The position numbers and the translations under genes are program-made. Below the pieces are notes generated by a model that was not told the DNA's origin, did no database searches, and saw only the letters and a list, made by a program, of their open reading frames with translations. Positions 1 to 64,000 of a DNA stretch of 64,000 nt are shown in pieces. The stretch is taken from positions 322 to 64,321 of the forward strand of contig JBOGTG010000148.1 of the NCBI GenBank assembly GCA_050692175.1, in the 5' to 3' direction. The stretch comes from Candidatus Limnocylindria bacterium. Lineage in GTDB: Bacteria > Chloroflexota > Limnocylindria > P2-11E. Within the stretch, counting starts at the first letter, position 1. Every line of letters starts with the position of its first letter.

Positions 1-198
1 GGCAAGCCGGTAGACCCCGGGGTTGGCCACCGCGCCGGCCACGTCCACGACGATCAGCGGCTCGGGGGAACGCGTGGGCGCCGGGGTGTCTTCGACGATG
101 GCGACCACCTGACCGTTGCCTGGGTGGACGCGCGCGATCGTCAGAGCGACGACCGCCACCGCAGCGATCCCGAGGAGGATGAGGACCGGTCCGCGCAC
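1..198 (-). CDS. ComEA-like protein, N-terminal fragment (continues past window start)
   Basis: The minus-strand frame opens at GTG 198..196. It reads VRGPVLILLGIAAVAVVALTIARV (one TM helix), then EPLIVVDVAGAVANPGVYRLA, the SLBB-type motif typical of ComEA N-termini. It is truncated by the window edge, so it is absent from the ORF track. Confidence 0.4.
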   Translation of the reverse strand, partial: MRGPVLILLGIAAVAVVALTIARVHPGNGQVVAIVEDTPAPTRSPEPLIVVDVAGAVANPGVYRLA

Positions 199-281
199 GA
201 CCGCAGGGTGAGCGTCACGGGACGTCGTGCATAGATGCGCAACGCACCAATGCTGTCGTCATTTCTGACGACAGCCCGTCG

Positions 282-689
282 TCAATTCGTGCGGCGGCCC
301 TGTTGCTGCTGCTGCATCTGGACGATCGCGACCGGTAGGCCGCCGATCGAGCTGCCGTCGACCTCGAGGTCGAACTTGTGCGTTCCGTAGCTGGTGAAGC
401 TCATGTTGTTCAGCTCGACGATCACATTCACGTCCTGGCCGGCAACGGCGTGGACGGAGATCTCCGGCGGGTTCGGCATCGCTTGCTGCCCGTCCGGCCG
501 TAGGAGACGGACCCGGACGGTGTGGGCCCCGACCTCGAGCCCCAGGATCGCCACGACGAACATCCGGGGATGCTGCGCCGGTAGCCCGCTCACGGAGATG
601 TTGCGGAAGATCCCCATGAGGCTGACCTTGCCGTCCTGCCCGACAAGGGCGTGGTCGCAGAGCGCCGCCAGACGGATCTCGGCCGTCAT
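282..689 (-). CDS. hypothetical 135-aa soluble protein with Gln-rich tail
   Basis: Track ORF. ATG 689..687 overlaps the leuS stop TGA 688..686 (ATGA), implying co-transcription and translational coupling with leuS. I cannot name a motif with confidence. Confidence 0.5.
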   Translation of the reverse strand: MTAEIRLAALCDHALVGQDGKVSLMGIFRNISVSGLPAQHPRMFVVAILGLEVGAHTVRVRLLRPDGQQAMPNPPEISVHAVAGQDVNVIVELNNMSFTSYGTHKFDLEVDGSSIGGLPVAIVQMQQQQQGRRTN

Positions 690-3124
690 GACCGTTGCTT
701 CGTGACGATGTTCACCAGGCGGTCAGCGACGAAGATCGTTCGCTCGATCTGTCGACCGTCGAGTGCCGCTTTCACCTTCGGACTGGCCATCGCGAGCTTC
801 TCGGCGGCCGGCTGGGCAATGCCGGCGGGCGCCGTCACACGATCGCGCACCTTGCCGTCGATCTGGACGACCAAGGTGACTTCGTTGGCCGCCGCGATCG
901 CCGGATCGAACGCCGGCCAACCCTGCCGGTGGATCGAGCCGCGACCGCCGCGGCGCTCCCAGAGCTCCTCGGTCATGTACGGCGCGAATGGCGCCAGAAG
1001 CAAGAGCAACGTCGCCACGCCTTCGTCCCGACTCGGACCGGTCGCGCGCTGGATGGCGTTCGACAGCTCCATCATCGCGGCGACCGCCGTATTGAACGAA
1101 TACGTTTGCAGGTCGTCGGTGACCTTCGCGATCGTGCGGTGAACGGCACGGTCGACATCGGGATCTCTCGGGCCGGGCGGTTGCGGCTCGGACTGAGCCA
1201 TCTCCCAGACACGTCGCAGGAACCGGTGCACCCCCTCGATCCCGGAGGCGTCCCAGTCCGCCCCATCTACCCACGGTCCCATGAACATCATGAAGAGACG
1301 GAGCGTGTCGGCGCCGTACTTCTCGACGTACGCGTCTGGCGTCTGCACGTTCCCGCGCGACTTGGACATCTTCCGCCCTTCGAACACGATCGTTCCCTGG
1401 TAGCGGAAACGCAGCGCGGGCTCGTCGAACCAGATCTCGCCAAGATCGCGCAACGCCTTCGCCATGAAGCGCATGTAAAGGAGGTGCAGGATCGCGTGCT
1501 CGACCCCGCCGGTGTACTGCTGGACCGGCAGCCACTTCTTTCCGAGCTCCTTGTTCATGAATCCCGCGTCGTACTTGGGGTCCACGTACCGGTACATGTA
1601 CCAGGAGGAATCGAGGAAGGTGTCCATCGTGTCGGTATCGCGGCGCGCCGGTCCGCCGCACTTCGGGCACGTCGTATTGACGAACGAAGCGACGTGCGTC
1701 AGCGGAGAGCCGCCGCGTCCGGTGAACTCGACGTCGCGTGGCAGGACGACGGGAAGCTGCTCGTAGGGCACCGGGACTGCGCCGCAGCGCTGGCAGTGCA
1801 CGATCGGGATCGGCGTGCCCCAGTAGCGCTGGCGCGAGATGAGCCAATCGCGCAGGCGATACGTGACGGAGGGGCCGCCGATGCCGCGCTTCTTCGCCTC
1901 GTCCGCGACCGCCTTCTTGCCTCCCTCGCTGCGCTTGCCGGTGAAGGGCCCGCTCCGGACCATGGTCCCCTCCCCCACGTACGGGGCGTCCAGGCGCTCG
2001 TGTTCCTTCGCATCCGGTGAGATCACCTCCCGGATCTCGAGGCCGTACTTCCTCGCGAACACGAAGTCGCGCTCGTCGTGGCCGGGGACAGCCATGATCG
2101 CGCCGGTCCCGTAGGTCGCGAGGACGTAGTCCGCCACCCAGATCGGGATGCGCTCGCCGGTGAAGACGTTGCGGGCGAAGGCGCCTGTGTCCACGCCGGT
2201 CTTCTCGCGCTCCGCGGAGGTCCGCTCGATCTCGGCCATGTTCCGCGCGCTCTCGACGTAGCGCTCGACCTCCGCGCGCGTGCCTGGCGCGGTGATCTTT
2301 GCGACAAGCCGGTGCTCGGGCGCAAGGACCATGAAGGTCGCGCCGTAGATCGTGTCCGGGCGTGTCGTGAAGAAGCGGATCTCGTCGCCGGCGGCGCCGT
2401 CGACCGGGAACGCGAGCTCCGCGCCCTCCGAGCGGCCGATCCAGTTCGTCTGAAGGACACGCACGCGCTCCGGCCAGTCCAAGCCCTCGAACCTCAAGAG
2501 CTCGTCTGCGTACTGCGTGATCTTGTAGAACCACTGCGTCATCTGCCGCTTCACGACGACCGTGTCGCACCGCTCGCATCGTCCATTAATGACCTGCTCG
2601 TTCGCCAGCACGGTCTCGTCGCGCGGGCACCAGTTGACCGGCGCGTCGGCACGGTAGGCGAGGCCCTTTTCGAAGAGCTTCAGGAACATCCACTGGTTCC
2701 AGCGGTAGTACTCCGGGTAGCAGGTGACGACCTCGCGGCGCCAATCGATCGCGGCGCCCATGCGATTGAACTGGTCGCGCATGTGCGCCATGTTCTTTTC
2801 GGTCCACACAGCCGGGTGGATCTTGCGGTCGATCGCCGCGTTCTCGGCGTTGATCCCGAAGGCGTCGAAGCCCATCGGGAACAGCACGTTGTGCCCGCGC
2901 ATCCGGAGGAAGCGGGCGGCAGCGTCCGGCGGCGCGAACGCGTACCAGTGACCCACGTGGATCTCGCCCGACGGGTACGGGAACATCGTCAGGAAGTAGA
3001 AGTTCGGTTTATCCGAGACGTCCGGCGTGTTGTGGAGGCCGGACGAGGCCCAGCGTTCGCGCCACTTCGCTTCGATGGCAGTAGGTGCGTAGCGTTCGAT
3101 CTTCTTCTCGACTTCGCTCGTCAT
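686..3124 (-). CDS. leuS: leucyl-tRNA synthetase
   Basis: Class I aaRS signatures are present (PYPSGEIHVGH = HIGH, KMSKSRGN = KMSKS) with an editing-domain-sized insertion. The start is set to ATG 3124..3122 (MTSEVEKKIERY), preceded by GGAAAGGAGG. The longer track ORF to 3316 reads through the tRNA gene. Confidence 0.95.
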   Translation of the reverse strand: MTSEVEKKIERYAPTAIEAKWRERWASSGLHNTPDVSDKPNFYFLTMFPYPSGEIHVGHWYAFAPPDAAARFLRMRGHNVLFPMGFDAFGINAENAAIDRKIHPAVWTEKNMAHMRDQFNRMGAAIDWRREVVTCYPEYYRWNQWMFLKLFEKGLAYRADAPVNWCPRDETVLANEQVINGRCERCDTVVVKRQMTQWFYKITQYADELLRFEGLDWPERVRVLQTNWIGRSEGAELAFPVDGAAGDEIRFFTTRPDTIYGATFMVLAPEHRLVAKITAPGTRAEVERYVESARNMAEIERTSAEREKTGVDTGAFARNVFTGERIPIWVADYVLATYGTGAIMAVPGHDERDFVFARKYGLEIREVISPDAKEHERLDAPYVGEGTMVRSGPFTGKRSEGGKKAVADEAKKRGIGGPSVTYRLRDWLISRQRYWGTPIPIVHCQRCGAVPVPYEQLPVVLPRDVEFTGRGGSPLTHVASFVNTTCPKCGGPARRDTDTMDTFLDSSWYMYRYVDPKYDAGFMNKELGKKWLPVQQYTGGVEHAILHLLYMRFMAKALRDLGEIWFDEPALRFRYQGTIVFEGRKMSKSRGNVQTPDAYVEKYGADTLRLFMMFMGPWVDGADWDASGIEGVHRFLRRVWEMAQSEPQPPGPRDPDVDRAVHRTIAKVTDDLQTYSFNTAVAAMMELSNAIQRATGPSRDEGVATLLLLLAPFAPYMTEELWERRGGRGSIHRQGWPAFDPAIAAANEVTLVVQIDGKVRDRVTAPAGIAQPAAEKLAMASPKVKAALDGRQIERTIFVADRLVNIVTKQRS

Positions 3125-3221
3125 GCCGACCTCCTTTCCGGAAATACAAAAGGCCTTTCGCCTGCGCTTGCGCGCTGGGGACGAAAGACCTCCGCGGTAC
3201 CACCCCAATTGAGAGCTCGAC

Positions 3222-3296
3222 TGGTGGAGCTGGCGGGATTCGAACCCGCGACCCCCACACTGCCAGTGTGATGCGCTCCCACTGCGCCACAGCCCC
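3222..3296 (-). tRNA. tRNA-Ala (anticodon GGC), CCA encoded
   Basis: The reverse complement is GGGGCTG TG GCGC AGTGGGA GCGC A TCACA CTGGCAG TGTGG GGGTC GCGGG TTCGAAT CCCGC CAGCTCC ACCA. It folds as a cloverleaf with a G3:U70 Ala identity pair, a GGC anticodon in a 7-nt loop, and a TTCGAAT T-loop. Confidence 0.93.
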
Positions 3297-3505
3297 GATG
3301 CTCTCCGCTCGAGCACGCTGATAACGGGCGTGACCCCGGCGAGAGCTAGCCGCCCAGCGGTTCGCTCCCGCGGCTCCCGGGTGAGTTCCGCGCTCCCGCA
3401 ACACCGGCTCGCACCTGCCGCCGGCTCTCTTGGTCGAGGGGATTCGCGTACTGGTCCCGTTCGATGCCGTTCGCTGAAAAGTATACGGACGGCGAGGTCC
3501 GAGGA

Positions 3506-4666
3506 CTAAGGCCCCTCGGGCTCGCGACGCATCGAGATCGACTGCAGGACGCCGAGGGCAAAGCAGATCGAGACGAGCGAGCTGCCGCCGTGCGAGATGA
3601 AGGGAAGCGGGATCCCGGTGACCGGCATGAGCGAGATGGCCATGCCGACGTTCACCATGATCTGGAAGAGGAGCATCGTCGCGACGCCAGCGCCGATCAG
3701 CATGCCGAACGGATCTCGCGCGTGGAAAGCGATGCGAAGAGCCCCGATGAGCAGGACGACGTACAGGACGAACAGGATCACGGCACCCGCAAATCCCAGA
3801 TCCTCGGCGAGGCCTGAGAAGACAAAGTCCGATTCCGCGATCGGCAGATAGCCGAGCGGCGACTGCGTGCCAGCCGTCAGTCCCTTCCCGGTCGCGCCAC
3901 CTGAGCCCACCGCGATGAGCGACTGGATGATGTTCCAGCCGGCCCCCTGCGGATCGGAGTAGGGATCGAGGAACGCTGAGAGCCGCGCCCGCTGATAGTC
4001 CTTGAGGAGTCCCCAGATCACCGGGAACGAACCGCCCGCGATCGCGATCAGGCCGACGAGCTGCCAGATACGCGCCCCGGCCATGAAGGCGATGCCGAAG
4101 AAGATCGCCACGAACACGAGGCTGGTGCCGAGATCCGGCTGCCGATATACGAGCAGGACCGGGGTGCCGATCAGGATCAGGCCGGCGCCGATCACGAGCG
4201 GCGAGCCGATGCGATCGCGCCGATCGGCGAAGAACTTCGCGAGGACGACGATCATGAGCACCTTCGCAACCTCGCTGAACTGGAACGACAGTCCGCCGAG
4301 ATTCACGGAGCGCTGCGCGCCAAGACTCGAAGTCCCGATCGCCATGACCACCACGAGCAGGCCGAGGGTGAAGAGGTAGAGGAGCGGCGCGAATGCGCCG
4401 AGCCACGCGTAGTCGAAGAAGGCCACGGCGGCCATCGCGGCAAAGCCGACGCCGGCCCAGACCGCGCCGCGGATGACGAACTGCATCGGGTCGCCGGTGA
4501 ACGTCCGAGTCTCGGCGGTCGTCGAATACGTCATCACGAGGCCGTACCCGATGAGGAGAAGCGTGACGATGAGCAGCATCGGATCGATCTGCGTCCAGTG
4601 CCGAGCGACCGGCCGGTCATGGAGCGGCGTCGCCGGACGCGGAAGGGCGATCGGTCGGACGCTCAC
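3506..4666 (-). CDS. rodA: SEDS-family peptidoglycan polymerase (RodA/FtsW family)
   Basis: A polytopic membrane protein with SEDS-like motifs (QPDLGT, PIAESDFVFS, GMAISLMPVTGIPLPFISHGGSS). It lies directly downstream of PBP2. The proposed GTG start 4666..4664 overlaps the mrdA stop TGA 4665..4663. The track ORF extends to 4729. Confidence 0.85.
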   Translation of the reverse strand: MSVRPIALPRPATPLHDRPVARHWTQIDPMLLIVTLLLIGYGLVMTYSTTAETRTFTGDPMQFVIRGAVWAGVGFAAMAAVAFFDYAWLGAFAPLLYLFTLGLLVVVMAIGTSSLGAQRSVNLGGLSFQFSEVAKVLMIVVLAKFFADRRDRIGSPLVIGAGLILIGTPVLLVYRQPDLGTSLVFVAIFFGIAFMAGARIWQLVGLIAIAGGSFPVIWGLLKDYQRARLSAFLDPYSDPQGAGWNIIQSLIAVGSGGATGKGLTAGTQSPLGYLPIAESDFVFSGLAEDLGFAGAVILFVLYVVLLIGALRIAFHARDPFGMLIGAGVATMLLFQIMVNVGMAISLMPVTGIPLPFISHGGSSLVSICFALGVLQSISMRREPEGP

Positions 4667-6543
4667 GGGGCACCCAACACATAGGACTCGAGCACCTGCT
4701 GTGTGATCGCGACCGCTGGGTTGAAGCACGAATCGCAGAGCGAGCGGCTGGAGTCGAAGGTGAAGACAACCATGGCGATCTCCGCGGTCGCTTCCGCGTT
4801 GTCAGCCTTGGGTAGGAACGAAACGAACCAGTTGTGGAAGCCCAGCCGGTTACGGCCCGCGCTGTCTTTGCCGGCTGCGGCGCCGAACTCCGCGGTCCCC
4901 GTCTTGCCTGCGATCGGCAGTTTCGCGTTCGGCATGTAGGCATGGCCGATCGTCACGACGCGACGGGCCGACTCGCGGATCAGACGAAGGTGTTCGGGCG
5001 AGACGTCGAGCTTGCGAATGGCCTCGGGCTGGCCCTGGGCGACGACCTTGCCGGTCGGGTCGGTGGCCTGTTTGAACAGTTGTGGCTTCCAGAGCGTGCC
5101 ACCGTTCGCGACCGCGGCGTACGCGTTCAGAAGCTGCAGCGGGGTGACCGCGACGAAGCCCTGCCCGATGGCCTCGTGGTAAGTGTTCCCGATTGACCAG
5201 GGCTCATCGAATGTGGCCTGCTTCCACTCGGGGTCCGGCATGATACCGGCGGCTTCGTTGGGGAGGTCGATTCCGGTGGGCGCGCCAAAACCGAGCATGC
5301 GGCCGTACTTCGCGATCGCCTCGGGTCCCACTCCCCGTACGCCCGGCGCGAAGGGCGTTCCTCCGGCAAGCGTGTAGAAGTAGATGTCGCTCGAGTGCGC
5401 GAACCCGTTCACAAAGTCGACGGAGCCGTGGGCGCGCCAATCGAAGAATGGCGTCCCGCTCACGCTGAACGAGCTCGCGGACACGTTGACGACGGTGTTG
5501 CGCGTCGCCGTCCCTTCGGCGAGTGCTGAGAGTCCCGTGACCATCTTGAACGTCGAGCCCGCCGGGTACTGGTCCCCCACCGCCTTGTTCACGAGTGGAC
5601 GGCGGTCGTCCCCGTTGAGAGCGGCCATCTCGGCCGTCGTGATCCCTCGGGCGAAGACGTTGTTGTCGTAGCCCGGAATTGAGACCATCGCCAGGATCTC
5701 TCCGTTCTGCGGATTCATGGCGATGCCCACCGCCTGGGTGAAGCGATCCTCCTCGACACCCTTGCGCAGTTGCGCGTCCAGGAGCTTCTGGAGTCGGTCG
5801 TCGATCGTGAGGACGACAGTGTTCCCGACCGTCGGCCGGTGGAGCGCGAGCGTCTTGATCTCGCGTTGTGCGGCGTCACGTTCAATCTCACGCCAGCCAT
5901 AGGCGCCCCGCAGGTAGTGCTCGTAGACGCTCTCGACGCCGGTCCTTCCGATGTCGTCGTCCGCGAGATAGCCCGAGTCCTTTAGCTTCTCGAGCTCCTC
6001 CTCCGTGATCGGGCCGGTGTAGCCGATCACCGGTGAATAGAGCGTCGCGTCAACGTAGAACCGCACCGCCTCCGGGTCGACCCGGACGCCCGGGAACAGT
6101 TCCGCGCGCTCGGTGACCGCCAGCGCGATCTCGCGCGGCACAGGCGTCTTTGAGATGCGCGCTGGCTCGTATGGGTTCCGCACCCGCTGCTTGCGGATGG
6201 CCTCGCTAACGGCTTCGCTCGGCATGCTCAGCAGAGCGCCGACGCGCAGAGCCAACTCCTGCTCGCGAGCGCGGGGAAGGTCCACCGGGATGACGCTGAT
6301 CGCGAAACCCGGCACATTCCGCGCGAGGACGTAACCCCGCCGGTCGACGATCCCGCCGCGCTCCGCGGCGACCGGGAGGCGAAGGATCCGGTTCTGCTCC
6401 GAGAGCTCGTGGTAGTGCGCGCCCTTCACGATCTGTAGGTCGTAGAGGCGTACGGTGAGTGTGGTAAAGATCAACATGACGACCGCGCCGAATGCGATGA
6501 AGCGGCGCGGACGGATGAAGGCGCGGGGGTCTTCTCTCACCAC
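4663..6543 (-). CDS. mrdA: penicillin-binding protein 2 (class B transpeptidase)
   Basis: 626 aa with an N-terminal TM helix, a PBP dimerisation domain and transpeptidase motifs (STFK in AGSTFKMVT, SSD-type SxN, KTGTAE). Confidence 0.9.
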   Translation of the reverse strand: MVREDPRAFIRPRRFIAFGAVVMLIFTTLTVRLYDLQIVKGAHYHELSEQNRILRLPVAAERGGIVDRRGYVLARNVPGFAISVIPVDLPRAREQELALRVGALLSMPSEAVSEAIRKQRVRNPYEPARISKTPVPREIALAVTERAELFPGVRVDPEAVRFYVDATLYSPVIGYTGPITEEELEKLKDSGYLADDDIGRTGVESVYEHYLRGAYGWREIERDAAQREIKTLALHRPTVGNTVVLTIDDRLQKLLDAQLRKGVEEDRFTQAVGIAMNPQNGEILAMVSIPGYDNNVFARGITTAEMAALNGDDRRPLVNKAVGDQYPAGSTFKMVTGLSALAEGTATRNTVVNVSASSFSVSGTPFFDWRAHGSVDFVNGFAHSSDIYFYTLAGGTPFAPGVRGVGPEAIAKYGRMLGFGAPTGIDLPNEAAGIMPDPEWKQATFDEPWSIGNTYHEAIGQGFVAVTPLQLLNAYAAVANGGTLWKPQLFKQATDPTGKVVAQGQPEAIRKLDVSPEHLRLIRESARRVVTIGHAYMPNAKLPIAGKTGTAEFGAAAGKDSAGRNRLGFHNWFVSFLPKADNAEATAEIAMVVFTFDSSRSLCDSCFNPAVAITQQVLESYVLGAP

Positions 6544-7046
6544 ACCCCTAACGCCCCTTGCTTCTCGGTGGCGCGGCGCAAGAGTCGCGCGAGGGGATAG
6601 ATCGCGAGCGCCAGCAATCCCGTGTAGACCGCGCTAGCGACCGTCGTGCCCGCCGCGAGCGGCAGCGACGAAACGGCCGCCCCTGTGACCGCGAGGATGC
6701 CGAGGTAGATCAGGCCGGCAACCAACGCGGCCAGCCCGACCAGCACCGCACCCACGACGACTGGCGCCGAACGACCGGCCCCGGGCTCGCCGAGGCCGAC
6801 GGCGGCAACTGGTGGAAGCGACGCAAGGGCAAAAGCTCCCAGTGGGCCTGCCGAGATGAGATCCGAAACGATCCCACCGAGGAACGCCCACCAGACTCCC
6901 TCGCGCGCGCCGGCGGCGACGGACCAGGACGCCGCCACCAATATCGGTAGCGAGGGGCGGGCCCCTCCAACCGCGATGAGCGGCGCCACGGTCCCCTGAA
7001 GGAGAGCCGCGGCCAACGGGATCAGCACGCCAAGCAGGAAGCGCAT
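6537..7046 (-). CDS. mreD: rod shape-determining protein MreD-like
   Basis: A small, very hydrophobic multi-TM protein immediately upstream of mrdA and overlapping it. The start is set to ATG 7046 (MRFLLGVLIPL), preceded by GAAGGGGGA. The assignment rests on position and composition. Confidence 0.55.
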   Translation of the reverse strand: MRFLLGVLIPLAAALLQGTVAPLIAVGGARPSLPILVAASWSVAAGAREGVWWAFLGGIVSDLISAGPLGAFALASLPPVAAVGLGEPGAGRSAPVVVGAVLVGLAALVAGLIYLGILAVTGAAVSSLPLAAGTTVASAVYTGLLALAIYPLARLLRRATEKQGALGVW

Positions 7047-7356
7047 AGTTCCCCCTTCGCGGGACCAGGTGGCAGTCGACACGCTTTCGTTCTGCTCGTC
7101 CGCTCAGGATTGCGCGTGCCGACCGACAGAGCTGCTGCAACGACCACCCATTTGCTGATCGGGGATTATCAGGCCACCCCAGAGTCGAATTGGGTCCGAT
7201 CGGTCGCTACCGTGATATCGAAAACGGTCGCGCCGTGCAGGGCTCAGGATGGTCGCGAGGCATCACTTCCAGGTGGTCGGCGAGGCTCGCCTCGGTTAGA
7301 ATGAGGGGCACGAACACCCCTCTTCGCGTCCCCAGTTTTACCCCGATTTCAGCCGA

Positions 7357-7372
7357 TGTTTCACGTGTGACA
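7357..7372. promoter_or_regulatory. parS-like centromere site
   Basis: TGTTTCACGTGTGACA matches the parS consensus TGTTTCACGTGAAACA at 14 of 16 positions. It lies 9 nt upstream of the parA start. Confidence 0.55.
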
Positions 7373-7380
7373 GGGTCGGC

Positions 7381-8171
7381 TTGACCATCCTTGTCGTTAG
7401 CAACCAAAAGGGGGGAGTGGGAAAGACAACGACCGCTATCAGCCTCGGCGCAGCTCTTGTTGAACATGGCGAGCGAGTGCTGATCGTCGATCTCGATCCG
7501 CAGGCAAATGCGACGAGCGGGCTCGGCATCAGCAAGGTCCCGCCGAATCCTATCTACGGCCTCATCCTGAAGGAGCAACCAATCGAAGACTCGATCGTCC
7601 CGACTGCTGTGCCCGGCCTGGACATCATCCCTTCCGGCCCAGATATGGCTGGCGCCGAAGTCGAGCTCGTGCCGTTGATGGCGCGTGAATACCGGCTCCG
7701 ACATGCGCTTCGGGCGATCCACAAATACGACACCGTGCTCGTGGACTGTCCCCCTTCGCTAGGCCTGTTGACGATTAACGCCCTTACCGCCGGAGATGCC
7801 GTGGTGATCCCGGTCCAGTGCGAGTACTACGCCCTCGAAGGTTTGGCCCAGCTCCTCTCGACGATCGATGCCGTCCGGTCGCGGCTGAACGAGCGGCTCA
7901 ACGTCCTCGCGATCGTGCTGACGATGGAGGATCGCCGCAATCGGCTGTCCCTCCAGGTGATCGATGAGGTGCGACGACACTTTCCCAATCTCGTCGCGGA
8001 CGCACGGATTCCGCGGGCGGTGCGCCTCGCCGAAGCTCCCAGCTACGGCCTACCCATCTCGGTTTACGACCGACGGTCGGCTGCCGCACAGGCGTACGAC
8101 GATCTGGCGCGTGAGCTATCGGCTCGCCTAAAGGCCCGCGCGCCGATCGCGCTCGGCGGAGCGATCGCCTG

Positions 8172-8172
<1 letters not shown>
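7381..8172 (+). CDS. parA: chromosome partitioning ATPase ParA/Soj
   Basis: Deviant Walker A motif KGGVGKTT near the N-terminus. The gene is followed by parB. Confidence 0.92.
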
Positions 8173-11223
<3,051 letters not shown>

Positions 11224-11224
<1 letters not shown>

Positions 11225-11748
11225 TGGCGAAGCTTTCCGAGCTCGGGGTCGACTTTCAGCACTGGTGCTTCGCATGCGGCCAGCTCAACCCCGGCGGGCT
11301 GCACCTCGACTTCGAGGTGTCCCGCGATCGGGCCGAGGCGCGCTACACCGCGACGCAGCGCCATCAGGGCTACGACGGCCTGCTTCACGGTGGTGTCGTC
11401 ACGGCGCTCCTCGACGAGGCAATGGGCTGGGCGATCTTCCATCAGGGCATATGGGGCGTCACCGCGAAGATCAACGTCACGTTCCGGCAGCCGGTCCCCA
11501 TCGGTGAGGACCTGCGGATCGTCGGCGAGATCGCGCGCGACCGCGGGCGCGTGATCGAGACACACGGCACCGTCGAACGCGCGGTCGACGGAACGGTTCT
11601 GGCCGAAGCCGAAGCGACCTTTCTAAGAATGCCCGAGGGCCGCCGCCGCGAGCTCGAGCAGCGCTACGCGGGCACCGACGGCGCCTTCGCGCGGGTGAAG
11701 GCCGCCGTCGAGGACGAGGAACGCGAGAGGGAGCACGGAAGAACCTGA
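11224..11748 (+). CDS. PaaI/4HBT-type hotdog-fold thioesterase
   Basis: [16 protein letters not shown], then [17 protein letters not shown], typical of hotdog thioesterases. The proposed GTG start 11224 shares one base with the gyrB stop TAG 11222..11224. The track ORF begins at 11182. Confidence 0.7.
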
Positions 11749-11761
11749 TGCGACTAACGCA

Positions 11762-14746
<2,985 letters not shown>

Positions 14747-14879
14747 GCCGCGAAACGGCGCTGACACGCACCCGCAGGGGTTGCAATCGCGGCGCATGCT
14801 TGTCCGGGGTGCGTAGCAAAGAAGCCCCAAAGGTACTTTTTTCGACCGGTTTGACGTTCTCCCCAGGGAACGTCCCGGT

Positions 14880-15590
14880 ATGGTGGCGCTCCTTGGGAGG
14901 GGCAACGAACTGATCACGCTGGACGACGTCAGCAAGCGTTATCCAAACGGCACCGACGCTCTCCGCGACGTGGATCTCGAGATCGACTCGGGAGATTTCG
15001 TCTTTCTCGTCGGATCCTCCGGCGCTGGCAAGTCCAGCCTCATCCGTCTTCTCATCCGTGAAGAGCTCCCGTCGTCCGGTCGCGTGTGGGTCGACGGCCA
15101 GGACGTCGTCCGCATGCGCCGATCGGCGGTGCCGAAACTCCGGCGGCGCGTCGGCGTCGTGTTCCAGGACTTCAAGCTCCTGCCGCGAAAGACGGTTGCC
15201 GAGAATGTGAGCTTCGCGCTCCTCGTCACAGGGCACTCCGGCGAAGAGGCGCGCGAAGAGACCGAGCGCGCGCTCGCCCTCGTTGGCCTTTCGCAGCGGC
15301 GCGGGCACTTCCCGGATCAGCTCTCGGGTGGTGAGAAACAGCGCACCGCGATCGCGCGAGCGCTGGTGAGCCGACCGAAGATCCTCATCGCCGACGAGCC
15401 GACCGGCAACCTCGACCCGGTCACGAGCTGGGAGATCATCAAGCTTCTCGTTCGAGTCAACGAGCTCGGCACGACGATGCTCATGGCCACGCACAACGCC
15501 GAGATCGTCAACGCCCTGCGTCGTCGCGTCGTTCACCTCGACCACGGCATGGTCGTCCGAGATGAGCGCGAGGGTCAATACGCGGCATGA
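14880..15590 (+). CDS. ftsE: cell-division ABC ATPase FtsE
   Basis: Walker A GSSGAGKSS, signature LSGGEKQR and Walker B ILIADEP. From LITLDDVSKRY onward it resembles the FtsE N-terminus as I recall it, so the true start may be CTG 14910, which follows SD GGGAGGGG. Confidence 0.9.
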   Translation: MVALLGRGNELITLDDVSKRYPNGTDALRDVDLEIDSGDFVFLVGSSGAGKSSLIRLLIREELPSSGRVWVDGQDVVRMRRSAVPKLRRRVGVVFQDFKLLPRKTVAENVSFALLVTGHSGEEAREETERALALVGLSQRRGHFPDQLSGGEKQRTAIARALVSRPKILIADEPTGNLDPVTSWEIIKLLVRVNELGTTMLMATHNAEIVNALRRRVVHLDHGMVVRDEREGQYAA

Positions 15591-16477
15591 AACGACTCGA
15601 GTACGTCGCGACCACGGCCGCGCATGGCTTCTGGCGAAACCCCGTCATGAGCCTCGCTTCGACGTTCACGGTCGGACTGATGCTCCTGCTCTTCGCGTTC
15701 TTCCTCGCGACCGACCGGGGCCTTCAGGCAGCGGTCGACGTTCTGGAATCCAAGGTCGAGCTCGCACTGTTCATCGAGGACGACGCGCGGGTGTCGGATG
15801 TCCTCGGACTCCGCGCGCGGATCGAGGCCGACCCGGCGGTCTCGAGGGTGGACTTCGTCACCAAAGAGCAGGCGATGGCGCGCCTCGTCGACATCGCCTC
15901 CAAGCGTCCGGACATACAGATCGTCGACACCTCTTCGAACCCCCTCCAGAACTCTCTGGAGATCAAACTCGCTCACGCTCAGGACGCGCCCCGCGTGGCC
16001 GCCGCGCTGCGCGCGGAGATCGGAAACGGCATCGTCAGCGACGTCGTGGACAACCCGCAGGTCGTCGACAAGCTCCTGACGATCACGCGTGTCCTTTCGA
16101 TCGGAGGGCTCGCCGTTCTCGCCATGATGCTGATCGTCGCGCTGTTCGTGATCGTCAACACGATCCGGATCGCCGTGCACGCCCGCCGCGACGAGATCGA
16201 GATCATGAAACTGGTCGGCGCCACCGATTGGTTCGTGCGATGGCCCTTCATCCTCGAGGGGATGCTCGTGGGCGCGCTCGGCGCGGTAGCCGCCACAGCT
16301 GTCGTGCTCGTCGCGGCCGGACCGGTCATGAACGCAATGGTCAGCTTCACCGAGGTCCTCCCGCTTTCCTTCGGTACCACCTTCGTGTGGCAGTTGGTCG
16401 GCAGCGTCTTCGCCCTCGCCCTCGCCGTCGGGGGCGGTGGCGCGATGCTCTCCGTCCGCGCACACCTCGCCAAATGA
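15587..16477 (+). CDS. ftsX: cell-division permease FtsX
   Basis: TM1, a large extracytoplasmic loop, and three C-terminal TM helices. ATGA overlap with ftsE. Confidence 0.9.
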   Translation: MKRLEYVATTAAHGFWRNPVMSLASTFTVGLMLLLFAFFLATDRGLQAAVDVLESKVELALFIEDDARVSDVLGLRARIEADPAVSRVDFVTKEQAMARLVDIASKRPDIQIVDTSSNPLQNSLEIKLAHAQDAPRVAAALRAEIGNGIVSDVVDNPQVVDKLLTITRVLSIGGLAVLAMMLIVALFVIVNTIRIAVHARRDEIEIMKLVGATDWFVRWPFILEGMLVGALGAVAATAVVLVAAGPVMNAMVSFTEVLPLSFGTTFVWQLVGSVFALALAVGGGGAMLSVRAHLAK

Positions 16478-16575
16478 GACTTCAAAAAGCCTTGACCCCG
16501 ACCGCGCGCCGGTGCGACGATGCGCTACGCATGGGAACTCCCCGGCAACCCGTTCGGGGAGGTGGGGTATGGAGG

Positions 16576-17856
16576 ATGCGCGCCGCGCGCGCGACCACGG
16601 TCGCGCTGGTCGTCGGCGCGTTCCTGGGATGTCTCGGGCAGCCCGCATATGCGGACGACCCGGTCGCCTCAGCGCTCAAGCGCAAGGAAGAGCTCGAGCG
16701 ATCCGTCCAGATCTCCCGTGCGAACGCCGAGCGGTACCAGGCCGTCGCCAACCAGTTCCAGGCGGTCGTGAATCAGACCAATGCCAGGATCGCGGATCTC
16801 GCGACCAAGCAGGCCAACGCGCAGTCCGAGGCCGACCAGCTCTTCTACCAGATCCAGATCGCCGAGGAGCAGCTCGCCCTCGTCACGTTCCAGCTCGACG
16901 AGACGCGCGCGCTCACGGACTCACTGAAAGCCGAAGCCGCCCATGAACAGAAGCAGCTCGCGACGCGCGAGGATCTCTACGGGCGCCATCTCCGGACGAC
17001 CTACCGGCAGGCCCTCATCAGCCCGCTCGAGATGCTTCTCTCCTCCTCGTCCCTCACCGAGTTCGCGAACCGTCTGCAAGCCATGATCTTCATCAACCGC
17101 CAGGACGTGAAGCTCGCAAAGGAGATCCGCACCCTCCGGGCCGACACCCAATGGAAGCAGGACCAGGCCTCGGTCAAGGAACAGGAGATCCTGGGCCTCT
17201 CCGACCAGATCACCACACAGCGGACTCAACTCGCAACCTCAAAGGAGCGCTACGACAGGCTCGTCGCCGAGGCGCAGGCGGCGATCGACTCGGAGGCGGC
17301 GGCCCGAGCGGCGGCGGCGCGAAACAAACAGAACGCGCAAGGCCAGGTCAGTCAGACCAACCGCACGACCGCGGACCTCGAGCGGCAGCTCGACCAAGCG
17401 GAGGCGCAGTACGAGTACCTCGCGGCGCAGGCGGCGGGCAGCAGCGGGCTCGGCCTGTTCAACGGCGCGAAGCTCGCAATGTGGCCGCTCCGCGGACCGA
17501 TCACGTCAGGCTTCGGCCCGCGCTGGGGCGGCTTCCACAACGGCATCGACATCGCGCAACCGAAGTACACCCCGATCCGCGCGGCGTCGGCCGGCAAGGT
17601 GGTCACCGTCGGTCGCCCGTACCTCGCGTATGGCGATACCGCCGTCGTCGTGGTCATCGCTCACGGCTTCAACTTCTCGACGCTCTACGGGCACCTCGAC
17701 GATCTGCGCTGGCCGCCCGTCTCCGTCGGGCAGACCGTCTCCGCCGGCCAGATCATCGCGTACGTCGGGATGACGGGGTTCACGACCGGTCCGCACCTGC
17801 ACTTCATGACGATCGCGGACGGTCGCGCAGTCAGCCCGATGATCTACCTGCCGTAG
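16576..17856 (+). CDS. secreted coiled-coil M23 (LytM) peptidase, EnvC/PcsB/RipC-like FtsEX partner
   Basis: ATG 16576 follows GGGGAGGTGGGG. The protein has a signal peptide (MRAARATTVALVVGAFLGCLGQPAYA), about 270 aa of heptad-rich Q/A/E sequence, and an M23 domain with HNGID (HxxxD) and HLH (HxH) intact. The upstream part of the 764-aa track ORF overlaps ftsX and was rejected. Confidence 0.85.
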   Translation: MRAARATTVALVVGAFLGCLGQPAYADDPVASALKRKEELERSVQISRANAERYQAVANQFQAVVNQTNARIADLATKQANAQSEADQLFYQIQIAEEQLALVTFQLDETRALTDSLKAEAAHEQKQLATREDLYGRHLRTTYRQALISPLEMLLSSSSLTEFANRLQAMIFINRQDVKLAKEIRTLRADTQWKQDQASVKEQEILGLSDQITTQRTQLATSKERYDRLVAEAQAAIDSEAAARAAAARNKQNAQGQVSQTNRTTADLERQLDQAEAQYEYLAAQAAGSSGLGLFNGAKLAMWPLRGPITSGFGPRWGGFHNGIDIAQPKYTPIRAASAGKVVTVGRPYLAYGDTAVVVVIAHGFNFSTLYGHLDDLRWPPVSVGQTVSAGQIIAYVGMTGFTTGPHLHFMTIADGRAVSPMIYLP

Positions 17857-17939
17857 CGGCCAGCCGCTACTGCCTTCTTCGCTTCCGCATTCCGCGACGA
17901 CAACCACGCCCACGCTTCCTTAGTGAATCGGCCGCGACA

Positions 17940-17967
17940 TTGACGCGAATCCGCGGCCATGTAGCAT
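17940..17967 (+). promoter_or_regulatory. sigma70-like promoter candidate (TTGACG-16 nt-TAGCAT)
   Basis: -35 TTGACG at 17940..17945 and -10 TAGCAT at 17962..17967, in a locally AT-rich patch. Confidence 0.35.
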
Positions 17968-17969
17968 CA

Positions 17970-18149
17970 TTTTCGAAAGAAAGGAGGTGATGTGGAGTGG
18001 GCGATGCCAGTGGGAATCCAAAGACCCATGTGAGCTCACTTCAGCCTTTCGTAATGAAACCAACTGAGGTGATCGCGCACTAACGCGTTGGGTCTTTGGT
18101 GACCCGGCAGAGTGAGAGCGGCGGCAGAGATGCCGCCGCTCTTCGTTTT
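17970..18149 (+). other. small structured transcript bearing overlapping sORFs (function unknown)
   Basis: AGAAAGGAGGTGAT (17977..17990) is a 14-nt complement of the conserved 16S 3' tail. Candidate sORFs: ATG 17990..18067 (25 aa, MWSGRCQWESKDPCELTSAFRNETN), GTG 17997..18083 (28 aa) and GTG 17992..18033 (13 aa). Nested stems are 18018..18028/18089..18099 (11 bp) and 18036..18044/18064..18072 (9 bp). The unit ends in a strong terminator. Confidence 0.4.
18115..18149 (+). terminator. intrinsic terminator
   Basis: A perfect 12-bp stem, AGAGCGGCGGCA / TGCCGCCGCTCT, with a GAGA loop, followed by TCGTTTT. Confidence 0.75.
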
Positions 18150-18169
18150 CACCGCCTAATCTCCTCGCC

Positions 18170-18667
18170 ATGCCATCCCGAAAGACCGACGCGCCGCCTG
18201 AGCCGGAGCGCCAGGTCCAGCTTGCCGAGAACCGGAAAGCCCGCTTCGACTATCAGATCGAAGCGCGGCTCGAGGCTGGCATCTCACTACGGGGTACCGA
18301 GATCAAATCGCTCCGCGCGGGTCACGCCAACCTGCGCGACGGGTACGCGCGCGTCGAAAACGGCGAAGTGTGGCTGCGAAACGTGCACATCGCGCCGTGG
18401 GCTAACTCAGCGCACGCCAATCACGATCCCCTGCGCCCGCGCAAGCTCCTCCTGCACAGAGGCGAAATTGGACAGCTCGTCGGGACGATCGCTCAGAAGG
18501 GCTACACGCTCGTCCCGCTGCGGATGTACATCAAACACGGGCGAGCCAAGGTCGAGCTGGGCATCGCGCGCGGCCGCAAGCGCTACGACAAGCGGCAGGT
18601 GATCAAGGAGCGCGAGGCCACCCGCGAGATGGACGCCGCCATCCGGAGGCGCGTAGGTCGGGGCTAA
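18170..18667 (+). CDS. smpB: SsrA-binding protein SmpB
   Basis: NRKARFDYQIE..GISLRGTEIKSLR..NVHIAPW..HDPLRPRKLLLHR is the canonical SmpB sequence pattern. Confidence 0.93.
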   Translation: MPSRKTDAPPEPERQVQLAENRKARFDYQIEARLEAGISLRGTEIKSLRAGHANLRDGYARVENGEVWLRNVHIAPWANSAHANHDPLRPRKLLLHRGEIGQLVGTIAQKGYTLVPLRMYIKHGRAKVELGIARGRKRYDKRQVIKEREATREMDAAIRRRVGRG

Positions 18668-18671
18668 CGCG

Positions 18672-20225
18672 CTATTCGCCGAATGCCGGTGCCGCCTCGG
18701 CTTCCGGCTGGCGGGCCCGCTCGGTGCGGCCCCGCAGCGGGACCTCCTGCAGGAAGAGCGACGCGATCACCGCGACGCCGGCAACGGCGGCGGCGATCAG
18801 GAACACGTCATGGAGTGACCCGGCGAGCGCGCCGCGGATGGCGACGAGCAGCTGCGGCGGGATCTGCTGCACCGCGGCCGGGTCGAAGATCGCTTCCGCG
18901 TTGCCTCCCGACGGAATGGCGCCTGCGAGCCGTGACGGGACCGCGGCTGCGATCTTCACCGAGAGCTCCTGCGCCAGGACTGCGCCGAGTATCGCGACAC
19001 CGACGGTGCTGCCGATGTTCCGCCAGAACTGGATCTGGCTCGAGACGACGCCGAGGTATCTCACGTCGACGGCGCTCTGGGTCGCGTTCAGGTACAGCGG
19101 CATGCCGACGCCCACACCGAGCCCGACCAGGACGAGGGCCCGGACGACGTCGATCTCGGGCGTGCCAACGTTGACCTGCGCGAGAAGCAGGAGGCCGATC
19201 ACGAGGATCACGGCACCGACCGTCCCGAGGTACCGATAGCGCTTCATCCGTACCATGAGCTGCCCGGTGACGATGCTCGAGGCGATGAGGCCGACCATGA
19301 GGGGCGTGATGAGGAGACCCGCGTTGGTCGCGGCGAGGCCAAGCACGCCCTGGTAGACGAGGCTCACGAAGATGATCGCGCCGAACATCGCGAAGCCAAG
19401 AAGGAATCCGACGACTGTCGACACGGCGAACGTCGGGTTCTTCCAGAGCTCGAACGGGACGACCGGGTGCGGCGTGCGCCTCTCGATCACGAAGAAGATC
19501 ACCGCCATCACGACGGACGCGATCAGCAGGCCCATGACCTCGGGAGAGGCGAAGTCGTGGTCGCGTGTGATGGAGAGGGCGACGAGGAGCGGAACGATCG
19601 TCGCCGTCAGCGCGAACGCGCCGGCGAAGTCGATGTCGCGCCACGACGCCGAGTGCTTGACCGAGGGCAGCGTCACGAACACGACCGCGATCGCCAGCAA
19701 ACCGACCGGTACGTTCACGTAGAAGACCCACCGCCAGCTGAGGCTGTCAGTGAGGTACCCGCCGACGACCGGACCCACCACCGAGGCGATGCCGAAGATC
19801 CCGGCAAAGACACCCTGGAGCTTCGCGCGCTGCGCCGGCGAGTAGAGGTCGCCGATCGTGGCGAAGACACTCGCGAAGAGGACGCCGCCGAAGACGCCCT
19901 GAAGCGCGCGGAAAGCGACGAGCTCGGCAATGTTCTGCGCCTGCCCACAGAGAGCCGACGCGAGGACGAAGCCGATCATCCCCGCGAGGAGGAATGGCTT
20001 TCGTCCGAACAGGTCGCCGAGCTTCCCGGCGATCGGGGTGAGCGTGGTCGACGTTACGAGGTACGCGGTCGCGACCCAGGCGAAGTAGTCGAGGCCGTTC
20101 AGGTCCGCGACGATCTGGGGTAGCGCCGTCCCGACGATCGTCTGGTCGAGGGCGGCAAGGAAGAGCGCGAGAGCGACGCCCACGGTCGCGAGGATCCGCG
20201 CGTTGCGAGTCATCTCACCTGGCAT
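18672..20225 (-). CDS. MFS drug:H+ antiporter, DHA2 (EmrB/QacA-like, 14 TM)
   Basis: 517 aa with an MFS motif (GKLGDLFGRKP) and about 14 hydrophobic segments. It is paired with an upstream MarR gene. Confidence 0.85.
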   Translation of the reverse strand: MPGEMTRNARILATVGVALALFLAALDQTIVGTALPQIVADLNGLDYFAWVATAYLVTSTTLTPIAGKLGDLFGRKPFLLAGMIGFVLASALCGQAQNIAELVAFRALQGVFGGVLFASVFATIGDLYSPAQRAKLQGVFAGIFGIASVVGPVVGGYLTDSLSWRWVFYVNVPVGLLAIAVVFVTLPSVKHSASWRDIDFAGAFALTATIVPLLVALSITRDHDFASPEVMGLLIASVVMAVIFFVIERRTPHPVVPFELWKNPTFAVSTVVGFLLGFAMFGAIIFVSLVYQGVLGLAATNAGLLITPLMVGLIASSIVTGQLMVRMKRYRYLGTVGAVILVIGLLLLAQVNVGTPEIDVVRALVLVGLGVGVGMPLYLNATQSAVDVRYLGVVSSQIQFWRNIGSTVGVAILGAVLAQELSVKIAAAVPSRLAGAIPSGGNAEAIFDPAAVQQIPPQLLVAIRGALAGSLHDVFLIAAAVAGVAVIASLFLQEVPLRGRTERARQPEAEAAPAFGE

Positions 20226-20700
20226 TCGCGGTCTCCTTCGCGACGGCGAAGGCCTCCTGCAGATCGTCGAGCGCGCCCGCGAGGCGCGCTCGCTTTTCGG
20301 CTGACAGCCCGGCGATGACCCTCGCGACGGGTGCTTTCATGAGCTCGCCGACGCGCTCGATCTCGCGCCGGCCGCGGGCCGTGATCTCGACGACGACGAC
20401 GCGCCGGTCGGTCGAATCTTCGGATCGCCGGACCAGGCCGTCGCGCCCGAGCAGATCGACGAGCTCGGAAACGGAGGCCGGCGTCAGCCCACATCGCTGC
20501 GCCAGCTCGCCACTGCGCCGTGGCGACTCGGTCAGCTGCCAGAGGATGCGAGCCCGCTCGAGGCTGATCGCACCGTGCTCGTGCGCGACCTGCGCCGCGA
20601 GCTTCCCGATCCGAGGGACCAGCGAAAGGAGCAGCCCGGCAAGGCGTACGTCCTCGGTCGCCGTTGTGCGCGGCGAGCGCCGCTCGGTCGAGATGGCCAT
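20215..20700 (-). CDS. MarR-family transcriptional regulator
   Basis: A winged-HTH MarR pattern (RILWQLTESPRRSGELAQRCGLTPASVSELVDLLGRDGLVRR..DRRVVVVEIT). It overlaps the MFS start by 11 nt. Confidence 0.85.
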   Translation of the reverse strand: MAISTERRSPRTTATEDVRLAGLLLSLVPRIGKLAAQVAHEHGAISLERARILWQLTESPRRSGELAQRCGLTPASVSELVDLLGRDGLVRRSEDSTDRRVVVVEITARGRREIERVGELMKAPVARVIAGLSAEKRARLAGALDDLQEAFAVAKETANAR

Positions 20701-20718
20701 GGGGTGGAGGAGCCTCCG

Positions 20719-20741
20719 ATTAGTTAGGGAGGTTAACTATA
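20719..20741. promoter_or_regulatory. AT-rich inverted repeat, candidate MarR operator
   Basis: TAGTTA (20721..20726) and TAACTA (20734..20739) form an inverted repeat separated by 7 nt. It lies about 20 nt upstream of the marR start, in an otherwise GC-rich context. Confidence 0.3.
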
Positions 20742-20799
20742 TGGAGACCGAACCAATCCGGGCAATGTTCGCTTCGCGACATTCGCCGAACGCCGAGGT

Positions 20800-21159
20800 C
20801 TAGCCGGCTCCCGATTCCACGAACGGCTGCTCGATATCGGCCGCGAAGAACTTGCGCCCACCGCACGTTGGACAGCGCTCGGGCTGGGCCTCGCCGTGCG
20901 AGATCGTCCCGCAGGCTTCACACCGGAAGTGCCTCTGGCCGCCCTTCGCGCGGACGACGGCCGGCGCTTCGGCAAGAAGCTGTCGGATCTCGCCCAGCTC
21001 GCTCGCGATGCGAAGAGGGTCGATCCCCGAACCGGTCTGGTCCGCCTCGACGAGGCGATTCATGAGCGCGTCCAGCCGCGTGAGCGCTTCTTTCACGGAC
21101 AGCCTCCCCGAGGAGAGGATAGCCGCGACGCGCCGAGCAGGGAGTCCCGCCTCCTCCAC
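20800..21159 (-). CDS. hypothetical protein with C-terminal CxxC...CxxC zinc ribbon
   Basis: The C-terminus reads HFRCEACGTISHGEAQPERCPTCGGRKFF. The start is uncertain: GTG 21159 is proposed and ATG (MNRLVEAD) is an alternative. The upstream part of the 223-aa track ORF is antisense to the VOC gene. Confidence 0.45.
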   Translation of the reverse strand: MEEAGLPARRVAAILSSGRLSVKEALTRLDALMNRLVEADQTGSGIDPLRIASELGEIRQLLAEAPAVVRAKGGQRHFRCEACGTISHGEAQPERCPTCGGRKFFAADIEQPFVESGAG

Positions 21160-21225
21160 CCGCACAAGGGCGCCAGCCCACCCGTTCCAACGGGCCCGTT
21201 CGGCCACCACTATCGTGCGGTGCCG

Positions 21226-21612
21226 ATGCGACTCGACCACGTTGTCATCGCTGTGACCGATTTCTCCAGGTCCAACGCCTTTTATCGCGATGTCTTGGGT
21301 GCCGCGATCCTCCACATCGATGGGCGAGTGGCCTATCGCATCGGCGACCAGCAATTGAACGTCCACGGGCCGGGCGTGCGACCAGCGATGGTCGCGCGCG
21401 TTCCGGTCGTTGCCGGCAACAGCGATCTCTGTTTCGTGTGGGACGGACCGATCGAGAAGGCACTCGAGCATCTGCGGGCGCGCGGGGTGACAGTCGCGGC
21501 CGGCCCGTTGACGCGTGGCGGCGCCAAGGGCCGCGGCACGAGCGTGTACTTCCGAGATCCGGACGGCACGCTGCTCGAGCTCATCTCATACGCGAGCCAG
21601 CCCTCTCAATAG
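21226..21612 (+). CDS. VOC-family (glyoxalase/bleomycin-resistance/dioxygenase fold) protein
   Basis: MRLDHVVIAVTDFSRSNAFYRDVLG ... SVYFRDPDGTLLELISY, typical of a VOC beta-alpha-beta-beta-beta module. Starts at ATG 21226. Confidence 0.8.
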   Translation: MRLDHVVIAVTDFSRSNAFYRDVLGAAILHIDGRVAYRIGDQQLNVHGPGVRPAMVARVPVVAGNSDLCFVWDGPIEKALEHLRARGVTVAAGPLTRGGAKGRGTSVYFRDPDGTLLELISYASQPSQ

Positions 21613-22306
21613 TCCGCGCGCCGGGGCCGATCAGGCTGGCGAAAGCGGCGGTCGCGCGGAACAGACTCGTGAGGTCTTCAGGATCGACGCTCGGTGCGCG
21701 GCAGAGAAGCATGTCTCGCTGCACCTCCCAGGTGAGTGGGAGGTCCTGCGCCTCGTCAACCAGCCACGCCATCAGAGGGACATCGAGGATCGCGGTCGCG
21801 AAGCTGCGCTCAGGTGAGATCACGCGGTAACGGTCGTTGAAGTCTGCCCACTCGAGGCGTACCGGCTCGCCGTCGGCGCGGACGGTGCGTGACGCGGTCG
21901 CCGGCTCGATCACCACATGCGGCCTGTGCCCGGCAACGGTGGTGAGAACGCAGGAGTAGCGCTGCGGCTCGGAAAGGACGTCGTTCTCCGGCTCGCCATC
22001 CGAGTCGACGCGGTCCCGCTACAAGAAATCGAACCCGACGACATCGAAACCCTCGATCGACCCGGTCACGAAGTTCTCGCAGGTATGGTCGACGCCGCGT
22101 GAGAAGAGCTCGAATGGGTAGCGGAGCGCCGACGAACGTGGATACGCCGGGTCGGTCGGCGAAAACGCGAGACCGAGATCGCCTGCGACGCGTTCTACCT
22201 GTTCCGAGCGCGAGAGCTCGCGGCGGAGAAGATCGAGGTGGATCGGTGCGACGACCGCGGCGATGGCCCCGCCCAGGACACCGAAGATGAAGAGGAGCAC
22301 CGGCAC
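21581..22306 (-). pseudogene. DUF3137-like membrane protein interrupted by a single in-frame TAG
   Basis: Track ORFs 22019..22306 and 21581..21916 are in the same frame. The 102 nt between them are open. The only interruption is TAG at 22021..22019 (...GFDVVGFDFL*RDRVDSDGEPEND...). Confidence 0.55.
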
Positions 22307-22426
22307 GGACCCAGATCACGTCGCAGGCAGCCGCCGATGCGGCTACAAAACTGTAAGAGGTTCTTCCAGACCTTCGTCGGCCGGCCTGAGTGACTGTGGC
22401 TCCCTCCTGCCGGCCGCCTCGCTCTG

Positions 22427-22779
22427 TGGAGATGGGGGAGGGTCGAACTCCCCGTCCAAGGCCTGCGCGCGGATTGCGTCTACGAGCGTAGTCGGCGATT
22501 TTTGGTCTCGCGGAACGAGGCGCGCACCGACGCGCTTCTCGTTCTCGCCAGGTCGGTTTACTTGAGCCCGCCTACCGACCGATCGGCGGGCCGCAGCTCC
22601 GCTTATATCGCCCTTCCCGGCCCGCGGAGCGGAGACCGGGAGGACGTCTCACTGACTAGGCAGCGAGAGCGTAAGAAGTGTTGGCAGTTGTCTGCCTGCC
22701 GTTCGGATTAACGAGGGGGAACGGCGTTCCTCGGCTCGCGGCGGTCCGTCTGCCTGCCCTGTCGAAACCACGCATCCCC
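22427..22779 (-). ncRNA. ssrA: tmRNA (SsrA)
   Basis: The minus-strand 5' end is GGGGATGCGTGGTTTCGACAGGG. The tag reading frame GCC AAC ACT TCT TAC GCT CTC GCT GCC TAG encodes ANTSYALAA* (22685..22656). The 3' tRNA-like end is GGACGGGGAGTTCGACCCTCCCCCATCTCCA. The acceptor pairs GGGGATG/CATCTCC with G3:U. CCA is not encoded. Confidence 0.9.
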
Positions 22780-22809
22780 GTGGCCCCTCTGGGCAAGACA
22801 ATTGTACCT

Positions 22810-23559
22810 GTGCGGATACGTGAAGTCGCGATTCTCAGCGTGATCTGCGCCGCGATGGTCAGCGCATGCTCCGCAGCGCCCGCGGCGCGCCAGTCGCCGA
22901 CGTCACGACCGACGTCCTCGCCGAGCCGCCCGCCGGTCAGCCTCACGGCGAGCCCGGGGATCCGATATGTCGCGATCGGCGCTTCGGACAGCGTCGGCGT
23001 CGGCGCGAGCGACCCGGCGAAGGGCTCGTGGCCCGCGATCGTGGCGTCGCTCCTTCCGGCGGGATCGCCGCCGTACACGAACCTCGGCGTCTCGGGCTCG
23101 CTCGCTCTGCAAGCGGTGACGCAGCAGCTGCCCGGTGCGATCGCGCAGCAGCCGACCGTCGTCTCGGTGTGGCTCGCGGTGAACGACCTGAATGCGACGA
23201 TCGAGCCGGGCTCGTTCGCCGACGCGCTCGGGCAGATTGTCGACAGCCTCGTGCAGAGGACAGGCGCGACGATCTTCGTCGGCAACGTCCCCGACCTCCG
23301 CGCGGTGCCCGCCTACGCGGGCGTCGACAGGGCACGCCTCCTCGCCGGGGTCCAGGCCTACAACGAGGTCATTGCGGCGATCGCGGCTCGTAATCCGGGG
23401 CGCGTGACCGTAGTCGATCTCTTTACGGGTAGCGCCAGCCTCGTCGCGACGGGCACAGTGTCACAGGACGGGTTCCACCCTTCTGACGAGGGCTACCGGC
23501 TGATCGCCGACCGCTTCGCGAGCGCTATGCGCGCCAAGGGAATTCCGCTCCGGGCCTAG
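22810..23559 (+). CDS. SGNH/GDSL-family hydrolase lipoprotein
   Basis: GTG 22810 gives VRIREVAILSVICAAMVSAC, a lipobox-like VSAC. Block I is AIGASDSVG, block III GVSG, and block V DGFHPS. The upstream part of the track ORF overlaps tmRNA and was rejected. Confidence 0.8.
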   Translation: MRIREVAILSVICAAMVSACSAAPAARQSPTSRPTSSPSRPPVSLTASPGIRYVAIGASDSVGVGASDPAKGSWPAIVASLLPAGSPPYTNLGVSGSLALQAVTQQLPGAIAQQPTVVSVWLAVNDLNATIEPGSFADALGQIVDSLVQRTGATIFVGNVPDLRAVPAYAGVDRARLLAGVQAYNEVIAAIAARNPGRVTVVDLFTGSASLVATGTVSQDGFHPSDEGYRLIADRFASAMRAKGIPLRA

Positions 23560-24779
23560 TCGGCGGGGCTCTCGACGATTACGCGCGGGGCCGACCTCTC
23601 GGTGGGCGCGATCAGGCGCACGGCACCGGCCATGATCGCGCACCCCGCCGTCATGAAGATCACGCCGATCAGCAGGACGACCCGCGCGTCGGTGACGCCG
23701 AGAAGCGCCGAGGCTACGAACGGGGCCGCGGTCCCCCGGAGACCCATGAGGAGCGACTGCGCGGTCGCGTAGTCGCCGATCCTGTCGCGGGGCGCGATCT
23801 GGACGATGTTCGTGAAGAACGTGATCTCCCCGCCCGCGTTCACGATCCCGGCGACGATCGCGAGGGGTATGAGGAGCCACACGTCCGCCGCGGCGATGTA
23901 CCCGATCGGGATGAGCAGCGTCATCACGGTGTTGAGCAGCGTGAGGCGGATCGACGAACCGCGATCGATCATCCGGCCCCAGATGAGGAACGCGACGATC
24001 ATCATGCCGGACGAGACCGCGGTCATCGCGCCGATGAACGAGTTCGACGCGTTGAAGTGGTCGACGAGCATGATCGGGTAGACCGCGACGTTCATCAGGT
24101 TCCCGATCCCGAACACCGTGAATGAGAAAAGCAGGCGCCGGTACTTGTGGTCAGCCCACACCTCTCGCGCGATCGCGGGGAGCGACCTGCGTGTCGCGAC
24201 CTTGGCTGAGCCGTCGTAACGGATCCAGAAGAAAGAGAGGGCGCCGGGGAGGCCGATGAGCGCCGCGGCGGCGAACACCCAGGTCGCGGGGATGACGTCG
24301 ATGAACGTGCCGGCCACGGCGGCGGCCGCGATGCCCGCGATCGCTCCGCCGATGCGGACGTTGGCCATGGCCTGTGCCCGCTCCCGGTCCGGGTAGATCC
24401 CCTGCATGAGCGCGGTGTACGCGCTGATGTTCGCGATGCCGATGACGAAGGAAACGACCGTCGTCATCGCGAGCATGAGCGGCGTCGCGGCGGCGAGGAC
24501 ACCGATGAGGAAGGTGACCCGCGCCACGGTCACGGTGCCGGCCACGACTCGCACTTGCGGAAAGCCCATGAGGAGGTACGCGAAGATCGGCGACAAGAGG
24601 TGCCCGATGAACGGCGCGGCTATGACGATGGCGACGTCGGTCGTCGATCCGCCGAGCCGGCGCACGACGATCGGCATGAACGTGACGAGAACGGCGATGT
24701 AGACGCCACCGGCGATCGCGCTGAATGTGTCGATCCGGAAGTTACGGCGAACGCGCGCGGGCGCCCAGTTGCCATCCAT
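23556..24779 (-). CDS. MFS transporter (12 TM)
   Basis: A 407-aa polytopic protein with an MFS-like repeat organisation. Substrate unknown. Confidence 0.7.
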   Translation of the reverse strand: MDGNWAPARVRRNFRIDTFSAIAGGVYIAVLVTFMPIVVRRLGGSTTDVAIVIAAPFIGHLLSPIFAYLLMGFPQVRVVAGTVTVARVTFLIGVLAAATPLMLAMTTVVSFVIGIANISAYTALMQGIYPDRERAQAMANVRIGGAIAGIAAAAVAGTFIDVIPATWVFAAAALIGLPGALSFFWIRYDGSAKVATRRSLPAIAREVWADHKYRRLLFSFTVFGIGNLMNVAVYPIMLVDHFNASNSFIGAMTAVSSGMMIVAFLIWGRMIDRGSSIRLTLLNTVMTLLIPIGYIAAADVWLLIPLAIVAGIVNAGGEITFFTNIVQIAPRDRIGDYATAQSLLMGLRGTAAPFVASALLGVTDARVVLLIGVIFMTAGCAIMAGAVRLIAPTERSAPRVIVESPAD

Positions 24780-24839
24780 GCGAGGGATCGAACGCTAGCG
24801 CCACAAGTCACGCTTACGGAAGGCCCCCGAGGGGGCTAT

Positions 24840-25748
24840 TTAGGGTCGATCTCTCCCGCCGAAGTTGGATCGCGGCCGGTATCCACCCGGTCTCGGACCG
24901 AAGCCGCGGCGCGGTCCGTAGGGGCCCGGTCCCCCGGCGCCGCGGAACCCACCGGGAGCTCGCGGCTGGAACTGTGCCGGGCCGCGCGCGCCCGGGGCGG
25001 TGGAACTGATCACGACGCGGCGGTTCGGATCCACACCGACGGACTCGGTCTTCACGCCGGGTGTGTCCTGCACCGCCAGGTGCACGATCCGCCGTTCGTA
25101 GGCCAGCATCGGCTCGAGCGTCACGGCCTGCCCGCTCGTCTTCACGCGCGACGCCACGCGGCGAGCGATCTCGCGGAGCTGCTCCTCACGGCGCCGGCGG
25201 TAGCCCTCGATGTCGAGCGGGATGTGGACCGTACGTCCGACCCGGCGCGACGTGATCGCCGACGTGATCTGCTGCAAGGCGACCAGGTTCTCGCCCCCGC
25301 GGCCGATGAGCGCGCCGAGATCGGGGCCAAGGACTTCGACGCCTTCGGGGCGCGGACCGTCGTCCAGCGCAACCTCGGCCTCGACGCCCATCAGGGCGAG
25401 CAGGTCGCGGAGAACGCCGACGCCGGCCTCAAGATCCTCGGCGAGCGCCGGCGCGGCCTCCTCCCGCTCGGTGTCCTCGCGCTCGGCGCGCTCGCGGAGC
25501 GCGTCGGGGCGGCGCGGGACTTCGGCCTCGTCGATCACCGGCTCCGGCTCGGGCGACGCGTCCTCTTCGACAAACGTGATGAGCACGCGGGCGTCCTCGC
25601 CTCCTATACCGAGCACGTTCGCAGGCTTGCCCTTCTCCAGCACCTCGTACTCGACGTCCGTGCGCTTCTTGCCGAGGGACCGCAACCCCCGTTCGATCGC
25701 CTCCTCCACTGAACGACCCGTGAACTCCTCCCCACGGAGCGGACTCAT
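24840..25748 (-). CDS. khpB: Jag/KhpB RNA-binding protein (Jag_N, KH, R3H) with RG-rich tail
   Basis: The N-terminus reads FTGRSVEEAIERGLRSLG. The R3H region reads LEPMLAYERRIVHLAVQD. It lies immediately downstream of yidC. The last 54 aa or so are Arg/Gly/Pro-rich. Confidence 0.85.
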   Translation of the reverse strand: MSPLRGEEFTGRSVEEAIERGLRSLGKKRTDVEYEVLEKGKPANVLGIGGEDARVLITFVEEDASPEPEPVIDEAEVPRRPDALRERAEREDTEREEAAPALAEDLEAGVGVLRDLLALMGVEAEVALDDGPRPEGVEVLGPDLGALIGRGGENLVALQQITSAITSRRVGRTVHIPLDIEGYRRRREEQLREIARRVASRVKTSGQAVTLEPMLAYERRIVHLAVQDTPGVKTESVGVDPNRRVVISSTAPGARGPAQFQPRAPGGFRGAGGPGPYGPRRGFGPRPGGYRPRSNFGGRDRP

Positions 25749-26713
25749 CGCTTCCTCCTCCTCCTACCGCGACGGCGGCCTTCGCCGTCACCGTTTCGTC
25801 GCGGCACGGCCGCGGCTTCAGGCTCCCCCATGTCGTGCTCTGCTTCCGCGATCGCCTCTTTCTCGCGCTGTCGCATTTCTTTGTCGGCGGGAGTCGGGAT
25901 GTTGTCGAGCGGGGGGACCCAGCGCGGCAGCTGACCCCACCCCATGACGAAGTATTGCTGGACGATCTGGAAGATCGTCGTGGTGATGTAGTAGATGAAG
26001 ACACCGGCCGCGAGGTCTTTGAAGAAGACGACAGTGATCAGCGGCAGGTAGTAGGTCATCGACTGCATCGTCCGCTGGGTTGGGTCGTCGGTCTGCGGAG
26101 GATTTCGCGGCAGCGCCTGGATCGATGCGACGAGCTGCGTGAGCGCGGAAAGGATCGGCAGCGGGCCGATCCCGCCCAGAGGACCCAGGCTCCAGAGGTG
26201 GTCGGGTTGGGCGAGGTTCTGGAGCCAGGGGAGCCAGTGCGCGGTGAGATCGATCGTCTTATCTGGGGGCAGGTCAGAGATGAGAGGTGTGATGAACGGC
26301 CAGAGGACGAGGTCCTTGAGCTGCTGCATCGTGAGCGCGGGCGTTCCCAGCCCTCCCACCTGTTGGAACGCCGCGTACATCGCGAAGAGGACGGGAAAGA
26401 ACACGAGCATCGGCAGGCATCCGCCGACGGGGTTGATGCCCCGCTCCTTGTAGAGCTTCATCTGCTCCTGTTGCAGCTTCGCGCGGTCGCTCCCGTACTT
26501 CTTCTTGATGTCGTTCATCGCGGGAGCGAGCTCCTGCATCGAGCGCGACGAGCGGACCTGCGCGCGGAAGACCGGGTAGAGCGCGAGACGGATCGCGACC
26601 GTCACGATCACGACCGCCAGTCCGAAGTCGTGGACGAAGTAGTCCGCGAGCACCAGCAGGTTGATCAGCGGGTAGACGAGGAACGTGTTCCAGAGGGGCA
26701 GCAAGAAGTCCAT
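25745..26713 (-). CDS. yidC: membrane protein insertase YidC (short, monoderm-type)
   Basis: Conserved core (QELAPAMNDIKKKYG..QQEQMKLYKERGINPVGGCLP) and a basic C-terminal tail. Its position after yidD and rnpA fits. Confidence 0.92.
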   Translation of the reverse strand: MDFLLPLWNTFLVYPLINLLVLADYFVHDFGLAVVIVTVAIRLALYPVFRAQVRSSRSMQELAPAMNDIKKKYGSDRAKLQQEQMKLYKERGINPVGGCLPMLVFFPVLFAMYAAFQQVGGLGTPALTMQQLKDLVLWPFITPLISDLPPDKTIDLTAHWLPWLQNLAQPDHLWSLGPLGGIGPLPILSALTQLVASIQALPRNPPQTDDPTQRTMQSMTYYLPLITVVFFKDLAAGVFIYYITTTIFQIVQQYFVMGWGQLPRWVPPLDNIPTPADKEMRQREKEAIAEAEHDMGEPEAAAVPRRNGDGEGRRRGRRRRKR

Positions 26714-26929
26714 CTAGCGCTCCGGAACCGGATCGTAGCCACCACGGCTCCAGGGGTGACAGGAGAAGAGGCGCTTCGTCGCGAGCCAGCCCCCACGCAC
26801 CACGCCGTACCGTTCGACGGCTTCGATCGCGTACCCGGAGCACGTTGGGGTGTAACGGCAGGCGGGCGGCAGCATCGGGCTCACCGCGGCTTTGTAGAAG
26901 CGCAGGGCGGCCAGAACCACGGCTTTCAC
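26714..26929 (-). CDS. yidD: membrane protein insertion efficiency factor YidD
   Basis: [33 protein letters not shown] is the YidD signature. GTG 26929..26927 overlaps the rnpA stop TGA 26928..26926. Confidence 0.85.
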
Positions 26930-27273
26930 GCCGGGGCCACGCGCTCTGCGAGCGAGTCGAGAGCCGTCGCCGCGGCCTTTCGGAGATCGGCGAATGGGGC
27001 GGACGCGGTCTGGGCGCGCGCCACGATCACGACGTCGCAGCCGGGCCCACGAGCGAGATCGCGGATGGCCATGCGAAAAGCCTCGCGCAGACGTCGGCGG
27101 CAGCGATTGCGCGCGACGGCTCGGCCGAGCGAACGTGGTGCGGCGACCGCGACGCGAATCACGTCGAGCCCATTGGGACGTGCGCGGAGCGCGAACACCG
27201 CATGCTGAATCTTCATTCCCTCGCTCCACACCGCGGCGATATCCGCATCCCGTCGCAGACGCGCGGCGTCCAC
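26926..27273 (-). CDS. rnpA: RNase P protein component
   Basis: 115 aa and basic, with an RNR-like motif ([15 protein letters not shown]). It lies 13 nt downstream of rpmH. Confidence 0.85.
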
Positions 27274-27286
27274 GAATGATGTAGCG

Positions 27287-27424
27287 CTAGACGACGGTGA
27301 GGCGCTTACGGCCGCGAGCGCGGCGCGCGGCGAGCACCCGACGACCGCCGGTCGTCCTCATGCGCGAGCGAAACCCGTGCACGCGCGCACGACGGCGGGT
27401 CTTCGGCTGATAGGTGCGCTTCAA
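27287..27424 (-). CDS. rpmH: 50S ribosomal protein L34
   Basis: Not in the ORF track. The minus-strand TTG 27424..27422 opens (M)[44 protein letters not shown], preceded by GGGAGAAGGGA. Confidence 0.9.
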
Positions 27425-27645
27425 GGTCGAGTCCCTTCTCCCGCTTGAACAAAACGATCAAAAACGACGGTATGTGCACGTGAGCATAGCAGCAGCCCGG
27501 CGTCTTCTCGTTGGGGTATAGTTCGCGGGCTTCCGAAACGGGCGGTCGGATTCTCGGTGTTTCCCTTCGGTGTGGCGTACGGCGGTCATCGCATTGATGG
27601 TTGTGGGGAGCGTTTTTGTTGCACGTGCGTAGAGAAGGGGAGCCG

Positions 27646-29016
27646 TTGAACCTCAAGCAGCTTTGGACGGCCGTCCTCGGTGAGCTGCAGGTCGGTCTTT
27701 CGCGCGCGCAGTACGACACCTGGTTCAAGGACACCCAAGTCATCTCCGAAGAGGACGATGTCTTTCTCATTGGCGTGCCCAATGCGTTCGCACGCGAGTG
27801 GCTCGAGAGCAAATTCCGATCCCAGGTGCGCGCCGCGCTGCAGCACCTGCTCGGCCGAACCGTCGACGTGCGATTTGTGACCTCCTCCGCCGGCCCGCCG
27901 ACAGCCGCCCGCACGAGCGCGGTCCCGGGAATGACCTCGCCGACCCCCCAGGGCGGCCAGCAGACAAGCGGCCAGGAGCGGCGCGAAGCCGGGGCTCTGC
28001 TGAACGCGCGGTACACCTTCTCCACCTTCGTCGTCGGTTCGAACAACCGTCTCGCCCACGCCGCCGCGCTTTCGGTCGCCGAGCGGCCGGGCCACAGCTA
28101 CAACCCGCTTTTCATCTACGGGGGCTCGGGGCTCGGAAAGACGCATCTCATGCACGCGATCGGCCACGCGGTCATCGCGCGGCACCCCAAGAAGCGTGTC
28201 GCGTACGCGACGAGCGAGAAGTTCACCAACGAGTTCATCAACTCGATCCGCGCACAAAAGGGCGAGGAGTTCCGCGAACGCTACCGACGCATCGACGTAC
28301 TCCTGATCGACGACATCCAGTTCATCGCCGGCAAAGAAGGCACGCAGGAGGAGTTCTTCCACACCTTCAACGCGATCCACGAAGAGGGCAAGCAAATCGT
28401 CATGTCGAGCGACCGGCCGCCGAAAGCGATCACCCAGCTCGAGGACCGGCTTCGCTCGCGTTTCGAGTGGGGTCTCATCGCGGACATCTCCGCCCCCGAT
28501 CTCGAAACGCGAATCGCGATCCTTCGGGCGAAAGCAGAGGCACAGAACGTCGCCGTGCCCCCACCCGTGGTCGACTTTCTGGCCCAACGGATCGTGTCGA
28601 ACATCCGTGAGCTCGAAGGCGCGCTGACGCGGATCGTCGCGTTCGCCGCGCTCCAGGCCGTGCCGGTCACGACACAGCTCGCGCAGGAGATGCTTCAGAA
28701 CCTTCTCTACAACCCGCACCGCAAGAGCCTCTCGCCCGAGCGCATCGTCGAGACCGTCGCGCGCTACTACGGCGTCCCGCTCGACCAGATCAAGGGGAAG
28801 GCACGCGATAGACAGGTCGTTCTCCCGCGCCAGATCGCCATGTACCTCATGCGCGAGGAGACCGAGGCCCCACTCATGAGGATCGGCGAGGCTCTCGGCG
28901 GGCGCGACCATTCGACCGTGTTGCATGGCTGCGAGAAGATCGAGCGGGAGATGGCCGAAAACGATGACTTTCGTCGGGATGTCGGGACGCTCCGCGAGCT
29001 CTTGTACGCCGACTGA
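27646..29016 (+). CDS. dnaA: chromosomal replication initiator DnaA
   Basis: AAA+ Walker A GGSGLGKTHL, Walker B LLIDDIQF, sensor and box VII motifs, and the domain IV DnaA signature (HSTVLHGCEKI). The start is placed at TTG 27646 (LNLKQLWTAVL) after GAAGGGGAG. Starts at 27601 or 27625 are also possible. Confidence 0.95.
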   Translation: MNLKQLWTAVLGELQVGLSRAQYDTWFKDTQVISEEDDVFLIGVPNAFAREWLESKFRSQVRAALQHLLGRTVDVRFVTSSAGPPTAARTSAVPGMTSPTPQGGQQTSGQERREAGALLNARYTFSTFVVGSNNRLAHAAALSVAERPGHSYNPLFIYGGSGLGKTHLMHAIGHAVIARHPKKRVAYATSEKFTNEFINSIRAQKGEEFRERYRRIDVLLIDDIQFIAGKEGTQEEFFHTFNAIHEEGKQIVMSSDRPPKAITQLEDRLRSRFEWGLIADISAPDLETRIAILRAKAEAQNVAVPPPVVDFLAQRIVSNIRELEGALTRIVAFAALQAVPVTTQLAQEMLQNLLYNPHRKSLSPERIVETVARYYGVPLDQIKGKARDRQVVLPRQIAMYLMREETEAPLMRIGEALGGRDHSTVLHGCEKIEREMAENDDFRRDVGTLRELLYAD

Positions 29017-29328
29017 CCAGCGCGGTCGCCTGTCCGTGGTTCCCGAACGCGCCGCTCCCGCGCTCCTGAAGTGTGGATAAGAGGGCCCGGCGTGTGGATA
29101 AGAACCCCTGTTTGTGGACAGGAAGGGGCGTCGGATCTTCGATTATGGAACGTATGTCCTACTGGCGGACGTGCCACGTTTTGGGGTCCACACGCTATCT
29201 TCAGCCGTCCACACCCCACCCGAAGCCAGGCGGAGCACAAGCCATGAGGAAAGCCCCATAGTCCACATGACTACTACCGCCACTACTGGTTGTATGAAAC
29301 TTTCGTGGGTACGAGCGGGGAGGGCCGC
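29017..29328. other. predicted oriC (dnaA-dnaN intergenic DnaA-box cluster plus an AT-richer core)
   Basis: Two perfect TGTGGATAA boxes (29072..29080, 29093..29101), TGTGGACAG (29113..29121), and three opposite-orientation xxxTCCACA boxes (29184..29192, 29205..29213, 29259..29267). These flank the AT-richer segment 29131..29165. Confidence 0.7.
29072..29121. promoter_or_regulatory. three direct DnaA boxes (two perfect 9-mers)
   Basis: TGTGGATAA x2 is the reverse complement of the consensus TTATCCACA. TGTGGACAG is a 7/9 match. Confidence 0.75.
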
Positions 29329-30456
29329 GTGAAGGTCGTTTGTTTACAAGAGAACCTGGCGCACGGGCTCGGGATTGCCGGTCGCGGAGTCTCGACCCGG
29401 GGAAGCCTGCCTATCCTTGGAAACGTTCTCCTCCGCACCGACGCGGGCCGCCTCCGTCTGACGGCGACCAATCTCGAGGTGGGGATCAACTGCTGGGTAC
29501 CGGCCAAGGTTGACGACGAAGGCGCTATCACCGTGCCGGCGAAGCTCTTCATCGACTTTGTGAACTCGCTCCCTTCGGGCAACGTAGAGCTCTCACTGAA
29601 TGTACGGACCAAGACCATGCATCTGAAGTCCGGCCCGTATGAAGCCAACATCAAAGGTATGGATGCGGAGGAGTTTCCGATCATCCCGCAGATTCCGGAA
29701 AAGCCGACGACTCGCATGTCGCAAGGCACGCTGCGACGGATGATCGGGGAGGTCGCCTTCGTCGCAGCGACCGACGACAGCCGTCCAGTGCTCACGGGAG
29801 TACTCACCACTTTCGCGGGTGACCTCGTCACCATGGCGGCCGCCGATCCGTATCGACTGTCTGTACGGCACGCGCGCCTTCTTGACCGTGTCGAGCCGCC
29901 GATCGAGGTGATCATCCCTGCGAAGAGTCTCTTCGAGGTTGCCCGAATTCTGCAGGACACCGAGGAGGGGACGGTCGACATCCTGGTGACCCCGAATAAG
30001 AGCCAGGTGATCTTCCACACCGACGAGGCCGATCTCGTCTCGCGGATCATCGAGGGCCAGTTCCCAAATTACCGGCAGGTCATCCCGACCAGCCATTCGA
30101 CGCGCGTGCTTGCCCAACGCGAGGAACTCCTCAAGGCCACACGCCTCGCGTCGTACTTCGCGCGCGACGCAGCGAATATGTTGCGGTTTCAGGTGGACCC
30201 GGCGAACGATCCGCCGCTCGTGATCACGGCGAATGCGGCGGAGGTCGGTGACAACACGGGACGGATCGACGCAACCGTCGAAGGCCAGGCCACGACCATC
30301 GCGTTCAACTCACGGTTTGTCGCCGATGCGCTCTCCAGCCTCTCCGCACCGGAGATCGCGATCGAGCTCGGCGGTCCGCTCGCGCCGGGCGTCGTCCGGA
30401 TCGTTGGCGACGACAGCTATCTTCACGTGGTGATGCCGCTTCGCATCCCGGCCTGA
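29329..30456 (+). CDS. dnaN: DNA polymerase III beta sliding clamp
   Basis: Three-domain clamp pattern (VKVVCLQENLAHGL ..., RIIEGQFPNYRQVIP). The start is proposed at GTG 29329 after GGGGAGGG. The track ORF begins at TTG 29290. Confidence 0.93.
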   Translation: MKVVCLQENLAHGLGIAGRGVSTRGSLPILGNVLLRTDAGRLRLTATNLEVGINCWVPAKVDDEGAITVPAKLFIDFVNSLPSGNVELSLNVRTKTMHLKSGPYEANIKGMDAEEFPIIPQIPEKPTTRMSQGTLRRMIGEVAFVAATDDSRPVLTGVLTTFAGDLVTMAAADPYRLSVRHARLLDRVEPPIEVIIPAKSLFEVARILQDTEEGTVDILVTPNKSQVIFHTDEADLVSRIIEGQFPNYRQVIPTSHSTRVLAQREELLKATRLASYFARDAANMLRFQVDPANDPPLVITANAAEVGDNTGRIDATVEGQATTIAFNSRFVADALSSLSAPEIAIELGGPLAPGVVRIVGDDSYLHVVMPLRIPA

Positions 30457-30472
30457 TCAGCGGGTCGCCGTC

Positions 30473-31609
30473 ATGCGTGTCGCCGCGATCGGACTAGAGG
30501 ATTTCCGGAGCTACGAGGACCGGAGGCTCGACCTCGCCCCAGGCGTCACCGCATTCGTCGGTCCGAACGGCGCTGGGAAGACGAACATCCTCGAGGGGGT
30601 GCACCTTATCGCGCGGGGCGAATCGTCGCGGGCCGGTGACGATGCCGAGATGATCCGCTGGGGCGCTCCCCTCGCGCGAGTCGCTGTGGACGCATCCAGA
30701 GCCGCTTCGCGGTCAGGGCCCCCCGCCCCTCTGGACCGGACCCGCCTCGAAGTGACGCTCTTCGCGCCGGCGCTCGACGTGCGTCGGCGGCCGCGCCGCT
30801 ACACCGCGGATGGAGCGCCGCGCCGACCGGACGACGTCGTGGGCACGATCGCGGTTGTCGCGTTCTTTCCGGAGGACACCGATCTCCTTAGGTCGGCGCC
30901 GTCCGCGCGGCGCCGCTATCTCGATGCGATGGTCGCGCAGGTCGATCGTTCGCATCGAGCCGACACGCGTGCATACGCGAACGTGCTCACGCAACGGAAC
31001 GCGCTGCTGCGCGCGGGACGCGATGACGAGCCCGTTTCAGAGAGCGAGATCGCTTTCTGGGATACGGAGCTCGTGCGGCTCGCGACCGCCATCTCGCTGC
31101 GCCGTGAGGCGGCCGTCCGCGAGCTGCGTCCGGCATTCCGCGCCGCCGCGGCCGCGCTCGGCGCCGACCCCGCCCCGGACGTGGCGTACGCCGGGCAGGT
31201 GGAGGGTTCGACCGCGGAGGAGCGAGCCGAGGGTTATCGCCGCCTGATTGCCGAGAAGCACGATCGCGAGCGTTGGCAGGCGACGACACTCGTCGGCCCG
31301 CACCGCGAGGACCTCGCGGTCGCGGCGGGAGAGCGTGCATTCCCGACGTTCGCGTCGCGCGGAGAACAGCGGTCGACCGTCCTCGCGTTGAAGCTCGCCG
31401 AGGCCGAATGGATTCGCGCGCATGTGGGTGAGCCCCCGATCTTCTTACTCGATGACGTTCTCTCCGAGCTCGACACCGCCCACCGCGAGGCGCTGTGCCG
31501 GGCCCTTCCCGAAGACGCGCAGACCCTTCTCACGGCTGCCGTGCTCACGAGCATCCCCGAGGCTCTACGGCGGGAGGCGATGGTCGCAGAGGTCGTCCGA
31601 CCCGGATGA
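30473..31609 (+). CDS. recF: DNA replication/repair protein RecF
   Basis: Walker A GPNGAGKTNILE, an SMC-like signature (SRGEQRSTVLALKLAE) and Walker B IFLLDDVLSELD. Confidence 0.9.
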   Translation: MRVAAIGLEDFRSYEDRRLDLAPGVTAFVGPNGAGKTNILEGVHLIARGESSRAGDDAEMIRWGAPLARVAVDASRAASRSGPPAPLDRTRLEVTLFAPALDVRRRPRRYTADGAPRRPDDVVGTIAVVAFFPEDTDLLRSAPSARRRYLDAMVAQVDRSHRADTRAYANVLTQRNALLRAGRDDEPVSESEIAFWDTELVRLATAISLRREAAVRELRPAFRAAAAALGADPAPDVAYAGQVEGSTAEERAEGYRRLIAEKHDRERWQATTLVGPHREDLAVAAGERAFPTFASRGEQRSTVLALKLAEAEWIRAHVGEPPIFLLDDVLSELDTAHREALCRALPEDAQTLLTAAVLTSIPEALRREAMVAEVVRPG

Positions 31610-31905
31610 GGCCGCTCGCTGCCGCGATCGCTCGAGCCCTCCGCACGCTTCGCCTGGATAGCGACGTCGCGAAGGCGGACGCGATGCGCGCGTGGAGCGG
31701 GGTCGCTTGCGCCGTCATCGGCCCCGACGCCACCCGGACGACCGCGCTTCGCATGGACGAAGGCACCCTCGTGGTGGCGGTCCCGACCGCCCAGTGGGCG
31801 GCGGAGATACACCTGCGTGAAGAGGAGCTCGTCGCCGAGCTCGCATCTCGGGCACCGCGGAGCGGCATCGCGAGGATCCGCTCCGTGCCGGCGTCGCGCA
31901 CCTAG
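31606..31905 (+). CDS. dciA: DUF721/DciA-family protein
   Basis: A 99-aa protein (MRPLAAAIARALRTL...WAAEIHLREEELVAEL) in the conserved post-recF position. ATGA overlap with the recF stop. Confidence 0.7.
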   Translation: MRPLAAAIARALRTLRLDSDVAKADAMRAWSGVACAVIGPDATRTTALRMDEGTLVVAVPTAQWAAEIHLREEELVAELASRAPRSGIARIRSVPASRT

Positions 31906-31916
31906 ACTCGCCACCG

Positions 31917-34013
31917 ATGCGACAGGCAAGTCTCGCAACGAAGATCGGCACGACCGCGGACCTGCGACCCGGCACGCCAGACGTGATCGTCGCGAGCGAA
32001 CCCACTCTCGGCGCGACGCTGCGGACGAAGGGGCGGTTCTACTTCCTGTGCGAGGTCGCACGCCAGCACGGGAACGGCGGAAGTGACATCGCGAAGGAGG
32101 TGGCCGACCTCGCTCGTCAGGAGTACTACTACGACCTCTCCGCCGGGATCGAGGTCTCGCTCCGCAAAGCGCTCCGGCAGGCGAATCGCCGCGCCGCGCA
32201 ACGCCTTCGCGATCAGCGCGGGCGGGTCGCTCTCCACTGCGCCTGCGCCGTCGTCGTGAACAACGAGCTCTACGCGGCCCGGATCGGCGCCGCGCAGATC
32301 TTCCTCGTGCGGCGGGCCCGGCTCTTCCTTCCGGGCGACGAACCCGGTGAGCTCGCGGACTTCGTGCATCGGACCACGACGCGCGTGGCCGAATCGCTCG
32401 GCGTTGTCGCGGATGTCCTCCCGGACGTGTGGCGTCAGAGCATCGAGCCCGGCGACACGCTCGTGCTGGCATCCGGCGCGCTCGTCGATGGGCTGGGGGC
32501 TGAGGCCCTGAAGAATGCGGCGATCACGCTTCACCCCCGCGCGGCTGCCGAGCACATCAATAATCGCGCGGTCGCCGACGGTGTCGTCGGCAGCGCGGCC
32601 GCGATCTTCATCGAGCTCTCCGCCGCGACCGCGGCAGCGGGCCGGGTCCTTCCGAAGCCTGAGCCCGTGGAGCCCACCGAGGTGCTGATCGCGGACGGCA
32701 TTCGCTCGCGCTTCGAGTCGATCTGGCGCCGGCGTCCCAGGGTCGCGCAGGCGATCGGGGCCGCGGCCGCGCCCGCGGCGAAGGCGATGGGAAAGACCGT
32801 GGCCATCGGCTTCGAGCTGATGCCGCGGCGAGCGCCTCCGCTCCCGCGCCGGCCGGACACGGCACGCGAGCGCTCGCGCCGCCAACGCCGCGCGGCCTCG
32901 TTGCTCGCGATCCTCCTGCTCCTCGTCGCCGGAGGCATCGGGCTTGTCGCTTATCGGGACTATCAAGCGAACCGCGTCACCGGGGACTACGCCTTAGCCA
33001 TCCTGAGCGTCGAAAGCGACATCTCGGCCGCGCAGCGATTCGCCGACCGCAAGCCGCCTGACAACGAGTCGGCGCGGAAGAAGGTCGACGATGCGCGGGT
33101 CGCCCTCGAGGAGGCCGCGCGGTCTCCAGCGGCCGACCCCGCCCGAATCGCGACGCTCCGCGAGCAGGTCCAGGCACTCGACGACCTGATCACAGGAGTC
33201 GTGGTCGATCTCGCACGCGTGACTGGTCCGGACGGCCGCCCGATCGCCCCGGGGGCGAAACCGACGGGTCTCACGGGCACCGCGAACGGGCTCTACGCGG
33301 CCGACCCGGTGGGCGGCCGCCTCTGGCGCATTTTCGGTGACCCCACGCAGGTCGCAGCCGTCCTCACCCGCGGAGCGCTCGGTGTCGGCGGGCCCCGGAT
33401 GGTCGCCAACCTGAACGAGGTCGTGTATTCGTTCGACGACCAGAAGCACCTGTGGCGGACGGAGGGCACAGGGGTCGCCGACGTAACGCCCGGGGACGCG
33501 TCGACCTGGAAGAGCGTCGACGCGTTCGCCGTCTTTGTTGCCAACCTGTACGTCCTGGACGCCACGAGCGGCCAGGTGTGGAAGCACGAGTCCTTCCCGG
33601 GAACCTCGTTCCTCCGCGCGCAGGGCTACCTTACCGAGCCGATCCCGACGGGTGTCGGCCGGTCGATCGCCGTCGATCAGGACATCTGGATCGTCACGAC
33701 GCAGGGCGACGTCCTCCGCTTCCGCCGCCTCACGACGTCCTTCACCGCCTCGCGTGTCGAGTTCGTCCCACGATGGAACGGAGCGCCGGTGAAGCCGACC
33801 GCGGTGCAGGCCATCGACATCCAGCGCGCCATCTACTTCCTCGATGCGCCGAACGGGATCGTCGTGCAGATGAACCGTGACGGCGGCGAGCTCGCGCGCT
33901 TCGCGCTGCCCTCCAATCTTCCAGGACCCAGCGCGTTCTACGTGTCCGAGGGGTCCCGGACGATCTTCACGATCCACGGATCGAAGGTGGTGGCGACGGA
34001 GCTCCGCGCGTGA
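31917..34013 (+). CDS. membrane protein: N-terminal PP2C-like (apparently inactive) domain, one TM, extracytoplasmic beta-propeller-like domain
   Basis: The first 240 aa or so follow a PP2C/SpoIIE fold pattern (NELYAARIGAAQIFLV, GDTLVLASGAL), but the Asp-rich metal motifs (DGMGG, GDSR) are replaced. A TM helix (LLAILLLLVAGGIGLVAY) follows, then repeated beta-strand-rich segments. Confidence 0.55.
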   Translation: MRQASLATKIGTTADLRPGTPDVIVASEPTLGATLRTKGRFYFLCEVARQHGNGGSDIAKEVADLARQEYYYDLSAGIEVSLRKALRQANRRAAQRLRDQRGRVALHCACAVVVNNELYAARIGAAQIFLVRRARLFLPGDEPGELADFVHRTTTRVAESLGVVADVLPDVWRQSIEPGDTLVLASGALVDGLGAEALKNAAITLHPRAAAEHINNRAVADGVVGSAAAIFIELSAATAAAGRVLPKPEPVEPTEVLIADGIRSRFESIWRRRPRVAQAIGAAAAPAAKAMGKTVAIGFELMPRRAPPLPRRPDTARERSRRQRRAASLLAILLLLVAGGIGLVAYRDYQANRVTGDYALAILSVESDISAAQRFADRKPPDNESARKKVDDARVALEEAARSPAADPARIATLREQVQALDDLITGVVVDLARVTGPDGRPIAPGAKPTGLTGTANGLYAADPVGGRLWRIFGDPTQVAAVLTRGALGVGGPRMVANLNEVVYSFDDQKHLWRTEGTGVADVTPGDASTWKSVDAFAVFVANLYVLDATSGQVWKHESFPGTSFLRAQGYLTEPIPTGVGRSIAVDQDIWIVTTQGDVLRFRRLTTSFTASRVEFVPRWNGAPVKPTAVQAIDIQRAIYFLDAPNGIVVQMNRDGGELARFALPSNLPGPSAFYVSEGSRTIFTIHGSKVVATELRA

Positions 34014-34708
34014 TCCCGCTGCGCGACCAGAACCCGACGGCGAAGATCCCGATCGTCAACCGCCTGCTGCTCGCGGCGAACATCCTCGTGTGGATCTACG
34101 TCCTCACCCTGGTCCGGCAGCCAGGCGGGATCGCCTCTTTTTACGATCGGTACTCGTTCGACTGGACGGAGTTCGCGACGCAGATCGCGCAAGGGCAGAT
34201 CGCCCTTGAGACCTTTGTCCCACTCATCACGCACATGTTCGTGCATGGCGGTTGGCTGCACGTGATCGGGAACATCGTCTACCTGTGGATCTTCGGGGAT
34301 AACGTCGAGGATCGTCTGGGGAGTGGTCCGTATTTGGTCTTCTACATCCTCTGCGGGATCGTTGCCGCGATCGGCCAGGGGCTCGTGCAGCCCGCGCCGA
34401 TGGTCGGCGCGTCCGGCGCGATCGCCGGCGTCCTCGGCGCTTATGTCGTGATGTTCCCGGCTGCGCGGATCTCGACCCTCGTCTTCCTCGGGATCTTCAT
34501 CACCATCGTGCATCTGCCGGCGCTGATCGTGGTCGGCTTCTTCATCGTGCTTCAGGCGATCGATGCCCTCGCCGAGCTGCGTCTGACCGCGCATCGGGCG
34601 ACCGCGAACATCGCGTACTTTGCGCACATCTTCGGGTTCGTCGCCGGGATACTGCTGCTGCTGCTCTTCAGGCAGCGTCGCGAGCAGGGTCGATTCCGTT
34701 TCGGCTAG
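34010..34708 (+). CDS. rhomboid-family intramembrane serine protease
   Basis: HGGWLHVIGNIVYLWIFG and the catalytic GASGAIAGVLGAY motif, with a downstream His. GTGA overlap with the preceding gene. Confidence 0.88.
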   Translation: MIPLRDQNPTAKIPIVNRLLLAANILVWIYVLTLVRQPGGIASFYDRYSFDWTEFATQIAQGQIALETFVPLITHMFVHGGWLHVIGNIVYLWIFGDNVEDRLGSGPYLVFYILCGIVAAIGQGLVQPAPMVGASGAIAGVLGAYVVMFPAARISTLVFLGIFITIVHLPALIVVGFFIVLQAIDALAELRLTAHRATANIAYFAHIFGFVAGILLLLLFRQRREQGRFRFG

Positions 34709-34759
34709 CGCACGCACAGTCGACACCGGGCTTGCGCGGCGCTTCGACCGGGTAGGCTG

Positions 34760-35260
34760 GTGACGATGCTCGTGCCGTGTTCGGTCGAGTCGGTGCGCGT
34801 CCACGTGCTCACAAATCAACATGTGGTCCTCCTGCAGGCCGAAGGCGTTCGCCGCCTCCTCCCGATCTGGATCGGACCGGATCAGGCCTACAGCATCGCG
34901 ACGCGGATCGCCGGCATCGCGAGCGAGCGTCCCCTCACACACGATCTCATCGTCGACCTGCTCACGAAGATCGGTGCCGAGATCACCCGGGTCGTCGTGA
35001 AGGACCTGGTCGCCGACGAGTCCGGCGGCGGCGTCTTCCACGGCAGCGTGTTCGTCCAGATCGCCGACCGCGAGATCGAGGTCGATTGCCGGCCCTCGGA
35101 CGCCATCGCGCTCGCGGTCCGCTGCTCCGCCCGCATCCTCGTGAGCGAGACCGTCCTCGATCGGTCGGCCATCACCGCGGAGTCGAACGACGACGAACAG
35201 CTGTCGGTCTTCAAGGAGTTCATCGAATCGCTGCCCGACGAGCCTCCCCAGAACTCCTGA
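34760..35260 (+). CDS. bifunctional nuclease (BFN/DUF151) family protein
   Basis: LLPIWIGPDQAYSIA ... RPLTHDL ... CRPSDAIALAVR, characteristic of the DUF151 nuclease family. Confidence 0.8.
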   Translation: MTMLVPCSVESVRVHVLTNQHVVLLQAEGVRRLLPIWIGPDQAYSIATRIAGIASERPLTHDLIVDLLTKIGAEITRVVVKDLVADESGGGVFHGSVFVQIADREIEVDCRPSDAIALAVRCSARILVSETVLDRSAITAESNDDEQLSVFKEFIESLPDEPPQNS

Positions 35261-35264
35261 CGGC

Positions 35265-36563
35265 GTGATCGAACGCGCGATTTGGCCCCTGCACACGGCC
35301 GTCGGCCGCGACGGACACGTCCGCGTCGGGACGCACGACCTCGCGGGCCTGGCGGATCGCTACGGCACGCCCCTGTACGTGTACGACGCCGAGACGGTCC
35401 GCGCGAGCCTGCGTGAGTACGTCGACGCGTTCTTCCGATACCGGCCGGTGCGCGTCGCCTATTCGGTCAAGGCATGTGCCCTCATCGGCGTCGGCGCGGT
35501 CATCGCGCGCGAGGGGATCGACGCGAGCGTCGCGTCTTTGGGCGAGCTCCAGGCCGCTCGGCGGGCGGGCTTTCCCGCGTCGCGCATGGAGCTGCACGGC
35601 AACGCCAAGCCCGACGACGAGGTCGCCGAGGCACTCAGACTCCATGTCGGGCGCTTCGTCGTGGATGGGGCCCACGACGTCGAGCGGCTCGCTCGGCTCA
35701 CGCACGGCCGGCGCCGCCCGCAGGCGGTGTGGCTGCGCGTCGCGCCGGGGATCAACGTCGACACGCATCCACATCTGGTGACCGGAACGATCGACAGCAA
35801 GTTCGGCGCGCCGATCAGCACGGGCGAGGCACTCGCAGAGGCGCGGGAGATCGCGCGCGCGAAAGGTCTCGCCCTCTTCGGAATCCACGCGCACCTCGGC
35901 GCCCAGATCCGCGACGCGCGTCCCTACGGCGAGCTCGCGCGCGCACTCGTCGCGTTCGCGAACGAGGTGCGCGCCGCGACAGGCGCCCCGATCACCGAGC
36001 TCGGCATGGGCGGTGGGGTCGCCGTGAAGCTCCGCACGACCGAGGAGGCGCCCGAGTTGGACGACTACGCGCGTGCCGTCACGGAGCCGGTCCGAAAGGA
36101 TCGCGCCCTGCGCGGCGCGACGATCTACGTCGAGCCCGGGCGCGGACTCGTGGGCCGCGCGGCGGTCGCGCTGTATCGCGTGGTGGGGACCAAACGCGTC
36201 CCGGAGGTACGGACGTTCGTCGCGGTCGACGGAGGGATGGGCGATAACATCCGCCCGGCGCTCTACGGCGCCGAGTACAGCGCGGTCCTGGCAGCACGGG
36301 CGAACGAGCAGGGGACCGAGGAAGTCACCGTAGCCGGGCGGTACTGCGAGTCGGGGGACGTACTGATCCGATCGGTGCGCTTGCCGACCGCGCACCCAGG
36401 CGACGTTCTCGCCATCCCAGCGGCGGGCGCGTACAGCGTCGCTATGTCGTCGAACTACAACGAGACCCCGCGGCCGGCCGTGGTCCTACTCGATAGCGGC
36501 CGCGCCAGGATCATCCGCGAGCGCGAGAGCCTCGACGACATCTGGCGGCTCGAGCGGCGCTAA
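35265..36563 (+). CDS. lysA: diaminopimelate decarboxylase
   Basis: Fold-III PLP decarboxylase pattern (YSVKAC, GGGVAV-type Gly loop, EPGRGLVG, GRYCESGD, AGAYSVAMSSNYN). Confidence 0.9.
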   Translation: MIERAIWPLHTAVGRDGHVRVGTHDLAGLADRYGTPLYVYDAETVRASLREYVDAFFRYRPVRVAYSVKACALIGVGAVIAREGIDASVASLGELQAARRAGFPASRMELHGNAKPDDEVAEALRLHVGRFVVDGAHDVERLARLTHGRRRPQAVWLRVAPGINVDTHPHLVTGTIDSKFGAPISTGEALAEAREIARAKGLALFGIHAHLGAQIRDARPYGELARALVAFANEVRAATGAPITELGMGGGVAVKLRTTEEAPELDDYARAVTEPVRKDRALRGATIYVEPGRGLVGRAAVALYRVVGTKRVPEVRTFVAVDGGMGDNIRPALYGAEYSAVLAARANEQGTEEVTVAGRYCESGDVLIRSVRLPTAHPGDVLAIPAAGAYSVAMSSNYNETPRPAVVLLDSGRARIIRERESLDDIWRLERR

Positions 36564-37282
36564 CTTCCCGGGCGGAGCCAGAGGCGGGTGCGCAACCGAA
36601 TGAGATCGCGGATCGCGCGGATGATCACGCGCGGCGATGCCCCCTTGGGCTCGTGGGCGGTCCGGGGAAAGTGGCGCACCCCGACCTGGCGCACGCGGAT
36701 GCCCGCGCGGCGGAGCGTGATCAGAAGCTCCGGTGAGAAGAAGGCCCCGTTCGACCGCACGCGCTCCAGCGGCACGCGCGCGAAGACGTCGCGCCGAAAC
36801 AGCTTGAACGCGCAGTCGACGTCGCGCCAGCCGCCGCCGAACAGGAGGCGGATCAGGCGGTTGTACACCCACGCCACGAAGAGGCGCCGGGGCGGATCGG
36901 CGCGCTTGCGCCGGAAGCCGACGACCGCGTCGGCGCCGTCGCTCACAGCAATGAGGAGCGCGAGGTCCTCGAGTGCGAATTGGCGATCGCCGTCGGTGAA
37001 GAAGATCCAGGGCTTCGTGGCGGATTGCAGGCCCGAGCGGACGGCGCCGCCGTAGCCGCGGCGGGTCCCGTGGTGGATCACCCGCACGCGCGGATCTTTC
37101 CTCGAGAGCTCGTCGGCGATCGAGCCGGTGCGGTCGCTGCTCCCGTCGTCCACGACGGTGATCTCGACGTCGTCGGCGAAACGCGGCAGCACGGCGAGCG
37201 CCTCTTCCACGATCGGCGCGACGTTGTCCTCTTCGTTCAGTGCGGGGAAGAAGAAGGAGAGGCCGTCGAGACGAGCGGGCAC
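36560..37282 (-). CDS. GT2 polyprenol-phosphate glycosyltransferase (Dpm1/Ppm1/GtrB-like)
   Basis: LSFFFPALNEEDNV ... VVDDGSSDRT ... FFTDGDRQF (DxD-type), 240 aa with no TM tail. Divergent from the GT-C genes across a 30-nt gap. Confidence 0.85.
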   Translation of the reverse strand: MPARLDGLSFFFPALNEEDNVAPIVEEALAVLPRFADDVEITVVDDGSSDRTGSIADELSRKDPRVRVIHHGTRRGYGGAVRSGLQSATKPWIFFTDGDRQFALEDLALLIAVSDGADAVVGFRRKRADPPRRLFVAWVYNRLIRLLFGGGWRDVDCAFKLFRRDVFARVPLERVRSNGAFFSPELLITLRRAGIRVRQVGVRHFPRTAHEPKGASPRVIIRAIRDLIRLRTRLWLRPGS

Positions 37283-37312
37283 AGGCGGGCAAGGTTAGCG
37301 TGTTCACGTCGC

Positions 37313-38503
37313 ATGACCGTGTCCGACCGAGCAGCCGCGATCTGGATCGGTGTGATCGCGGCCGCGATCTACGCGGCCGCCGGCATCGGACTCTCGACCG
37401 ACTACGACTACTACGGGAGACTGGCGGACGCGTTCCTCCACGGCCGCTGGTGGCTCGACGAGGCCCCCCCGTGGCTCAACGAGCTCCTGCAGTGCGGCGA
37501 CGGGCGTTACTGCGTCGCCTATCCGCCGCTGCCGGCGATTCTGTCGGTTCCGCTCGTGCCGTTCTTCTCGACGGCGGTGGCGCAGGTCGTCGTTTCGCGC
37601 ATAGCGGGCGGCGCGTCGGCCGGCGTCCTCTACTACGCGCTGCGCGCATACGGGGCGCCCCGCACGTACGCGCTGGCGGGCGCACTTCTCTCGGCGTTCG
37701 GAACGACGCTCCTCTTCTCGAGCGTCGACGGCCGCGCGTGGTATGCGGCGCACTCGGTCTCGATGCTCTTTCTCGCCGGAGCCTTCGCGGTGGCGGCGCG
37801 CGGCGGCAGCGCCGTCGCGATCGGCGCGCTCATCGGCCTCGCCGCCCTCGCCCGGCTGCCCGTCGCGCTCGCCGCACCTGCCCTCGCGCTCCTCTGCGCG
37901 CGGCGCGCGGAGATCACTTACACGCGGTCTTTGGGCGGCGTGATCGCAGGCGGCGCGCCGTTCGCCATCGTCTACTTCGGATACAACATGTTGCGCTGGG
38001 GAGTGCCTCTGGACGAGGGATACACGCGGCTCACGCAGGGCGACGTGTTCTTCAACCACGGGCTCTTCTCGCCCATCTATCTGCCCCGCCAGCTCTACGC
38101 GATCTTCGTTCAGCCGCCCGACTTCATCTCGGGGACGCCGTTCTTCCTGCGTCCCCGCTATATCGGCATGAGCCTCTTGCTCACCACGCCTGCGTTCCTC
38201 TGGATCTTCGCCGCTCTGCGCGAGGTCCGTCGCGACGTCGTCGTGGCCGCGACCGGGGTGGCGGCGCTCCTGGCGCTCCTGCCGGATCTCTTCCACGGGA
38301 CCGTGGGCTTCCAGCAGTTTGGCTACCGCTTCAGCATCGACGCGCAGCCGTTTCTCGTCGCGCTCGCGCTCTCGGGTGACGGGCTTTTCCGCGGGGTCTG
38401 GCGCCGCTGGCCGACGATTCTCTTCGCGGTCGCGACCTTCCTTGCGCTCGCCGTCAACATCTACGCAACGATCGCGATCACGCGCTTCGATTACTGGCAA
38501 TGA
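37313..38503 (+). CDS. GT-C-fold integral membrane glycosyltransferase (ArnT/PMT-like)
   Basis: 396 aa from ATG 37313, about 10 to 11 TM segments, and an acidic/aromatic first loop (STDYDYYGRLADAFLHGRWWLDE). The upstream part of the track ORF is antisense to the GT2 gene. Confidence 0.55.
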   Translation: MTVSDRAAAIWIGVIAAAIYAAAGIGLSTDYDYYGRLADAFLHGRWWLDEAPPWLNELLQCGDGRYCVAYPPLPAILSVPLVPFFSTAVAQVVVSRIAGGASAGVLYYALRAYGAPRTYALAGALLSAFGTTLLFSSVDGRAWYAAHSVSMLFLAGAFAVAARGGSAVAIGALIGLAALARLPVALAAPALALLCARRAEITYTRSLGGVIAGGAPFAIVYFGYNMLRWGVPLDEGYTRLTQGDVFFNHGLFSPIYLPRQLYAIFVQPPDFISGTPFFLRPRYIGMSLLLTTPAFLWIFAALREVRRDVVVAATGVAALLALLPDLFHGTVGFQQFGYRFSIDAQPFLVALALSGDGLFRGVWRRWPTILFAVATFLALAVNIYATIAITRFDYWQ

Positions 38504-41500
38504 ACGACGGTCTCGGTCGGAGCGAGCGCCGCGCGCGGCTCGTCGTCGCTGGCGTCGTCGCGCTCGGCGTGATCGTCCGGCTCCTCGCCGTGCGCGCTCA
38601 GGGCTTTCCGACCGACGTCGGCACATTCCAGGCGTGGGCCGAGCGCCTCGCCCGAATCGGCCCGGGCCTCTTCTACGAGCCGGGGTACTTCAGCGATTAC
38701 CCCCCGGCGTTCCTGTACGTGTTGTGGCTTCTCGGCGCCCTCTTCGACGGCGAGTTCCTTCGACTCGCGGTCAAGGCGATCAGCATCCCCGCCGACATCG
38801 CCATCGCGCTTCTTGCCGCAGGGTTGCTGTGGCGCGCGGCTGGGCGCGCGGCCGCGGTTGCCGCCGCCGCGATCTGGTCGCTGCAGCCGGGGGTCATCTT
38901 CGCCGGGCCGTATTGGGGGCAGGTCGATGCGGTCGGGACACTCCCGCTCTTCGGGTCGGTTCTCGCGGCCGGATCGCGGCGCTGGTGGCTCGCCGGTGCG
39001 CTCGCGGCGCTGGCCGCGCTCGTCAAGCCGCAGTTCGGTGTCGGCCTCTTCGTGATCGTCGTTGCGGCGGTGATCGAGTTCGTGCGAGGCGCGCGCCCGC
39101 GTCCGGTCCTCGAGACGCTCGGCGCCGCGGTCGCGACGGCTTACGTCTTGTGCGTTCCGTTCTGGGGACCCGATCCGCTCCGGATCGCGCGCGAGCTCAT
39201 CGGGCTCGTCCAGAGCGCCGCCGGCACCTACAAGTACACCTCGCTGTACGCGTTCAACGGCTGGTCGATCTTCTTCGATTTCTGGAAGCCCGACGACCAG
39301 CTCGTCGGAGCCGGCGCCATCCTGATCGGGGCGGGGTTCCTCGCGGCCGTGGCGCCGCTCTGGTGGCGTCGCGACACCGCTGCCCTGCTCGCCTGCGCCA
39401 CTTTCGCGGCGCTCGCCTTCTACTTCCTGCCGACGCGCGCGCACGAGCGCTATCTCTTCCCCGTGTTCGCGCTCGCGCTTCCGTTCGCCGCCGCGCGGAC
39501 GCGGATCTTCGCCCCGTACCTGACGCTCGCGGTGGCCTTCTTCGTGACGCTCTACTACGCGTTCACGCGCTACCAGCAGCACGTGGATCTGCGCGTACCG
39601 GAAATCCTCGAGGCGACGCTCTTCAGCCGGAGCGGCCAGATCGCCATCGCGGCTGTGATGATCTCCGCGGCCGCGTACCTCTGGTGGCGTCTCGTCCGAG
39701 GCGACGCGCGATTCGAGACCGACACCCCGTGGAGCCTCCCCGCCGTGGCCGTGCCACGTCGGGGCTGGTGGACCCTGCCAGCTGGGCTCGGCCCCGGTCG
39801 CGTGCCCAACCGTCGCGACGTGGCCGTCGCAGCGCTCGTCGCGCTCGCGGTCCTCGGGACGAGAGGCTACCGCCTCGACTGGCCCCGTGACATGTACTTC
39901 GACGAGGTCTACCACGCCCGCACCGCGTTCGAGCTTCTCGCGCAGCGCGATCCGTACGAGTGGACGCACCCGCATCTCGCGAAAGAGATCATGGCGCTCG
40001 GGATCCTCGCCTTCGGCGACGATCGCGTGGTGGGGCACGAGCCGGCTCCCCCGCAGGGGAAACCGACGGCCTTCGTCGTTGCGAACGACGGCACCCGAGT
40101 CTCGGTCGCCGAAGGTTTCCAGGTCGTCGTGCAACCGCGAGGCGGGGCAGCGGCCAGTCGCGCGCTCGGCGTCGATGCGAAGGCGCTCGCGATCCAGGGT
40201 GATCACATCATCGCGATGACGGATCAAGCGCTCGTCGTAATTCCGTTCGCCGAACAGCCGAGCAACACCCAGCTCCAGCAAGTCCGACTGCCGTTCAGTG
40301 GCGCGCGGTCGCTGTCGCTTGCGGGCGACCGCGTGATCGTCGGCGGTCCGAGCTCGCTCGCGATCTACGCGACGCTCGACGCGACCCCCACCGTCATTCC
40401 GATCCCGACGATCGCCGTCACCGCGAAGACGGACGGGAGCGAGGTCTACGTCCTCGACGGGCGGGGGATCGTGCACGTCGTCTCGACGGAGACCGCGCAG
40501 GAGACGCGTGCACTCACCGGGGGCCGGCCCGGTGCGGCCATCGCGTACGCGCTCGGCTCGAATCGCGTCTTCGTTGCGCGCGCCGACGCTCCGATCCTCG
40601 ACGTGTTCGAGCTCGAGTCGGGATCACACGATGCAGTCCCGCTCGCGAACGCGCGCACCGGTACGTTCTCGTCGGGCGCGACAGCGCTCGCGGTCGTGCC
40701 GCGTACGGACTTCCTCTACGCGCTCGATGAGGGCCGCGTCGTCGTGGTCGAGACGCACGGGACGGCGCCGTTCGCGTCGATCCCGGTGGGCGACGGAACG
40801 TTTCTTGGCGTCGACGGAGAGGGCGACAAGCTCGTCGTCGCCGGAGCGAGCGGGGCCGATCTCATCGAGACCGGCCGGCACGCGATCGCGTGGCGCCTGC
40901 CCGGGGTCCTCTTCGCCGCGCTCCTCGCCTTCCTTCTCGTCGTCCTCGCGCGACGCCTCTTCGCGTCGGCCGTCCTGCCCGCACTCGTCGGTCTCGCGGT
41001 GCTCGTCGACGGTTCGATGTTCGCGCAGGCGCGGATCGGCATGAACGACATCTACGTGGCGACGCTCATCGTCGCCGGCTGGTACTTCGTCGTGGCCGCG
41101 CACCAGGGGGCAGGGGCCCCCGGCCGCGCAGCGGACCGCGAAGCGGGGAGGCGATGGGCCCTCGTCGACCTTCTCATCGCGGGCGTGTGCTTCGGGCTCG
41201 CGCTCGCGTCGAAATGGGTCGCGGCGTACGCGCTCGCCGGCGTGTTCGTGGCCACGATCGCAGTTACCGCTCGCTCGTACGAGCGTGGCCACCCCGGCGA
41301 GGGCGGACCGTTGGACCTCTTTGGCGGCCTTCGCAATGAGCCGAGCCCCGCGCCGGATCCGGCGGATCGATTGCCGCTCGCCACGGCCGCGCCCGGTTCT
41401 CTGGCCGCAGCGGTGGCGTTGATCGTGGCCACGCTTCTCGTGATCTCGCGCAATGCGCTTCGGCTTCTCGTCGCCTTCGCGCTCATCCCCGCTGCGATCT

Positions 41501-42264
41501 ACCTCGGGAGCTACCTGCCGTGGTTCGGCGGTTCGACGATCCCATACGGTTGGAGCATCGGCGAGCTCACACAACAGATGTACTGGTACCACTCAAGCCT
41601 CACCGCGCCGCACCCGGCGGGGTCCCCCTGGTGGAGCTGGCCGCTCGTGCTGAAGCCCGTCTACTGGTACTTCGGCGCGTCAACCGGCGGCGACAACGCC
41701 TACATCTACGACGCCGGGAACGTCGTGCTCTACTGGGCGGGCCTTGTCGCGTTCGCGTGGTGCGCGATCGCAGCGGTGCGCGCGCGATCGGTGCCGCTCG
41801 CCTTCGTGGTGTTCGCGGGACTCGTGCAGTACGTCGCGTGGATCCCGATCGGACGGGTGCTTTTCTTCTATCACTTCTTCACCGCGCTGCCGTTCTACCT
41901 GCTCGCCCTCGCGGCGGGGCTCGCGTTCCTCTGGGAGACCGGTCGGGCCCGCCTGGTCGTCGGGTATCTCGCCGCCGCCGCGGCGGCGTTCGTTTACTTC
42001 TATCCGTTCATCTCGGCACAGCCCTTCCCGGGGGCGCAGGCCGGCATGTTCTTCATCCTTCCGACCTGGACCTACGAGTGCCAGTTCTATCCGACGTTCG
42101 TCTGCAATCCGACCATCGGCTCGTCCTTCTCGGTGGTCGCGCTCTTCGGCCGTCTCGCGCTCGTGCTGGGGGTCGCCGCGGGTGTTGCCATCCTCGTCAT
42201 CTGGAGCAGCACCCCGGGATTCTCCCGGCTGCTGGCTACGGTGCGATCGGGTACGCGCCGCTAG
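38500..42264 (+). CDS. 1254-aa fusion: Gpi18/DUF2029-like GT-C module + PMT-type (GT39) protein O-mannosyltransferase module with inserted beta-propeller-like domain
   Basis: The first 450 aa or so are polytopic with FPTDVGTFQAWAERL..YFSDYPPAFLY and HERYLFP. From about aa 464 the PMT hallmarks appear: DMYFDEVYHARTAFELL and THPHLAKEIMALG. About 285 aa of beta-repeat sequence follow (40025..40870), then a PMT TM core and a C-terminal YWYHSSLTAPHPAGSPWWSWP segment. ATGA overlap with the preceding GT-C gene. Confidence 0.75.
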   Translation: MNDGLGRSERRARLVVAGVVALGVIVRLLAVRAQGFPTDVGTFQAWAERLARIGPGLFYEPGYFSDYPPAFLYVLWLLGALFDGEFLRLAVKAISIPADIAIALLAAGLLWRAAGRAAAVAAAAIWSLQPGVIFAGPYWGQVDAVGTLPLFGSVLAAGSRRWWLAGALAALAALVKPQFGVGLFVIVVAAVIEFVRGARPRPVLETLGAAVATAYVLCVPFWGPDPLRIARELIGLVQSAAGTYKYTSLYAFNGWSIFFDFWKPDDQLVGAGAILIGAGFLAAVAPLWWRRDTAALLACATFAALAFYFLPTRAHERYLFPVFALALPFAAARTRIFAPYLTLAVAFFVTLYYAFTRYQQHVDLRVPEILEATLFSRSGQIAIAAVMISAAAYLWWRLVRGDARFETDTPWSLPAVAVPRRGWWTLPAGLGPGRVPNRRDVAVAALVALAVLGTRGYRLDWPRDMYFDEVYHARTAFELLAQRDPYEWTHPHLAKEIMALGILAFGDDRVVGHEPAPPQGKPTAFVVANDGTRVSVAEGFQVVVQPRGGAAASRALGVDAKALAIQGDHIIAMTDQALVVIPFAEQPSNTQLQQVRLPFSGARSLSLAGDRVIVGGPSSLAIYATLDATPTVIPIPTIAVTAKTDGSEVYVLDGRGIVHVVSTETAQETRALTGGRPGAAIAYALGSNRVFVARADAPILDVFELESGSHDAVPLANARTGTFSSGATALAVVPRTDFLYALDEGRVVVVETHGTAPFASIPVGDGTFLGVDGEGDKLVVAGASGADLIETGRHAIAWRLPGVLFAALLAFLLVVLARRLFASAVLPALVGLAVLVDGSMFAQARIGMNDIYVATLIVAGWYFVVAAHQGAGAPGRAADREAGRRWALVDLLIAGVCFGLALASKWVAAYALAGVFVATIAVTARSYERGHPGEGGPLDLFGGLRNEPSPAPDPADRLPLATAAPGSLAAAVALIVATLLVISRNALRLLVAFALIPAAIYLGSYLPWFGGSTIPYGWSIGELTQQMYWYHSSLTAPHPAGSPWWSWPLVLKPVYWYFGASTGGDNAYIYDAGNVVLYWAGLVAFAWCAIAAVRARSVPLAFVVFAGLVQYVAWIPIGRVLFFYHFFTALPFYLLALAAGLAFLWETGRARLVVGYLAAAAAAFVYFYPFISAQPFPGAQAGMFFILPTWTYECQFYPTFVCNPTIGSSFSVVALFGRLALVLGVAAGVAILVIWSSTPGFSRLLATVRSGTRR

Positions 42265-43030
42265 CGAAGATCAGAGTCGCGATCGCGCCCACGACGACGA
42301 TCGCGACGAGAATGGCGAGTACGAGGTTCACGAAGTTGCGCCGCACATCGGCGAGTCCGAACGACCGGCGCGCCGCGTAGAGGACGACCGTGATGTTGTC
42401 CTCGCCGCCTCGCTCCTTAGCGAGATCGACCAGGGCCGTTGCCGCCCGGTCGAGATCCGCGCTCCGCATGGTCGACGCGATCTCGCCGTCCGGCACATGT
42501 CGCGTGAGGCCGTCGGAGCAGAGCAGGAGCCGGTCTCCAGGGCGGAGGGCCTCGACAAACACGTCGGGCTGAACGCCGCGCGGATCGCCGACGAACCTCG
42601 TGATCGAGCTCTGGAACTCTCCGGCATGATCGGCCGTCACGAGCCGGATATCGCCGTCGCGGAGGAGATAGGCGCGGCTATCGCCAAGGTTGCCGATGAC
42701 GGCCGAGGTGCCGACGATCGCCGCCGCCACCAGCGTGGAAGCGGCACCCTGCTGGCCGCTCTCGCCCGCCGCCCCGAGCACCGCGTCGTTCGCGCCGCGG
42801 ATCGCGGCCGCCAGTACCTCCGCCGGAGGTCGGTCGGGGCTCGCGCTGAAGAAGCTCGCCGAGAGCGCATCGATCGCGGCCGCGCTTGCCATCTCGCCGC
42901 CGGCCTCGCCGCCGACGCCGTCGGCCACCGCGAGGAGCGTCGTCTTACCCCCTTCGCGGACAAGGTAGCGATCTTCGTTGTTCTCGCGCACGCGCCCGGT
43001 GTCGGTGCGTGCCGCTGTTCGCGCTGCCAG
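42236..43030 (-). CDS. PP2C-family Ser/Thr phosphatase with C-terminal TM anchor (PstP-like)
   Basis: RTDTGRVRENNEDR, VADGVGGEAGGE, LGDSRAYL and LLLCSDGL motifs, plus a C-terminal TM helix. The start is proposed at CTG 43030, 8 nt after SD GAAGGGGGA and just past the pknB stop. The only ATG alternative, 43141, overlaps pknB by 109 nt. Confidence 0.8.
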   Translation of the reverse strand: MAARTAARTDTGRVRENNEDRYLVREGGKTTLLAVADGVGGEAGGEMASAAAIDALSASFFSASPDRPPAEVLAAAIRGANDAVLGAAGESGQQGAASTLVAAAIVGTSAVIGNLGDSRAYLLRDGDIRLVTADHAGEFQSSITRFVGDPRGVQPDVFVEALRPGDRLLLCSDGLTRHVPDGEIASTMRSADLDRAATALVDLAKERGGEDNITVVLYAARRSFGLADVRRNFVNLVLAILVAIVVVGAIATLIFASGAYPIAP

Positions 43031-43032
43031 CC

Positions 43033-44286
43033 CTAATCCCCCTTCTTCGTGCAGTCCTTTCCCGCGACGTAAAACAGGGTCGCCGTCGCTCCGCGCGCGA
43101 TCGTCGTTCCGGCTACGGGGTCCTGCCGGACAACGGCACATGCGCCGCCCGGGCCCTGCCCGACATCCCATGCGACACGGGCGAACCCGGCGGCCTGCAA
43201 CACCCCGACCGCGTCACCGAGCTTTCTCCCAACGACGTTCGGCGTCTGCGCTCCGGCCGCTGTTGGCGCGGGCGTTGGGGCACCGGTCGGCTGCGTGCCG
43301 CGCGGGAAGGACGAGAAAAAGAGGAAGAGCGCGAACAGGATCGCGAGCATGGCGACGATCGCGACGCTGCTGTCGAAGCGCGGCAGAGCCCACCGGATGC
43401 GGGGGGCGCGCAGGCCGCCGACCACGAGCGACGAGGTGGGGTCAGTGTCGCGGTCCGCCACGTCGGAGAACGCTCGAGCGAAGGCGCCCGCGCTCGCGTG
43501 GCGGTGGTCCGGCAGGGTCGCCAGCGCGCGCCGGACGATCGCGTCGAGCCGGTCGTCGATTCCGACGCGCGCGAGCCGGAGCGACGGCGGCGGCCCGACG
43601 AGCCGCTCGCGGACGAGTTCCTCGCTGGTCGCACCATCGAACGCGGGTCTGCCGGTGAGCAGCTCGTATGCGACAAGGCCGAGGCCGTACACGTCGGTGC
43701 GCGCAGTGACCGGTCCGCCTTCGACGCGCTCGGGTGCGATGTACCGCGCCGTGCCGAGAAGCTCCTGCTCGTCACGATCGCGCGCGGCGCGTGCGATCCC
43801 AAAGTCCGTGAGCTTCGCGATGCCCTCGCGGTCCACGATCACGTTCGCCGGCTTCACGTCGCAGTGCACGACCCCGGCGGCGTGAGCCGCGTCGAGCGCG
43901 CCGGCGACCTGCCTGATCAGGCGAGCCACCTCATGCGCGGGCAACGGGCCGCGCTCGGCGACGATCTCGCGCAGGGTCTTTCCGTGCACGTGCTCCATGA
44001 CCATGAACGCATCGGCACCGTCGCGACCCTCGTCGAACACGGTGACGACGTTCGGGTGAACGACCGCCGCTGCGCGGCGTGCCTCATCCGCGAAACGCGC
44101 GCGGAACGCGTCGTCCGCGTCGGGGCCAAGGAGCTTGATTGCGACGTCCCGGTCGAGCTTCTCGTCGCGCGCGCGCCATACCTCGCCGGCGCCGCCCTCG
44201 TCGATCCGCTCGATGAGGCGGTACCGCTTGGCAAGAAGGCGCGCCGCTGTGGGCGCGCGCAGCTCTCCTGTCTTCTCGCTGGCCAT
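43033..44286 (-). CDS. Ser/Thr protein kinase with one extracellular PASTA domain (PknB-like)
   Basis: GGAGEVWRARD...VAIK, HCDVKPANV, a DFG motif, a TM helix, and a C-terminal PASTA-like segment (PNVVGRKLGDAVGVLQAAGF...). Starts at ATG 44286 (MASEKTG). Confidence 0.88.
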   Translation of the reverse strand: MASEKTGELRAPTAARLLAKRYRLIERIDEGGAGEVWRARDEKLDRDVAIKLLGPDADDAFRARFADEARRAAAVVHPNVVTVFDEGRDGADAFMVMEHVHGKTLREIVAERGPLPAHEVARLIRQVAGALDAAHAAGVVHCDVKPANVIVDREGIAKLTDFGIARAARDRDEQELLGTARYIAPERVEGGPVTARTDVYGLGLVAYELLTGRPAFDGATSEELVRERLVGPPPSLRLARVGIDDRLDAIVRRALATLPDHRHASAGAFARAFSDVADRDTDPTSSLVVGGLRAPRIRWALPRFDSSVAIVAMLAILFALFLFFSSFPRGTQPTGAPTPAPTAAGAQTPNVVGRKLGDAVGVLQAAGFARVAWDVGQGPGGACAVVRQDPVAGTTIARGATATLFYVAGKDCTKKGD

Positions 44287-44320
44287 GTCCCCGTTTGTCC
44301 GCAACTTATGTGCTAACCCG

Positions 44321-45475
44321 TCAGGCGAGCTCAACGAGGGCCCCGAGGGCCGCCTCATAGGTCCGGTCACTTCCGAGAATCGAGAGCTCCTCACCGATGA
44401 GCTCGACGATGGCCGGCGAGGGGAGCGGCATCGTGCGCTCCCAGCGTCGCTCGCCGTTCAGGAGAACGGTGGCGGTCTGATGGGCCGGATCGGGTTGGCG
44501 TTTCACGACGAACTCCGCCTGCTCTCTCCCGCCGGTGGCCTGCAGACGGAATCCCGAGATGTCGCCCTCCTCGAGGCCGCGTTCGAAGCGCGGCCGCACG
44601 CGGACCATGATCCGCGCACCATCCGGGCGCGCGATCGCGAACAAGAGTCCGCCGGCCTCTGAAGGCGCGAGCGTCTCGAGCGGTCGCCAGCCGAGACGCG
44701 AGGCCAGCCATCCCACGAAGAGCAACGCCTGCGAAGGATGGATGTCACGACCATCCATGTCCACAGCAAAGCCGACCCGCATTCCGGTGATACCGTCCAG
44801 AAAGAGGCGCCACGCGGGAACGTCGAAGAACGATGTCGCGATCTCGCGCCACGGTGTCAGTCGCGTCCAATTCAGGTCGGTGAGCCCGAACCGTCCGCGT
44901 GCCGACTCGGAGATGCGCGCGATGATCGGCAGCGTGCTCTCGGGCCTCGCGAAGTCGGCGGAGTCGACGATGAGTCGGTCGGTCAGACGCAACAGGTCCG
45001 CGAACGAACGCGAGCCGAGCGGTGGCGTTCCGGTCCACCAGAGAAAGACCGGAAGGTCAGGCACGAGGAGTGGGATCACCGCCGATGCGAGCCGATCGTC
45101 GACGTCGCCTCTCGCGCGAACGAGGATCTGCTCGTAGCAGACCTGTCGTGCGCCGTCCGGGATCGGAAGCCGGCAATGCATCTCGATGCGCCGTTCTGTG
45201 CCCTCGCGCGGACCACGGTCGGCGAGCACGACGATGGCGCGCGACGGATGGCGAAGCGCGAGGTCAGAGATGCTTCGCGCCGCGCGGCGCGCGTGCTCCT
45301 CACGCTCGGCGTACACGATCAGGTTGAGCACCGAAGCGCGCGCGATCGGGCGGACCTGCTCGCGCGCATGCGCAGTCTCGACGCGGCGGAGCCGGGTGAG
45401 CTCGCGCTCGAGGGCGGCCACGCCTTCGGCGCGGACGCCCCAGAACGTTGTATCGACGACTATGCCTTCCGCCAC
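44321..45475 (-). CDS. opcA: glucose-6-phosphate dehydrogenase assembly protein OpcA
   Basis: ASVLNLIVYAE ... HPSRAIVV ... LVPDLPVFLWWTG, immediately downstream of zwf. The proposed GTG start 45475 overlaps the zwf end. Confidence 0.8.
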   Translation of the reverse strand: MAEGIVVDTTFWGVRAEGVAALERELTRLRRVETAHAREQVRPIARASVLNLIVYAEREEHARRAARSISDLALRHPSRAIVVLADRGPREGTERRIEMHCRLPIPDGARQVCYEQILVRARGDVDDRLASAVIPLLVPDLPVFLWWTGTPPLGSRSFADLLRLTDRLIVDSADFARPESTLPIIARISESARGRFGLTDLNWTRLTPWREIATSFFDVPAWRLFLDGITGMRVGFAVDMDGRDIHPSQALLFVGWLASRLGWRPLETLAPSEAGGLLFAIARPDGARIMVRVRPRFERGLEEGDISGFRLQATGGREQAEFVVKRQPDPAHQTATVLLNGERRWERTMPLPSPAIVELIGEELSILGSDRTYEAALGALVELA

Positions 45476-46983
45476 TTCCGTCCATCCCGTTCGATGAGGT
45501 CGTCCGCCTCGGGCGGGCCCCAGGTTCCGGCCTTGTAGAGCGCGGGACCATCGGTGGACTCGGCCCAACCAGCGATGATCGGGTCGACGAAAGCCCATTG
45601 CTGGTCCACCTCGTCGTGTCGTGTGAAGAGGGTCGCGTCCCCGCGGAGCGCGTCGAGGATGAGCGTCTCGTACGCATCCGGAGCGTCGACCATGAAGGAC
45701 GCTCCGTAATCGAAGTCCATGTTCACCGCGCGGATGCGAATTCCCTGCACCGGGACCTTTGCGCCGAACCTGAGCGAGATGCCCTCGTCCGGCTGGATGC
45801 GAAGAACGAGCGCATTCGGTTCGAGGCCCACCATGGCTTCTCGGGAGAAGAGCTGATGCGGCGCGACGCGGAACTGGATCGCGATCTCGGTCGACTGTTT
45901 CGGCAGACGCTTTCCCGTGCGGAGGTAGAAGGGCGTCCCCTCCCAGCGCCAGTTATCGACCCAGAGTTTCAGCGCGACAAACGTCTCGGTGCGCGAGTCG
46001 GGCGCCACCCCCGGCTCCTCGCGATAGGCGGGCACGGGCGCACCCTCGATGAAGCCGCGTCCGTACTGTCCCCGCACGGCGCTCGCCGAGAGGTCATCGC
46101 GTGCGATCCATCGAAGCGCGCGCATCACCTTCACCTTCTCGTCGCGGACCGCCTTGTCGTCGAACGCGGCCGGCGGTTCCATCGAGACGAGCGCCAGCAG
46201 CTGAAGCAGATGGTTTTGCACGATGTCGCGCATCGCGCCTGCGTGCTCGTAGTAGCCCGCGCGCTCCTCGACCCCGATCGTCTCGGCCACCGTGATCTGG
46301 ACATGGTCGACGTACTGGCGGTTCCAGATCGGCTCGAAGATCCCGTTCGAGAAGCGCATGACGAGGATGTTCTGGACGGTCTCCTTGCCGAGGTAGTGGT
46401 CGATGCGGAACACCTCGTCCTCGCGGAAGACGGTGTGCACGACCTCGTTCAGCGCAAGCGCCGACGCGCGGTCGTGGCCGAACGGCTTCTCGACGACGAT
46501 GCGTGCCCATCCGGTCTCGCCCCGAAGCCGGTGCTCGCCGATCGCCTTGACGATCGGCTCGTAGGCGGACGGCGGTGTCGCGAGGTAGAAGAGCCGGTTC
46601 GCGTGTGTCCCGAGCGCGAAATCGAGCTGGCCGAGCGTGCGTCGAAGCTCTTCGTATCCGGCGTCGTCCCCCGTCGCCACGAAGTGCAGGTGGTCCGCGA
46701 AGCTGCGCCAGACATCCTCGTTCAACGGTTTCGTCCGGCTGTGCTGCGCGACCGCCGCGTGCAGCTCCTCCCGGTACTGCTCGTGGCTCAGTGGCGTACG
46801 CGCCGTACCGACGACCGAGAAGGTCGCCGGGAGAAGGCGTTGCAGGGCCAGGTTGTAGAGCGCGGGGATCAGCTTGCGCTGGGCGAGATCACCGGAGCCG
46901 CCGAAAATGACGATCGTCGAAGGCTCGGGGATGCGCGATAGCCGCAGCCCCTCGCGCAGCGGGTTGAGCGTCGTGATGGACAG
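45460..46983 (-). CDS. zwf: glucose-6-phosphate dehydrogenase
   Basis: IVIFGGSGDLAQRKLIPALYNL (NADP site), RIDHYLGKE (active site) and EKPFGHD. The NADP motif lies upstream of the first canonical start (TTG 46725). The frame is open only from 46986. The start is proposed at CTG 46983, 7 nt after AGAAGGA. Confidence 0.88.
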   Translation of the reverse strand: MSITTLNPLREGLRLSRIPEPSTIVIFGGSGDLAQRKLIPALYNLALQRLLPATFSVVGTARTPLSHEQYREELHAAVAQHSRTKPLNEDVWRSFADHLHFVATGDDAGYEELRRTLGQLDFALGTHANRLFYLATPPSAYEPIVKAIGEHRLRGETGWARIVVEKPFGHDRASALALNEVVHTVFREDEVFRIDHYLGKETVQNILVMRFSNGIFEPIWNRQYVDHVQITVAETIGVEERAGYYEHAGAMRDIVQNHLLQLLALVSMEPPAAFDDKAVRDEKVKVMRALRWIARDDLSASAVRGQYGRGFIEGAPVPAYREEPGVAPDSRTETFVALKLWVDNWRWEGTPFYLRTGKRLPKQSTEIAIQFRVAPHQLFSREAMVGLEPNALVLRIQPDEGISLRFGAKVPVQGIRIRAVNMDFDYGASFMVDAPDAYETLILDALRGDATLFTRHDEVDQQWAFVDPIIAGWAESTDGPALYKAGTWGPPEADDLIERDGRKWRKA

Positions 46984-47054
46984 CGGCTATTCCTTCTCAA
47001 TCTCGGCGCTGCGCGCCGGAGATTCGTTCATGGCTGGTCGACTTGCTCGTCGTC

Positions 47055-47086
47055 GGCAGGGGCGGGGGCCCAGGGGGCAGGGGAAG
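47055..47086. repeat. G-tract repeat (GGCAGGGGCGGGGGCCC AGGGGGCAGGGGAAG) in the gnd-zwf spacer
   Basis: Shares the GGGGCAGGGG core with the tandem array at 49992..50062. Confidence 0.5.
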
Positions 47087-47107
47087 CGCGCCACTCCTCG
47101 CTCGGCC

Positions 47108-48007
47108 TCACTCTTTCTTTACGGTGTGACCGCCGAACTGATTGCGTAACGCGGCCGCCACCTTCATCGCGTAGCTGTCTTCTTGCCGCGACACGAACCG
47201 CGCGAAGAGCGAGTGGGCGATCGCCGTCATCGCCACGCCGTGCGTGACTGCCTCGAGCACGGTCCAGCGGCCCTCACCCGAATCCTCCACCCAGCCCTTG
47301 ATGCCCTTCAGGTCGCTTCCTTCCTGATCGAATGCGCGTTCGGCCAGCTCGAGGAGCCACGAGCGAACCACGCTTCCTTGAAGCCAGACCGTGGAGACCC
47401 TCCCCAGGTCGAGGTCGAACTCGCTGGAGTGCAGAAGCTCGAACCCTTCGCCGTACGCCTGCATCATCCCGTACTCGATCCCGTTGTGGACCATCTTGAC
47501 GAAGTGGCCGGCGCCGCTCTTTCCGAAGTGCGCCCAACCGTTTGGGGGCGCGAGCGTGTCGAGCGCGGGCTTCACGATCGCCACCGCATCGGCTGGTCCG
47601 CCGACCATCATGCAGTAGCCGTTCTCGAGGCCCCAGATGCCGCCCGAGACACCGACGTCGAGAAACCGGAGCTTCATCGCGGCGTACTTCTCGGCCCGTC
47701 TCATCGAATCGCGGAAGTAGCTGTTGCCCCCGTCGACGAGCACGTCGCCTGGTGACGCGAATCGGGCGAACTCATCGAGCGCGTGGTCGGTGGCGTCGCC
47801 GGCCGGGACCATCGCCCACAGCACGCGAGGCGGCTTCATCTTCTTGACCATGTCGTCGATCGAGCTCGACGCGACCGCCCCGTGCTTCGATGCCTCCTGC
47901 ACCGGCTCGGGGCTACGGTTCCCGGCGATCACGCGATGCCCGCCGCGCGCGAGACGGGTGACCATGTTGCCGCCCATACGCCCGAGTCCATAGAGCCCTA
48001 TCTCCAC
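47108..48007 (-). CDS. gnd: 6-phosphogluconate dehydrogenase, short decarboxylating form (YqeC/Gnd-like)
   Basis: The N-terminal Rossmann motif is [37 protein letters not shown] is the 6PGDH signature. About 300 aa. Confidence 0.88.
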
Positions 48008-48105
48008 GCGCTTCGCGCTCCCTTCTTTTCCGGCCTGCCGGCCGGAGGTTTCCGTCCGCGTTCACGGCACGCGTCGACGTGAGCATTGTGCGTTAGGGTT
48101 AATCC

Positions 48106-49965
48106 GTGGCGACGGTGGCGGAAACCGGCACCAAACTCGACCTCTATCGCGACCTCGCGAGGCAGCTACGCGTCGACAGCATCAGATGTTCCACAGCCGC
48201 AGGATCGGGGCATCCGACGTCATCGCTTTCGGCCGCCGACCTCATCGCGGTCCTTCTTGCCGGTCACCTGCGCTACGACTTCGGGCAGCCCGACAACCCG
48301 GCAAACGATCACCTGATCTTCTCGAAGGGTCATGCCTCGCCGCTCGTCTACGCCATGTTCAAGGCCGCGGGCGCGATCAACGACGACGAGCTCATGACTT
48401 TCCGCAAGCTCGGCAGCCGCCTCGAGGGGCATCCCACGCCGATCCTCCCGTGGGTCGACGTCGCAACAGGGTCGCTCGGACAGGGGTTACCGATCGGGGT
48501 CGGCATCGCGCTCGCGGGCAAGCGCGTGCTCGAGGCGCCGTACCGCGTCTGGGTGCTGGTCGGAGATAGCGAGACCGCCGAGGGCTCGATCTGGGAGGCC
48601 TTCGATCACGCCGGCCACGAGGGACTTGCGAATCTCATCGCGATCGTCGACGTCAATCGGCTGGGACAGCGCGGGCCGACCGAGCTCGAGTGGGATATGG
48701 GCGCCTACGCGGCGCGGGTCCGCGCCTTTGGTGTCGACCCGATCGTCGTCGACGGTCACGACTTCTCCGAGATCGACGACGCCTACGCGCGCGCCCGAAG
48801 CGCGTCTCGGCCAACCGCGGTACTCGCCCGCACGGTGAAGGGCAAAGGGGTCTCGTTCCTCGAGAACAAGGAAGGCTGGCACGGGAAGGCCCTGGACGCG
48901 GAACAGGCGAAACAGGCGCTCGCAGAGCTCGGCGAGGCGCGGTCGCGGACGTTCTCCGTTGCGAAGCCCGACCGCTGGGAGCGCCCTTCAATGCAGCGGA
49001 CGGGATCGCTCGCGCTCAAGACGTACTCCGAACCGATCGCGACTCGGAAGGCGTACGGCGAGGCTCTGGCCGCGCTCGGAGCCGCACGCAAGGATGTGGT
49101 CGTGCTGGACGCCGAGGTCTCGAACTCGACGCACGCGGAGGACTTCAAGAAGACGGCGCCCGAGCGGTTCTTCGAGATGTATATCGCCGAGCAGCAGATG
49201 GTCGCGGCCGCGGTGGGCATGCAGGTCATGGACCTGGTGCCGTTCGCGTCGACGTTCGCCGCCTTCTTCACGCGTGCCTACGACTTCATCCGCATGGCGG
49301 CGATTTCTCGCGCGCAGATGCGGCTCGTCGGCTCGCACGCGGGTGTCTCGATCGGCGAGGACGGTCCCTCGCAGATGGGCCTCGAAGATCTCGCGATGAT
49401 GCGCGCGGTCCATGGCAGCACGGTGCTGTACCCGTCGGATGGGAACCAGACCGCGAAGCTCGTCGCGCAGATGGCCGATCGGGCGGGGATCACATATCTC
49501 CGAACGACGAGGGAGAAGACGGGGATCATCTACGACAAAGGCGAGAGCTTTCCTATCGGCGGCAGCAAGGTTGTGCGCGGCGGCTCGAACAAGGACCGTG
49601 TGACGATCGTCGCGGCTGGCATCACGGTGCACGAAGCGTTGAAAGCCGTCGATGTCCTCGCGCACGAGGACATCGCCGTGCGCGTCATCGACCTGTACAC
49701 GGTGAAGCCGGTGGACGCGGACATGCTCGCTGACGCGGCGCGCGCTACGGGTGGCCGCGTCGTCGTGGTGGAGGATCACTGGGTCGAGGGCGGGATCGGC
49801 GACGCCGTCCTCGCGGCTCTCGCCGAACGTGGCGTCCACGATCTGCACTACCGGCACCTCGCGGTGCGCAAGATGCCGGGTTCCGGAAAACCGCCTGAGA
49901 TGCTGGACGACGCCGGGATAAGCACCGTGCACATCGTCCGCGCGGTAAAGGCGCTGCTCGGCTAG
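48106..49965 (+). CDS. tkt: transketolase
   Basis: SGHPTSSLSAADL (TPP-binding N-terminus), GDSETAEGSIWEA, and Pyr and C-terminal domains. 619 aa. Confidence 0.93.
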   Translation: MATVAETGTKLDLYRDLARQLRVDSIRCSTAAGSGHPTSSLSAADLIAVLLAGHLRYDFGQPDNPANDHLIFSKGHASPLVYAMFKAAGAINDDELMTFRKLGSRLEGHPTPILPWVDVATGSLGQGLPIGVGIALAGKRVLEAPYRVWVLVGDSETAEGSIWEAFDHAGHEGLANLIAIVDVNRLGQRGPTELEWDMGAYAARVRAFGVDPIVVDGHDFSEIDDAYARARSASRPTAVLARTVKGKGVSFLENKEGWHGKALDAEQAKQALAELGEARSRTFSVAKPDRWERPSMQRTGSLALKTYSEPIATRKAYGEALAALGAARKDVVVLDAEVSNSTHAEDFKKTAPERFFEMYIAEQQMVAAAVGMQVMDLVPFASTFAAFFTRAYDFIRMAAISRAQMRLVGSHAGVSIGEDGPSQMGLEDLAMMRAVHGSTVLYPSDGNQTAKLVAQMADRAGITYLRTTREKTGIIYDKGESFPIGGSKVVRGGSNKDRVTIVAAGITVHEALKAVDVLAHEDIAVRVIDLYTVKPVDADMLADAARATGGRVVVVEDHWVEGGIGDAVLAALAERGVHDLHYRHLAVRKMPGSGKPPEMLDDAGISTVHIVRAVKALLG

Positions 49966-49991
49966 ATCGCCGGCTTCTGCTAGCCTCGCGC

Positions 49992-50062
49992 AAGGGCAGG
50001 ACCCCTAGGGGCAGGGGCCCTAATGGGGCAGGGCCCCCAAGGGGTAGACGCCCAGGGGAGGG
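49992..50062. repeat. tandem 15-17-nt G-tract repeat, about 4.5 units
   Basis: AAGGGCAGGACCCCT / AGGGGCAGGGGCCCT / AATGGGGCAGGGCCCCC / AAGGGGTAGACGCCC / AGGGGAGGG. It sits between the tkt stop and the lemA start. The last unit doubles as the lemA SD. Confidence 0.7.
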
Positions 50063-50066
50063 TTTC

Positions 50067-50627
50067 GTGGAGATCATCGTCGTCCTCGTCATCCTCGCGG
50101 CGATCGCCCTCTTCTTCATCGCGCTTTACAACAGGCTCGTCACGCTGCGGCAGCGTGTGAAAGAGGCCTGGGCGGACATCGACGTTCAGCTGAAGAGGCG
50201 CCACGACCTTATCCCGAACCTCATCGAGACCGTCAAGGGCTACGCGACGCACGAGTCCACGGTCTTCCAGAAAGTGACTGAGGCCCGTGCAGCGGCGGTG
50301 TCCGCGGGCGCGTCGGCCACGCCGGCGGAACGCGCGCAGGCGGAGAACATGCTGACCAGCGCGCTGCGCTCGGTCTTCGCGGTCGCCGAAAACTACCCGC
50401 AGCTGCTGGCGGTGCAAGAGTTCAAGGACCTTTCCGAGAACCTCACCGCGACCGAGGACAAGATCGCGTTCGCGCGCCGTTTCTACAACGGGAACGTGCG
50501 CGACTACAACACGTCGCTCCAGACGTTCCCGACGAACATCTTCGCCGGGATGTTTGGTTTTAAGGCGGAGGAATACTTCGAGCTCACCGATGCCGTCGAG
50601 CGCGAGGTACCGAAGGTCAAGTTCTAG
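50067..50627 (+). CDS. lemA: LemA-family membrane protein
   Basis: N-terminal TM helix, then YNRLVTLRQRVKEAWADIDVQLKRRHDLIPNLIETVKGY and FYNGNVRDYNT, the LemA signature. Confidence 0.88.
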   Translation: MEIIVVLVILAAIALFFIALYNRLVTLRQRVKEAWADIDVQLKRRHDLIPNLIETVKGYATHESTVFQKVTEARAAAVSAGASATPAERAQAENMLTSALRSVFAVAENYPQLLAVQEFKDLSENLTATEDKIAFARRFYNGNVRDYNTSLQTFPTNIFAGMFGFKAEEYFELTDAVEREVPKVKF

Positions 50628-50650
50628 CGAAGCTCTAGCCTTTCACTAGC

Positions 50651-51580
50651 GTGACCGCCGACTCGACACCCGCGCGACTTTCGATTTACGAGGCCGCCGC
50701 CGCGAATCGATGGCGCACGGTCATGCTCATCGGTGCCTTCACGGCGCTCGTCGCGGTGCTGGCGTACTTCGTCGGCGAGTACTTCGTGCCGGGTGGTGGT
50801 ATCGCCGCGTTGCCGTTTGCCTTCGCACTTTCGACCGGCGGCGCGCTCTTCTCCTATTTCGCCGGCGACAAGCTGATCCTCGCCCAGAGCCACGCCCGGG
50901 AACTCGGGCCGGACGAGGAACCGCAGCTGCGGAACATCGTGGAGGCGCTCGCGCTCGGTCTCGGGATCCCGCCGCCGAAGATCCACCTCATCGAGGATTC
51001 AGCACCGAACGCCTTCGCCACCGGACGCGATCCCAAACACGCATCCATCGCGGTGACGAGAGGCCTCCTCGACAAGCTGGATCGCACGGAGCTCGAGGGC
51101 GTGATCGCGCACGAGCTGTCGCATATTGGAAACCGCGACATCCTCGTGATGATCCTCGTGATCGTCCTTGTGGGCACGGTCGCGCTCCTTGCCGACACGA
51201 TGTGGCGATCGTTCTTCTGGACGCAGGGTGGTCGACGCGATCGCGATCGGGGAGGCGGGGGGTCGATCATCGCCATCATCGCGATAGCACTCGCCGTGCT
51301 GACACCGATCATCGCGACGCTCATCCGGCTTGCGGTGTCGCGTCAGCGCGAGTACCTCGCCGACGCGTCCGGCGCGCTCCTCACCCGGTACCCTCCGGGC
51401 CTCGCATCCGCGCTCCGCAAGATCGCGGCAGACAAGGAGCCCCTCGAGGTGGCGAACAAGGCGACCGCAGCCCTGTATATCGCCAACCCGCTGAAAGACG
51501 CCCCGGCGTTCTTTGACAACCTCTTCGACACCCATCCACCGCTCCAGGAGCGCATAAAGAGACTCGAGGCGATGAGTTGA
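50651..51580 (+). CDS. htpX: M48-family zinc metalloprotease (HtpX-like)
   Basis: HELSHIGNRD (HExxH), four TM segments and a downstream EYLADASGA motif. Confidence 0.85.
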   Translation: MTADSTPARLSIYEAAAANRWRTVMLIGAFTALVAVLAYFVGEYFVPGGGIAALPFAFALSTGGALFSYFAGDKLILAQSHARELGPDEEPQLRNIVEALALGLGIPPPKIHLIEDSAPNAFATGRDPKHASIAVTRGLLDKLDRTELEGVIAHELSHIGNRDILVMILVIVLVGTVALLADTMWRSFFWTQGGRRDRDRGGGGSIIAIIAIALAVLTPIIATLIRLAVSRQREYLADASGALLTRYPPGLASALRKIAADKEPLEVANKATAALYIANPLKDAPAFFDNLFDTHPPLQERIKRLEAMS

Positions 51581-52587
51581 TCCCGAACGGAGCGCTGCGC
51601 ACGAGCACTGCCCTGGCCGCGGCGGCCATCATGCTGGTCGTCGCGATCGGTGCGGGCGCGGCCGTCGGCGTGATCACGCGACCGCCACCCCCCACACTCT
51701 CGCCGACCCCGGTTCCGACGGCCACGCCTACGCCCGACACCGGTCCCCTCGTCTTCAAACAGCCGCTCACCGGAGGATGCGCGACCGACGACGCGGTATG
51801 GGTCGTATCGGACGGCGGCGGGATCGGACGCTTCGACCGCCTGCGGCAGCGTTGGGAGCTCATCGATCCGACGCTGCGCTCCCTCGTCGCCGCGGCATGC
51901 ACACCGGACACCGTGCTCGCGGTCGGCGCTTTCGGTCGCGTCGTCACGATCGACGACCTTGGGAAGACGATCCGCGCGGACGACATCGGCCTGTTCGATG
52001 CCTACGCCGTTTCGCTGCTGCCGGACGGCGCACTGGTCGTCGGCTCCGAAGGCAGCGTGCAACGGCAAACCTCGGCGGGCTGGGACCAGTACGCCAAGGG
52101 AATCGACGAGGATCTCTACGGAGCGGTTGGCTTCGCCGGAGGTTCGGCCTGGATGGTCGGCGCCGGGGGCGTGAGTTATCGCCTCGAAAGAGTGGGAGGA
52201 GACGTCGGATGGAAGCCGTACGCGACCGGGACGACGGCGTCGCTGCGGACGATCGCGGCCGCGTCCCCAACCGAGGCGATCGCCGCGGGCGATGACGGTG
52301 TGCTCCTGCGCTTCGACGGTAGCTGGCGTCCGCTCGAGAGCGGCGTGAAGCACGAGCTGCGGGCGTCGGCGCGTGTGGGGGCGATCACCTACGTCGTCGG
52401 CGATGGCGGCACCGCGCTCGTCGTCGAGGGCAACACCGTTCGGCCGATCGCGAACATCACCACGACCTGCGCTCTGCGCTCCGTGTTCGTGCGAGGGAAC
52501 GAGGTGTGGTTCGTCGGCTCCGAGGGAACGCTCGCGGGCGTGTGGCGGCAGATCGGAGACCGCGTCGAGCGTTGGGGCACGTGCTAG
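51577..52587 (+). CDS. secreted/anchored beta-propeller-like repeat protein (Ycf48/BNR-like)
   Basis: N-terminal TM/signal, a Pro/Thr linker, then repeated VGxxGxV...W segments. TTGA overlap with the htpX-like gene. Confidence 0.5.
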   Translation: MIPNGALRTSTALAAAAIMLVVAIGAGAAVGVITRPPPPTLSPTPVPTATPTPDTGPLVFKQPLTGGCATDDAVWVVSDGGGIGRFDRLRQRWELIDPTLRSLVAAACTPDTVLAVGAFGRVVTIDDLGKTIRADDIGLFDAYAVSLLPDGALVVGSEGSVQRQTSAGWDQYAKGIDEDLYGAVGFAGGSAWMVGAGGVSYRLERVGGDVGWKPYATGTTASLRTIAAASPTEAIAAGDDGVLLRFDGSWRPLESGVKHELRASARVGAITYVVGDGGTALVVEGNTVRPIANITTTCALRSVFVRGNEVWFVGSEGTLAGVWRQIGDRVERWGTC

Positions 52588-53780
52588 GCGCCCCGCCCCT
52601 TGCGGGCATTCACGTCATCGAGATCGGCAACTACATGGCTGGGCCGTATTGCGGGATGCAGCTCGCCGACCTCGGCGCCGACGTCGTGAAGGTCGAGCAT
52701 CCGCGAGCGGGTGACCTCGCGCGTCTCCTCGAGCCGCTTGCTTCCGGTGAAAGTGGCAACTTCGCGCGGCTCAACCGCGATAAGCGCAGCCTTGCCATCG
52801 ACCTGAAGCGCGAGGAGAGCCGCGGTGTGTTCCGCCGCCTCGCGAGCGGGGCCGATGTGATCGTCGAGAACCTCCGTCCTGGGACGATGGACGACCTCGG
52901 CCTACCGCCACGCTCGCTGCTCGACGCGAATCCGCGGCTCATCTACGTCGCCGTGACCGGCTGGGGTCTCGATGGGCCGTACGCCAACAGGCCGGCGCTC
53001 GACATCATCGTTCAGGGACAGAGCGGGCTCATGAGCATCACCGGCGAGGAGGGCGGCGCTCCCGTGAAGGTTGGCGTGTCGATCGCCGATCTCACAGCCG
53101 CGCTCTACGCGACGATCGCGACGCTCGCCGCGCTCCGGGCACGCGACCGTGACGGCCGTGGGCAGCTCGTCGACATATCGATGTTCGAATCGGCGGTCTC
53201 GCTCGCGGTCTGGGAGGCAGGGACGTACTTCGGCAGCGGCGAGGTGGCGCGGGCCGCCGGCTCCGCGCACAAGCTCGTCGCGCCCTACCAGGCCGTCGCC
53301 GGGTCCGACCGTCACTTCATCGTGGGCGCGACCACGCCGCCGAACTGGTCGGCCTTCTGTCGGGTCCTCGGTCTCGCGCCGCTCGAGACGGATGCGCGCT
53401 TCGCGGACGCGAACGCGCGCCGCCATCATCGCGCGGAGCTGGTCGCGGCCATCGAGCGGGTCACGCGGACCAAGCCTGCCGCCCACTGGCTCGGGCTCCT
53501 TCGCGAGGCTGGCGTTCCATGCGGCGAGATCGCCGACTACCGGGACGTGTTCGCTGACCCGCACCTGCTCGCACGGAAGTTCTTCGTCGATCTCGAGCAC
53601 CCCGTGCTCGGGACGCTCCGGGGTCTCGGTTCGCCGCTCCGCCTCGAACGCACGCCGGTGCGGCACCGGCGCGCAGGCCCGCGCCTCGGCGAGCACAGCG
53701 CTGAAGTGCTGCGCGAGATCGGCTGCAGCGACGCGGACGTCGACCGGCTCGCGAGTGAAGGCATCATCGCCCGAGCATGA
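52581..53780 (+). CDS. family III CoA-transferase (CaiB/BaiF)
   Basis: LAGIHVIEIGNYMAGPYCGMQLADLGADVVKVE ... GESGNFARLNRDKRS ... DIIVQGQSGLMSITG. The GTG 52581 start is proposed. Confidence 0.85.
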   Translation: MLGAPPLAGIHVIEIGNYMAGPYCGMQLADLGADVVKVEHPRAGDLARLLEPLASGESGNFARLNRDKRSLAIDLKREESRGVFRRLASGADVIVENLRPGTMDDLGLPPRSLLDANPRLIYVAVTGWGLDGPYANRPALDIIVQGQSGLMSITGEEGGAPVKVGVSIADLTAALYATIATLAALRARDRDGRGQLVDISMFESAVSLAVWEAGTYFGSGEVARAAGSAHKLVAPYQAVAGSDRHFIVGATTPPNWSAFCRVLGLAPLETDARFADANARRHHRAELVAAIERVTRTKPAAHWLGLLREAGVPCGEIADYRDVFADPHLLARKFFVDLEHPVLGTLRGLGSPLRLERTPVRHRRAGPRLGEHSAEVLREIGCSDADVDRLASEGIIARA

Positions 53781-54553
53781 GCGAGGAGATCCGCACCGAG
53801 CGCCGCGGGGCCGCGCTCTGGATCCGCGTCGATCGTCCAACGGCGCGGAACGCGCTGACCTTCGCGATGTACGACCGGATCGCCACCGTCTGCCGCGAGG
53901 CGAACGGCGACGCCTCGGTCAAAGCGGTCGTACTAACCGGCTCGGGCGACGCTTTCGTCGCCGGGACCGACATCGGGCAGTTCGCCGACTTCAAAACAGC
54001 CTCGCAAGCGATCGACTACGAGCACCGCATGGACGACTGGCTCGGCGCCATCGAGGACGTGCGCGCGCCCACGATCGCGGCGCTCCGCGGCCCTGTCGTC
54101 GGCGGTGGCCTCGCGATCGCGGCGGCCTGCGACCTTCGCGTCGCGGCACCGTCGGCACGCTTCGGCGTCCCGGTCGCCCGGACGTTGGGCAACTGCTTCT
54201 CGGCCGCGAACCTCGTCCGGCTCGCGGCGCTCGTGGGTCTCGGACGGGTGAAGGAGCTCGTGCTCACGGCGCGACTCATCGACGCGCAGGAGGCGCGCGC
54301 GATCGGGCTCGTCTCGGAGGTCGTCGCCAGCGAGGACGGGCTCGACGCGCGCGTCGACGAGCTGATCGAGGAGCTCGCGTCGTTCGCGCCCCTGACCCTG
54401 AGCGCAACGAAAGAGATGGTGCGGCGGATTCGTGCGCGAATGCTGCCGGAGGAAGCCTCGGATCTGGTGGCCCTCTGCTACACGAGCGCCGACTTTCGCG
54501 AGGGTGTGACGGCGTTCATCGAGCGCCGGAAGCCGGTGTGGAAGGGGCAGTGA
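53777..54553 (+). CDS. enoyl-CoA hydratase/isomerase (crotonase fold)
   Basis: RPTARNALT, VVLTGSGDAFVAGTDI and GPVVGGGLAIAAACDLRVA. ATGA overlap with the CoA-transferase gene. Confidence 0.85.
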   Translation: MSEEIRTERRGAALWIRVDRPTARNALTFAMYDRIATVCREANGDASVKAVVLTGSGDAFVAGTDIGQFADFKTASQAIDYEHRMDDWLGAIEDVRAPTIAALRGPVVGGGLAIAAACDLRVAAPSARFGVPVARTLGNCFSAANLVRLAALVGLGRVKELVLTARLIDAQEARAIGLVSEVVASEDGLDARVDELIEELASFAPLTLSATKEMVRRIRARMLPEEASDLVALCYTSADFREGVTAFIERRKPVWKGQ

Positions 54554-55086
54554 GCCGCTACCGCGAAGCGGCAGACCACAGGCGCGTTAGCGCCGAGGAC
54601 TACCACGAGGAGCAGCATTTTCACGGTGCGCTCATGGGCCTCCTGCTCGTGGCCATGATCTTCGTCGTGGTCGTCACCGTCGTCGCGGTCTTCTTCTCGC
54701 GCCCCGGCGATGCGTTACTGCTGGCGATCGCGCCGGTCGTCGTCGTTCTTGTCGCGTCGCTCATCTCGCTATCGCATCTCGACGTCGACGTGACCGACCA
54801 GGGCGTGAGCATCGCGTTCCGGTATCTCTGGCCGACGCGCCGCATCCCCTTCGCGGAGATCGTCGGCGTGGAGGTCCGTCGCTACAACCCGCTTCTCGAG
54901 TACGGCGGCTGGGGCGTGCGGCTTGGCCCGAAAGGGTGGGCCTACATGACGAGCGGCAACGAGGGAGTGCAGCTCCGGCTGCGGAAAGGGCTTCCAGTGC
55001 TCATCGGATCCATGCGGCCGCGGGAGCTCGAGGCAGCGATCCGCGCGGGCGTCGAGGCGCAGATGCCTACGCCGCGGCGCGTTTAG
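54550..55086 (+). CDS. hypothetical two-TM membrane protein with a small C-terminal soluble domain
   Basis: GTG 54550 overlaps the crotonase stop (GTGA). Two hydrophobic helices (LLLVAMIFVVVVTVVAVFF, LLLAIAPVVVVLVASLISL) are followed by about 90 aa. The remainder of the 671-aa track ORF was rejected. Confidence 0.45.
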   Translation: MSRYREAADHRRVSAEDYHEEQHFHGALMGLLLVAMIFVVVVTVVAVFFSRPGDALLLAIAPVVVVLVASLISLSHLDVDVTDQGVSIAFRYLWPTRRIPFAEIVGVEVRRYNPLLEYGGWGVRLGPKGWAYMTSGNEGVQLRLRKGLPVLIGSMRPRELEAAIRAGVEAQMPTPRRV

Positions 55087-56003
55087 GCGGTCCGCAGCCG
55101 CGGATCGAGCGCGTCGCGGAGCGAGTCCCCGAAGAGGTTGAATCCGAATACCGCCGCGCTGATCGCCACGCCCGGGGCGATCGCCATCCAAGGTGCCTGC
55201 TCCAGGAACGCCATGCCCGCTCCGCGGAGCATCAGGCCCCATGCCGGCGTCGGCTCAAAAACGCCGAGGCCGAGGAACGACAGCGAAGCTTCGAGCAGGA
55301 TGGCCTGGCCGAGAAATGCCGTGAGCATGATGAGATAGGGCGCGAAGACGTTCGGGGCGATATGGCGGAACATGATCCGCGCCGCGCCGGCTCCGACTGC
55401 CCGCGTCGCTTCGATGTACGGCATGGACACCACAGTGAGTGCGCTCGCCCGCACCACTCGAGCGACGCGAGGGACGATCGGTACAGTGATCGCCGCGATC
55501 ACGTTCCCGATCAGGCCCTCGCCCGTGCCGAGCGCCGCCACCACCGCGATGGCGATGACGATCAACGGGAACGAGATGAGGATGTCCATGAGGCGCTGGA
55601 TGAGCTGGTCGACCCTGCCGCCGAAGTACGCGCCGACCACCCCGAGGACGTAACCCGCCGTACAGCCCGCGAACGATGCCGTGAACCCGACGAGCAACGC
55701 GGTGCGCGCTCCATAGATGAGGCGCGAGAACAAGTCGCGACCGAAGTTATCCGTCCCCAGGAGGTGGGTCGGGCCCGGCGGCACGAGGAAGTCGGTGAAG
55801 CTCACCTCCACAGGGTCGTACGGCGCGATGACCTCCGCGAAGATCGCTGCGAAGACCATGACCAGGATGAGCGCCGCGCCCGCGGTCCCGAGCGGACGCC
55901 GGCGTATGAATTCGGCCACGAAACGTCCGAAGCGCCGCCGGCCGGTGTCGGCGATAAATCGCTGCCGCGCGAGCTCCTCGGCTTGGCGCGTGACGGCGGT
56001 CAC
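55083..56003 (-). CDS. ABC transporter permease (DppC/OppC-type)
   Basis: Binding-protein-dependent transport inner-membrane component with an EAA-like loop (YIEATRAVGAGAARIMFRHIAPN). GTG 56003 overlaps the upstream permease stop (GTGA). Confidence 0.85.
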   Translation of the reverse strand: MTAVTRQAEELARQRFIADTGRRRFGRFVAEFIRRRPLGTAGAALILVMVFAAIFAEVIAPYDPVEVSFTDFLVPPGPTHLLGTDNFGRDLFSRLIYGARTALLVGFTASFAGCTAGYVLGVVGAYFGGRVDQLIQRLMDILISFPLIVIAIAVVAALGTGEGLIGNVIAAITVPIVPRVARVVRASALTVVSMPYIEATRAVGAGAARIMFRHIAPNVFAPYLIMLTAFLGQAILLEASLSFLGLGVFEPTPAWGLMLRGAGMAFLEQAPWMAIAPGVAISAAVFGFNLFGDSLRDALDPRLRTA

Positions 56004-56947
56004 GAGTATCGGATCCGCGGGTCGAGGACCACGTAGAGCATGTCGACCAGGAAGTTCACGAAGACGAAGATCGAGGCTAGGAGCAGCACCAGCGCCTGGA
56101 TCAGTGGATAGTCGCGGTGCGCGACAGCGTCGACGAGCAGCTTCCCGAGACCGTTGAGATTGAAGACCTGCTCGGTGACGACGAGTCCACCGATGAGGAA
56201 GGCGAACTCGAGCGAGATGACAGTCACGACCGGCAGGAGTGAGTTGCGCAGGGCGTGACGTGCGACGACCAGGCTCTCGCGGACGCCCTTCGCGCGCGCG
56301 GTCCGCACATAGTCCTCGCGCAGGACCTCCAGGACGCTCGACCGGGTCATCCGAAGGGCGACCGCCGAATAGCGGTACCCCACGGCCACTGCGGGCAGGA
56401 TCAGCTGCGCGAGGTTCGCCACGGGGTCCGTCAGGAAAGGCGTGAAGGTGACCGGCGGCGCCCAGCGGATGGTCACGAGGAGTGCCAGGATCATGAGGAT
56501 CCCGATCCAGAACGACGGCATCGCGAGGCCGGCGATCGAGAACACCCTGATCGCGTAGTCGACCCATGTGTCCTGACGGACCGCCGCGATGACGCCGAGA
56601 GGTACGGCGATCGCGACGGCAAGGACCGTCGCGATGATCGCGAGCTCTATGGAGAGCCCGATCCGGATCTTGATCTCGTCGACGACCGAGCCGTTGGTCC
56701 AGAGCGACACGCCAAAGTCGAGGCGCGCGGCCGCGCTCATCCAGTCGACGAACTGCTCCCACATCGGCTTGTCGAGGCCGAGGAGGCGACGCTCCTGGTC
56801 GAGGACCTCCTGCGGGACGGAGGACCCGACGTAACGCAGCGCGACGATATCGCCGGGGACGGCGCGCATCATCACGAACGTGAGGACGGCTACGCCAACC
56901 AAAGTCGGAACCATAAGCAGGAGCCGTCCGACGATGTACCGCCTCAC
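56000..56947 (-). CDS. ABC transporter permease (DppB/OppB-type)
   Basis: MRRYIVGRLLLMVPTLVGV..., with the loop YVRTARAKGVRESLVVARHALRNS. Confidence 0.88.
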   Translation of the reverse strand: MRRYIVGRLLLMVPTLVGVAVLTFVMMRAVPGDIVALRYVGSSVPQEVLDQERRLLGLDKPMWEQFVDWMSAAARLDFGVSLWTNGSVVDEIKIRIGLSIELAIIATVLAVAIAVPLGVIAAVRQDTWVDYAIRVFSIAGLAMPSFWIGILMILALLVTIRWAPPVTFTPFLTDPVANLAQLILPAVAVGYRYSAVALRMTRSSVLEVLREDYVRTARAKGVRESLVVARHALRNSLLPVVTVISLEFAFLIGGLVVTEQVFNLNGLGKLLVDAVAHRDYPLIQALVLLLASIFVFVNFLVDMLYVVLDPRIRYS

Positions 56948-56983
56948 GCGGCTAGTCTCGGACGGCTCCCGCTACTTCGCCAG

Positions 56984-58636
56984 CTAGGTCCCCGCCAGCC
57001 AGACCGTCTCGAGCTGCTGGTTGTAGTAGTGGTTCGAGCCGATCTTCCAACCGCGGACGATGTTCAGATAGGGGACGATCCGGTACCACCAGAGCACCGG
57101 GTACTGATAAGCCTTTGTCTCCATCGAGTACTTCTCGATGTCCCAGACCAGCTTCTTGCGCTTCTCCGGGTCCGTCTCGCGGCTCTGGCCGTCGATCATC
57201 CTGTCGAGGTCGGCGTCGTCGAAGCCCGCGTAGTTCAAGCCGCGACCGAGCTTGGTCGCCGAGTAGAACTTCGCCAGCTGGAGGTCGGGCTCGTCGAGGA
57301 AGTCGCAGTTGAAGTCGAGGACGACCTCGAAGTTACCGTTGTTGCGGTCAGCGGTGTACGCCGCCGTCTCTTTCTGCTCGTGCGTGGCAGTGATCCCAAC
57401 CTGCCGCCACTGGTCGATGAGGAACACGGCCACCGGCGTATACGGTGTGTCGATGTTGCGGTTGAGGAACTTGAATGAGAGGTTCGACGCCCCCGCGTCC
57501 GCGAGGAGCTTCTTCGCCTGCTCTTTTGCGGCCTTCCCGTCCTTGCTGAAGCCCTGGATCTTCTGAAGATCGGCGTCGCTCATGGCGAACGGCCCCAGCG
57601 GTCGCATCAGTCCGCCGACGTCCTTCACGATCGTCTGCCTAGCCAGCTGCGTGCCGCCCGTCCAGCGATCGATGGCGAGGTTGAGGGCCTGGCGCACGCG
57701 AACGTCTGCGAACTTCGCATTCTTGATGTTCGGGACGATGTAGTTCACGCAGACCCACGGCCCTTCCTGGATCGCGAGCTGCGTGCCGAGCGCGCTCGAC
57801 AGCGTGTCGCGCTGCTGGGGTGTGAACCCGCGGAACTCGATCATGGCCTGCTTCGAACGAATCGCGTTCACGCCGGCGGTCGAGTCGGTGATGATGAGGC
57901 CCTTGTATCCGTCGAGGTACGGGAGCTTCCCCCCGTTCTTGTCCTTTCCGTAGAAGTCGGGGTTCTTCTTCGCGACCCACTCCGATCCCTTGACGTTCGA
58001 AACGTACGTGAACGGACCGGTGCCCATCACGTTCTTCTCGTACCACTTGATGTCCTGCTTCAGCTTCGCGGCGCTGTAGATGAAGTTCCATGGCGACGTG
58101 AGGTTCGCCTGGAACGAGCCGGTCGCGTACTTGAGCTTGAACACCACCGTGCTCGGGCCCGACGCCTCGATCTTGTCGACCGCGGCGTAGGCGCCCTGCC
58201 GGGCTGAGATGACGCTGGCGGGGGGGAAGACGATCTTGTTGTACGTCGCGACGATGTCCTCGCTCGTCAGCGCGGTGCCGTCGTGAAACTTCACGTCGGT
58301 TCGAAGCTTGATCGTCCACGTGAGTTTGTCGGCGGAGAGCTCCGGCATCGCCGCGGCCACGTCGGGCAGGGGCTTCGTCAGGTCGTTCGGATCCCACTTG
58401 TAGAGCGTGCTGTAGTGCGGCGCGATGGGATGCAGCAACGCGAACGTCGTCTCGCGATGCCCATCGAATGTTCCAGACTCCGCGTTCACGACGAAGACGA
58501 GCGTGCCGCCGGAACGGGGCTGCTCGGCCCCCGCCTGTGTCGGCCCGGGGGGGCTCGCTGCGGGGCCAGCCTGGGTACAGGCCGCGAGGATGAGCGTGAG
58601 GACTCCGAGGAAAACGAAAACATGGCGGTGTAGCAC
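56984..58636 (-). CDS. ABC substrate-binding lipoprotein, family 5 (peptide/nickel/oligosaccharide type)
   Basis: Lipobox LILAAC, 550 aa, with SBP_bac_5-like sequence throughout. Confidence 0.88.
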   Translation of the reverse strand: MLHRHVFVFLGVLTLILAACTQAGPAASPPGPTQAGAEQPRSGGTLVFVVNAESGTFDGHRETTFALLHPIAPHYSTLYKWDPNDLTKPLPDVAAAMPELSADKLTWTIKLRTDVKFHDGTALTSEDIVATYNKIVFPPASVISARQGAYAAVDKIEASGPSTVVFKLKYATGSFQANLTSPWNFIYSAAKLKQDIKWYEKNVMGTGPFTYVSNVKGSEWVAKKNPDFYGKDKNGGKLPYLDGYKGLIITDSTAGVNAIRSKQAMIEFRGFTPQQRDTLSSALGTQLAIQEGPWVCVNYIVPNIKNAKFADVRVRQALNLAIDRWTGGTQLARQTIVKDVGGLMRPLGPFAMSDADLQKIQGFSKDGKAAKEQAKKLLADAGASNLSFKFLNRNIDTPYTPVAVFLIDQWRQVGITATHEQKETAAYTADRNNGNFEVVLDFNCDFLDEPDLQLAKFYSATKLGRGLNYAGFDDADLDRMIDGQSRETDPEKRKKLVWDIEKYSMETKAYQYPVLWWYRIVPYLNIVRGWKIGSNHYYNQQLETVWLAGT

Positions 58637-58660
58637 GGGACCACCCCCTCGGGCGAGACT

Positions 58661-59776
58661 CTAGCGCACGCTCCTCTTACGAATGACCTCGGCGTAGAGT
58701 TCAACCAGCTGCGCCGTGACGTGGGACCAGTCGTATTCAGGCGCGCGTCGTGCCCCGGCCTGGCCCAGGCGGTCGCGCAGGGCGGGCTCGCAGAGCAGCC
58801 GTTCAAGCGCGCCCGCGATGGCGTCGGGATCCTTCGGCTCGACGAGGAGCCCGGTGACATTTCGCTGTACGACACGCTTGTACCCGTGGATGTCGCTCGC
58901 CACGACCGGTAACCCCGCCGCCATGGCCTCGAGGAGCACGATTCCGAAAGACTCCTGACCAGTCGACGGCGCGCAGAAGATGTGCGCCGTTCTGTAGAAG
59001 CGCGCCTTATCCACCTCCGAGACCCGGCCGGCGAAGAGCACGTCCTCGAGGCGGTTGTCCCGGACGAAGCGGCGGAGGCGCCCGAGAAGCGGGCCGACGC
59101 TGCAGAGGATGAGCCGGAGCTCGGGGTGCGTCGGCTTCAGCTTCGCATAGGCCTCCGCGAGATACATCGCGCCTTTTCGAGGCTCGAGGCGGCCGACGAA
59201 GAGGATGTTGATCTTGCCGTCCTGGTACTCGGGAAAGGGCTTGGCGCTCGAGTAGAACTGGACGTCGACCCCGTTCGGGATGATCTTGTAGTCGCCCGGG
59301 AAATACGTCGAGATGAAATGGCGTGCTGCGCTCGAGACCGCGATCCGCGCGTCGAGCTTGTTCAGATAGCGATTGCCAATCGGCCGGCCGGCCCAGTAGG
59401 AGAAGGAGAAACCGCCGAAGGCGTGGAACGTCGCCACCTGCGGGCATTTGGCCGAGTCGAGGATCTGCATCGAAAGGAATGGGACGAGCGGCTCGTGGTG
59501 GTGGATGATGTCGAACCGCTCGCGCTCCAGCATCCGTGAGACGAGCCACTCGAGGCGGAGCGACAACGTGATCCGTCCGATCGCGCCGTTGTACGGGACC
59601 GCGATCGCCTGGCCGACCTGGATCACGTCCTGCGCCGGCGGGTCGTCCCCCCACGGTGCCGTGATGATCCGGACGTCGTGTCCCAGACGGCGCAGCTCCG
59701 AGTAGCTCTCGCGGATGTATGAGTTGGCGCCACCCGGTCGCGGGTACGCGTAGGGCGAGACGATCCCGACTTTCAC
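58661..59776 (-). CDS. pimA: GT4 phosphatidylinositol alpha-mannosyltransferase (PimA-like)
   Basis: It resembles mycobacterial PimA along most of its length as I recall that sequence (VKVGIVSPYAYPRPGGANSY, IHHHEP, IPNGVDV, FVGRLEPRKG, ESFGIVLLEAMAAGLPVVASD). GTG 59776 overlaps the PHP gene stop (GTGA). Confidence 0.85.
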   Translation of the reverse strand: MKVGIVSPYAYPRPGGANSYIRESYSELRRLGHDVRIITAPWGDDPPAQDVIQVGQAIAVPYNGAIGRITLSLRLEWLVSRMLERERFDIIHHHEPLVPFLSMQILDSAKCPQVATFHAFGGFSFSYWAGRPIGNRYLNKLDARIAVSSAARHFISTYFPGDYKIIPNGVDVQFYSSAKPFPEYQDGKINILFVGRLEPRKGAMYLAEAYAKLKPTHPELRLILCSVGPLLGRLRRFVRDNRLEDVLFAGRVSEVDKARFYRTAHIFCAPSTGQESFGIVLLEAMAAGLPVVASDIHGYKRVVQRNVTGLLVEPKDPDAIAGALERLLCEPALRDRLGQAGARRAPEYDWSHVTAQLVELYAEVIRKRSVR

Positions 59777-60516
59777 GATTTCTTCCTGCCGCCCCCCGAG
59801 CGAGCCATTCTGCGACCAGCGCGCTTCAGGGGGTCGCGGACCATCGACCGCCACTGCTGCGTGGCGACCCCGTCGAGGTGCTCGCGGAGCGTCCAACCGC
59901 GTCCATCCGCGGTGGTCGCCCGGTCTCGTAGAGCGCCACGGAGCTCCTCCGACGTGCTTCCGGGAAACTCGGTCCAACAGGTCCCGACCAGCGCGGCGTG
60001 GTGCGCGTCGCTCGAGCCGGTCTCTGCGATCCGCAGCACATGTGAGTTGAGCCACGCCGCGCGCGACGCGCGGACGCGTCCGGCGTACGAGGGGTTGCGC
60101 AGCTCGATCGCGTCGACCATCCGGGCGTCGTCTCCATACGCCGCGAGCTGCCGCAGGGCGCCCTCGCCGATGGAGAACGTGAGGTACGAGAGGGGGTGCG
60201 GCACGATCGCCACGCCGCCGGCCTTGTGGATCCGCGTGAGCGCGTCGCTGAGCGAGCAGAACATGGGGACCTCGTCCTCGATCCAGAGTGCGAGAAGGTG
60301 ACCCGATCGTGTCGTGATCTCGACACCCGGAACGACCTCGACCGGGCTCGAACGCCGCGCCGCGAGCTCGCGCAGGGCGAAGGCACCGCGGATGTCGTCG
60401 TGATCGGTGAGCGCGATCACGTCGAGGCTGCCCCGCTCGGCGGAGTCGAGGATCTCCTCGATCGAAGAGAGTCCGTCGCCCAGGTCGCTGTGGAGCTGCA
60501 GATCCGCCTTACCCAT
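59773..60516 (-). CDS. PHP-domain metal-dependent phosphoesterase
   Basis: DLQLHSDLGDG, VIALTDHD, VPHP and SDAHH, the His/Asp motif series of the PHP fold (COG0613-like). Confidence 0.8.
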   Translation of the reverse strand: MGKADLQLHSDLGDGLSSIEEILDSAERGSLDVIALTDHDDIRGAFALRELAARRSSPVEVVPGVEITTRSGHLLALWIEDEVPMFCSLSDALTRIHKAGGVAIVPHPLSYLTFSIGEGALRQLAAYGDDARMVDAIELRNPSYAGRVRASRAAWLNSHVLRIAETGSSDAHHAALVGTCWTEFPGSTSEELRGALRDRATTADGRGWTLREHLDGVATQQWRSMVRDPLKRAGRRMARSGGGRKKS

Positions 60517-60522
60517 GTTTGC

Positions 60523-61377
60523 TCAAGCAGCTCGGCCCGGTGGCTGGCCCCACACCGGCTCGAAGACCGTCCACTGCTCGGGATGCTCCCGGATGTAGCG
60601 CTCGAGGAGCGCGGCGAACTGCCGGACGCCCGCGCGCACGTCGGCTTCGCGGTTACCCGTCGATACGAGCTTCAGCGGCTCTTCCACCCGCGCCACGAGC
60701 GAACCCTTCTCGCGCCACGCGAAGGCCGGAAGGAGGGCGGCTCCGGTGCGCAGCGCCAGGGCGACGTGCGCCGACGGGAGCAGAGCGGACCGTCCGAAAA
60801 ACTCGACCCTCTCGCCGATGCCCGTGACCGCGCGGTCCGCGAGGATGCCGAGCGCACCACCCTCGCGAATCACCCGGTGGATGCCGAGCGCCGAGTCCAT
60901 CGGCACGAGCCGCATCCCCTGGGCCTGCCGCGCCCGGTTCACGGCGTGCATGAGCTCGGAGCTCATCTTCTCAGCCGGAAGCGTGAGGGTGTAGCCGCGC
61001 GCCAGGAGGATCTGCCCGACCAGCGCGACGGGCCCGAGGTGCGCGCTGCCGAAGATCACTCCTTTGCCAAGACCGTGCGCACACAGGAAGTGATCCCAGC
61101 CTTCGACGCGCACGATCGCATCGAAGCGCGCCCGGTCGAGCCTCACGATCTGGAACACCTCGAGGTACTGACGGACCTGATTCACGAACACGCGGCGGGC
61201 GCTCAGAGAGCGTTCTGGCGCGATGATCGCCAGGTTCGCGCGGACGGCGGCACGGCCGCGAGGCGCCGCGAGATAGGCCATCGTGCCGACGGCCTCGGAG
61301 ATCGGCCCCTGCCACCCTGGCGGCACTCTCGGCAGGACCCGCTCCGCCGCGATCGCGAGCGCCCGCGCAGCGCCCAT
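60523..61377 (-). CDS. LpxL/HtrB/PatA-family acyltransferase, paralog B (divergent catalytic motif)
   Basis: Family-wide similarity (VEGWDHF, GKGVIFGSAHLGP, HPEQWTVFEPVW). The HxGNW(D/E) position reads HLGPVA. Confidence 0.75.
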   Translation of the reverse strand: MGAARALAIAAERVLPRVPPGWQGPISEAVGTMAYLAAPRGRAAVRANLAIIAPERSLSARRVFVNQVRQYLEVFQIVRLDRARFDAIVRVEGWDHFLCAHGLGKGVIFGSAHLGPVALVGQILLARGYTLTLPAEKMSSELMHAVNRARQAQGMRLVPMDSALGIHRVIREGGALGILADRAVTGIGERVEFFGRSALLPSAHVALALRTGAALLPAFAWREKGSLVARVEEPLKLVSTGNREADVRAGVRQFAALLERYIREHPEQWTVFEPVWGQPPGRAA

Positions 61378-61380
61378 GCG

Positions 61381-62289
61381 CTAAGCGGTGCCTTCGGGCC
61401 GGGTCCACATGGGACGGAAGATGTACCACTGATCGGGATCGCCGCGGACGAGCTGCTCGAGGTCGTGAACGATGGCCTGCGTCGTGTGCTCGATGTCATG
61501 GGCAGCCTGCTTCGTCCGCTCAACGAAGATCGGCGGCAACGCGACGCCGCGGAACGTGTTGTCGCGCTCGCGGGTCACGGCGGCGACGACGATCGGGGCC
61601 CCCGAGACCCGGGCGAGGTTCGCCGCGATCGTCGGAAAGGCCGTGAGCTCGCCGAAGAACATGACCTCGACGTTATCGAGCTCTTTAGCGCGGGGCCCGA
61701 GATCCATCATGAGTCCGACCATCTCGTTGCGGCGTAGAGCCTGGAGCACCTGACGGACCGCGCCTTCGGGCGGCAGGAGCTTCACGTTCTTGTGCGCGCG
61801 GTTTGCGACGAGCAGATCCATCAGCCGCTGGTTCTCGAGGTCGTCCGCGATCACGTTGAGCGGCATCTCGTCCGCGATGCGGGCTCCGCCGATCTCGAAG
61901 TTGCCGAAGTGCATCGATACGAAGATCAGGCCGCGCCCGTGATCCCGCGCCGCTCGGAAATACGACCACGAGCGCGGATCAACCGAGACGAGCCGCTCGA
62001 AGTCCTCGGCCTTGAGGCTGGGGAACCGCATGATCTCGACGAGGTACTTGGCGAAGTTGCGAAACGAACGCCGCGCCACGCGCGCGACGTCGCGGTGGCC
62101 GCTCGGCAGTGCGAGGACGATCGCGAAGTTCTCCTTGGCGATCCGCCTGCGCGCGCCCCAAACCAGGTACGCGACCTCGCCACCGATCACCGCGGCGGGA
62201 TATGTGATCCACGACGGCAGGCGCTGAGCGAGCGAGGCGCCGGCTCGCCATCCCCAGAACGCGGACCCGTTGAAGATGCGGTCGAGCAC
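61381..62289 (-). CDS. LpxL/HtrB/PatA-family acyltransferase, paralog A (canonical motif)
   Basis: GRGLIFVSMHFGNFEIGG (HxGNxE) and DPDQWYIFRPMW. GTG 62289 lies 2 nt after the ino1 stop. The rest of the 404-aa track ORF overlaps ino1. Confidence 0.75.
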   Translation of the reverse strand: MLDRIFNGSAFWGWRAGASLAQRLPSWITYPAAVIGGEVAYLVWGARRRIAKENFAIVLALPSGHRDVARVARRSFRNFAKYLVEIMRFPSLKAEDFERLVSVDPRSWSYFRAARDHGRGLIFVSMHFGNFEIGGARIADEMPLNVIADDLENQRLMDLLVANRAHKNVKLLPPEGAVRQVLQALRRNEMVGLMMDLGPRAKELDNVEVMFFGELTAFPTIAANLARVSGAPIVVAAVTRERDNTFRGVALPPIFVERTKQAAHDIEHTTQAIVHDLEQLVRGDPDQWYIFRPMWTRPEGTA

Positions 62290-62291
62290 CT

Positions 62292-63437
62292 CTACGCGGC
62301 CCCGCCGAGCGTCTGCTGACCGGAGCGTCCCTTGATGTATTCCTCCACGCCTTCGCGCGCCCTGTCGTCGGGGATCTGGCGCGGCGGCGACTTCATGAAG
62401 TACGCCGACGGCGCCACGATCGTGCCCCCGAGGCCTCGATCGAGCGCGAGCTTGCAGCAGCGTATTGCGTCGATGACCACGCCGGCGCTGTTCGGCGAAT
62501 CCCAGACCTCGAGCTTGACCTCCGCGTTGAGCGGGACGTCGCCAAACGTGGTCCCCTCCATGCGGATGTAGCACCACTTGCGGTCGAGGAGCCACGGAAC
62601 GTAATCGGAAGGTCCGACGTGGACATCCTTCTCGTCCAGCGGGTAGTCCAGCATGCTCGTCACCGCATTGGTCTTGCTGATCTTTTTCGACTCCAGGCGC
62701 TCGCGCTCGAGCATGTTGAGGAAGTCGGTGTTGCCGCCGAAGTTGAGCTGATACGTTCGATCGAGGCGCACGCCGCGATCCATGAAGAGCCGCGTGAGCA
62801 CGCGATGCGTGATCGTGGCCCCGACCTGCGACTTGATGTCATCGCCGATGATCGGCAGGTTCTTCTGGGCGAAGCGTTTCTGCCAGTACGGTTCCCGCGC
62901 GATGAACACCGGGATGCAGTTGATGAACGCACAGCCCGCCTCGAGCGTCTGCTCGACGTACCACTTCGTCGCCTCTTCGCTTCCCACGGGCAGGTAGCTG
63001 ACGACGACGTCGACCTCCCGATCGCGGAGTATCCCGACGATGTCGTCGGTGGCGCCGGGTGCCTTCTTCACGATCTCCGAGAGGTACTTGCCGATCCCGT
63101 CGTGGGTCATGCCTCGCGAGACCTTGACCCCGGTGCGCGGGACGTCCGCGAAGCGATAGGTGTTGTTCGGCGCCTGATAGATCGCGTCGGCGAGGTCTTT
63201 GCCGACCTTGTTCCGGTCCACGTCGATCGCGGCGACGATGTCCACGTCGCGGATGTGATAGCCACCGAGGTCGACGTGCATGATCCCGGGGATCCGGTCG
63301 CCCGGCTTGGCGTTGCGGTAGTAGTGAATGCCTTGCACGAGCGAGCTCGCGCAGTTGCCGACGCCGATGATCGCGACGCGGATCCTCTTGTTGCGTCGCG
63401 CCGAGGAGGGTTTCTTTCTCTTCTTCGTGGTCGCCAT
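62292..63437 (-). CDS. ino1: myo-inositol-1-phosphate synthase
   Basis: [20 protein letters not shown] (NAD site) and [14 protein letters not shown]. About 380 aa, the short bacterial/archaeal form. Confidence 0.92.
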
Positions 63438-63449
63438 GTTTTCGGATCT

Positions 63450-64000
63450 CTACCTTTCTTTGATCGAGAGTTGGCGGCCCACGTGGACCACCCGCACTAC
63501 GAAAGTGAGCGAGGAGAGGAGCGCAAGCGCGAGGACCGCGGCGACGAACAGAACTTGAAGATTGAGAAGGGCCCAGGCCGCGAGGCCGATCAGGAAGATG
63601 ACGATGCGCGCCTCACGGGGCGCCGGGCCGACGCTCGCGCCAACGCCGAGGGATTCGGCTTTCGCGCGCACGTACGGGACGAGGAACGAGGCGACCAGCG
63701 CGACGAGCGATGACCAGAGGAGAGCCGGCTGGCCGAGGTTGGCGCCCGACGCCGCCGCGCCCACGAAGAGCGCGCCGTCGGCTATCCGGTCGACTGTGGA
63801 ATCGAGGAATGCCCCGAAGGGGGTCCCGCCGCCCGAAGCCTTCGCGATCTGCCCATCGAGGGTATCGGCGATCGTTCCGATCAGTAGGACCACCAGCGCC
63901 GGCAGCGGCATACCCGCCGCGAGCAACCCCGCGCCGACGACTGTCAGCATCCCGCCCGCGATGGTCACCGCGTTCGCCGAAATACCCATCCCGGCAAGCG
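63450..64000 (-). CDS. pgsA1: CDP-alcohol phosphatidyltransferase (phosphatidylinositol-phosphate synthase-like), 5' end probably beyond the window
   Basis: The motif DTLDGQIAKASGGGTPFGAFLDSTVDRIAD matches D(x)2DG(x)2AR..G(x)3D(x)3D. It lies directly upstream of ino1. The frame is still open at the window edge. Confidence 0.8.
   Translation of the reverse strand, partial: LAGMGISANAVTIAGGMLTVVGAGLLAAGMPLPALVVLLIGTIADTLDGQIAKASGGGTPFGAFLDSTVDRIADGALFVGAAASGANLGQPALLWSSLVALVASFLVPYVRAKAESLGVGASVGPAPREARIVIFLIGLAAWALLNLQVLFVAAVLALALLSSLTFVVRVVHVGRQLSIKER

Follow-up and report, generated by a model that had tools for sequence, protein, structure and literature searches.

Directly upstream of smpB in the genome of a Candidatus Limnocylindria bacterium lies a small gene that, judged by comparison with its relatives, is real and conserved, occurs in nearly all Limnocylindria and is absent from the gene annotation. 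With slightly better than even confidence, we read it as an autonomous, strongly promoted, translation-gated regulatory RNA. Its anatomy, its conservation, the preservation of its reading frame and its helices were observed directly. In the window, i.e. the whole stretch of 64 000 nt that we analysed, the unit and the neighbouring gene comprise the following features:

17940–17967, plus strand: strong sigma-70-type promoter, with the −35 box TTGACG (17940–17945), a 16-nt spacer and the −10 box TAGCAT (17962–17967)
17975–17991, plus strand: SD1, GAAAGAAAGGAGGTGAT, read from the sequence, with its final 14 nt perfectly complementary to the 16S rRNA 3′ tail
17997–18083, plus strand: short ORF taken from the ORF list, with a GTG start, 28 codons (MGDASGNPKTHVSSLQPFVMKPTEVIAH) and a TAA stop
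18007–18107, plus strand: outer helix, long and irregular (GCC/GGG/CCAAAGACCCA with TGGGTCTTTGG/CCC/GGC), around the inner hairpin, from the minimum-energy fold
18034–18050, plus strand: anti-SD mimic GCTCACTTCAGCCTTTC, a look-alike of the 16S tail, from constrained folds and nearly invariant in alignment A2
18064–18072, plus strand: SD2, a decoy (CTGAGGTGA) and partner of the anti-SD mimic, read from the sequence, with its pairs 84–100% kept
18114–18150, plus strand: intrinsic terminator, from the fold, with a 13-bp stem (18114–18126 with 18131–18143), a GAGA loop and the tail CGTTTTC
18157–18162, plus strand: TAATCT, putative −10 box of a separate smpB promoter, a conserved TAnnnT
18170–18667, plus strand: smpB (SsrA-binding protein), the downstream neighbour and not part of the unit (NCBIfam NF003843, 208.8 bits; TIGR00086, 184.3 bits)

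A preliminary description had pointed to a locally AT-rich island at this place, and the GC content over 17900–18150 is indeed 52–58%, compared to 63–77% in the flanks and 67.4% genome-wide. The promoter proposed there, TTGACG-16-TAGCAT, was found as stated and is the sole promoter-like site in the 1.3 kb from 17500 to 18800 (shuffle mean 0.2). Class- and phylum-wide, the −35 (TTGAC/TTGCG) and −10 (TAGCAT/TAnnAT) boxes of relatives stand at a constant spacing from the SD. Transcription of the unit is predicted to start near 17974–17976, leaving a very short 5′ leader; SD1 begins ∼10 nt past the −10 box and hence only a few bases past the predicted 5′ end of the RNA. The claimed 14-nt match to the 16S tail also held: AGAAAGGAGGTGAT (17978–17991) is perfectly complementary to GGAUCACCUCCUUUCUA, a tail taken from ten relatives that all carry it, one of them of the same genus, the source MAG having no 16S gene. 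On both strands of the 2.7-Mb genome, the 13-mer GAAAGGAGGTGAT has a single occurrence. The SD1 columns were invariant in alignments A1 and A2, the A1 sequences having been collected with a pattern that includes the SD1 motif.

Conservation in relatives had been named early on as a check on the unit. A covariance model (R1) detected it in 277 of the 301 genomes of the class Limnocylindria, in 153 of 154 high-quality genomes and in 56 of 57 genera, with one full-length copy per genome; extra matches were mostly partial, and the source genome gave exactly one match. When 40 relatives were searched at the DNA level, nearly all genomes of the same genus matched at 82–96% identity, one incomplete assembly giving no full match. 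Matches were weaker in three further genera of the family (78–79% in two, over the SD region only in the third), and farther out the SD region alone was matched. Scanning public genomes with an exact pattern returned 120 loci, almost all of them labelled Chloroflexota or Limnocylindria.

R1 also matched 61 Chloroflexota genomes outside the Limnocylindria. We fetched 20 loci of the best matches, and 16 of the 18 distinct top matches were built alike, with a promoter close to consensus, GAAAGGAGGUGRUG, a start at GTG or ATG, a frame of 14–31 codons, an anti-SD segment and a terminator. None of the out-of-class units that we read was adjacent to smpB. Downstream of them we found a birA-like biotin-protein ligase (read in five families, four of them Pfam-checked), greA, moeA, mreB or a hydrolase, and in one family a convergent gene; a constant upstream gene was looked for outside the class and not found, the upstream genes being different. 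Because these units adjoin unrelated genes, the unit appears to be an independent gene, and its position before smpB a trait of the Limnocylindria. The same anatomy beside unrelated genes also agrees with the initial description of a self-contained unit.

The unit comes in two body plans. The short form (∼140 nt), found in most Limnocylindria, consists of SD1 and the start codon, a loop, the anti-SD CUGCACCACCUC, a small hairpin whose loop holds the stop codon, a decoy rich in G (GGGUGGU) and a strong hairpin; its U-tract is weak (GUUCGUGCGU). In the long form (∼175 nt), which is that of the source genome's family, the frame extends across both the anti-SD mimic GCUCACUUCAGCCUUUC and another SD-like segment, CUGAGGUGA, within the outer helix. 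A long-form version with the same C-terminal reading (…CTEVMGH, compared to …PTEVIAH in the window) is present in another class, and both body plans are therefore likely to be old.

The nested stems proposed for the window, an outer one of 11 bp (18018–18028 with 18089–18099) and an inner one of 9 bp, TCACTTCAG (18036–18044) with CTGAGGTGA (18064–18072), are both contained in the minimum-energy fold (−85.2 kcal/mol, z = −6.35), which none of 200 shuffles equalled in stability. The inner stem is the pairing of an anti-SD mimic, TCACTTCAG, with a second SD-like sequence that had been suggested from the letters alone. SD2 has no start codon at a usable distance on its 3′ side, as read from the sequence, and the 20-nt stretch around it contains stops in all three frames (TGA, TGA, TAA). 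The strong terminator, for which a 12-bp stem had been claimed, turned out to have a stem of 13 bp and ends 20 nt 5′ of the smpB ATG; a simple terminator scan missed 18114–18150, where the T-run falls outside the strict rule of the scan. The minimum-energy fold further pairs SD1 with the upstream segment CAUCAUUUUC. We discarded this pairing, as the upstream bases overlap the −10 box, are probably untranscribed and vary without compensation in relatives.

Covariation, which had likewise been put forward as a check, supports the helices in the alignments that we built. In A2, which holds 51 distinct relatives from the same family, 85.8% of the pair cells of the long form were paired, versus 35–46% when the partners were slid by 1–3 columns. 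In the core of the outer helix, 87.7% of cells were paired and four pairs varied on both sides; one A-U pair is G-C in 14 sequences. The terminator stem was 98.8% paired with both-sided changes in 7 of its 13 pairs; the anti-SD/SD2 stem is kept in A2 but barely varies. The short form (A3, 98 distinct sequences) was 87.8% paired, with 33–45% in the slid controls and both-sided changes in 27 of 35 pairs. Among these are the complete stop-codon hairpin (five pairs) and 9 of the 13 pairs in the helix to which the anti-SD/decoy pairing belongs. The A3 figures are flattered because the alignment was fitted to the covariance model and so favours the structure.

A helix between SD1 and the anti-SD, which would close the unit, is possible in 96.9% of cells but nearly invariant within the class, where covariation is no test of it. 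In one family outside the class, SD1, anti-SD and decoy change jointly, with GCCU / AGGC / GUCU replacing GUGCAG / CUGCAC / GGGUGG (GAGGUGAUGCCU / AGGCAUCACCUC / GGGGUGAUGUCU), and we consider the closing helix supported because the three segments change together. Constrained folding suggested that the naked RNA favours the closed state in four lineages, and that the anti-SD pairs with the decoy once SD1 and the start codon are masked, mimicking a bound 30S subunit. For the long-form RNA of the window, the partner of the anti-SD mimic is SD2 in the minimum-energy fold and SD1 in the closed alternative, 5.4 kcal/mol higher; SD1 is mostly open here, with a probability of 0.83 of being unpaired.

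The short ORF starts at a GTG ∼8 nt 3′ of SD1 and spans the 5′ arm of the outer stem, the anti-SD mimic and SD2. Overlapping short ORFs of 25, 28 and 13 codons had been noted in the three frames, and all are present: 28 codons at 17997–18083, 26 codons from the GTG at 17987 (25 from the ATG at 17990) and 13 codons. Among 187 distinct units, 186 have a GTG (181) or ATG (5) 15–17 nt past the start of AAGGAGG; most short-form loci were collected with a pattern in which the SD and the start region are fixed, so the conservation of those bases is partly by construction, a bias that the R1 searches do not have. The ORF from this conserved start is 13–31 codons long in 186 of the 187 units, while the other two frames end at 0 to >80 codons. 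Among the 186 units its stop is TAG (95), TAA (67) or TGA (24), never TGG. In 97 of the 98 distinct short forms, the anti-SD follows the start codon at a distance of 20, 23 or 26 nt. Within the frame, long forms commonly carry one-base changes but short forms rarely do (1 of 98), and one-base insertions directly 5′ of the start codon occur in loci L154, L158 and L159. Taken as a whole, the short ORF is very probably translated.

Its product, by comparison, does not appear to be what is kept. Roughly one-quarter of the long-form units are frameshifted at differing points, so that their second half is read differently and ends at the TGA within SD2, and the short forms encode unrelated peptides of 13–17 residues (MIDSTRSCTTSQEMAV, MSERRRCTTSQEMTV, MSIPIRCTTSRGAGL and MSSSCHATTEAVR, for example), in which the only residues kept (CTTS, ATTE) result from reading the anti-SD nucleotides as codons. 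Given these frameshifts and unrelated peptides, we found no purifying selection on the peptide sequence. A functional 28-residue micro-protein gene is for the same reasons highly improbable, although the strong SD, the conserved start and stop, and the C-terminal reading …TEVIA[HSVNT], which most long forms have in common and which recurs in similar form in another class (CTEVMGH), would be compatible with one; the 28- and 26-residue peptides, moreover, matched no NCBIfam family. The small protein gene that had been offered as one reading of the unit thus survives only as an ORF that is very probably translated, its peptide being unconserved and frameshifts common. Because frame, start and stop are kept, frameshifts are frequent and stops lie in all frames near SD2, we take ribosome passage rather than a protein to be selected: on the evidence of the alignments, selection preserves ribosome initiation at the GTG and termination at SD2 or shortly past it, and it is the act of translation, not the peptide, that is selected. 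The Ser/Cys/Thr-rich peptides had also suggested an amino-acid-sensing leader, which we rejected, the neighbouring genes being unrelated to those pathways and the Cys/Thr codons being anti-SD nucleotides.

The opposite possibility is that the RNA is purely non-coding, its SD-like 5′ end and anti-SD serving structure or target binding and the open frame arising as a by-product. Nucleotide conservation does exceed what a peptide would need, the genus showing no variation over the first 10 codons even at third positions, and the helices are well supported. Among catalogued sRNAs are two look-alikes of the unit, Ms_IGR-5 and CC2171, and for the former a transcript of its own has been observed in Streptomyces avermitilis (PMC8780764). 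However, a by-product would hardly be expected to keep its frame across length variants, to interchange GTG and ATG at the start, to end exclusively in genuine stop codons in all 186 units and to lie at an ideal spacing from the SD. We therefore regard a purely non-coding sRNA as improbable.

In the translation-gated model that we favour, the RNA would start a few bases before the 13–14-nt SD1, and a docked ribosome would initiate at the GTG 8 nt downstream and read the 28-codon frame. Pairing of the anti-SD mimic with SD1 would close the unit, pairing with SD2 would leave SD1 free, and the strong terminator would end the transcript. Capture of SD1 by a ribosome could then flip the RNA to the decoy-paired form, such that the RNA would report or use the availability of free 30S subunits and their anti-SD. 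The 5′-terminal SD may in addition shield the RNA from RNase J, making ribosome binding likely to be both input and 5′ protection, and the unit would act on some target or via read-through. Of the three options raised in the preliminary description, a ribosome-binding sRNA comes closest to this model.

Within the Limnocylindria, a co-oriented smpB lies downstream of the unit in nearly every locus with enough sequence, starting 130–560 nt past the SD, and in two families the tmRNA gene follows smpB, so that the unit heads an smpB-ssrA cluster. The unit itself has no tmRNA-like domain (ARAGORN, RF00023), the only tmRNA being found at 22426–22779 on the minus strand. How smpB is expressed seems to depend on the body plan. 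In the window, reading of the sequence upstream of the smpB ATG at 18170 revealed no SD, as had been remarked before. A TAnnnT begins 12–14 nt before the smpB start, with a variable spacer and no SD, in every long-form relative for which SmpB could be aligned as far as residue 1. The smpB mRNA of the source genome's family is thus most likely leaderless, with its own −10 box and a start at or next to the ATG at 18170, which would explain the missing SD. In the short forms, smpB can start as little as 10–25 nt past the hairpin, and in some genomes (L125, L077) its SD starts 3–15 nt past it; because the U-tract is weak and smpB lies directly behind the hairpin, smpB must here, as we interpret these loci, be transcribed by read-through from the promoter of the unit. 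The unit would accordingly supply the smpB promoter in short-form lineages, in addition to its other role, while smpB of the source family most likely has its own leaderless promoter. As far as gene order and signals tell, the link between the unit and smpB is real but differs in kind among Limnocylindria and is absent outside the class; the class-wide adjacency to smpB (and smpB-ssrA) could reflect a functional link.

These loci also bear on an alternative already raised in the preliminary description, namely that the unit is a dedicated leader-peptide attenuator of smpB, in which stalling or scarcity of ribosomes would alter read-through of the terminator and the rescue factor would rise when translation is troubled. 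Its position directly upstream of smpB and in the same orientation across the class, at the head of smpB-ssrA in two families, would fit such a role, as would the weak short-form U-tract and those loci in which the smpB SD follows so closely that transcription has to pass through the hairpin. There is also a precedent in bmrB-bmrCD (PMC4191407), one of the leader-peptide attenuators that precede drug-response genes; erm-type leaders act by translational attenuation (PMC8274638). With these systems the unit shares its own promoter, a strong SD, a short frame whose peptide is of little import, alternative SD/anti-SD pairings and a hairpin before the next gene. A translated-type ORF with its own SD, as far as the sequence indicates, and a terminator between this ORF and smpB are present. 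The unit differs from them, however, in having no antiterminator, in that SD2 is no gene's ribosome-binding site, and in a downstream gene that varies by lineage.

By constrained folding in five lineages, with SD1 masked, with SD2 or the decoy masked, or with a ribosome placed at the stop, we found no antiterminator: the terminator hairpin remained intact throughout, and no segment competes for its 5′ arm. The stop of the short ORF lies ∼30 nt 5′ of the hairpin, beyond the reach of a terminating ribosome. Because the terminator is untouched in every fold and the stop lies that far upstream, a classical antiterminator mechanism is unsupported. An erm-type mechanism, in which a stalled ribosome frees the second SD to serve the regulated gene as its ribosome-binding site, does not fit either, as SD2 lies within the short ORF and upstream of the terminator. 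While the associated gene is always smpB in Limnocylindria, the same anatomy is found elsewhere beside birA, greA, moeA, mreB or a hydrolase, or facing a convergent gene, and in the source family the conserved TAnnnT ∼7 nt from the smpB ATG points to a promoter of its own. A dedicated smpB attenuator is hence rather unlikely in our estimate, its case weakened by the unrelated neighbours, the missing antiterminator and the probable leaderless smpB promoter.

Permissive Rfam scans of the window and of 20 relatives returned no family at threshold but only sub-threshold look-alikes, in keeping with the early remark that the unit was not recognisable as a known RNA family. A riboswitch is unlikely, as the middle domain varies in sequence and length. 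The two look-alikes mentioned above, Ms_IGR-5 (RF02471) from Actinobacteria and CC2171 (RF01867) from Caulobacter and other alphaproteobacteria, are catalogued sRNAs of unknown function. The consensus of Ms_IGR-5 starts with ACACAAGGAAGGAGGUGGU; its 5′ SD pairs with a C-rich segment, followed by a second hairpin and a GC-rich terminator, and its structure line matches the closed state of the short forms. This is a resemblance and not membership: RF02471 had no match in 16500–20500 at E-values up to 10, and none of 81 genomes of the class exceeded the 45-bit gathering threshold, the best hit (27.2 bits) being in G033, a relative from another family. The supplements of the Streptomyces avermitilis study mention neither Ms_IGR-5 nor smpB. 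In CC2171, the consensus opens with …GAAAGGAGGUGA followed by CCA GUG, and a GC-rich terminator closes it. Against its threshold of 75 bits the window scored 22.4 and the relatives 16–25 bits, with only the SD and the terminator aligned. The CC2171 model gives a control match in Caulobacter, and the sRNA has been confirmed by Northern blot in Methylorubrum (bioRxiv 10.1101/2022.01.24.477521).

The proposed 5′ protection has a parallel in the STAB-SD of Bacillus thuringiensis cry3A, an SD-like sequence near the RNA 5′ end that is complementary to the 16S 3′ end, binds the 30S subunit and blocks the 5′-3′ exonuclease RNase J1 (PMC4113751). The 14-nt 16S complement of the unit similarly lies near the predicted 5′ end of its RNA, and the source genome encodes RNase J (589 bits). 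Whereas a STAB-SD directs no initiation, the unit has a start codon and a conserved frame at the ideal distance, plus an internal anti-SD able to mask the SD.

On a wider and more speculative reading, which we think unlikely, the Chloroflexota family would belong to a widespread, unrecognised class of 'ribosome-gauging' RNAs, with Ms_IGR-5 (Actinobacteria) and CC2171 (Alphaproteobacteria) as candidate members. Each such RNA would carry an SD as well as an internal 16S-tail mimic, and the mimic would compete with real 30S subunits, providing a measure of the availability of free ribosomes or anti-SD. As output, the RNA might change how well it is itself translated, how stable it is, or how far transcription reads through into adjacent genes, the ribosome-rescue gene smpB among them. 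A perfect docking site for the ribosome, combined with a decoy and with the 16S docking tail copied inside the RNA, makes for an unusual design that points to the ribosome as the sensed molecule. If true, this would suggest a function for Ms_IGR-5 and CC2171, two long-orphaned sRNA families. R1 can be used to annotate the unit, which is absent from both Rfam and gene annotation. As a single-copy element in 153 of the 154 good genomes of the class, with look-alikes across the phylum, the unit likely has a basic role. If the ribosome is indeed what it senses, the unit would offer a handle on how translation is tuned in these abundant, mostly uncultured soil bacteria, and in the Limnocylindria it may bear on ribosome rescue.

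Judged from sequence, the smpB gene of the window's family is apparently leaderless. Across the window and the loci L001–L018, L062, L084, L096 and L105 of its relatives, a TAnnnT hexamer was conserved with its onset 12–14 nt 5′ of the smpB start codon, the spacer to that codon was variable, and no SD preceded smpB. The tmRNA gene was found directly 3′ of smpB in two Limnocylindria families other than the window's; in the window's genome, it lies ∼4 kb from smpB on the opposite strand.

Features around smpB
18157–18170 (window): putative −10 (TAnnnT) to smpB start, based on conserved hexamer, variable spacer and lack of SD
22426–22779 (window, strand opposite to smpB): tmRNA
L154 846–1021: tmRNA downstream of smpB
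L156 1–111: tmRNA downstream of smpB
L153 953–1001: tmRNA downstream of smpB
L151 1–33: tmRNA downstream of smpB

In family f4, the terminator is followed by the tail CUCUUUCCWUKY, a second anti-SD-like run (L151, L157, L160, L162–L164). The minimum-energy fold of L151 pairs this tail with GAAAGGAG, located at the 5′ end of the RNA, suggesting 5′–3′ end pairing in this family.

Some short-form genomes contained additional partial matches, confined to the 3′ two-thirds of the covariance model and lacking the SD and start. These may represent hairpin domains that are paralogous to those of the unit, or different RNAs sharing a terminator module of similar kind.

Partial extra matches (genome:contig:position)
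G080:C6:124370–124449
G096:C66:586–680

Typical Limnocylindria units, flanked by ftsX/M23 or smpB, were also present on two contigs (L033, record DASPWX010000019.1; L083, record DASPHN010000114.1) assigned to one Bathyarchaeia and one Saccharimonadales MAG, and these contigs are therefore probably mis-binned.

Outside Limnocylindria, at least five families of Chloroflexota have a birA-like biotin–protein ligase gene just 3′ of the unit in the same orientation (L180, L181, L185, L189, L192 and L194), and this neighbourhood is a second recurrent setting of the unit. In many lineages, GAYAGY(AGU) was frequent just 3′ of the start codon, within codons 2–5 of the short ORF, so that the peptide begins M-x-D-S-S. 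Present across otherwise divergent forms of the unit, it may reflect conservation in the initiation region and not in the peptide.

Follow-up and report, generated by a model that had tools for sequence, protein, structure and literature searches.

Gene content of the locus

The DNA analysed here (the window, 64,000 nt in full) comes from an uncultured soil Chloroflexota bacterium of the class Limnocylindria. We found the three open reading frames under study where a preliminary description had placed them. The first, which we call GT2, encodes a GT2 glycosyltransferase of 240 amino acids on the minus strand (36560–37282) and begins with GTG. Divergent from it, on the plus strand, are gene 2 (37313–38503; 396 amino acids, ATG start), encoding a compact Pfam-orphan membrane glycosyltransferase of GT-C fold, and gene 3 (38500–42264; 1254 amino acids). 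The start codons of GT2 and gene 2 are exactly 30 nt apart, and genes 2 and 3 share 4 nt (ATGA), in agreement with the 30-nt gap and overlapping GT-C genes described before.

Two GT-C genes had been counted at this locus. Both membrane proteins indeed belong to the GT-C class, gene 2 by its fold (the top 32 PDB matches) and gene 3 by Pfam. However, the locus contains three GT-C modules rather than two, one in gene 2 and two in gene 3, because gene 3 joins two such modules to a beta-propeller. The combination of GT87-like, GT39 and beta-propeller parts in gene 3 was absent from the preliminary description.

The divergent intergenic region (37283–37312) contains a core, CAAGGTTAGCGTGTT, at 37290–37304. 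In 23 related genomes, the gap likewise measures exactly 30 nt. Its core persists as AAGGTTAGCGTGTT, or as AACGCTAGCGTT in a group of more distant relatives, whereas the bases on either side differ. Neither the GT2 nor the gene 2 start codon is accompanied by a Shine-Dalgarno motif, and a scan for the sigma-70 consensus gave no match. The core probably represents either back-to-back -10-like elements for near-leaderless transcripts, in which case TAGCGT (plus strand) and TAACCT (minus strand) would be the candidate elements, or an operator.

GT2 resembles polyprenyl-phosphate glycosyltransferases

GT2 carries a GT2 domain of GT-A fold (PF00535, E 2e-28, residues 9–168). Its best relative in the PDB is ArnC (E 1e-13; residues 8–233 of 240 against 10–230), and the dolichyl-phosphate-mannose (DPM) synthase of P. 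furiosus is a further one (E 4e-8). The similarity to ArnC is not confined to the GT-A core but includes the membrane-interface region. In the alignment, the GT2 sequence TDGDRQF, which bears the DxDxQ motif, stands opposite LDADLQN of ArnC and MDADLQH of the P. furiosus enzyme; likewise, VVDDGSSDRT stands opposite LIDDGSSDNS and VVDDDSPDRT, respectively. The earlier designation of this protein as Dpm1/Ppm1-like is borne out by the length of the ArnC alignment and by the match of DGDRQ to the DADLQ of both enzymes. As judged from its sequence, GT2 is a polyprenyl-phosphate glycosyltransferase of the ArnC/DPMS/GtrB/Ppm1 branch.

We found no transmembrane (TM) helix or hydrophobic segment across the 240 residues of GT2, C-terminal helices of the ArnC, GtrB and archaeal DPMS type included. 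Such C-terminal TM helices are likewise not known from the soluble Ppm1 catalytic domain or the DPM1 subtype. Among the NCBIfam equivalog models, none came near its cut-off: ArnC gave 53 bits against 529, the haloarchaeal dolichyl-phosphate hexose transferase 51.5 bits against 375, and the sub-threshold scores for PgfS and AglJ were similar. Because ArnC and the hexose transferases match about equally well, NCBIfam leaves the sugar unfixed. We regard GT2 as a candidate polyprenyl-phosphate-sugar synthase whose sugar is probably mannose.

Gene 2 encodes a predicted GT-C protein outside annotated families

The gene 2 protein matched no Pfam or NCBIfam family, and a profile search gave no match in the PDB. 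Its GT-C nature was therefore established through structure. The AlphaFold2 (AF2) model has a pLDDT of 96.7 and a pTM of 0.95. When this model was compared with the PDB by Foldseek, ranks 1–32 were all GT-C proteins (query TM-score 0.31–0.54), among them ALG12, AglB/PglB, Pmt4, AftB, ArnT, ALG9 and PimE; the Foldseek probability exceeded 0.9 in most of these ranks and was at most 0.10 in every later match. Since all solved structures that match the model are GT-C enzymes, the predicted fold places gene 2 in an unannotated GT-C family. This family comprises 1494 clusters at 50% identity; matches to PMT_2 are limited to 7 of 70 homologs and matches to GT87 to 3 of 70. Position 57 in the first outer loop (E57 in gene 2) is Glu or Asp in all 70 homologs, and R181, R228, R339 and D343 are about invariant among them.

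Gene 3 joins GT87-like and GT39/PMT modules with a beta-propeller

The N-terminal module of gene 3 (38500–39789; amino acids 1–430) is a GT-C module of the PimE/Gpi18-like type. Against the Pfam GT87 model (PF09594, cut-off 25), it scored 21.2 bits in the whole protein, 24.4 bits as an isolated module and 26.6 bits in a genome search; PF09594 is precomputed on most orthologs, which IMG names 'Gpi18-like mannosyltransferase'. Residues D39, K176 and H315 are invariant across 64 orthologs. In PimE, the first juxtamembrane helix bears the catalytic Asp (D58) at its tip, and K195 and H322 hold the phosphate (PMC12041525). The 137 residues that separate D39 from K176 equal the D58–K195 spacing of PimE, an equivalence by spacing and not by alignment. 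A profile search with the module gave no PDB match and did not reach PimE, and a MAFFT alignment with paralogs was unreliable. From the family scores, which fall on both sides of the cut-off, and the annotation of its orthologs, we regard the module as GT87-like.

The GT39/PMT module begins at 39790–40014 (amino acids 431–505), a segment with TM1, a loop-1 helix and an HPHLAKE helix, and continues at 40876–42264 (amino acids 793–1254), which includes the PMT_4TMC region. Two Pfam families exceeded their cut-offs: PF02366 (PMT; amino acids 793–921; 40.7 bits, cut-off 22.7) and PF16192 (PMT_4TMC; amino acids 1022–1190; 45.9 bits, cut-off 32.4). The bacterial Pmt equivalog model NF058602 gave 30.4 bits and did not reach its cut-off of 800. 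The loop-1 Asp-Glu (DE) motif is D468/E469 (39901–39906), where YFDEVYHA of gene 3 aligns with VFDEVHFG of the fungal Pmt4 structures; the rest of the module can be aligned with its counterpart in Pmt4 of Chaetomium and yeast. D468, E469, H472 and T489-H490-P491 are invariant in the 64 orthologs. Helix 493–505 of the AF2 model has 13 residues, too short for a membrane span. Together, the PMT and PMT_4TMC matches and the invariant Asp-Glu motif confirm that one of the GT-C proteins bears the PMT hallmarks previously ascribed to it.

Gene 3 has no Pfam match to a MIR domain, which eukaryotic PMTs carry in loop 5; loop 1 instead holds the propeller. Actinobacterial Pmt proteins, too, are without sizeable periplasmic domains of the MIR kind (10.64898/2026.07.15.738315). 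The propeller (40024–40869; amino acids 509–790) is an insert in extracytoplasmic loop 1, about 40 residues past the DE motif. Its AF2 model shows ~28 strands with a pLDDT of mostly 85–97, and Foldseek matched it best to seven-bladed WD40/YVTN propellers over ~305 aligned columns, with target TM-scores of ~0.65–0.78 against single-domain propeller chains. The insert was found in 56 of 56 related genomes. Because it lies between TM1 (438–456) and TM2 (800–820), whose cytoplasmic flanks are Arg-rich, the topology places the propeller on the outside. From these results, we conclude that gene 3 consists of a GT87-like module, a GT39/PMT module and a seven-bladed propeller within the PMT catalytic loop.

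The three genes stay together across Limnocylindria

All 41 Limnocylindria genomes searched share the architecture of gene 3. Among 121 Chloroflexota genomes, 108 of them outside the class, the Limnocylindria form of the fusion occurred only within it, and in a pattern scan of one genome per species (185,579 species), the 77 distinct loci retained as the best of 214 confirmed matches are all on Chloroflexota-type contigs. In the 56 species-level genomes with enough flanking sequence, gene 2 is without exception the immediate upstream neighbour of gene 3, and 53 of them have a small GT2 within 4 kb. In each of the five families sampled (f1–f5), GT2 adjoins the fusion gene, and it keeps its company despite inversions and insertions; in seven genomes, a paralogous GT2, 33% identical, occupies the slot of the ortholog. 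In family f3, the cluster gains a GT-C gene of the TMEM260-like O-mannosyltransferase family.

Equivalent parts also occur as separate, adjacent genes on a contig attributed to Thermodesulfobacteriota (L043). There, a single-strand run encodes an FG-GAP propeller, a GT2, a stand-alone N-module homolog (443 amino acids), a stand-alone PMT protein and a GtrA-family protein, and is flanked by three gene 2 homologs. The L043 cluster holds two different GT2s; the GT2 of the run is 40.5% identical to that of Limnocylindria and overlaps the N-module homolog. No further neighbours are shared with the Limnocylindria locus. The adjacency in five families, the invariable order of genes 2 and 3, the replacement of GT2 and the gene set of L043 indicate that the linkage of the three genes is more than chance. 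The functional link between donor synthase and transferases that had been suggested is thus supported by conservation throughout the class, by non-orthologous replacement of GT2 and by the unfused set.

Genome context

The preliminary description called the locus a self-sufficient set. It does bring together a donor synthase and transferases, but 'self-sufficient' is an overstatement, since there is no flippase within the three-gene cluster; nucleotide-sugar supply is likewise encoded elsewhere. We found no flippase of the GtrA family or the ArnE/F type in the genome, which is 87% complete. The genome contains at least 12 GT-C genes and several small GT2 paralogs. Within the window, a phosphatidylinositol-mannoside (PIM)-type operon (58661–64000) lies 16 kb from the cluster and is not contiguous with it; it encodes a CDP-alcohol phosphatidyltransferase, Ino1, two PatA-like acyltransferases, a PHP protein and a GT4 glycosyltransferase. 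The GT4 gene suggests that this organism makes GDP-mannose-dependent glycolipids. The number of GT-C genes, the small GT2 paralogs and the proximity of the PIM-type operon make glycolipid acceptors plausible.

Proposed function and alternative explanations

We propose, with moderate confidence, that the three genes form one polyprenyl-phosphate-mannose-dependent module for protein O-glycosylation (O-mannosylation). We infer that the sugar is mannose, that the acceptor is protein and how the three GT-C modules share the work. The peripheral GT2 would make polyprenyl-phosphate-mannose at the cytoplasmic face, and a flippase encoded outside the cluster would carry this donor across the membrane. 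Through its Asp-Glu loop, the GT39/PMT module of gene 3 would then place the first mannose on Ser/Thr of exported proteins, with the seven-bladed propeller in the catalytic loop probably selecting or gating the acceptor. The glycan could be extended by the fused GT87-like module, by the gene 2 GT-C enzyme or by both; alternatively, the GT87-like module may be a non-catalytic partner.

The module could instead act on an envelope glycolipid or polymer, such as a phosphatidylinositol mannoside or a lipomannan-like lipoglycan. In that case, the roles of the GT87-like module and gene 2 would be like those of PimE or the Mpt enzymes, and the PMT-like module would use a non-protein acceptor. Consistent with this possibility, PimE, the archetype of GT87, has PIM4 as its substrate (PMC12041525), a PIM-type operon lies in the same window, and the 12 or more GT-C genes are as expected of elaborate envelope glycan synthesis. 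However, both the DE motif and PMT_4TMC are intact in gene 3; the propeller next to the catalytic loop has a parallel in the protein-selecting MIR domain, or propeller cap, reported for PMT complexes (10.64898/2026.07.15.738315); the cluster and the operon are not contiguous here; and family f3 has recruited a gene of a protein O-mannosyltransferase family. To our knowledge, characterised GT39 enzymes all glycosylate protein, and we consider a glycolipid or polymer acceptor unlikely. A different departure from our proposal would leave the logic of the lipid-linked donor unchanged and replace mannose with glucose, GlcNAc or an aminoarabinose-type sugar, on the model of the GtrB/GtrA, CsbB/YfhO or ArnC/ArnT systems. 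That ArnC, not DPM synthase, is the closest solved relative of GT2 argues in this direction, as do the similar sub-threshold scores for ArnC, the haloarchaeal hexose transferase, PgfS and AglJ, and the GtrA-family gene and two different GT2s of the unfused cluster. The GDP-mannose-dependent glycolipids suggested by the GT4 gene of the nearby PIM-type operon argue for mannose, and the characterised GT39 and GT87 enzymes known to us use polyprenyl- or dolichyl-phosphate-mannose; we judge another sugar to be distinctly improbable.

It might also be asked whether the adjacency is inherited synteny with no functional link, such that GT2 serves another pathway within a conserved BFN–GT2 block. The genes for rhomboid, the BFN nuclease, LysA, PP2C, PknB and OpcA are also syntenic in families f1 and f2, and BFN lies beside GT2 throughout the class. 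Yet GT2 and the fusion remain together through inversions and insertions, a paralogous GT2 takes the identical slot in seven genomes, the divergent control region is conserved, and on L043, where no other neighbours are shared, the GT2 homolog overlaps the N-module homolog. Against this evidence, synteny by itself is a very improbable explanation.

Relation to known systems

The proposed pathway resembles that of actinobacteria, in which Ppm1 acts before PMT and GT87 elongation follows (PMC12757957). Three enzyme classes are common to the two, namely Ppm1 (GT2), Pmt (GT39, Rv1002c) and GT87 (PimE), and so is the underlying scheme: a small GT2 donor synthase inside, a GT39 enzyme with a DE motif for the start outside and a GT87-type GT-C enzyme for extension. 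The Limnocylindria genes are clustered, whereas mycobacterial Pmt, its partners and PimE are at widely separated locus numbers (10.64898/2026.07.15.738315). In addition, GT87-like and GT39 modules form one polypeptide in Limnocylindria, an additional orphan GT-C gene (gene 2) is coupled to its gene in translation, and the host is a Chloroflexota bacterium.

The small ArnC/GtrB-like GT2 paired genomically with a GT-C transferase also recalls the ArnC/ArnT and GtrA/GtrB/Gtr* systems. In contrast to ArnC and GtrB, the Limnocylindria GT2 lacks C-terminal TM helices, and no flippase of the GtrA or ArnE/F type accompanies it in the 87%-complete genome; its GT-C partners are GT39, GT87-like and orphan rather than of GT83 or Gtr types.

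The closest parallel to gene 3 comes from a 2026 preprint on mycobacteria, in which Pmt, a GT87-like protein and a periplasmic propeller are reported as a complex (bioRxiv 10.64898/2026.07.15.738315). The proposed Pmt holo-complex contains Pmt, Rv0051 (GT87-like), Rv3212 (a periplasmic eight-bladed propeller) and Rv1209 (DivIVA-like). Gene 3 has the same kinds of part, a GT39 module, a GT87-like GT-C module and an extracytoplasmic beta-propeller connected with the catalytic loop, with the GT39 and GT87-like pair within a single chain of 1254 amino acids. The two systems differ in the propeller, which has seven blades and lies within loop 1 in Limnocylindria, whereas the mycobacterial one is an eight-bladed protein of its own. 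They also differ in the GT87-like part, which retains invariant Asp, Lys and His residues in Limnocylindria; the preprint describes the mycobacterial partner as catalytically inactive. The preprint also cites translational GT87–GT39 fusions in Paenibacillus (UniProt V9WAU2), where, as in gene 3, a GT87-family module is joined to a GT39 module in one protein. Gene 3 unites in one chain three kinds of large part that have recently been proposed as separate subunits of a mycobacterial complex for protein O-mannosylation.

Organization of the locus and its divergent spacer

The preliminary description had placed a GT2 gene divergent from two overlapping genes across a 30-nt gap, and all three open reading frames were found in that arrangement: GT2, the candidate polyprenyl-phosphate-sugar synthase gene, on the minus strand (36560-37282; 240 aa, GTG start), and, on the plus strand, gene 2 (37313-38503; 396 aa, ATG start) and gene 3 (38500-42264; 1254 aa). 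The divergent start codons of GT2 and gene 2 are exactly 30 nt apart, and genes 2 and 3 overlap by ATGA. The window has a G+C content of about 67%, and the names of near-identical proteins assign it to Candidatus Limnocylindria; the source genome assembly comprises 2.7 Mb and is 87% complete. The neighbors are of the housekeeping kind. Upstream are a RecF/SMC-type ATPase gene, a 698-aa ORF (31917-34013) with no match in Pfam, and genes for a rhomboid, a BFN nuclease and LysA; the ORF shares 4 nt (34010-34013) with the beginning of the rhomboid protease gene. Downstream, genes for PP2C, a PASTA Ser/Thr kinase, OpcA and 6-phosphogluconate dehydrogenase occupy the other strand. The PP2C phosphatase ORF (stop at 42236-42238) converges on gene 3 (stop ending at 42264), their 3' ends having 29 nt in common, and the PASTA kinase gene comes after the PP2C ORF on the same strand.

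The 30-nt spacer (37283-37312) contains a conserved core, AAGGTTAGCGTGTT, whose distance to each of the two start codons is constant across 23 genomes, with variable flanking bases. In the window this core, CAAGGTTAGCGTGTT, includes TAGCGT, 11 nt ahead of the start codon of gene 2, and, read on the opposite strand, TAACCT, 9 nt ahead of that of GT2. In a set of more distantly related genomes, a perfect palindrome, AACGCTAGCGTT, stands in place of the core. Neither gene has a Shine-Dalgarno motif within the spacer, and a scan of 36400-38000 for sigma-70 promoters and terminators found none. The sequence of the spacer suggests leaderless back-to-back promoters or an operator.

GT2 resembles polyprenyl-phosphate-sugar synthases

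GT2 matches PF00535 in Pfam (E 2e-28), and its nearest solved structure is ArnC (E 1e-13; residues 8-233 aligned to 10-230 of ArnC), followed by the Pyrococcus DPM synthase. Its VVDDGSSDRT and TDGDRQF segments line up with the DDGSSD and DADLQ motifs of those two enzymes. This alignment and the common motifs bear out, at the level of sequence, the proposal that GT2 is a Dpm1/Ppm1-like enzyme. The NCBIfam matches are exclusively to polyprenyl- or dolichyl-phosphate sugar transferases or other GT2s; because every one falls far below its equivalog cut-off, the sugar cannot be read from the sequence. A scan of all 240 aa found no hydrophobic segment, and GT2 is therefore predicted to be a peripheral enzyme.

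Gene 3 combines two putative GT-C modules with a predicted propeller

One of the two overlapping genes had been credited with hallmarks of protein O-mannosyltransferases (PMT), and gene 3 indeed carries PMT and PMT_4TMC domains and the DE motif (D468/E469). In Pfam, the PMT match covers aa 793-921 and the PMT_4TMC match aa 1022-1190; a GT87 match of borderline score covers aa 67-305. The PMT loop-1 region (aa 439-500, including YFDEVYHA) aligned with fungal Pmt4 structures, and approximately 290 residues intervene between it and the remaining PMT module. An AlphaFold2 model of residues 1-1200 (mean pLDDT 82, pTM 0.76) predicts a helical N-module (aa 5-402), then a linker, the first transmembrane helix of the PMT module (TM1, aa 438-456), short loop-1 helices at aa 463-480 (carrying D468/E469) and aa 493-505, a region of about 28 strands (aa 509-790) and a further transmembrane helix (TM2, aa 800-820).

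In Foldseek, the strand region matched seven-bladed WD40/YVTN propellers (target TM-score approximately 0.65-0.78 for single-domain propeller chains, over some 305 columns). When the whole gene 3 model was submitted, WD40 propellers filled the output and neither GT-C module obtained a fold match; the putative assignment of both modules to GT-C comes from Pfam. The isolated insert gave a sole, sub-threshold Pfam match, to Beta_propel (E 0.12). Because the helix at aa 493-505 is too short to span the membrane and the TM1 and TM2 flanks are Arg-rich, the topology of the model would place the propeller within the extracytoplasmic catalytic loop of the PMT module.

Across 64 orthologs, the DE motif, a THP motif and the N-module residues D39, K176 and H315 are invariant. 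D39 and K176 are 137 residues apart, the same spacing as in PimE, the archetypal GT87 enzyme, between D58, which is catalytic, and K195, which binds phosphate (PMC12041525). This equivalence in spacing suggests that the N-module may be catalytically active; a profile of the N-module found nothing in the PDB. An assembly or frameshift artifact was ruled out for gene 3 by more than 100 orthologs of about 1200 aa with the same architecture. A 68%-identical copy of residues 2-182 lies at a contig end of the same genome (C20:2-550, minus strand), and could belong to a further fusion gene or come from a variant strain binned with this genome. Some relatives, such as genome G036, have two fusion genes.

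Gene 2 represents an orphan GT-C family

Gene 2 is called hypothetical by nearly all sources. It had no match in Pfam or NCBIfam, and both single-sequence and profile searches of the PDB gave only noise (bestrophin, E 0.005; haemoglobin). An exhaustive search placed it in a family of 1494 clusters at 50% identity; among 70 diverse homologs, 7 touched PMT_2 and 3 touched GT87. An AlphaFold2 model built with a homolog alignment reached a pLDDT of 96.7 and a pTM of 0.95. When this model was compared with the PDB by Foldseek, ranks 1-32 were all GT-C proteins (query TM-score 0.31-0.54), including ALG12, AglB/PglB/STT3, Pmt4, AftB, ArnT, ALG9, PimE, ALG3, EmbB, AftD, DPY19 and PIG-U, and beyond rank 32 the probability fell to 0.10 or less. 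All 70 homologs have an acidic residue (Glu or Asp) at position 57, which lies in the first outer loop, and R181, R228, R339 and D343 are near-invariant. From the uniform top 32 matches, the acidic position 57 and the near-invariant Arg and Asp residues, we conclude that gene 2 is, as modeled, a GT-C enzyme of a sequence family undescribed so far. Its earlier designation as GT-C is thus supported by the predicted fold and not by Pfam or NCBIfam. An hhalign comparison of the gene 3 N-module with the gene 2 family gave a probability of only 27%.

Members of the family also occur on three archaeal-looking contigs (L044, L045 and L124), beside genes for ribosomal L39e/S19e, eIF-6 and Nre, so the family appears to span both domains. 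Neither a GT2 nor other GT-C genes were found near these three homologs, and these settings are uninformative as to function.

Conservation of the cluster

Five Limnocylindria families (f1-f5) were sampled. The entire region is syntenic in f1 and f2, which share the layout of the window; taken alone, this synteny proves little. A GT2 ortholog (47-68% identity) adjoins the fusion gene in all five families. The ortholog and the fusion gene diverge directly in f4 and f5, with no gene 2 between them, and in f3 a TMEM260-like GT-C (PF11028, E 1e-23) and a gene 2 paralog stand between the two. The f3 TMEM260-like (DUF2723) gene belongs to a Pfam family that takes its name from a protein O-mannosyltransferase, and is found between GT2 and the gene 2 paralog at L036:14783-16630, L038:4891-6669 and L039:12965-14542; the f3 fusion genes have a larger loop-1 insert, and their open frames run to 1800-2300 aa.

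Among the 56 species-level genomes with enough flanking sequence, gene 2 lies directly upstream of gene 3 and the propeller is present in every one, and a small GT2 is found within 4 kb in 53. In 7 of the 56, a 33%-identical, co-directional paralog replaces GT2 in the same slot; two other genomes carry duplications. Outside the class, a search of 108 Chloroflexota genomes gave only stand-alone PMT-like or N-module-like genes. Limnocylindria-type loci (57-77% best-segment protein identity) occur on contigs L047, L048, L062 and L102, labelled Bathyarchaeia, Udaeobacter, Saccharimonadales or Acidiferrales; these records are probably mislabelled bins.

An unfused counterpart occurs on L043, a 77.8-kb contig from Logan SRR26209086, whose gene 2 homolog bears the NCBI name of a Deltaproteobacteria MAG and has close relatives labelled Thermodesulfobacteriota. 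A single strand encodes an FG-GAP propeller protein, a GT2 with 40.5% identity to that of the window, a stand-alone N-module homolog (443 aa, profile E 6e-37), a stand-alone PMT with PMT_4TMC (436 aa) and a GtrA-family protein. The genes flanking the set comprise three of the gene 2 family, tandem or nearby (profile E 1e-144 to 1e-152), a further GT-C and a further GT2.

The source genome itself contains at least 12 GT-C genes, of PMT_2, GT87 and PIG-V types, with such genes at C45:35213-41038, C104:12181-22145 and C129:3629-10370; on C45, two genes of the GT87 type, one PIG-V-like GT-C and a 242-aa GT2 lie within 6 kb. Because small GT2 paralogs, which share 31-37% identity with the GT2 of the window and measure 226-242 aa in the two cases with defined ORFs, adjoin several GT-C genes, a small GT2 plus GT-C is a recurrent cluster type in this genome.

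Discussion

Our results uphold, with refinements, the first reading of this locus as a lipid-linked-sugar glycosylation cluster, and we consider it highly probable that the three genes constitute one polyprenyl-phosphate-sugar glycosylation module. Adjacency could instead reflect mere synteny, but this is unlikely: the functional donor-plus-transferase link is backed by the class-wide adjacency of GT2 and the fusion gene, the order of gene 2 and gene 3 in all 56 species-level genomes, the paralog replacement, the conserved spacer, the unfused L043 cluster and the restricted distribution of the fusion.

What the module glycosylates is less certain. The actinobacterial route from Ppm1 through PMT to GT87 (PMC12757957) and the known enzymes of families GT39 and GT87 point to mannose and a protein acceptor, and on these grounds we favor, with some reserve, protein O-mannosylation. 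A glycolipid or lipoglycan acceptor is also plausible, given the abundance of GT-C genes, the several further clusters of small GT2 and GT-C genes, and a PIM-type operon 16 kb downstream (58661-64000, minus strand) that encodes a CDP-alcohol phosphatidyltransferase, inositol-1-phosphate synthase, two lipid-A-type (PatA-like) acyltransferases, a PHP phosphoesterase and a GT4 glycosyltransferase. The sugar, too, could be other than mannose, as the kinship of GT2 to ArnC and its sub-equivalog NCBIfam scores would allow.

In the mechanism that we propose, GT2 would make polyprenyl-phosphate-sugar inside the cell and a flippase would carry it across the membrane; no GtrA-family gene was found in the 2.7-Mb, 87%-complete genome. 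The GT39 module would then hand the sugar to an outside acceptor, which the loop-1 propeller would be positioned to select, and the GT87-like module and gene 2 would extend the glycan, or the GT87-like module may be a scaffold. We offer only tentatively a fuller version: an O-glycan assembly line of three active sites, in which GT39 starts the chain under an acceptor-selecting propeller and elongation falls to gene 2 and a GT87-like module that is still catalytic. Gene 2 would then be the founding member of a new bacterial and archaeal GT-C family, and the Limnocylindria fusion and the unfused L043 cluster, taken together, would mark the combination of GT2, GT39, GT87-like module and propeller as an old bacterial protein-glycosylation unit reaching well beyond Actinomycetota.

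Bacterial protein O-mannosylation has been characterized mainly in Actinomycetota, and only recently was its machinery proposed to be a multi-subunit complex. A 2026 preprint (10.64898/2026.07.15.738315) reports that three proteins co-purify with mycobacterial Pmt, one GT87-like, one a periplasmic propeller of eight blades and one DivIVA-like; in Limnocylindria, all three large kinds of part reside in the single gene 3 chain. Some of this is already known: gene 3 orthologs carry the database name 'phospholipid carrier-dependent glycosyltransferase', and the same preprint noted GT87-GT39 fusions in Paenibacillus (10.64898/2026.07.15.738315). The enzyme classes and logic are the same as in actinobacterial O-mannosylation. 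In contrast to that system, however, the Limnocylindria locus clusters the donor synthase with the transferases, joins GT87-like module, GT39 and propeller in one chain with the propeller inside loop 1, retains apparently intact catalytic residues in the GT87-like module and adds a coupled orphan GT-C, gene 2.

The locus thus provides independent gene-fusion and gene-neighborhood evidence, from a different phylum, that GT39, its GT87-like partner and a propeller cooperate, with the donor synthase next door under a common conserved 30-nt control region. A natural single-chain enzyme would be an easier structural and biochemical object than a four-protein complex, and L043 a useful comparison system for the fused cluster. 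Gene 2 adds a sizeable GT-C family (approximately 1500 clusters at 50% identity) without a Pfam model, tied genomically to this pathway in two phyla.

Limnocylindria are an uncultured class of soil Chloroflexota, abundant in soils and lakes, and we know of no direct study of their envelope. Because the 2.7-Mb genome has a PIM-type operon in addition to at least 12 GT-C genes, our analysis suggests that these bacteria have an actinobacteria-like, glycan-rich envelope.

Follow-up and report, generated by a model that had tools for sequence, protein, structure and literature searches.

The 64,000-nucleotide window analysed here, which is the whole stretch of DNA under study, encodes a 1254-residue membrane enzyme that is real and widely conserved in uncultured Chloroflexota (Limnocylindria). 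Its complete open reading frame (ORF; 38500..42264, plus strand) joins a GT87-like GT-C module to a GT39 PMT module, with a predicted beta-propeller inserted in loop 1 of the PMT. We propose, with moderate confidence, that this protein combines in a single chain the machinery with which bacteria O-mannosylate proteins.

A complete and widely conserved reading frame

The ORF starts with ATG, has no internal stops and closes with a stop codon after 1254 residues. Its GC3 of 0.87 is typical for genes in the window, and the codon-position GC is uniform along its length. An independent pipeline has the identical protein as a single gene call in NCBI assembly GCA_975253595.1. The ORF is present in at least 77 loci from GTDB species genomes (species-level MAGs), most of which give one continuous match over nearly the whole length; the remainder run into contig ends, or had the best segment alone reported, and the ORF is complete where a contig end does not cut it. 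The 1254-residue protein has more than 1,262 matching database proteins, and the best 120 of these are mostly of about 1200 residues, with a coverage of 95–100%. The organisms carrying the full-length gene are uncultured MAGs throughout, and NCBI names the family only as “phospholipid carrier-dependent glycosyltransferase”.

A previous sequence-only reading of this DNA described one ORF of 1254 residues and raised the possibility that a frameshift or stop splits it. The uninterrupted frame and the same call in GCA_975253595.1 agree with that description, and no split is seen across the 77 loci or the database proteins of about 1200 residues. The motifs quoted in that reading were all found, namely YFSDYPPAFLY (aa 63-73), HERYLFP (315-321), DMYFDEVYH (464-472), THPHLAKEIMALG (489-501), RHAIAWRLPGV (from aa 793) and YWYH..PWWSWP (aa 1028-1048). 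That the long ORF merges two or three genes through a frameshift or misassembly is thus vanishingly unlikely, and we rejected this explanation because the fusion is conserved at full length across independently assembled species-level loci and many database proteins. The identical NCBI gene call, the uniform codon-position GC, the topologically consistent joining of the modules and the existence of related fusions in cultured Paenibacillus genomes also argue against it.

Two GT-C modules and an inserted beta-propeller

The N-terminal module (aa 1-402; 38500..39705, plus strand) has a GT-C fold resembling PimE, ALG6 and GPI-MT. Foldseek searches with the AF2 model of the window protein's own N-module (pTM 0.81) returned ALG6 (E 8e-5), PimE (PDB 9dm5, E 2.5e-4) and GPI-MT-I (E 4e-4); PimE, with a TM score of 0.53–0.59, is among the top two structural matches, and ranks 1 to 30 are GT-C enzymes throughout, save the related subunit PIG-U. 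In sequence, the module profile matches GPI mannosyltransferase 1 (E 2.7e-4). Pfam GT87 (PF09594) scores 24.1 bits with the isolated module and 21.2 bits with the full protein, just below the cut-off of 25, and a precomputed PF09594 match is present in many homologs.

The conserved residues of the N-module are D39, D66-Y67-P-P69, K92, D99, W139-G-Q141-x-D143, K176-P-Q178 and H315-E-R-Y318. Among 59 distant representatives, D39, D66, D99, Q141, D143, K176 and H315-E-R-Y are kept in 51–58, and K92 in 45. In the AF2 model, the first juxtamembrane helix spans residues 37-53, with the putative catalytic Asp, D39 (nt 38614-38616), close to its N-terminal end. PimE is a GT87 enzyme that elongates O-mannose chains with the same donor (PMC12757957). 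Judged from spacing and helix position, its residues D58, D160/Q163 and K195 (PMC12041525) correspond to D39, Q141/D143 and K176 of the N-module, with an offset of about −19 that is exact for D39 and K176, and the spacing also suggests H315 as the counterpart of PimE H322. The module has the fold of PimE, ALG6 and GPI-MT-I and an Asp near juxtamembrane helix 1, and Lys and His at what, by this spacing, would be the PimE phosphate-ligand positions; the identity is only 19%, and the module is fused to a PMT. Since an invariant Asp near the first juxtamembrane helix is accompanied by Lys and His at PimE-like positions, the N-module is probably an active enzyme, putatively extending O-linked mannose.

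The two membrane modules are separated by an Arg-rich linker (aa 403-440; 39706..39819, plus strand), which is predicted to be cytoplasmic, has low pLDDT and no regular structure, contains six Lys and Arg in 38 residues, and is 43–50% identical across homologs. The PMT module itself extends over aa 441-1204. It opens with TM1 and two loop-1 helices (aa 441-506; 39820..40017, plus strand), which together are better conserved than any other part of the chain (88–89% identity) and include the catalytic DE motif and H490-P-H-L-A-K495. The DE motif, D468-E469 (nt 39901-39906) within MYFDEVYH, corresponds in the alignment to FDEVH in fungal and yeast Pmt4; it is invariant in 58 homologs, and the key residues of the segment are all invariant. 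The core, TM2 to TM11 (aa 793-1204; 40876..42111, plus strand), contains R845-x4-D850 in loop 2 (D850, nt 41047-41049) and R1119-x2-F1122 in loop 5 (nt 41854-41865); its PMT_4TMC region starts at aa 1022. Pfam PMT (PF02366) scores 40.5–40.7 bits against a cut-off of 22.7, outscoring PMT_2 on the 1254-residue protein, PMT_4TMC (PF16192) scores 45.9–49.6 bits against 32.4, and a PDB profile search matches fungal Pmt4 (9i5k) and yeast Pmt1 (6p25).

Alignment with ScPmt1 pairs D468-E469 with the D77 region, R845-IGMN-D850 with R184..D189, R1119 with R649 and F1122 with F652; the loop-5 stretch has an i-Evalue of 4.6e-6, while the loop-2 stretch alone is not significant (95). Mutagenesis of MtPMT found the residues equivalent to D468/E469, D850, R1119 and F1122 to be essential (PMC12331936; MtPMT D176, R441, Y444), and on these alignments all four experimentally validated PMT catalytic positions are kept. 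The NCBIfam Pmt equivalog NF058602 scores 30.4 bits, far below its cut-off of 800, so the protein and the characterised actinobacterial Pmt are not orthologous. After the core follow an extra C-terminal TM helix, a basic cytoplasmic tail and the stop codon (aa 1205-1254; 42112..42264, plus strand), as indicated by a hydropathy peak at aa 1205-1241 and by helix 1158-1182 of the homolog model; this segment is poorly conserved (20–38% identity). The predicted topology is supported by the distribution of Lys and Arg, which are frequent in the loops predicted to be cytoplasmic and scarce in the propeller and loops 4 to 6, and by the Arg-rich linker at the end of the N-module.

A seven-bladed beta-propeller is predicted between loop-1 helix 2 and PMT TM2 (aa 507-792; 40018..40875, plus strand), within extracytoplasmic loop 1 and some 40 residues past the DE motif. 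The full-length model is that of an 80%-identical, 1200-residue homolog (P0023) and not of the window protein itself (pTM 0.60); in this model the beta domain (aa 508-787, equivalent to window aa 510-789) consists of 28 strands, or seven blades of four, with pLDDT of about 90. The top Foldseek matches of this model are mostly seven-bladed WD40 propellers such as G-beta (E about 1e-8, TM about 0.7), and profile searches match Tako8 (E 1.7e-8) and the YVTN S-layer propeller 1L0Q (E 1.8e-5). According to the model, then, the insert is a YVTN/WD40-like seven-bladed beta-propeller. For the full-length homolog model, 50 of the 50 Foldseek matches listed were propellers and none among them was to the GT-C parts, which is why the N-module was modelled separately. 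The beta region alone matched no Pfam or NCBIfam family at threshold (Beta_propel, E 0.12), and a match to RND_mfp (E 0.005) was judged spurious; a word-indexed homolog search with the same region returned same-family fragments only, with no free-standing propeller relatives at that sensitivity. Because the propeller is spliced into the loop of the DE motif, so close to the motif, we infer that it should cover the PMT active site.

These results confirm what the sequence-only reading observed of the domains: it had described a GT-C-like module up to residue 450 or so, a PMT-type second module, and beta-strand repeats at 40025..40870 (aa 509-790) interrupting the latter as a putative propeller. 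The GT-C fold and the GPI-MT-I profile match also speak against the doubt, raised there, that HMMs might place the N-terminal part outside the glycosyltransferases; the Pfam scores above the gathering cut-offs confirm the PMT, and the modelled beta domain coincides with the repeats, its 28 strands and the fold and profile matches agreeing with a propeller. Two boundaries had to be revised: the PMT module starts with the first TM helix near aa 441 and not at residue 464, and the YWYH segment, although present, does not end the module but opens PMT_4TMC, with five further TM helices after it.

Gene neighbourhood and related systems

Directly upstream of the ORF is the gene for M396, a 396-residue polytopic membrane protein (37313..38503, plus strand), whose stop codon overlaps the ATG of the ORF (ATGA). 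This gene is immediately upstream in 66 of the 77 loci and NCBI also calls it with 396 residues. M396 probably adds a third GT-C-like (GT87-like) protein to the operon: 4 of 20 orthologs have a Pfam GT87 match (best E 6.7e-5), and the homologs are all named “hypothetical”. Profile-profile comparison of M396 with the N-module was not significant (E 0.15–0.32), nor was any match to PDB sequences; these results led us to discard a recent paralogy between M396 and the N-module, leaving the weak GT87 matches only. On the other side, a divergently transcribed gene (36560..37282, minus strand) encodes a 240-residue GT2 (Pfam Glycos_transf_2, E 2e-28), present in 55 of the 77 loci. Its best NCBIfam matches are polyprenyl-P-sugar synthases throughout, each below cut-off, and it is similar to ArnC, dolichyl-P-hexose transferase and PgfS; it is the probable supplier of the lipid-linked sugar donor. 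Conservation of both neighbours extends to loci in which the 1254-residue protein is only 44% identical. The immediate neighbour genes gave no match to the DivIVA family, and no flippase or DivIVA-like subunit was identified, which counts against the single-chain machinery that we propose.

The closest known parallel is found in mycobacteria, where, according to a July 2026 preprint (bioRxiv 10.64898/2026.07.15.738315), purification of Pmt also brings down a GT87-like protein and a beta-propeller protein. The members of this complex are Pmt (GT39; Rv1002c/ML0192c), the GT87-like Rv0051/ML2687c, the beta-propeller Rv3212/ML0810c and the DivIVA-like Rv1209/ML1065. In the AlphaFold3 model of the same preprint the propeller lies over the Pmt DE motif and active site, an acceptor role like that of eukaryotic MIR is proposed for it, and the GT87-like partner is described as lacking catalytic residues, yet as important for Pmt function. 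Our results contain nothing against a substrate-binding role of the propeller in the window protein, which the sequence-only reading had suggested. The window protein has, by Pfam, models and Foldseek, the same three parts in one chain: a GT39 PMT with the DE motif, a GT87-like GT-C part and a propeller predicted to be extracytoplasmic. In contrast to the separate mycobacterial subunits, the three parts form a single polypeptide in which PMT loop 1 hosts a propeller of seven blades instead of eight, and the GT87-like part keeps the putative catalytic residues reported absent from ML2687c.

GT87-GT39 translational fusions are already known from Paenibacillus, where they were read as evidence that Pmts work as dimers (bioRxiv 10.64898/2026.07.15.738315). 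We found such fusions in Paenibacillus isolates, one Actinomycetota MAG and many metagenomic lineages, forming many 50%-identity clusters. The Paenibacillus proteins (UniProt V9WAU2 in the preprint; P0236, P0281 and P0301 here; 1028-1060 residues) have an N-terminal GT87-like part and a C-terminal PMT, as in the window protein, match the N-module HMM of the window family (E 1e-40 to 1e-46) with the D39 equivalent kept, and are about 35% identical over the PMT module, but their PMT loop 1 has no insert and about 230–250 residues lie between the modules instead. More distant architectures have loop-1 inserts of 320–460 residues, whose hhalign comparison with the propeller was not significant; these inserts show weak Pfam hints to PQQ_2 and EML propeller. 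Weak CBM_4_9 and F5/8 type C matches occur in related fusion proteins and could point to glycan acceptors.

The actinobacterial Pmt enzymes (M. tuberculosis Rv1002c, S. coelicolor, C. glutamicum), with separate Ppm1 (GT2) and PimE (GT87), follow the same proposed pathway logic, in which polyprenyl-P-mannose comes from a GT2, and O-mannosylation is begun by a GT39 and continued by a GT87 (PMC12757957). They have in common with the window protein the catalytic D(E), the loop-2 Asp and the loop-5 R-x2-Y/F, but are single-module proteins of about 500 residues that have a WW-like motif in loop 4 but lack a propeller. Eukaryotic PMT1/PMT2/PMT4 and POMT1/2 share the GT39 fold, the DE motif, two paired GT-C bodies (an obligate pairing) and a soluble luminal cap over the active site. 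In these enzymes, however, the partner is a second GT39 and not a GT87-like module, and the soluble domain is a beta-trefoil MIR between TM7 and TM8 (loop 4; “loop 5” in the older seven-TM model); the sequence-only reading had rightly placed the insert in another loop than MIR.

That reading had also called the architecture new, which our results do not support in this form, since GT87-GT39 fusions are known in Paenibacillus and the three-part complex has been reported in mycobacteria. As an interpretation, it is new only in part. Our literature searches on tandem or fused GT-C enzymes and on Limnocylindria glycosyltransferases found no description of the family, and we could not find in them a propeller inside PMT loop 1, which makes a single-chain triple fusion, nor an N-module that keeps putative catalytic residues.

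Proposed function, alternatives and significance

In the mechanism that we propose, a polyprenyl-phosphate hexose, most likely mannose, would be synthesised on the cytoplasmic side of the membrane, where the divergent GT2 is a plausible enzyme for this step, and then flipped across. At the outer face of the cytoplasmic membrane, the GT39/PMT module would attach the sugar to exported proteins at Ser/Thr hydroxyls, using D468-E469 (loop 1), D850 (loop 2) and R1119/F1122 (loop 5), while the propeller, which should lie over the active site, may select or hold the acceptor, as proposed for eukaryotic MIR and for Rv3212/ML0810c. The N-module would replace the GT87-like partner Rv0051/ML2687c of mycobacterial Pmt and extend the O-linked mannose like PimE, and M396 may be a further GT-C-like subunit. 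More tentatively, the protein could be a bifunctional enzyme in which GT39 initiation and GT87-like elongation draw on a shared lipid-linked donor pool next to the acceptor-holding propeller, such that Ser/Thr residues are mannosylated and then extended without release; Rv0051 would be a decayed remnant of that ancestral arrangement.

The same machinery could also operate with a non-catalytic N-module, serving as a built-in dimer mate or as an acceptor-recruiting scaffold, with any elongation left to another enzyme such as M396. Such an arrangement would parallel yeast Pmt2 in the Pmt1-Pmt2 model and mycobacterial Rv0051/ML2687c, a partner important without catalytic residues, and would suit the dimer interpretation of the Paenibacillus fusions (bioRxiv 10.64898/2026.07.15.738315); M396, as a translationally coupled and second weakly GT87-like protein, could elongate. 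We nevertheless regard it as rather unlikely, as D39, D66, K92, D99, Q141, D143, K176-P-Q and H315-E-R-Y are near-universal in the 59 distant representatives, which exceeds the needs of a scaffold, and the conserved residues are placed like the catalytic base and phosphate ligands of PimE (PMC12041525).

A function outside protein glycosylation, in which both GT-C modules build or decorate an envelope glycolipid or polysaccharide (lipomannan-like or S-layer-associated) and the propeller binds glycan, seems to us improbable. The Emb, AftD and Mpt enzymes, which have carbohydrate-binding domains, offer a parallel, and this function is consistent with the unspecific NCBI family name, the PMT equivalog score far below cut-off, the weak carbohydrate-binding matches of related fusions and the glycolipid that is the best-known substrate of PimE (PMC12041525). 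The four MtPMT residues needed for protein O-mannosylation are kept, though (PMC12331936), the PMT-specific region from loop 4 to PMT_4TMC is conserved, Pfam PMT scores above PMT_2, and the sole experimentally studied trio of GT39, GT87-like protein and propeller acts on proteins (bioRxiv 10.64898/2026.07.15.738315).

Gene fusions are classic evidence for proteins working together. The joining of GT39, GT87-like and beta-propeller parts in one chain, in a phylum distant from Actinomycetota, independently supports the very recent view of bacterial Pmt as a complex of these parts. It also suggests that protein O-mannosylation generally relies, in bacteria as in eukaryotes, on a pair of GT-C bodies with a capping domain. 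For cryo-EM and biochemistry a single-chain holoenzyme would be attractive, since its stoichiometry and assembly are fixed in advance, and the putative catalytic residues kept in its GT87-like module offer a way to test whether the partner was originally an active elongating enzyme. Limnocylindria are an abundant uncultured class of soil and freshwater, and the proposed function predicts that they would O-glycosylate their surface proteins.

The reading frame and its conservation

The ORF at 38500..42264 (+) runs from an ATG start through 1254 codons without interruption, and its codon-position GC (0.70/0.52/0.87) is like that of other real genes in the 67% GC window. The identical protein is called as one gene, with the same neighbours, in NCBI assembly GCA_975253595.1. 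When one genome per GTDB species was scanned, relatives turned out to be encoded on 414 contigs, and most of the best 77 loci match continuously over nearly the whole query, the remaining ones being truncated by contig ends or reported only with their best segment. The protein search gave upwards of 1,262 relatives; the 120 best are mostly ~1200 aa long, with 57–87% identity and 95–100% query coverage. Because the ORF recurs intact in the NCBI call, the species-level loci and the protein relatives, a frameshift or misassembly is ruled out as its origin, and the chance that it is an artefact is negligible. The sequence-only reading had taken the modules to be joined without a stop or frameshift, which these three data sets bear out, and every motif that it quoted is present at its place in the protein.

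The best 77 loci belong to Chloroflexota or Candidatus Limnocylindria MAGs, except four (L002, L003, L017 and L058) labelled as Bathyarchaeia, Udaeobacter, Saccharimonadales and Acidiferrales. These are 57–76% identical, show full Limnocylindria synteny, and are probably misbinned contigs of a soil MAG collection.

Homologs share the following identity with the window protein (all aligned homologs first, then the distant group): 89% and 88% in the PMT loop-1 helices, 74% and 69% in the PMT core, 67% and 61% in the N-module, 56% and 49% in the propeller, 50% and 43% in the linker, and 38% and 20% in the C-tail. The N-module, the PMT module and the propeller are all under purifying selection, and of these three folded parts the propeller changes fastest.

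The three folded parts and their topology

Pfam GT87 matches aa 67–305 of the N-module (E 3.5e-5, 24.1 bits), slightly under the cut-off of 25; many homologs carry a precomputed GT87 match, and the JGI name is 'Gpi18-like mannosyltransferase'. With an AF2 model of aa 1–445 (pLDDT 78.8, pTM 0.81), Foldseek ranks 1–30 are GT-C enzymes throughout, bar the related GPI-transamidase subunit PIG-U. Heading the list are ALG6 (8e-5, TM 0.59), the GT87 enzyme PimE (9dm5, 2.5e-4, 19% identity), GPI mannosyltransferase I (4e-4) and ALG3, with oligosaccharyltransferases (STT3, AglB, PglB), ArnT and Emb lower in rank. At the sequence level, an N-module-only profile also matched a PDB entry, GPI mannosyltransferase 1 (E 2.7e-4), and this match, together with those of the GT-C fold, upholds the earlier description of the N-terminal part as glycosyltransferase-like.

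To describe conservation in the N-module we used 59 N-module-bearing cluster representatives, taken from a full HMMER scan in which 1.84 billion representatives of 50%-identity clusters were searched, and aligned to the N-module profile; over the PMT module their identity to the window protein is ~30–62%, and for most it is below 45%. D39, W46, Y59, D66-Y67-P-P69, D99, P130, W139-G-Q141-x-D143, K176-P-Q178, N253 and H315-E-R-Y318 are kept in 51–58 of the 59, and K92 in 45. In PimE the tip of JM1 carries the catalytic base D58, the active site is lined by D160 and Q163, and the phosphate is held by K195 and H322 (PMC12041525). At an offset of about −19, PimE D58, D160/Q163 and K195 correspond to D39, Q141/D143 and K176 (exactly for D39 and K176), a mapping based on spacing and helix position rather than on a residue-level structural alignment. 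In our model D39 is close to the N-terminus of the first juxtamembrane helix (helix 37–53). The N-module thus probably retains a putative active site.

The PMT module is matched by Pfam PMT on aa 793–921 (40.7 bits, cut-off 22.7) and by PMT_4TMC on aa 1022–1190 (45.9–49.6 bits, cut-off 32.4). In the PDB, searches by sequence and by profile found fungal Pmt4 (9i5k), yeast Pmt4 (9e61) and yeast Pmt1 (6p25), with D468-E469 aligned onto the catalytic DE motif. In the alignment, R845-x4-D850 pairs with ScPmt1 R184..D189, and R1119/F1122 with R649/F652. The counterpart residues in M. tuberculosis Pmt, D74, D176, R441 and Y444, are essential by mutagenesis, and the same yeast equivalents are named in that study (PMC12331936). 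The DE, D850, R1119 and F1122 positions are invariant in 58 homologs. Beyond the canonical PMT core, the chain has one extra TM helix (aa 1205–1241).

Comparison with the common 1202-aa homologs shows two lineage-specific inserts in the protein, one at aa 869–885 (window 41104–41154) and one at about aa 942–985 (window 41323–41454). P0001, P0044 and P0065 have the second but lack the first; some distant homologs, such as P0081 and P0085, have a similar insert at the position of the first. The second insert includes ~25 hydrophobic residues within the predicted cytoplasmic TM6–TM7 loop, for which a re-entrant or surface helix is likelier than a full TM helix, since the latter would invert the downstream topology.

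The PMT Pfam match is broken by residues ~507–792; at aa 793 it picks up again at profile position ~80. In the AlphaFold2 model of P0023, a 1200-aa homolog 80% identical to the window protein (mean pLDDT 77.8, pTM 0.60), this region consists of 28 β-strands, forming seven four-stranded blades with pLDDT ~90. All Foldseek matches listed against the PDB are propellers, mostly seven-bladed WD40 proteins such as G-beta (E about 1e-8, target TM about 0.7). The family profile matches the designed propeller Tako8 (1.7e-8), the YVTN propeller of a Methanosarcina S-layer protein (1L0Q, 1.8e-5) and, weakly, YncE, while a Pfam scan of the insert gave no family above threshold. The propeller is flanked by the second loop-1 helix, HPHLAKEIMALGILAF (model helix 491–503), and TM2 (helix 790–817), which in the model places it in extracytoplasmic loop 1, ~40 residues past the DE motif. 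In contrast, the MIR domains of eukaryotic PMTs are between TM7 and TM8, so the earlier statement that the insert occupies a different loop was correct.

The N-terminus, the linker (aa 403–440), the C-tail and the short loops 818–825, 868–886, 1093–1098 and 1146–1151 are rich in K/R, and few K or R occur in the propeller or in loops 4 to 6. This distribution fits a predicted topology with both catalytic loops and the propeller facing outward and the linker in the cytoplasm, an arrangement that works only if the TM helices of the N-module are even in number. From the five cytoplasmic loops of PimE (PMC12041525) we infer ~12 TM helices for that enzyme, which would fit an even count.

Related architectures and gene neighbourhood

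In Actinomycetota, polyprenyl-P-mannose comes from Ppm1 (GT2), the first Ser/Thr mannose is added by Pmt (GT39), and extension is carried out by PimE (PMC12757957). A July 2026 preprint describes three partners recovered by pull-down with tagged M. smegmatis Pmt, presents an AlphaFold3 model that predicts an eight-bladed periplasmic propeller right above the DE motif, proposes a MIR-like role for this propeller, and mentions translational fusions of Paenibacillus GT39 enzymes with a GT87 enzyme (UniProt V9WAU2) (bioRxiv 10.64898/2026.07.15.738315). The three major parts are partners in the mycobacterial complex, whereas here all three are in one polypeptide.

A HMMER scan with aa 440–1254 gave 3,257 matches at E ≤ 1e-3. 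Among the 150 best-scoring proteins, classified with module HMMs from the family after omitting those of <700 aa as probable fragments, we found four architectures. Architecture A, the Limnocylindria form, comprises N-module, PMT and an insert of ~290 aa (~1200 aa in total), and also covers 31–37%-identical proteins, one of them (P0208) from an Actinomycetota MAG; hhalign places the inserts of P0208, P0177 and P0191 in register with the propeller, at probabilities of 80%, 92% and 56%. Architecture B comprises giants of 1500–2092 aa, with the N-module and three inserts. These metagenomic proteins (P0166, P0171, P0178, P0185, P0194 and others) have a ~400-aa loop-1 insert and two more within the PMT core, with weak propeller hints (PQQ_2, EML). 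Architecture C (~960–1330 aa) has the N-module, ~230–250 intervening residues and a PMT without loop-1 insert. It corresponds to the fusion type mentioned in the preprint, and cultured Paenibacillus species are present in the clusters looked up (P0236, P0281). In architecture D the PMT has the loop-1 insert and no N-module, as in P0159 (756 aa), where a match at 7e-21 clearly identifies the insert as this propeller.

A tandem GT-C fusion by itself is neither unique nor unreported, since architectures A–C share it and the preprint mentions the Paenibacillus fusions. The anatomy given by the sequence-only reading stands, but its claim of novelty was overstated, GT87–GT39 fusions and a three-part complex having already been reported. 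For the loop-1 propeller insertion and the resulting triple fusion, we found no description in the literature searched.

Directly upstream, at 37313..38503 (+), is the gene of a 396-aa polytopic membrane protein (M396), whose stop overlaps the ATG of the fusion gene as ATGA, so that the two are translationally coupled. M396 holds this position in 66 of the 77 loci, down to 44% identity of the fusion protein, and in most of the others the sequence ends upstream of the fusion gene. A Pfam scan of M396 gave no match, its comparison with the N-module no significant similarity, and its database homologs are all annotated 'hypothetical'; GT87 is weakly matched by 4 of 20 orthologs (best E 6.7e-5). 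D32, just past TM1, and a Cys pair of the first loop (C61/C67) are invariant, and M396 may be a third GT-C-like subunit. Divergent from M396 is a 240-aa GT2 (36560..37282, −), found in 55 of the 77 loci. Its best NCBIfam matches, each under cut-off, are ArnC, dolichyl-P-hexose transferase, PgfS, AglJ and PpgS, all polyprenyl-phosphate sugar synthase families.

Convergent to the fusion gene are a PP2C phosphatase (42236–43171, −), overlapping its 3′ end by 29 nt, and, downstream, a PASTA-domain Ser/Thr kinase (43033–44394, −). Their linkage, kept in 61–68 of the 77 loci, may reflect only general synteny within the class. Elsewhere in the window, a syntenically conserved gene at 31917–34013 (+), with a rhomboid protease gene after it, encodes a 698-aa protein whose N-terminal region is weakly PP2C-like and which has a single TM helix and C-terminal β-rich repeats that look like another extracytoplasmic propeller; a Pfam scan of this protein gave no match. 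A tmRNA (22424–22779, −) carries the tag peptide ANTSYALAA, and a tRNA-Ala(GGC) (3222–3296, −) is overrun by a longest-ORF call on the same strand (686..3316).

Proposed function and alternatives

On balance, we favour a single-chain protein O-mannosyltransferase holoenzyme as a fairly probable reading. The GT39 module would start O-glycosylation of exported proteins with a polyprenyl-P-hexose donor, the loop-1 propeller would cap the PMT active site and select the acceptor, and the GT87-like module would pair with the PMT body and probably extend the glycan. The N-module may instead be a non-catalytic partner, as in mycobacteria, which we consider unlikely; the residues kept across the 59 representatives speak against it. 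That the acceptor is a glycolipid or polysaccharide, and not a protein, seems more doubtful still. It is favoured by the generic NCBI name of the family, by the NCBIfam Pmt equivalog model, which the protein does not reach (30 bits, cut-off 800), and by weak carbohydrate-binding (CBM_4_9) matches, which occur, along with weak F5/8 type C matches, in some Paenibacillus-type relatives.

The protein is of value as an independent line of fusion evidence for the bacterial Pmt complex just proposed, and as a tractable single-chain system for asking if the GT87-like partner began as an active elongase.
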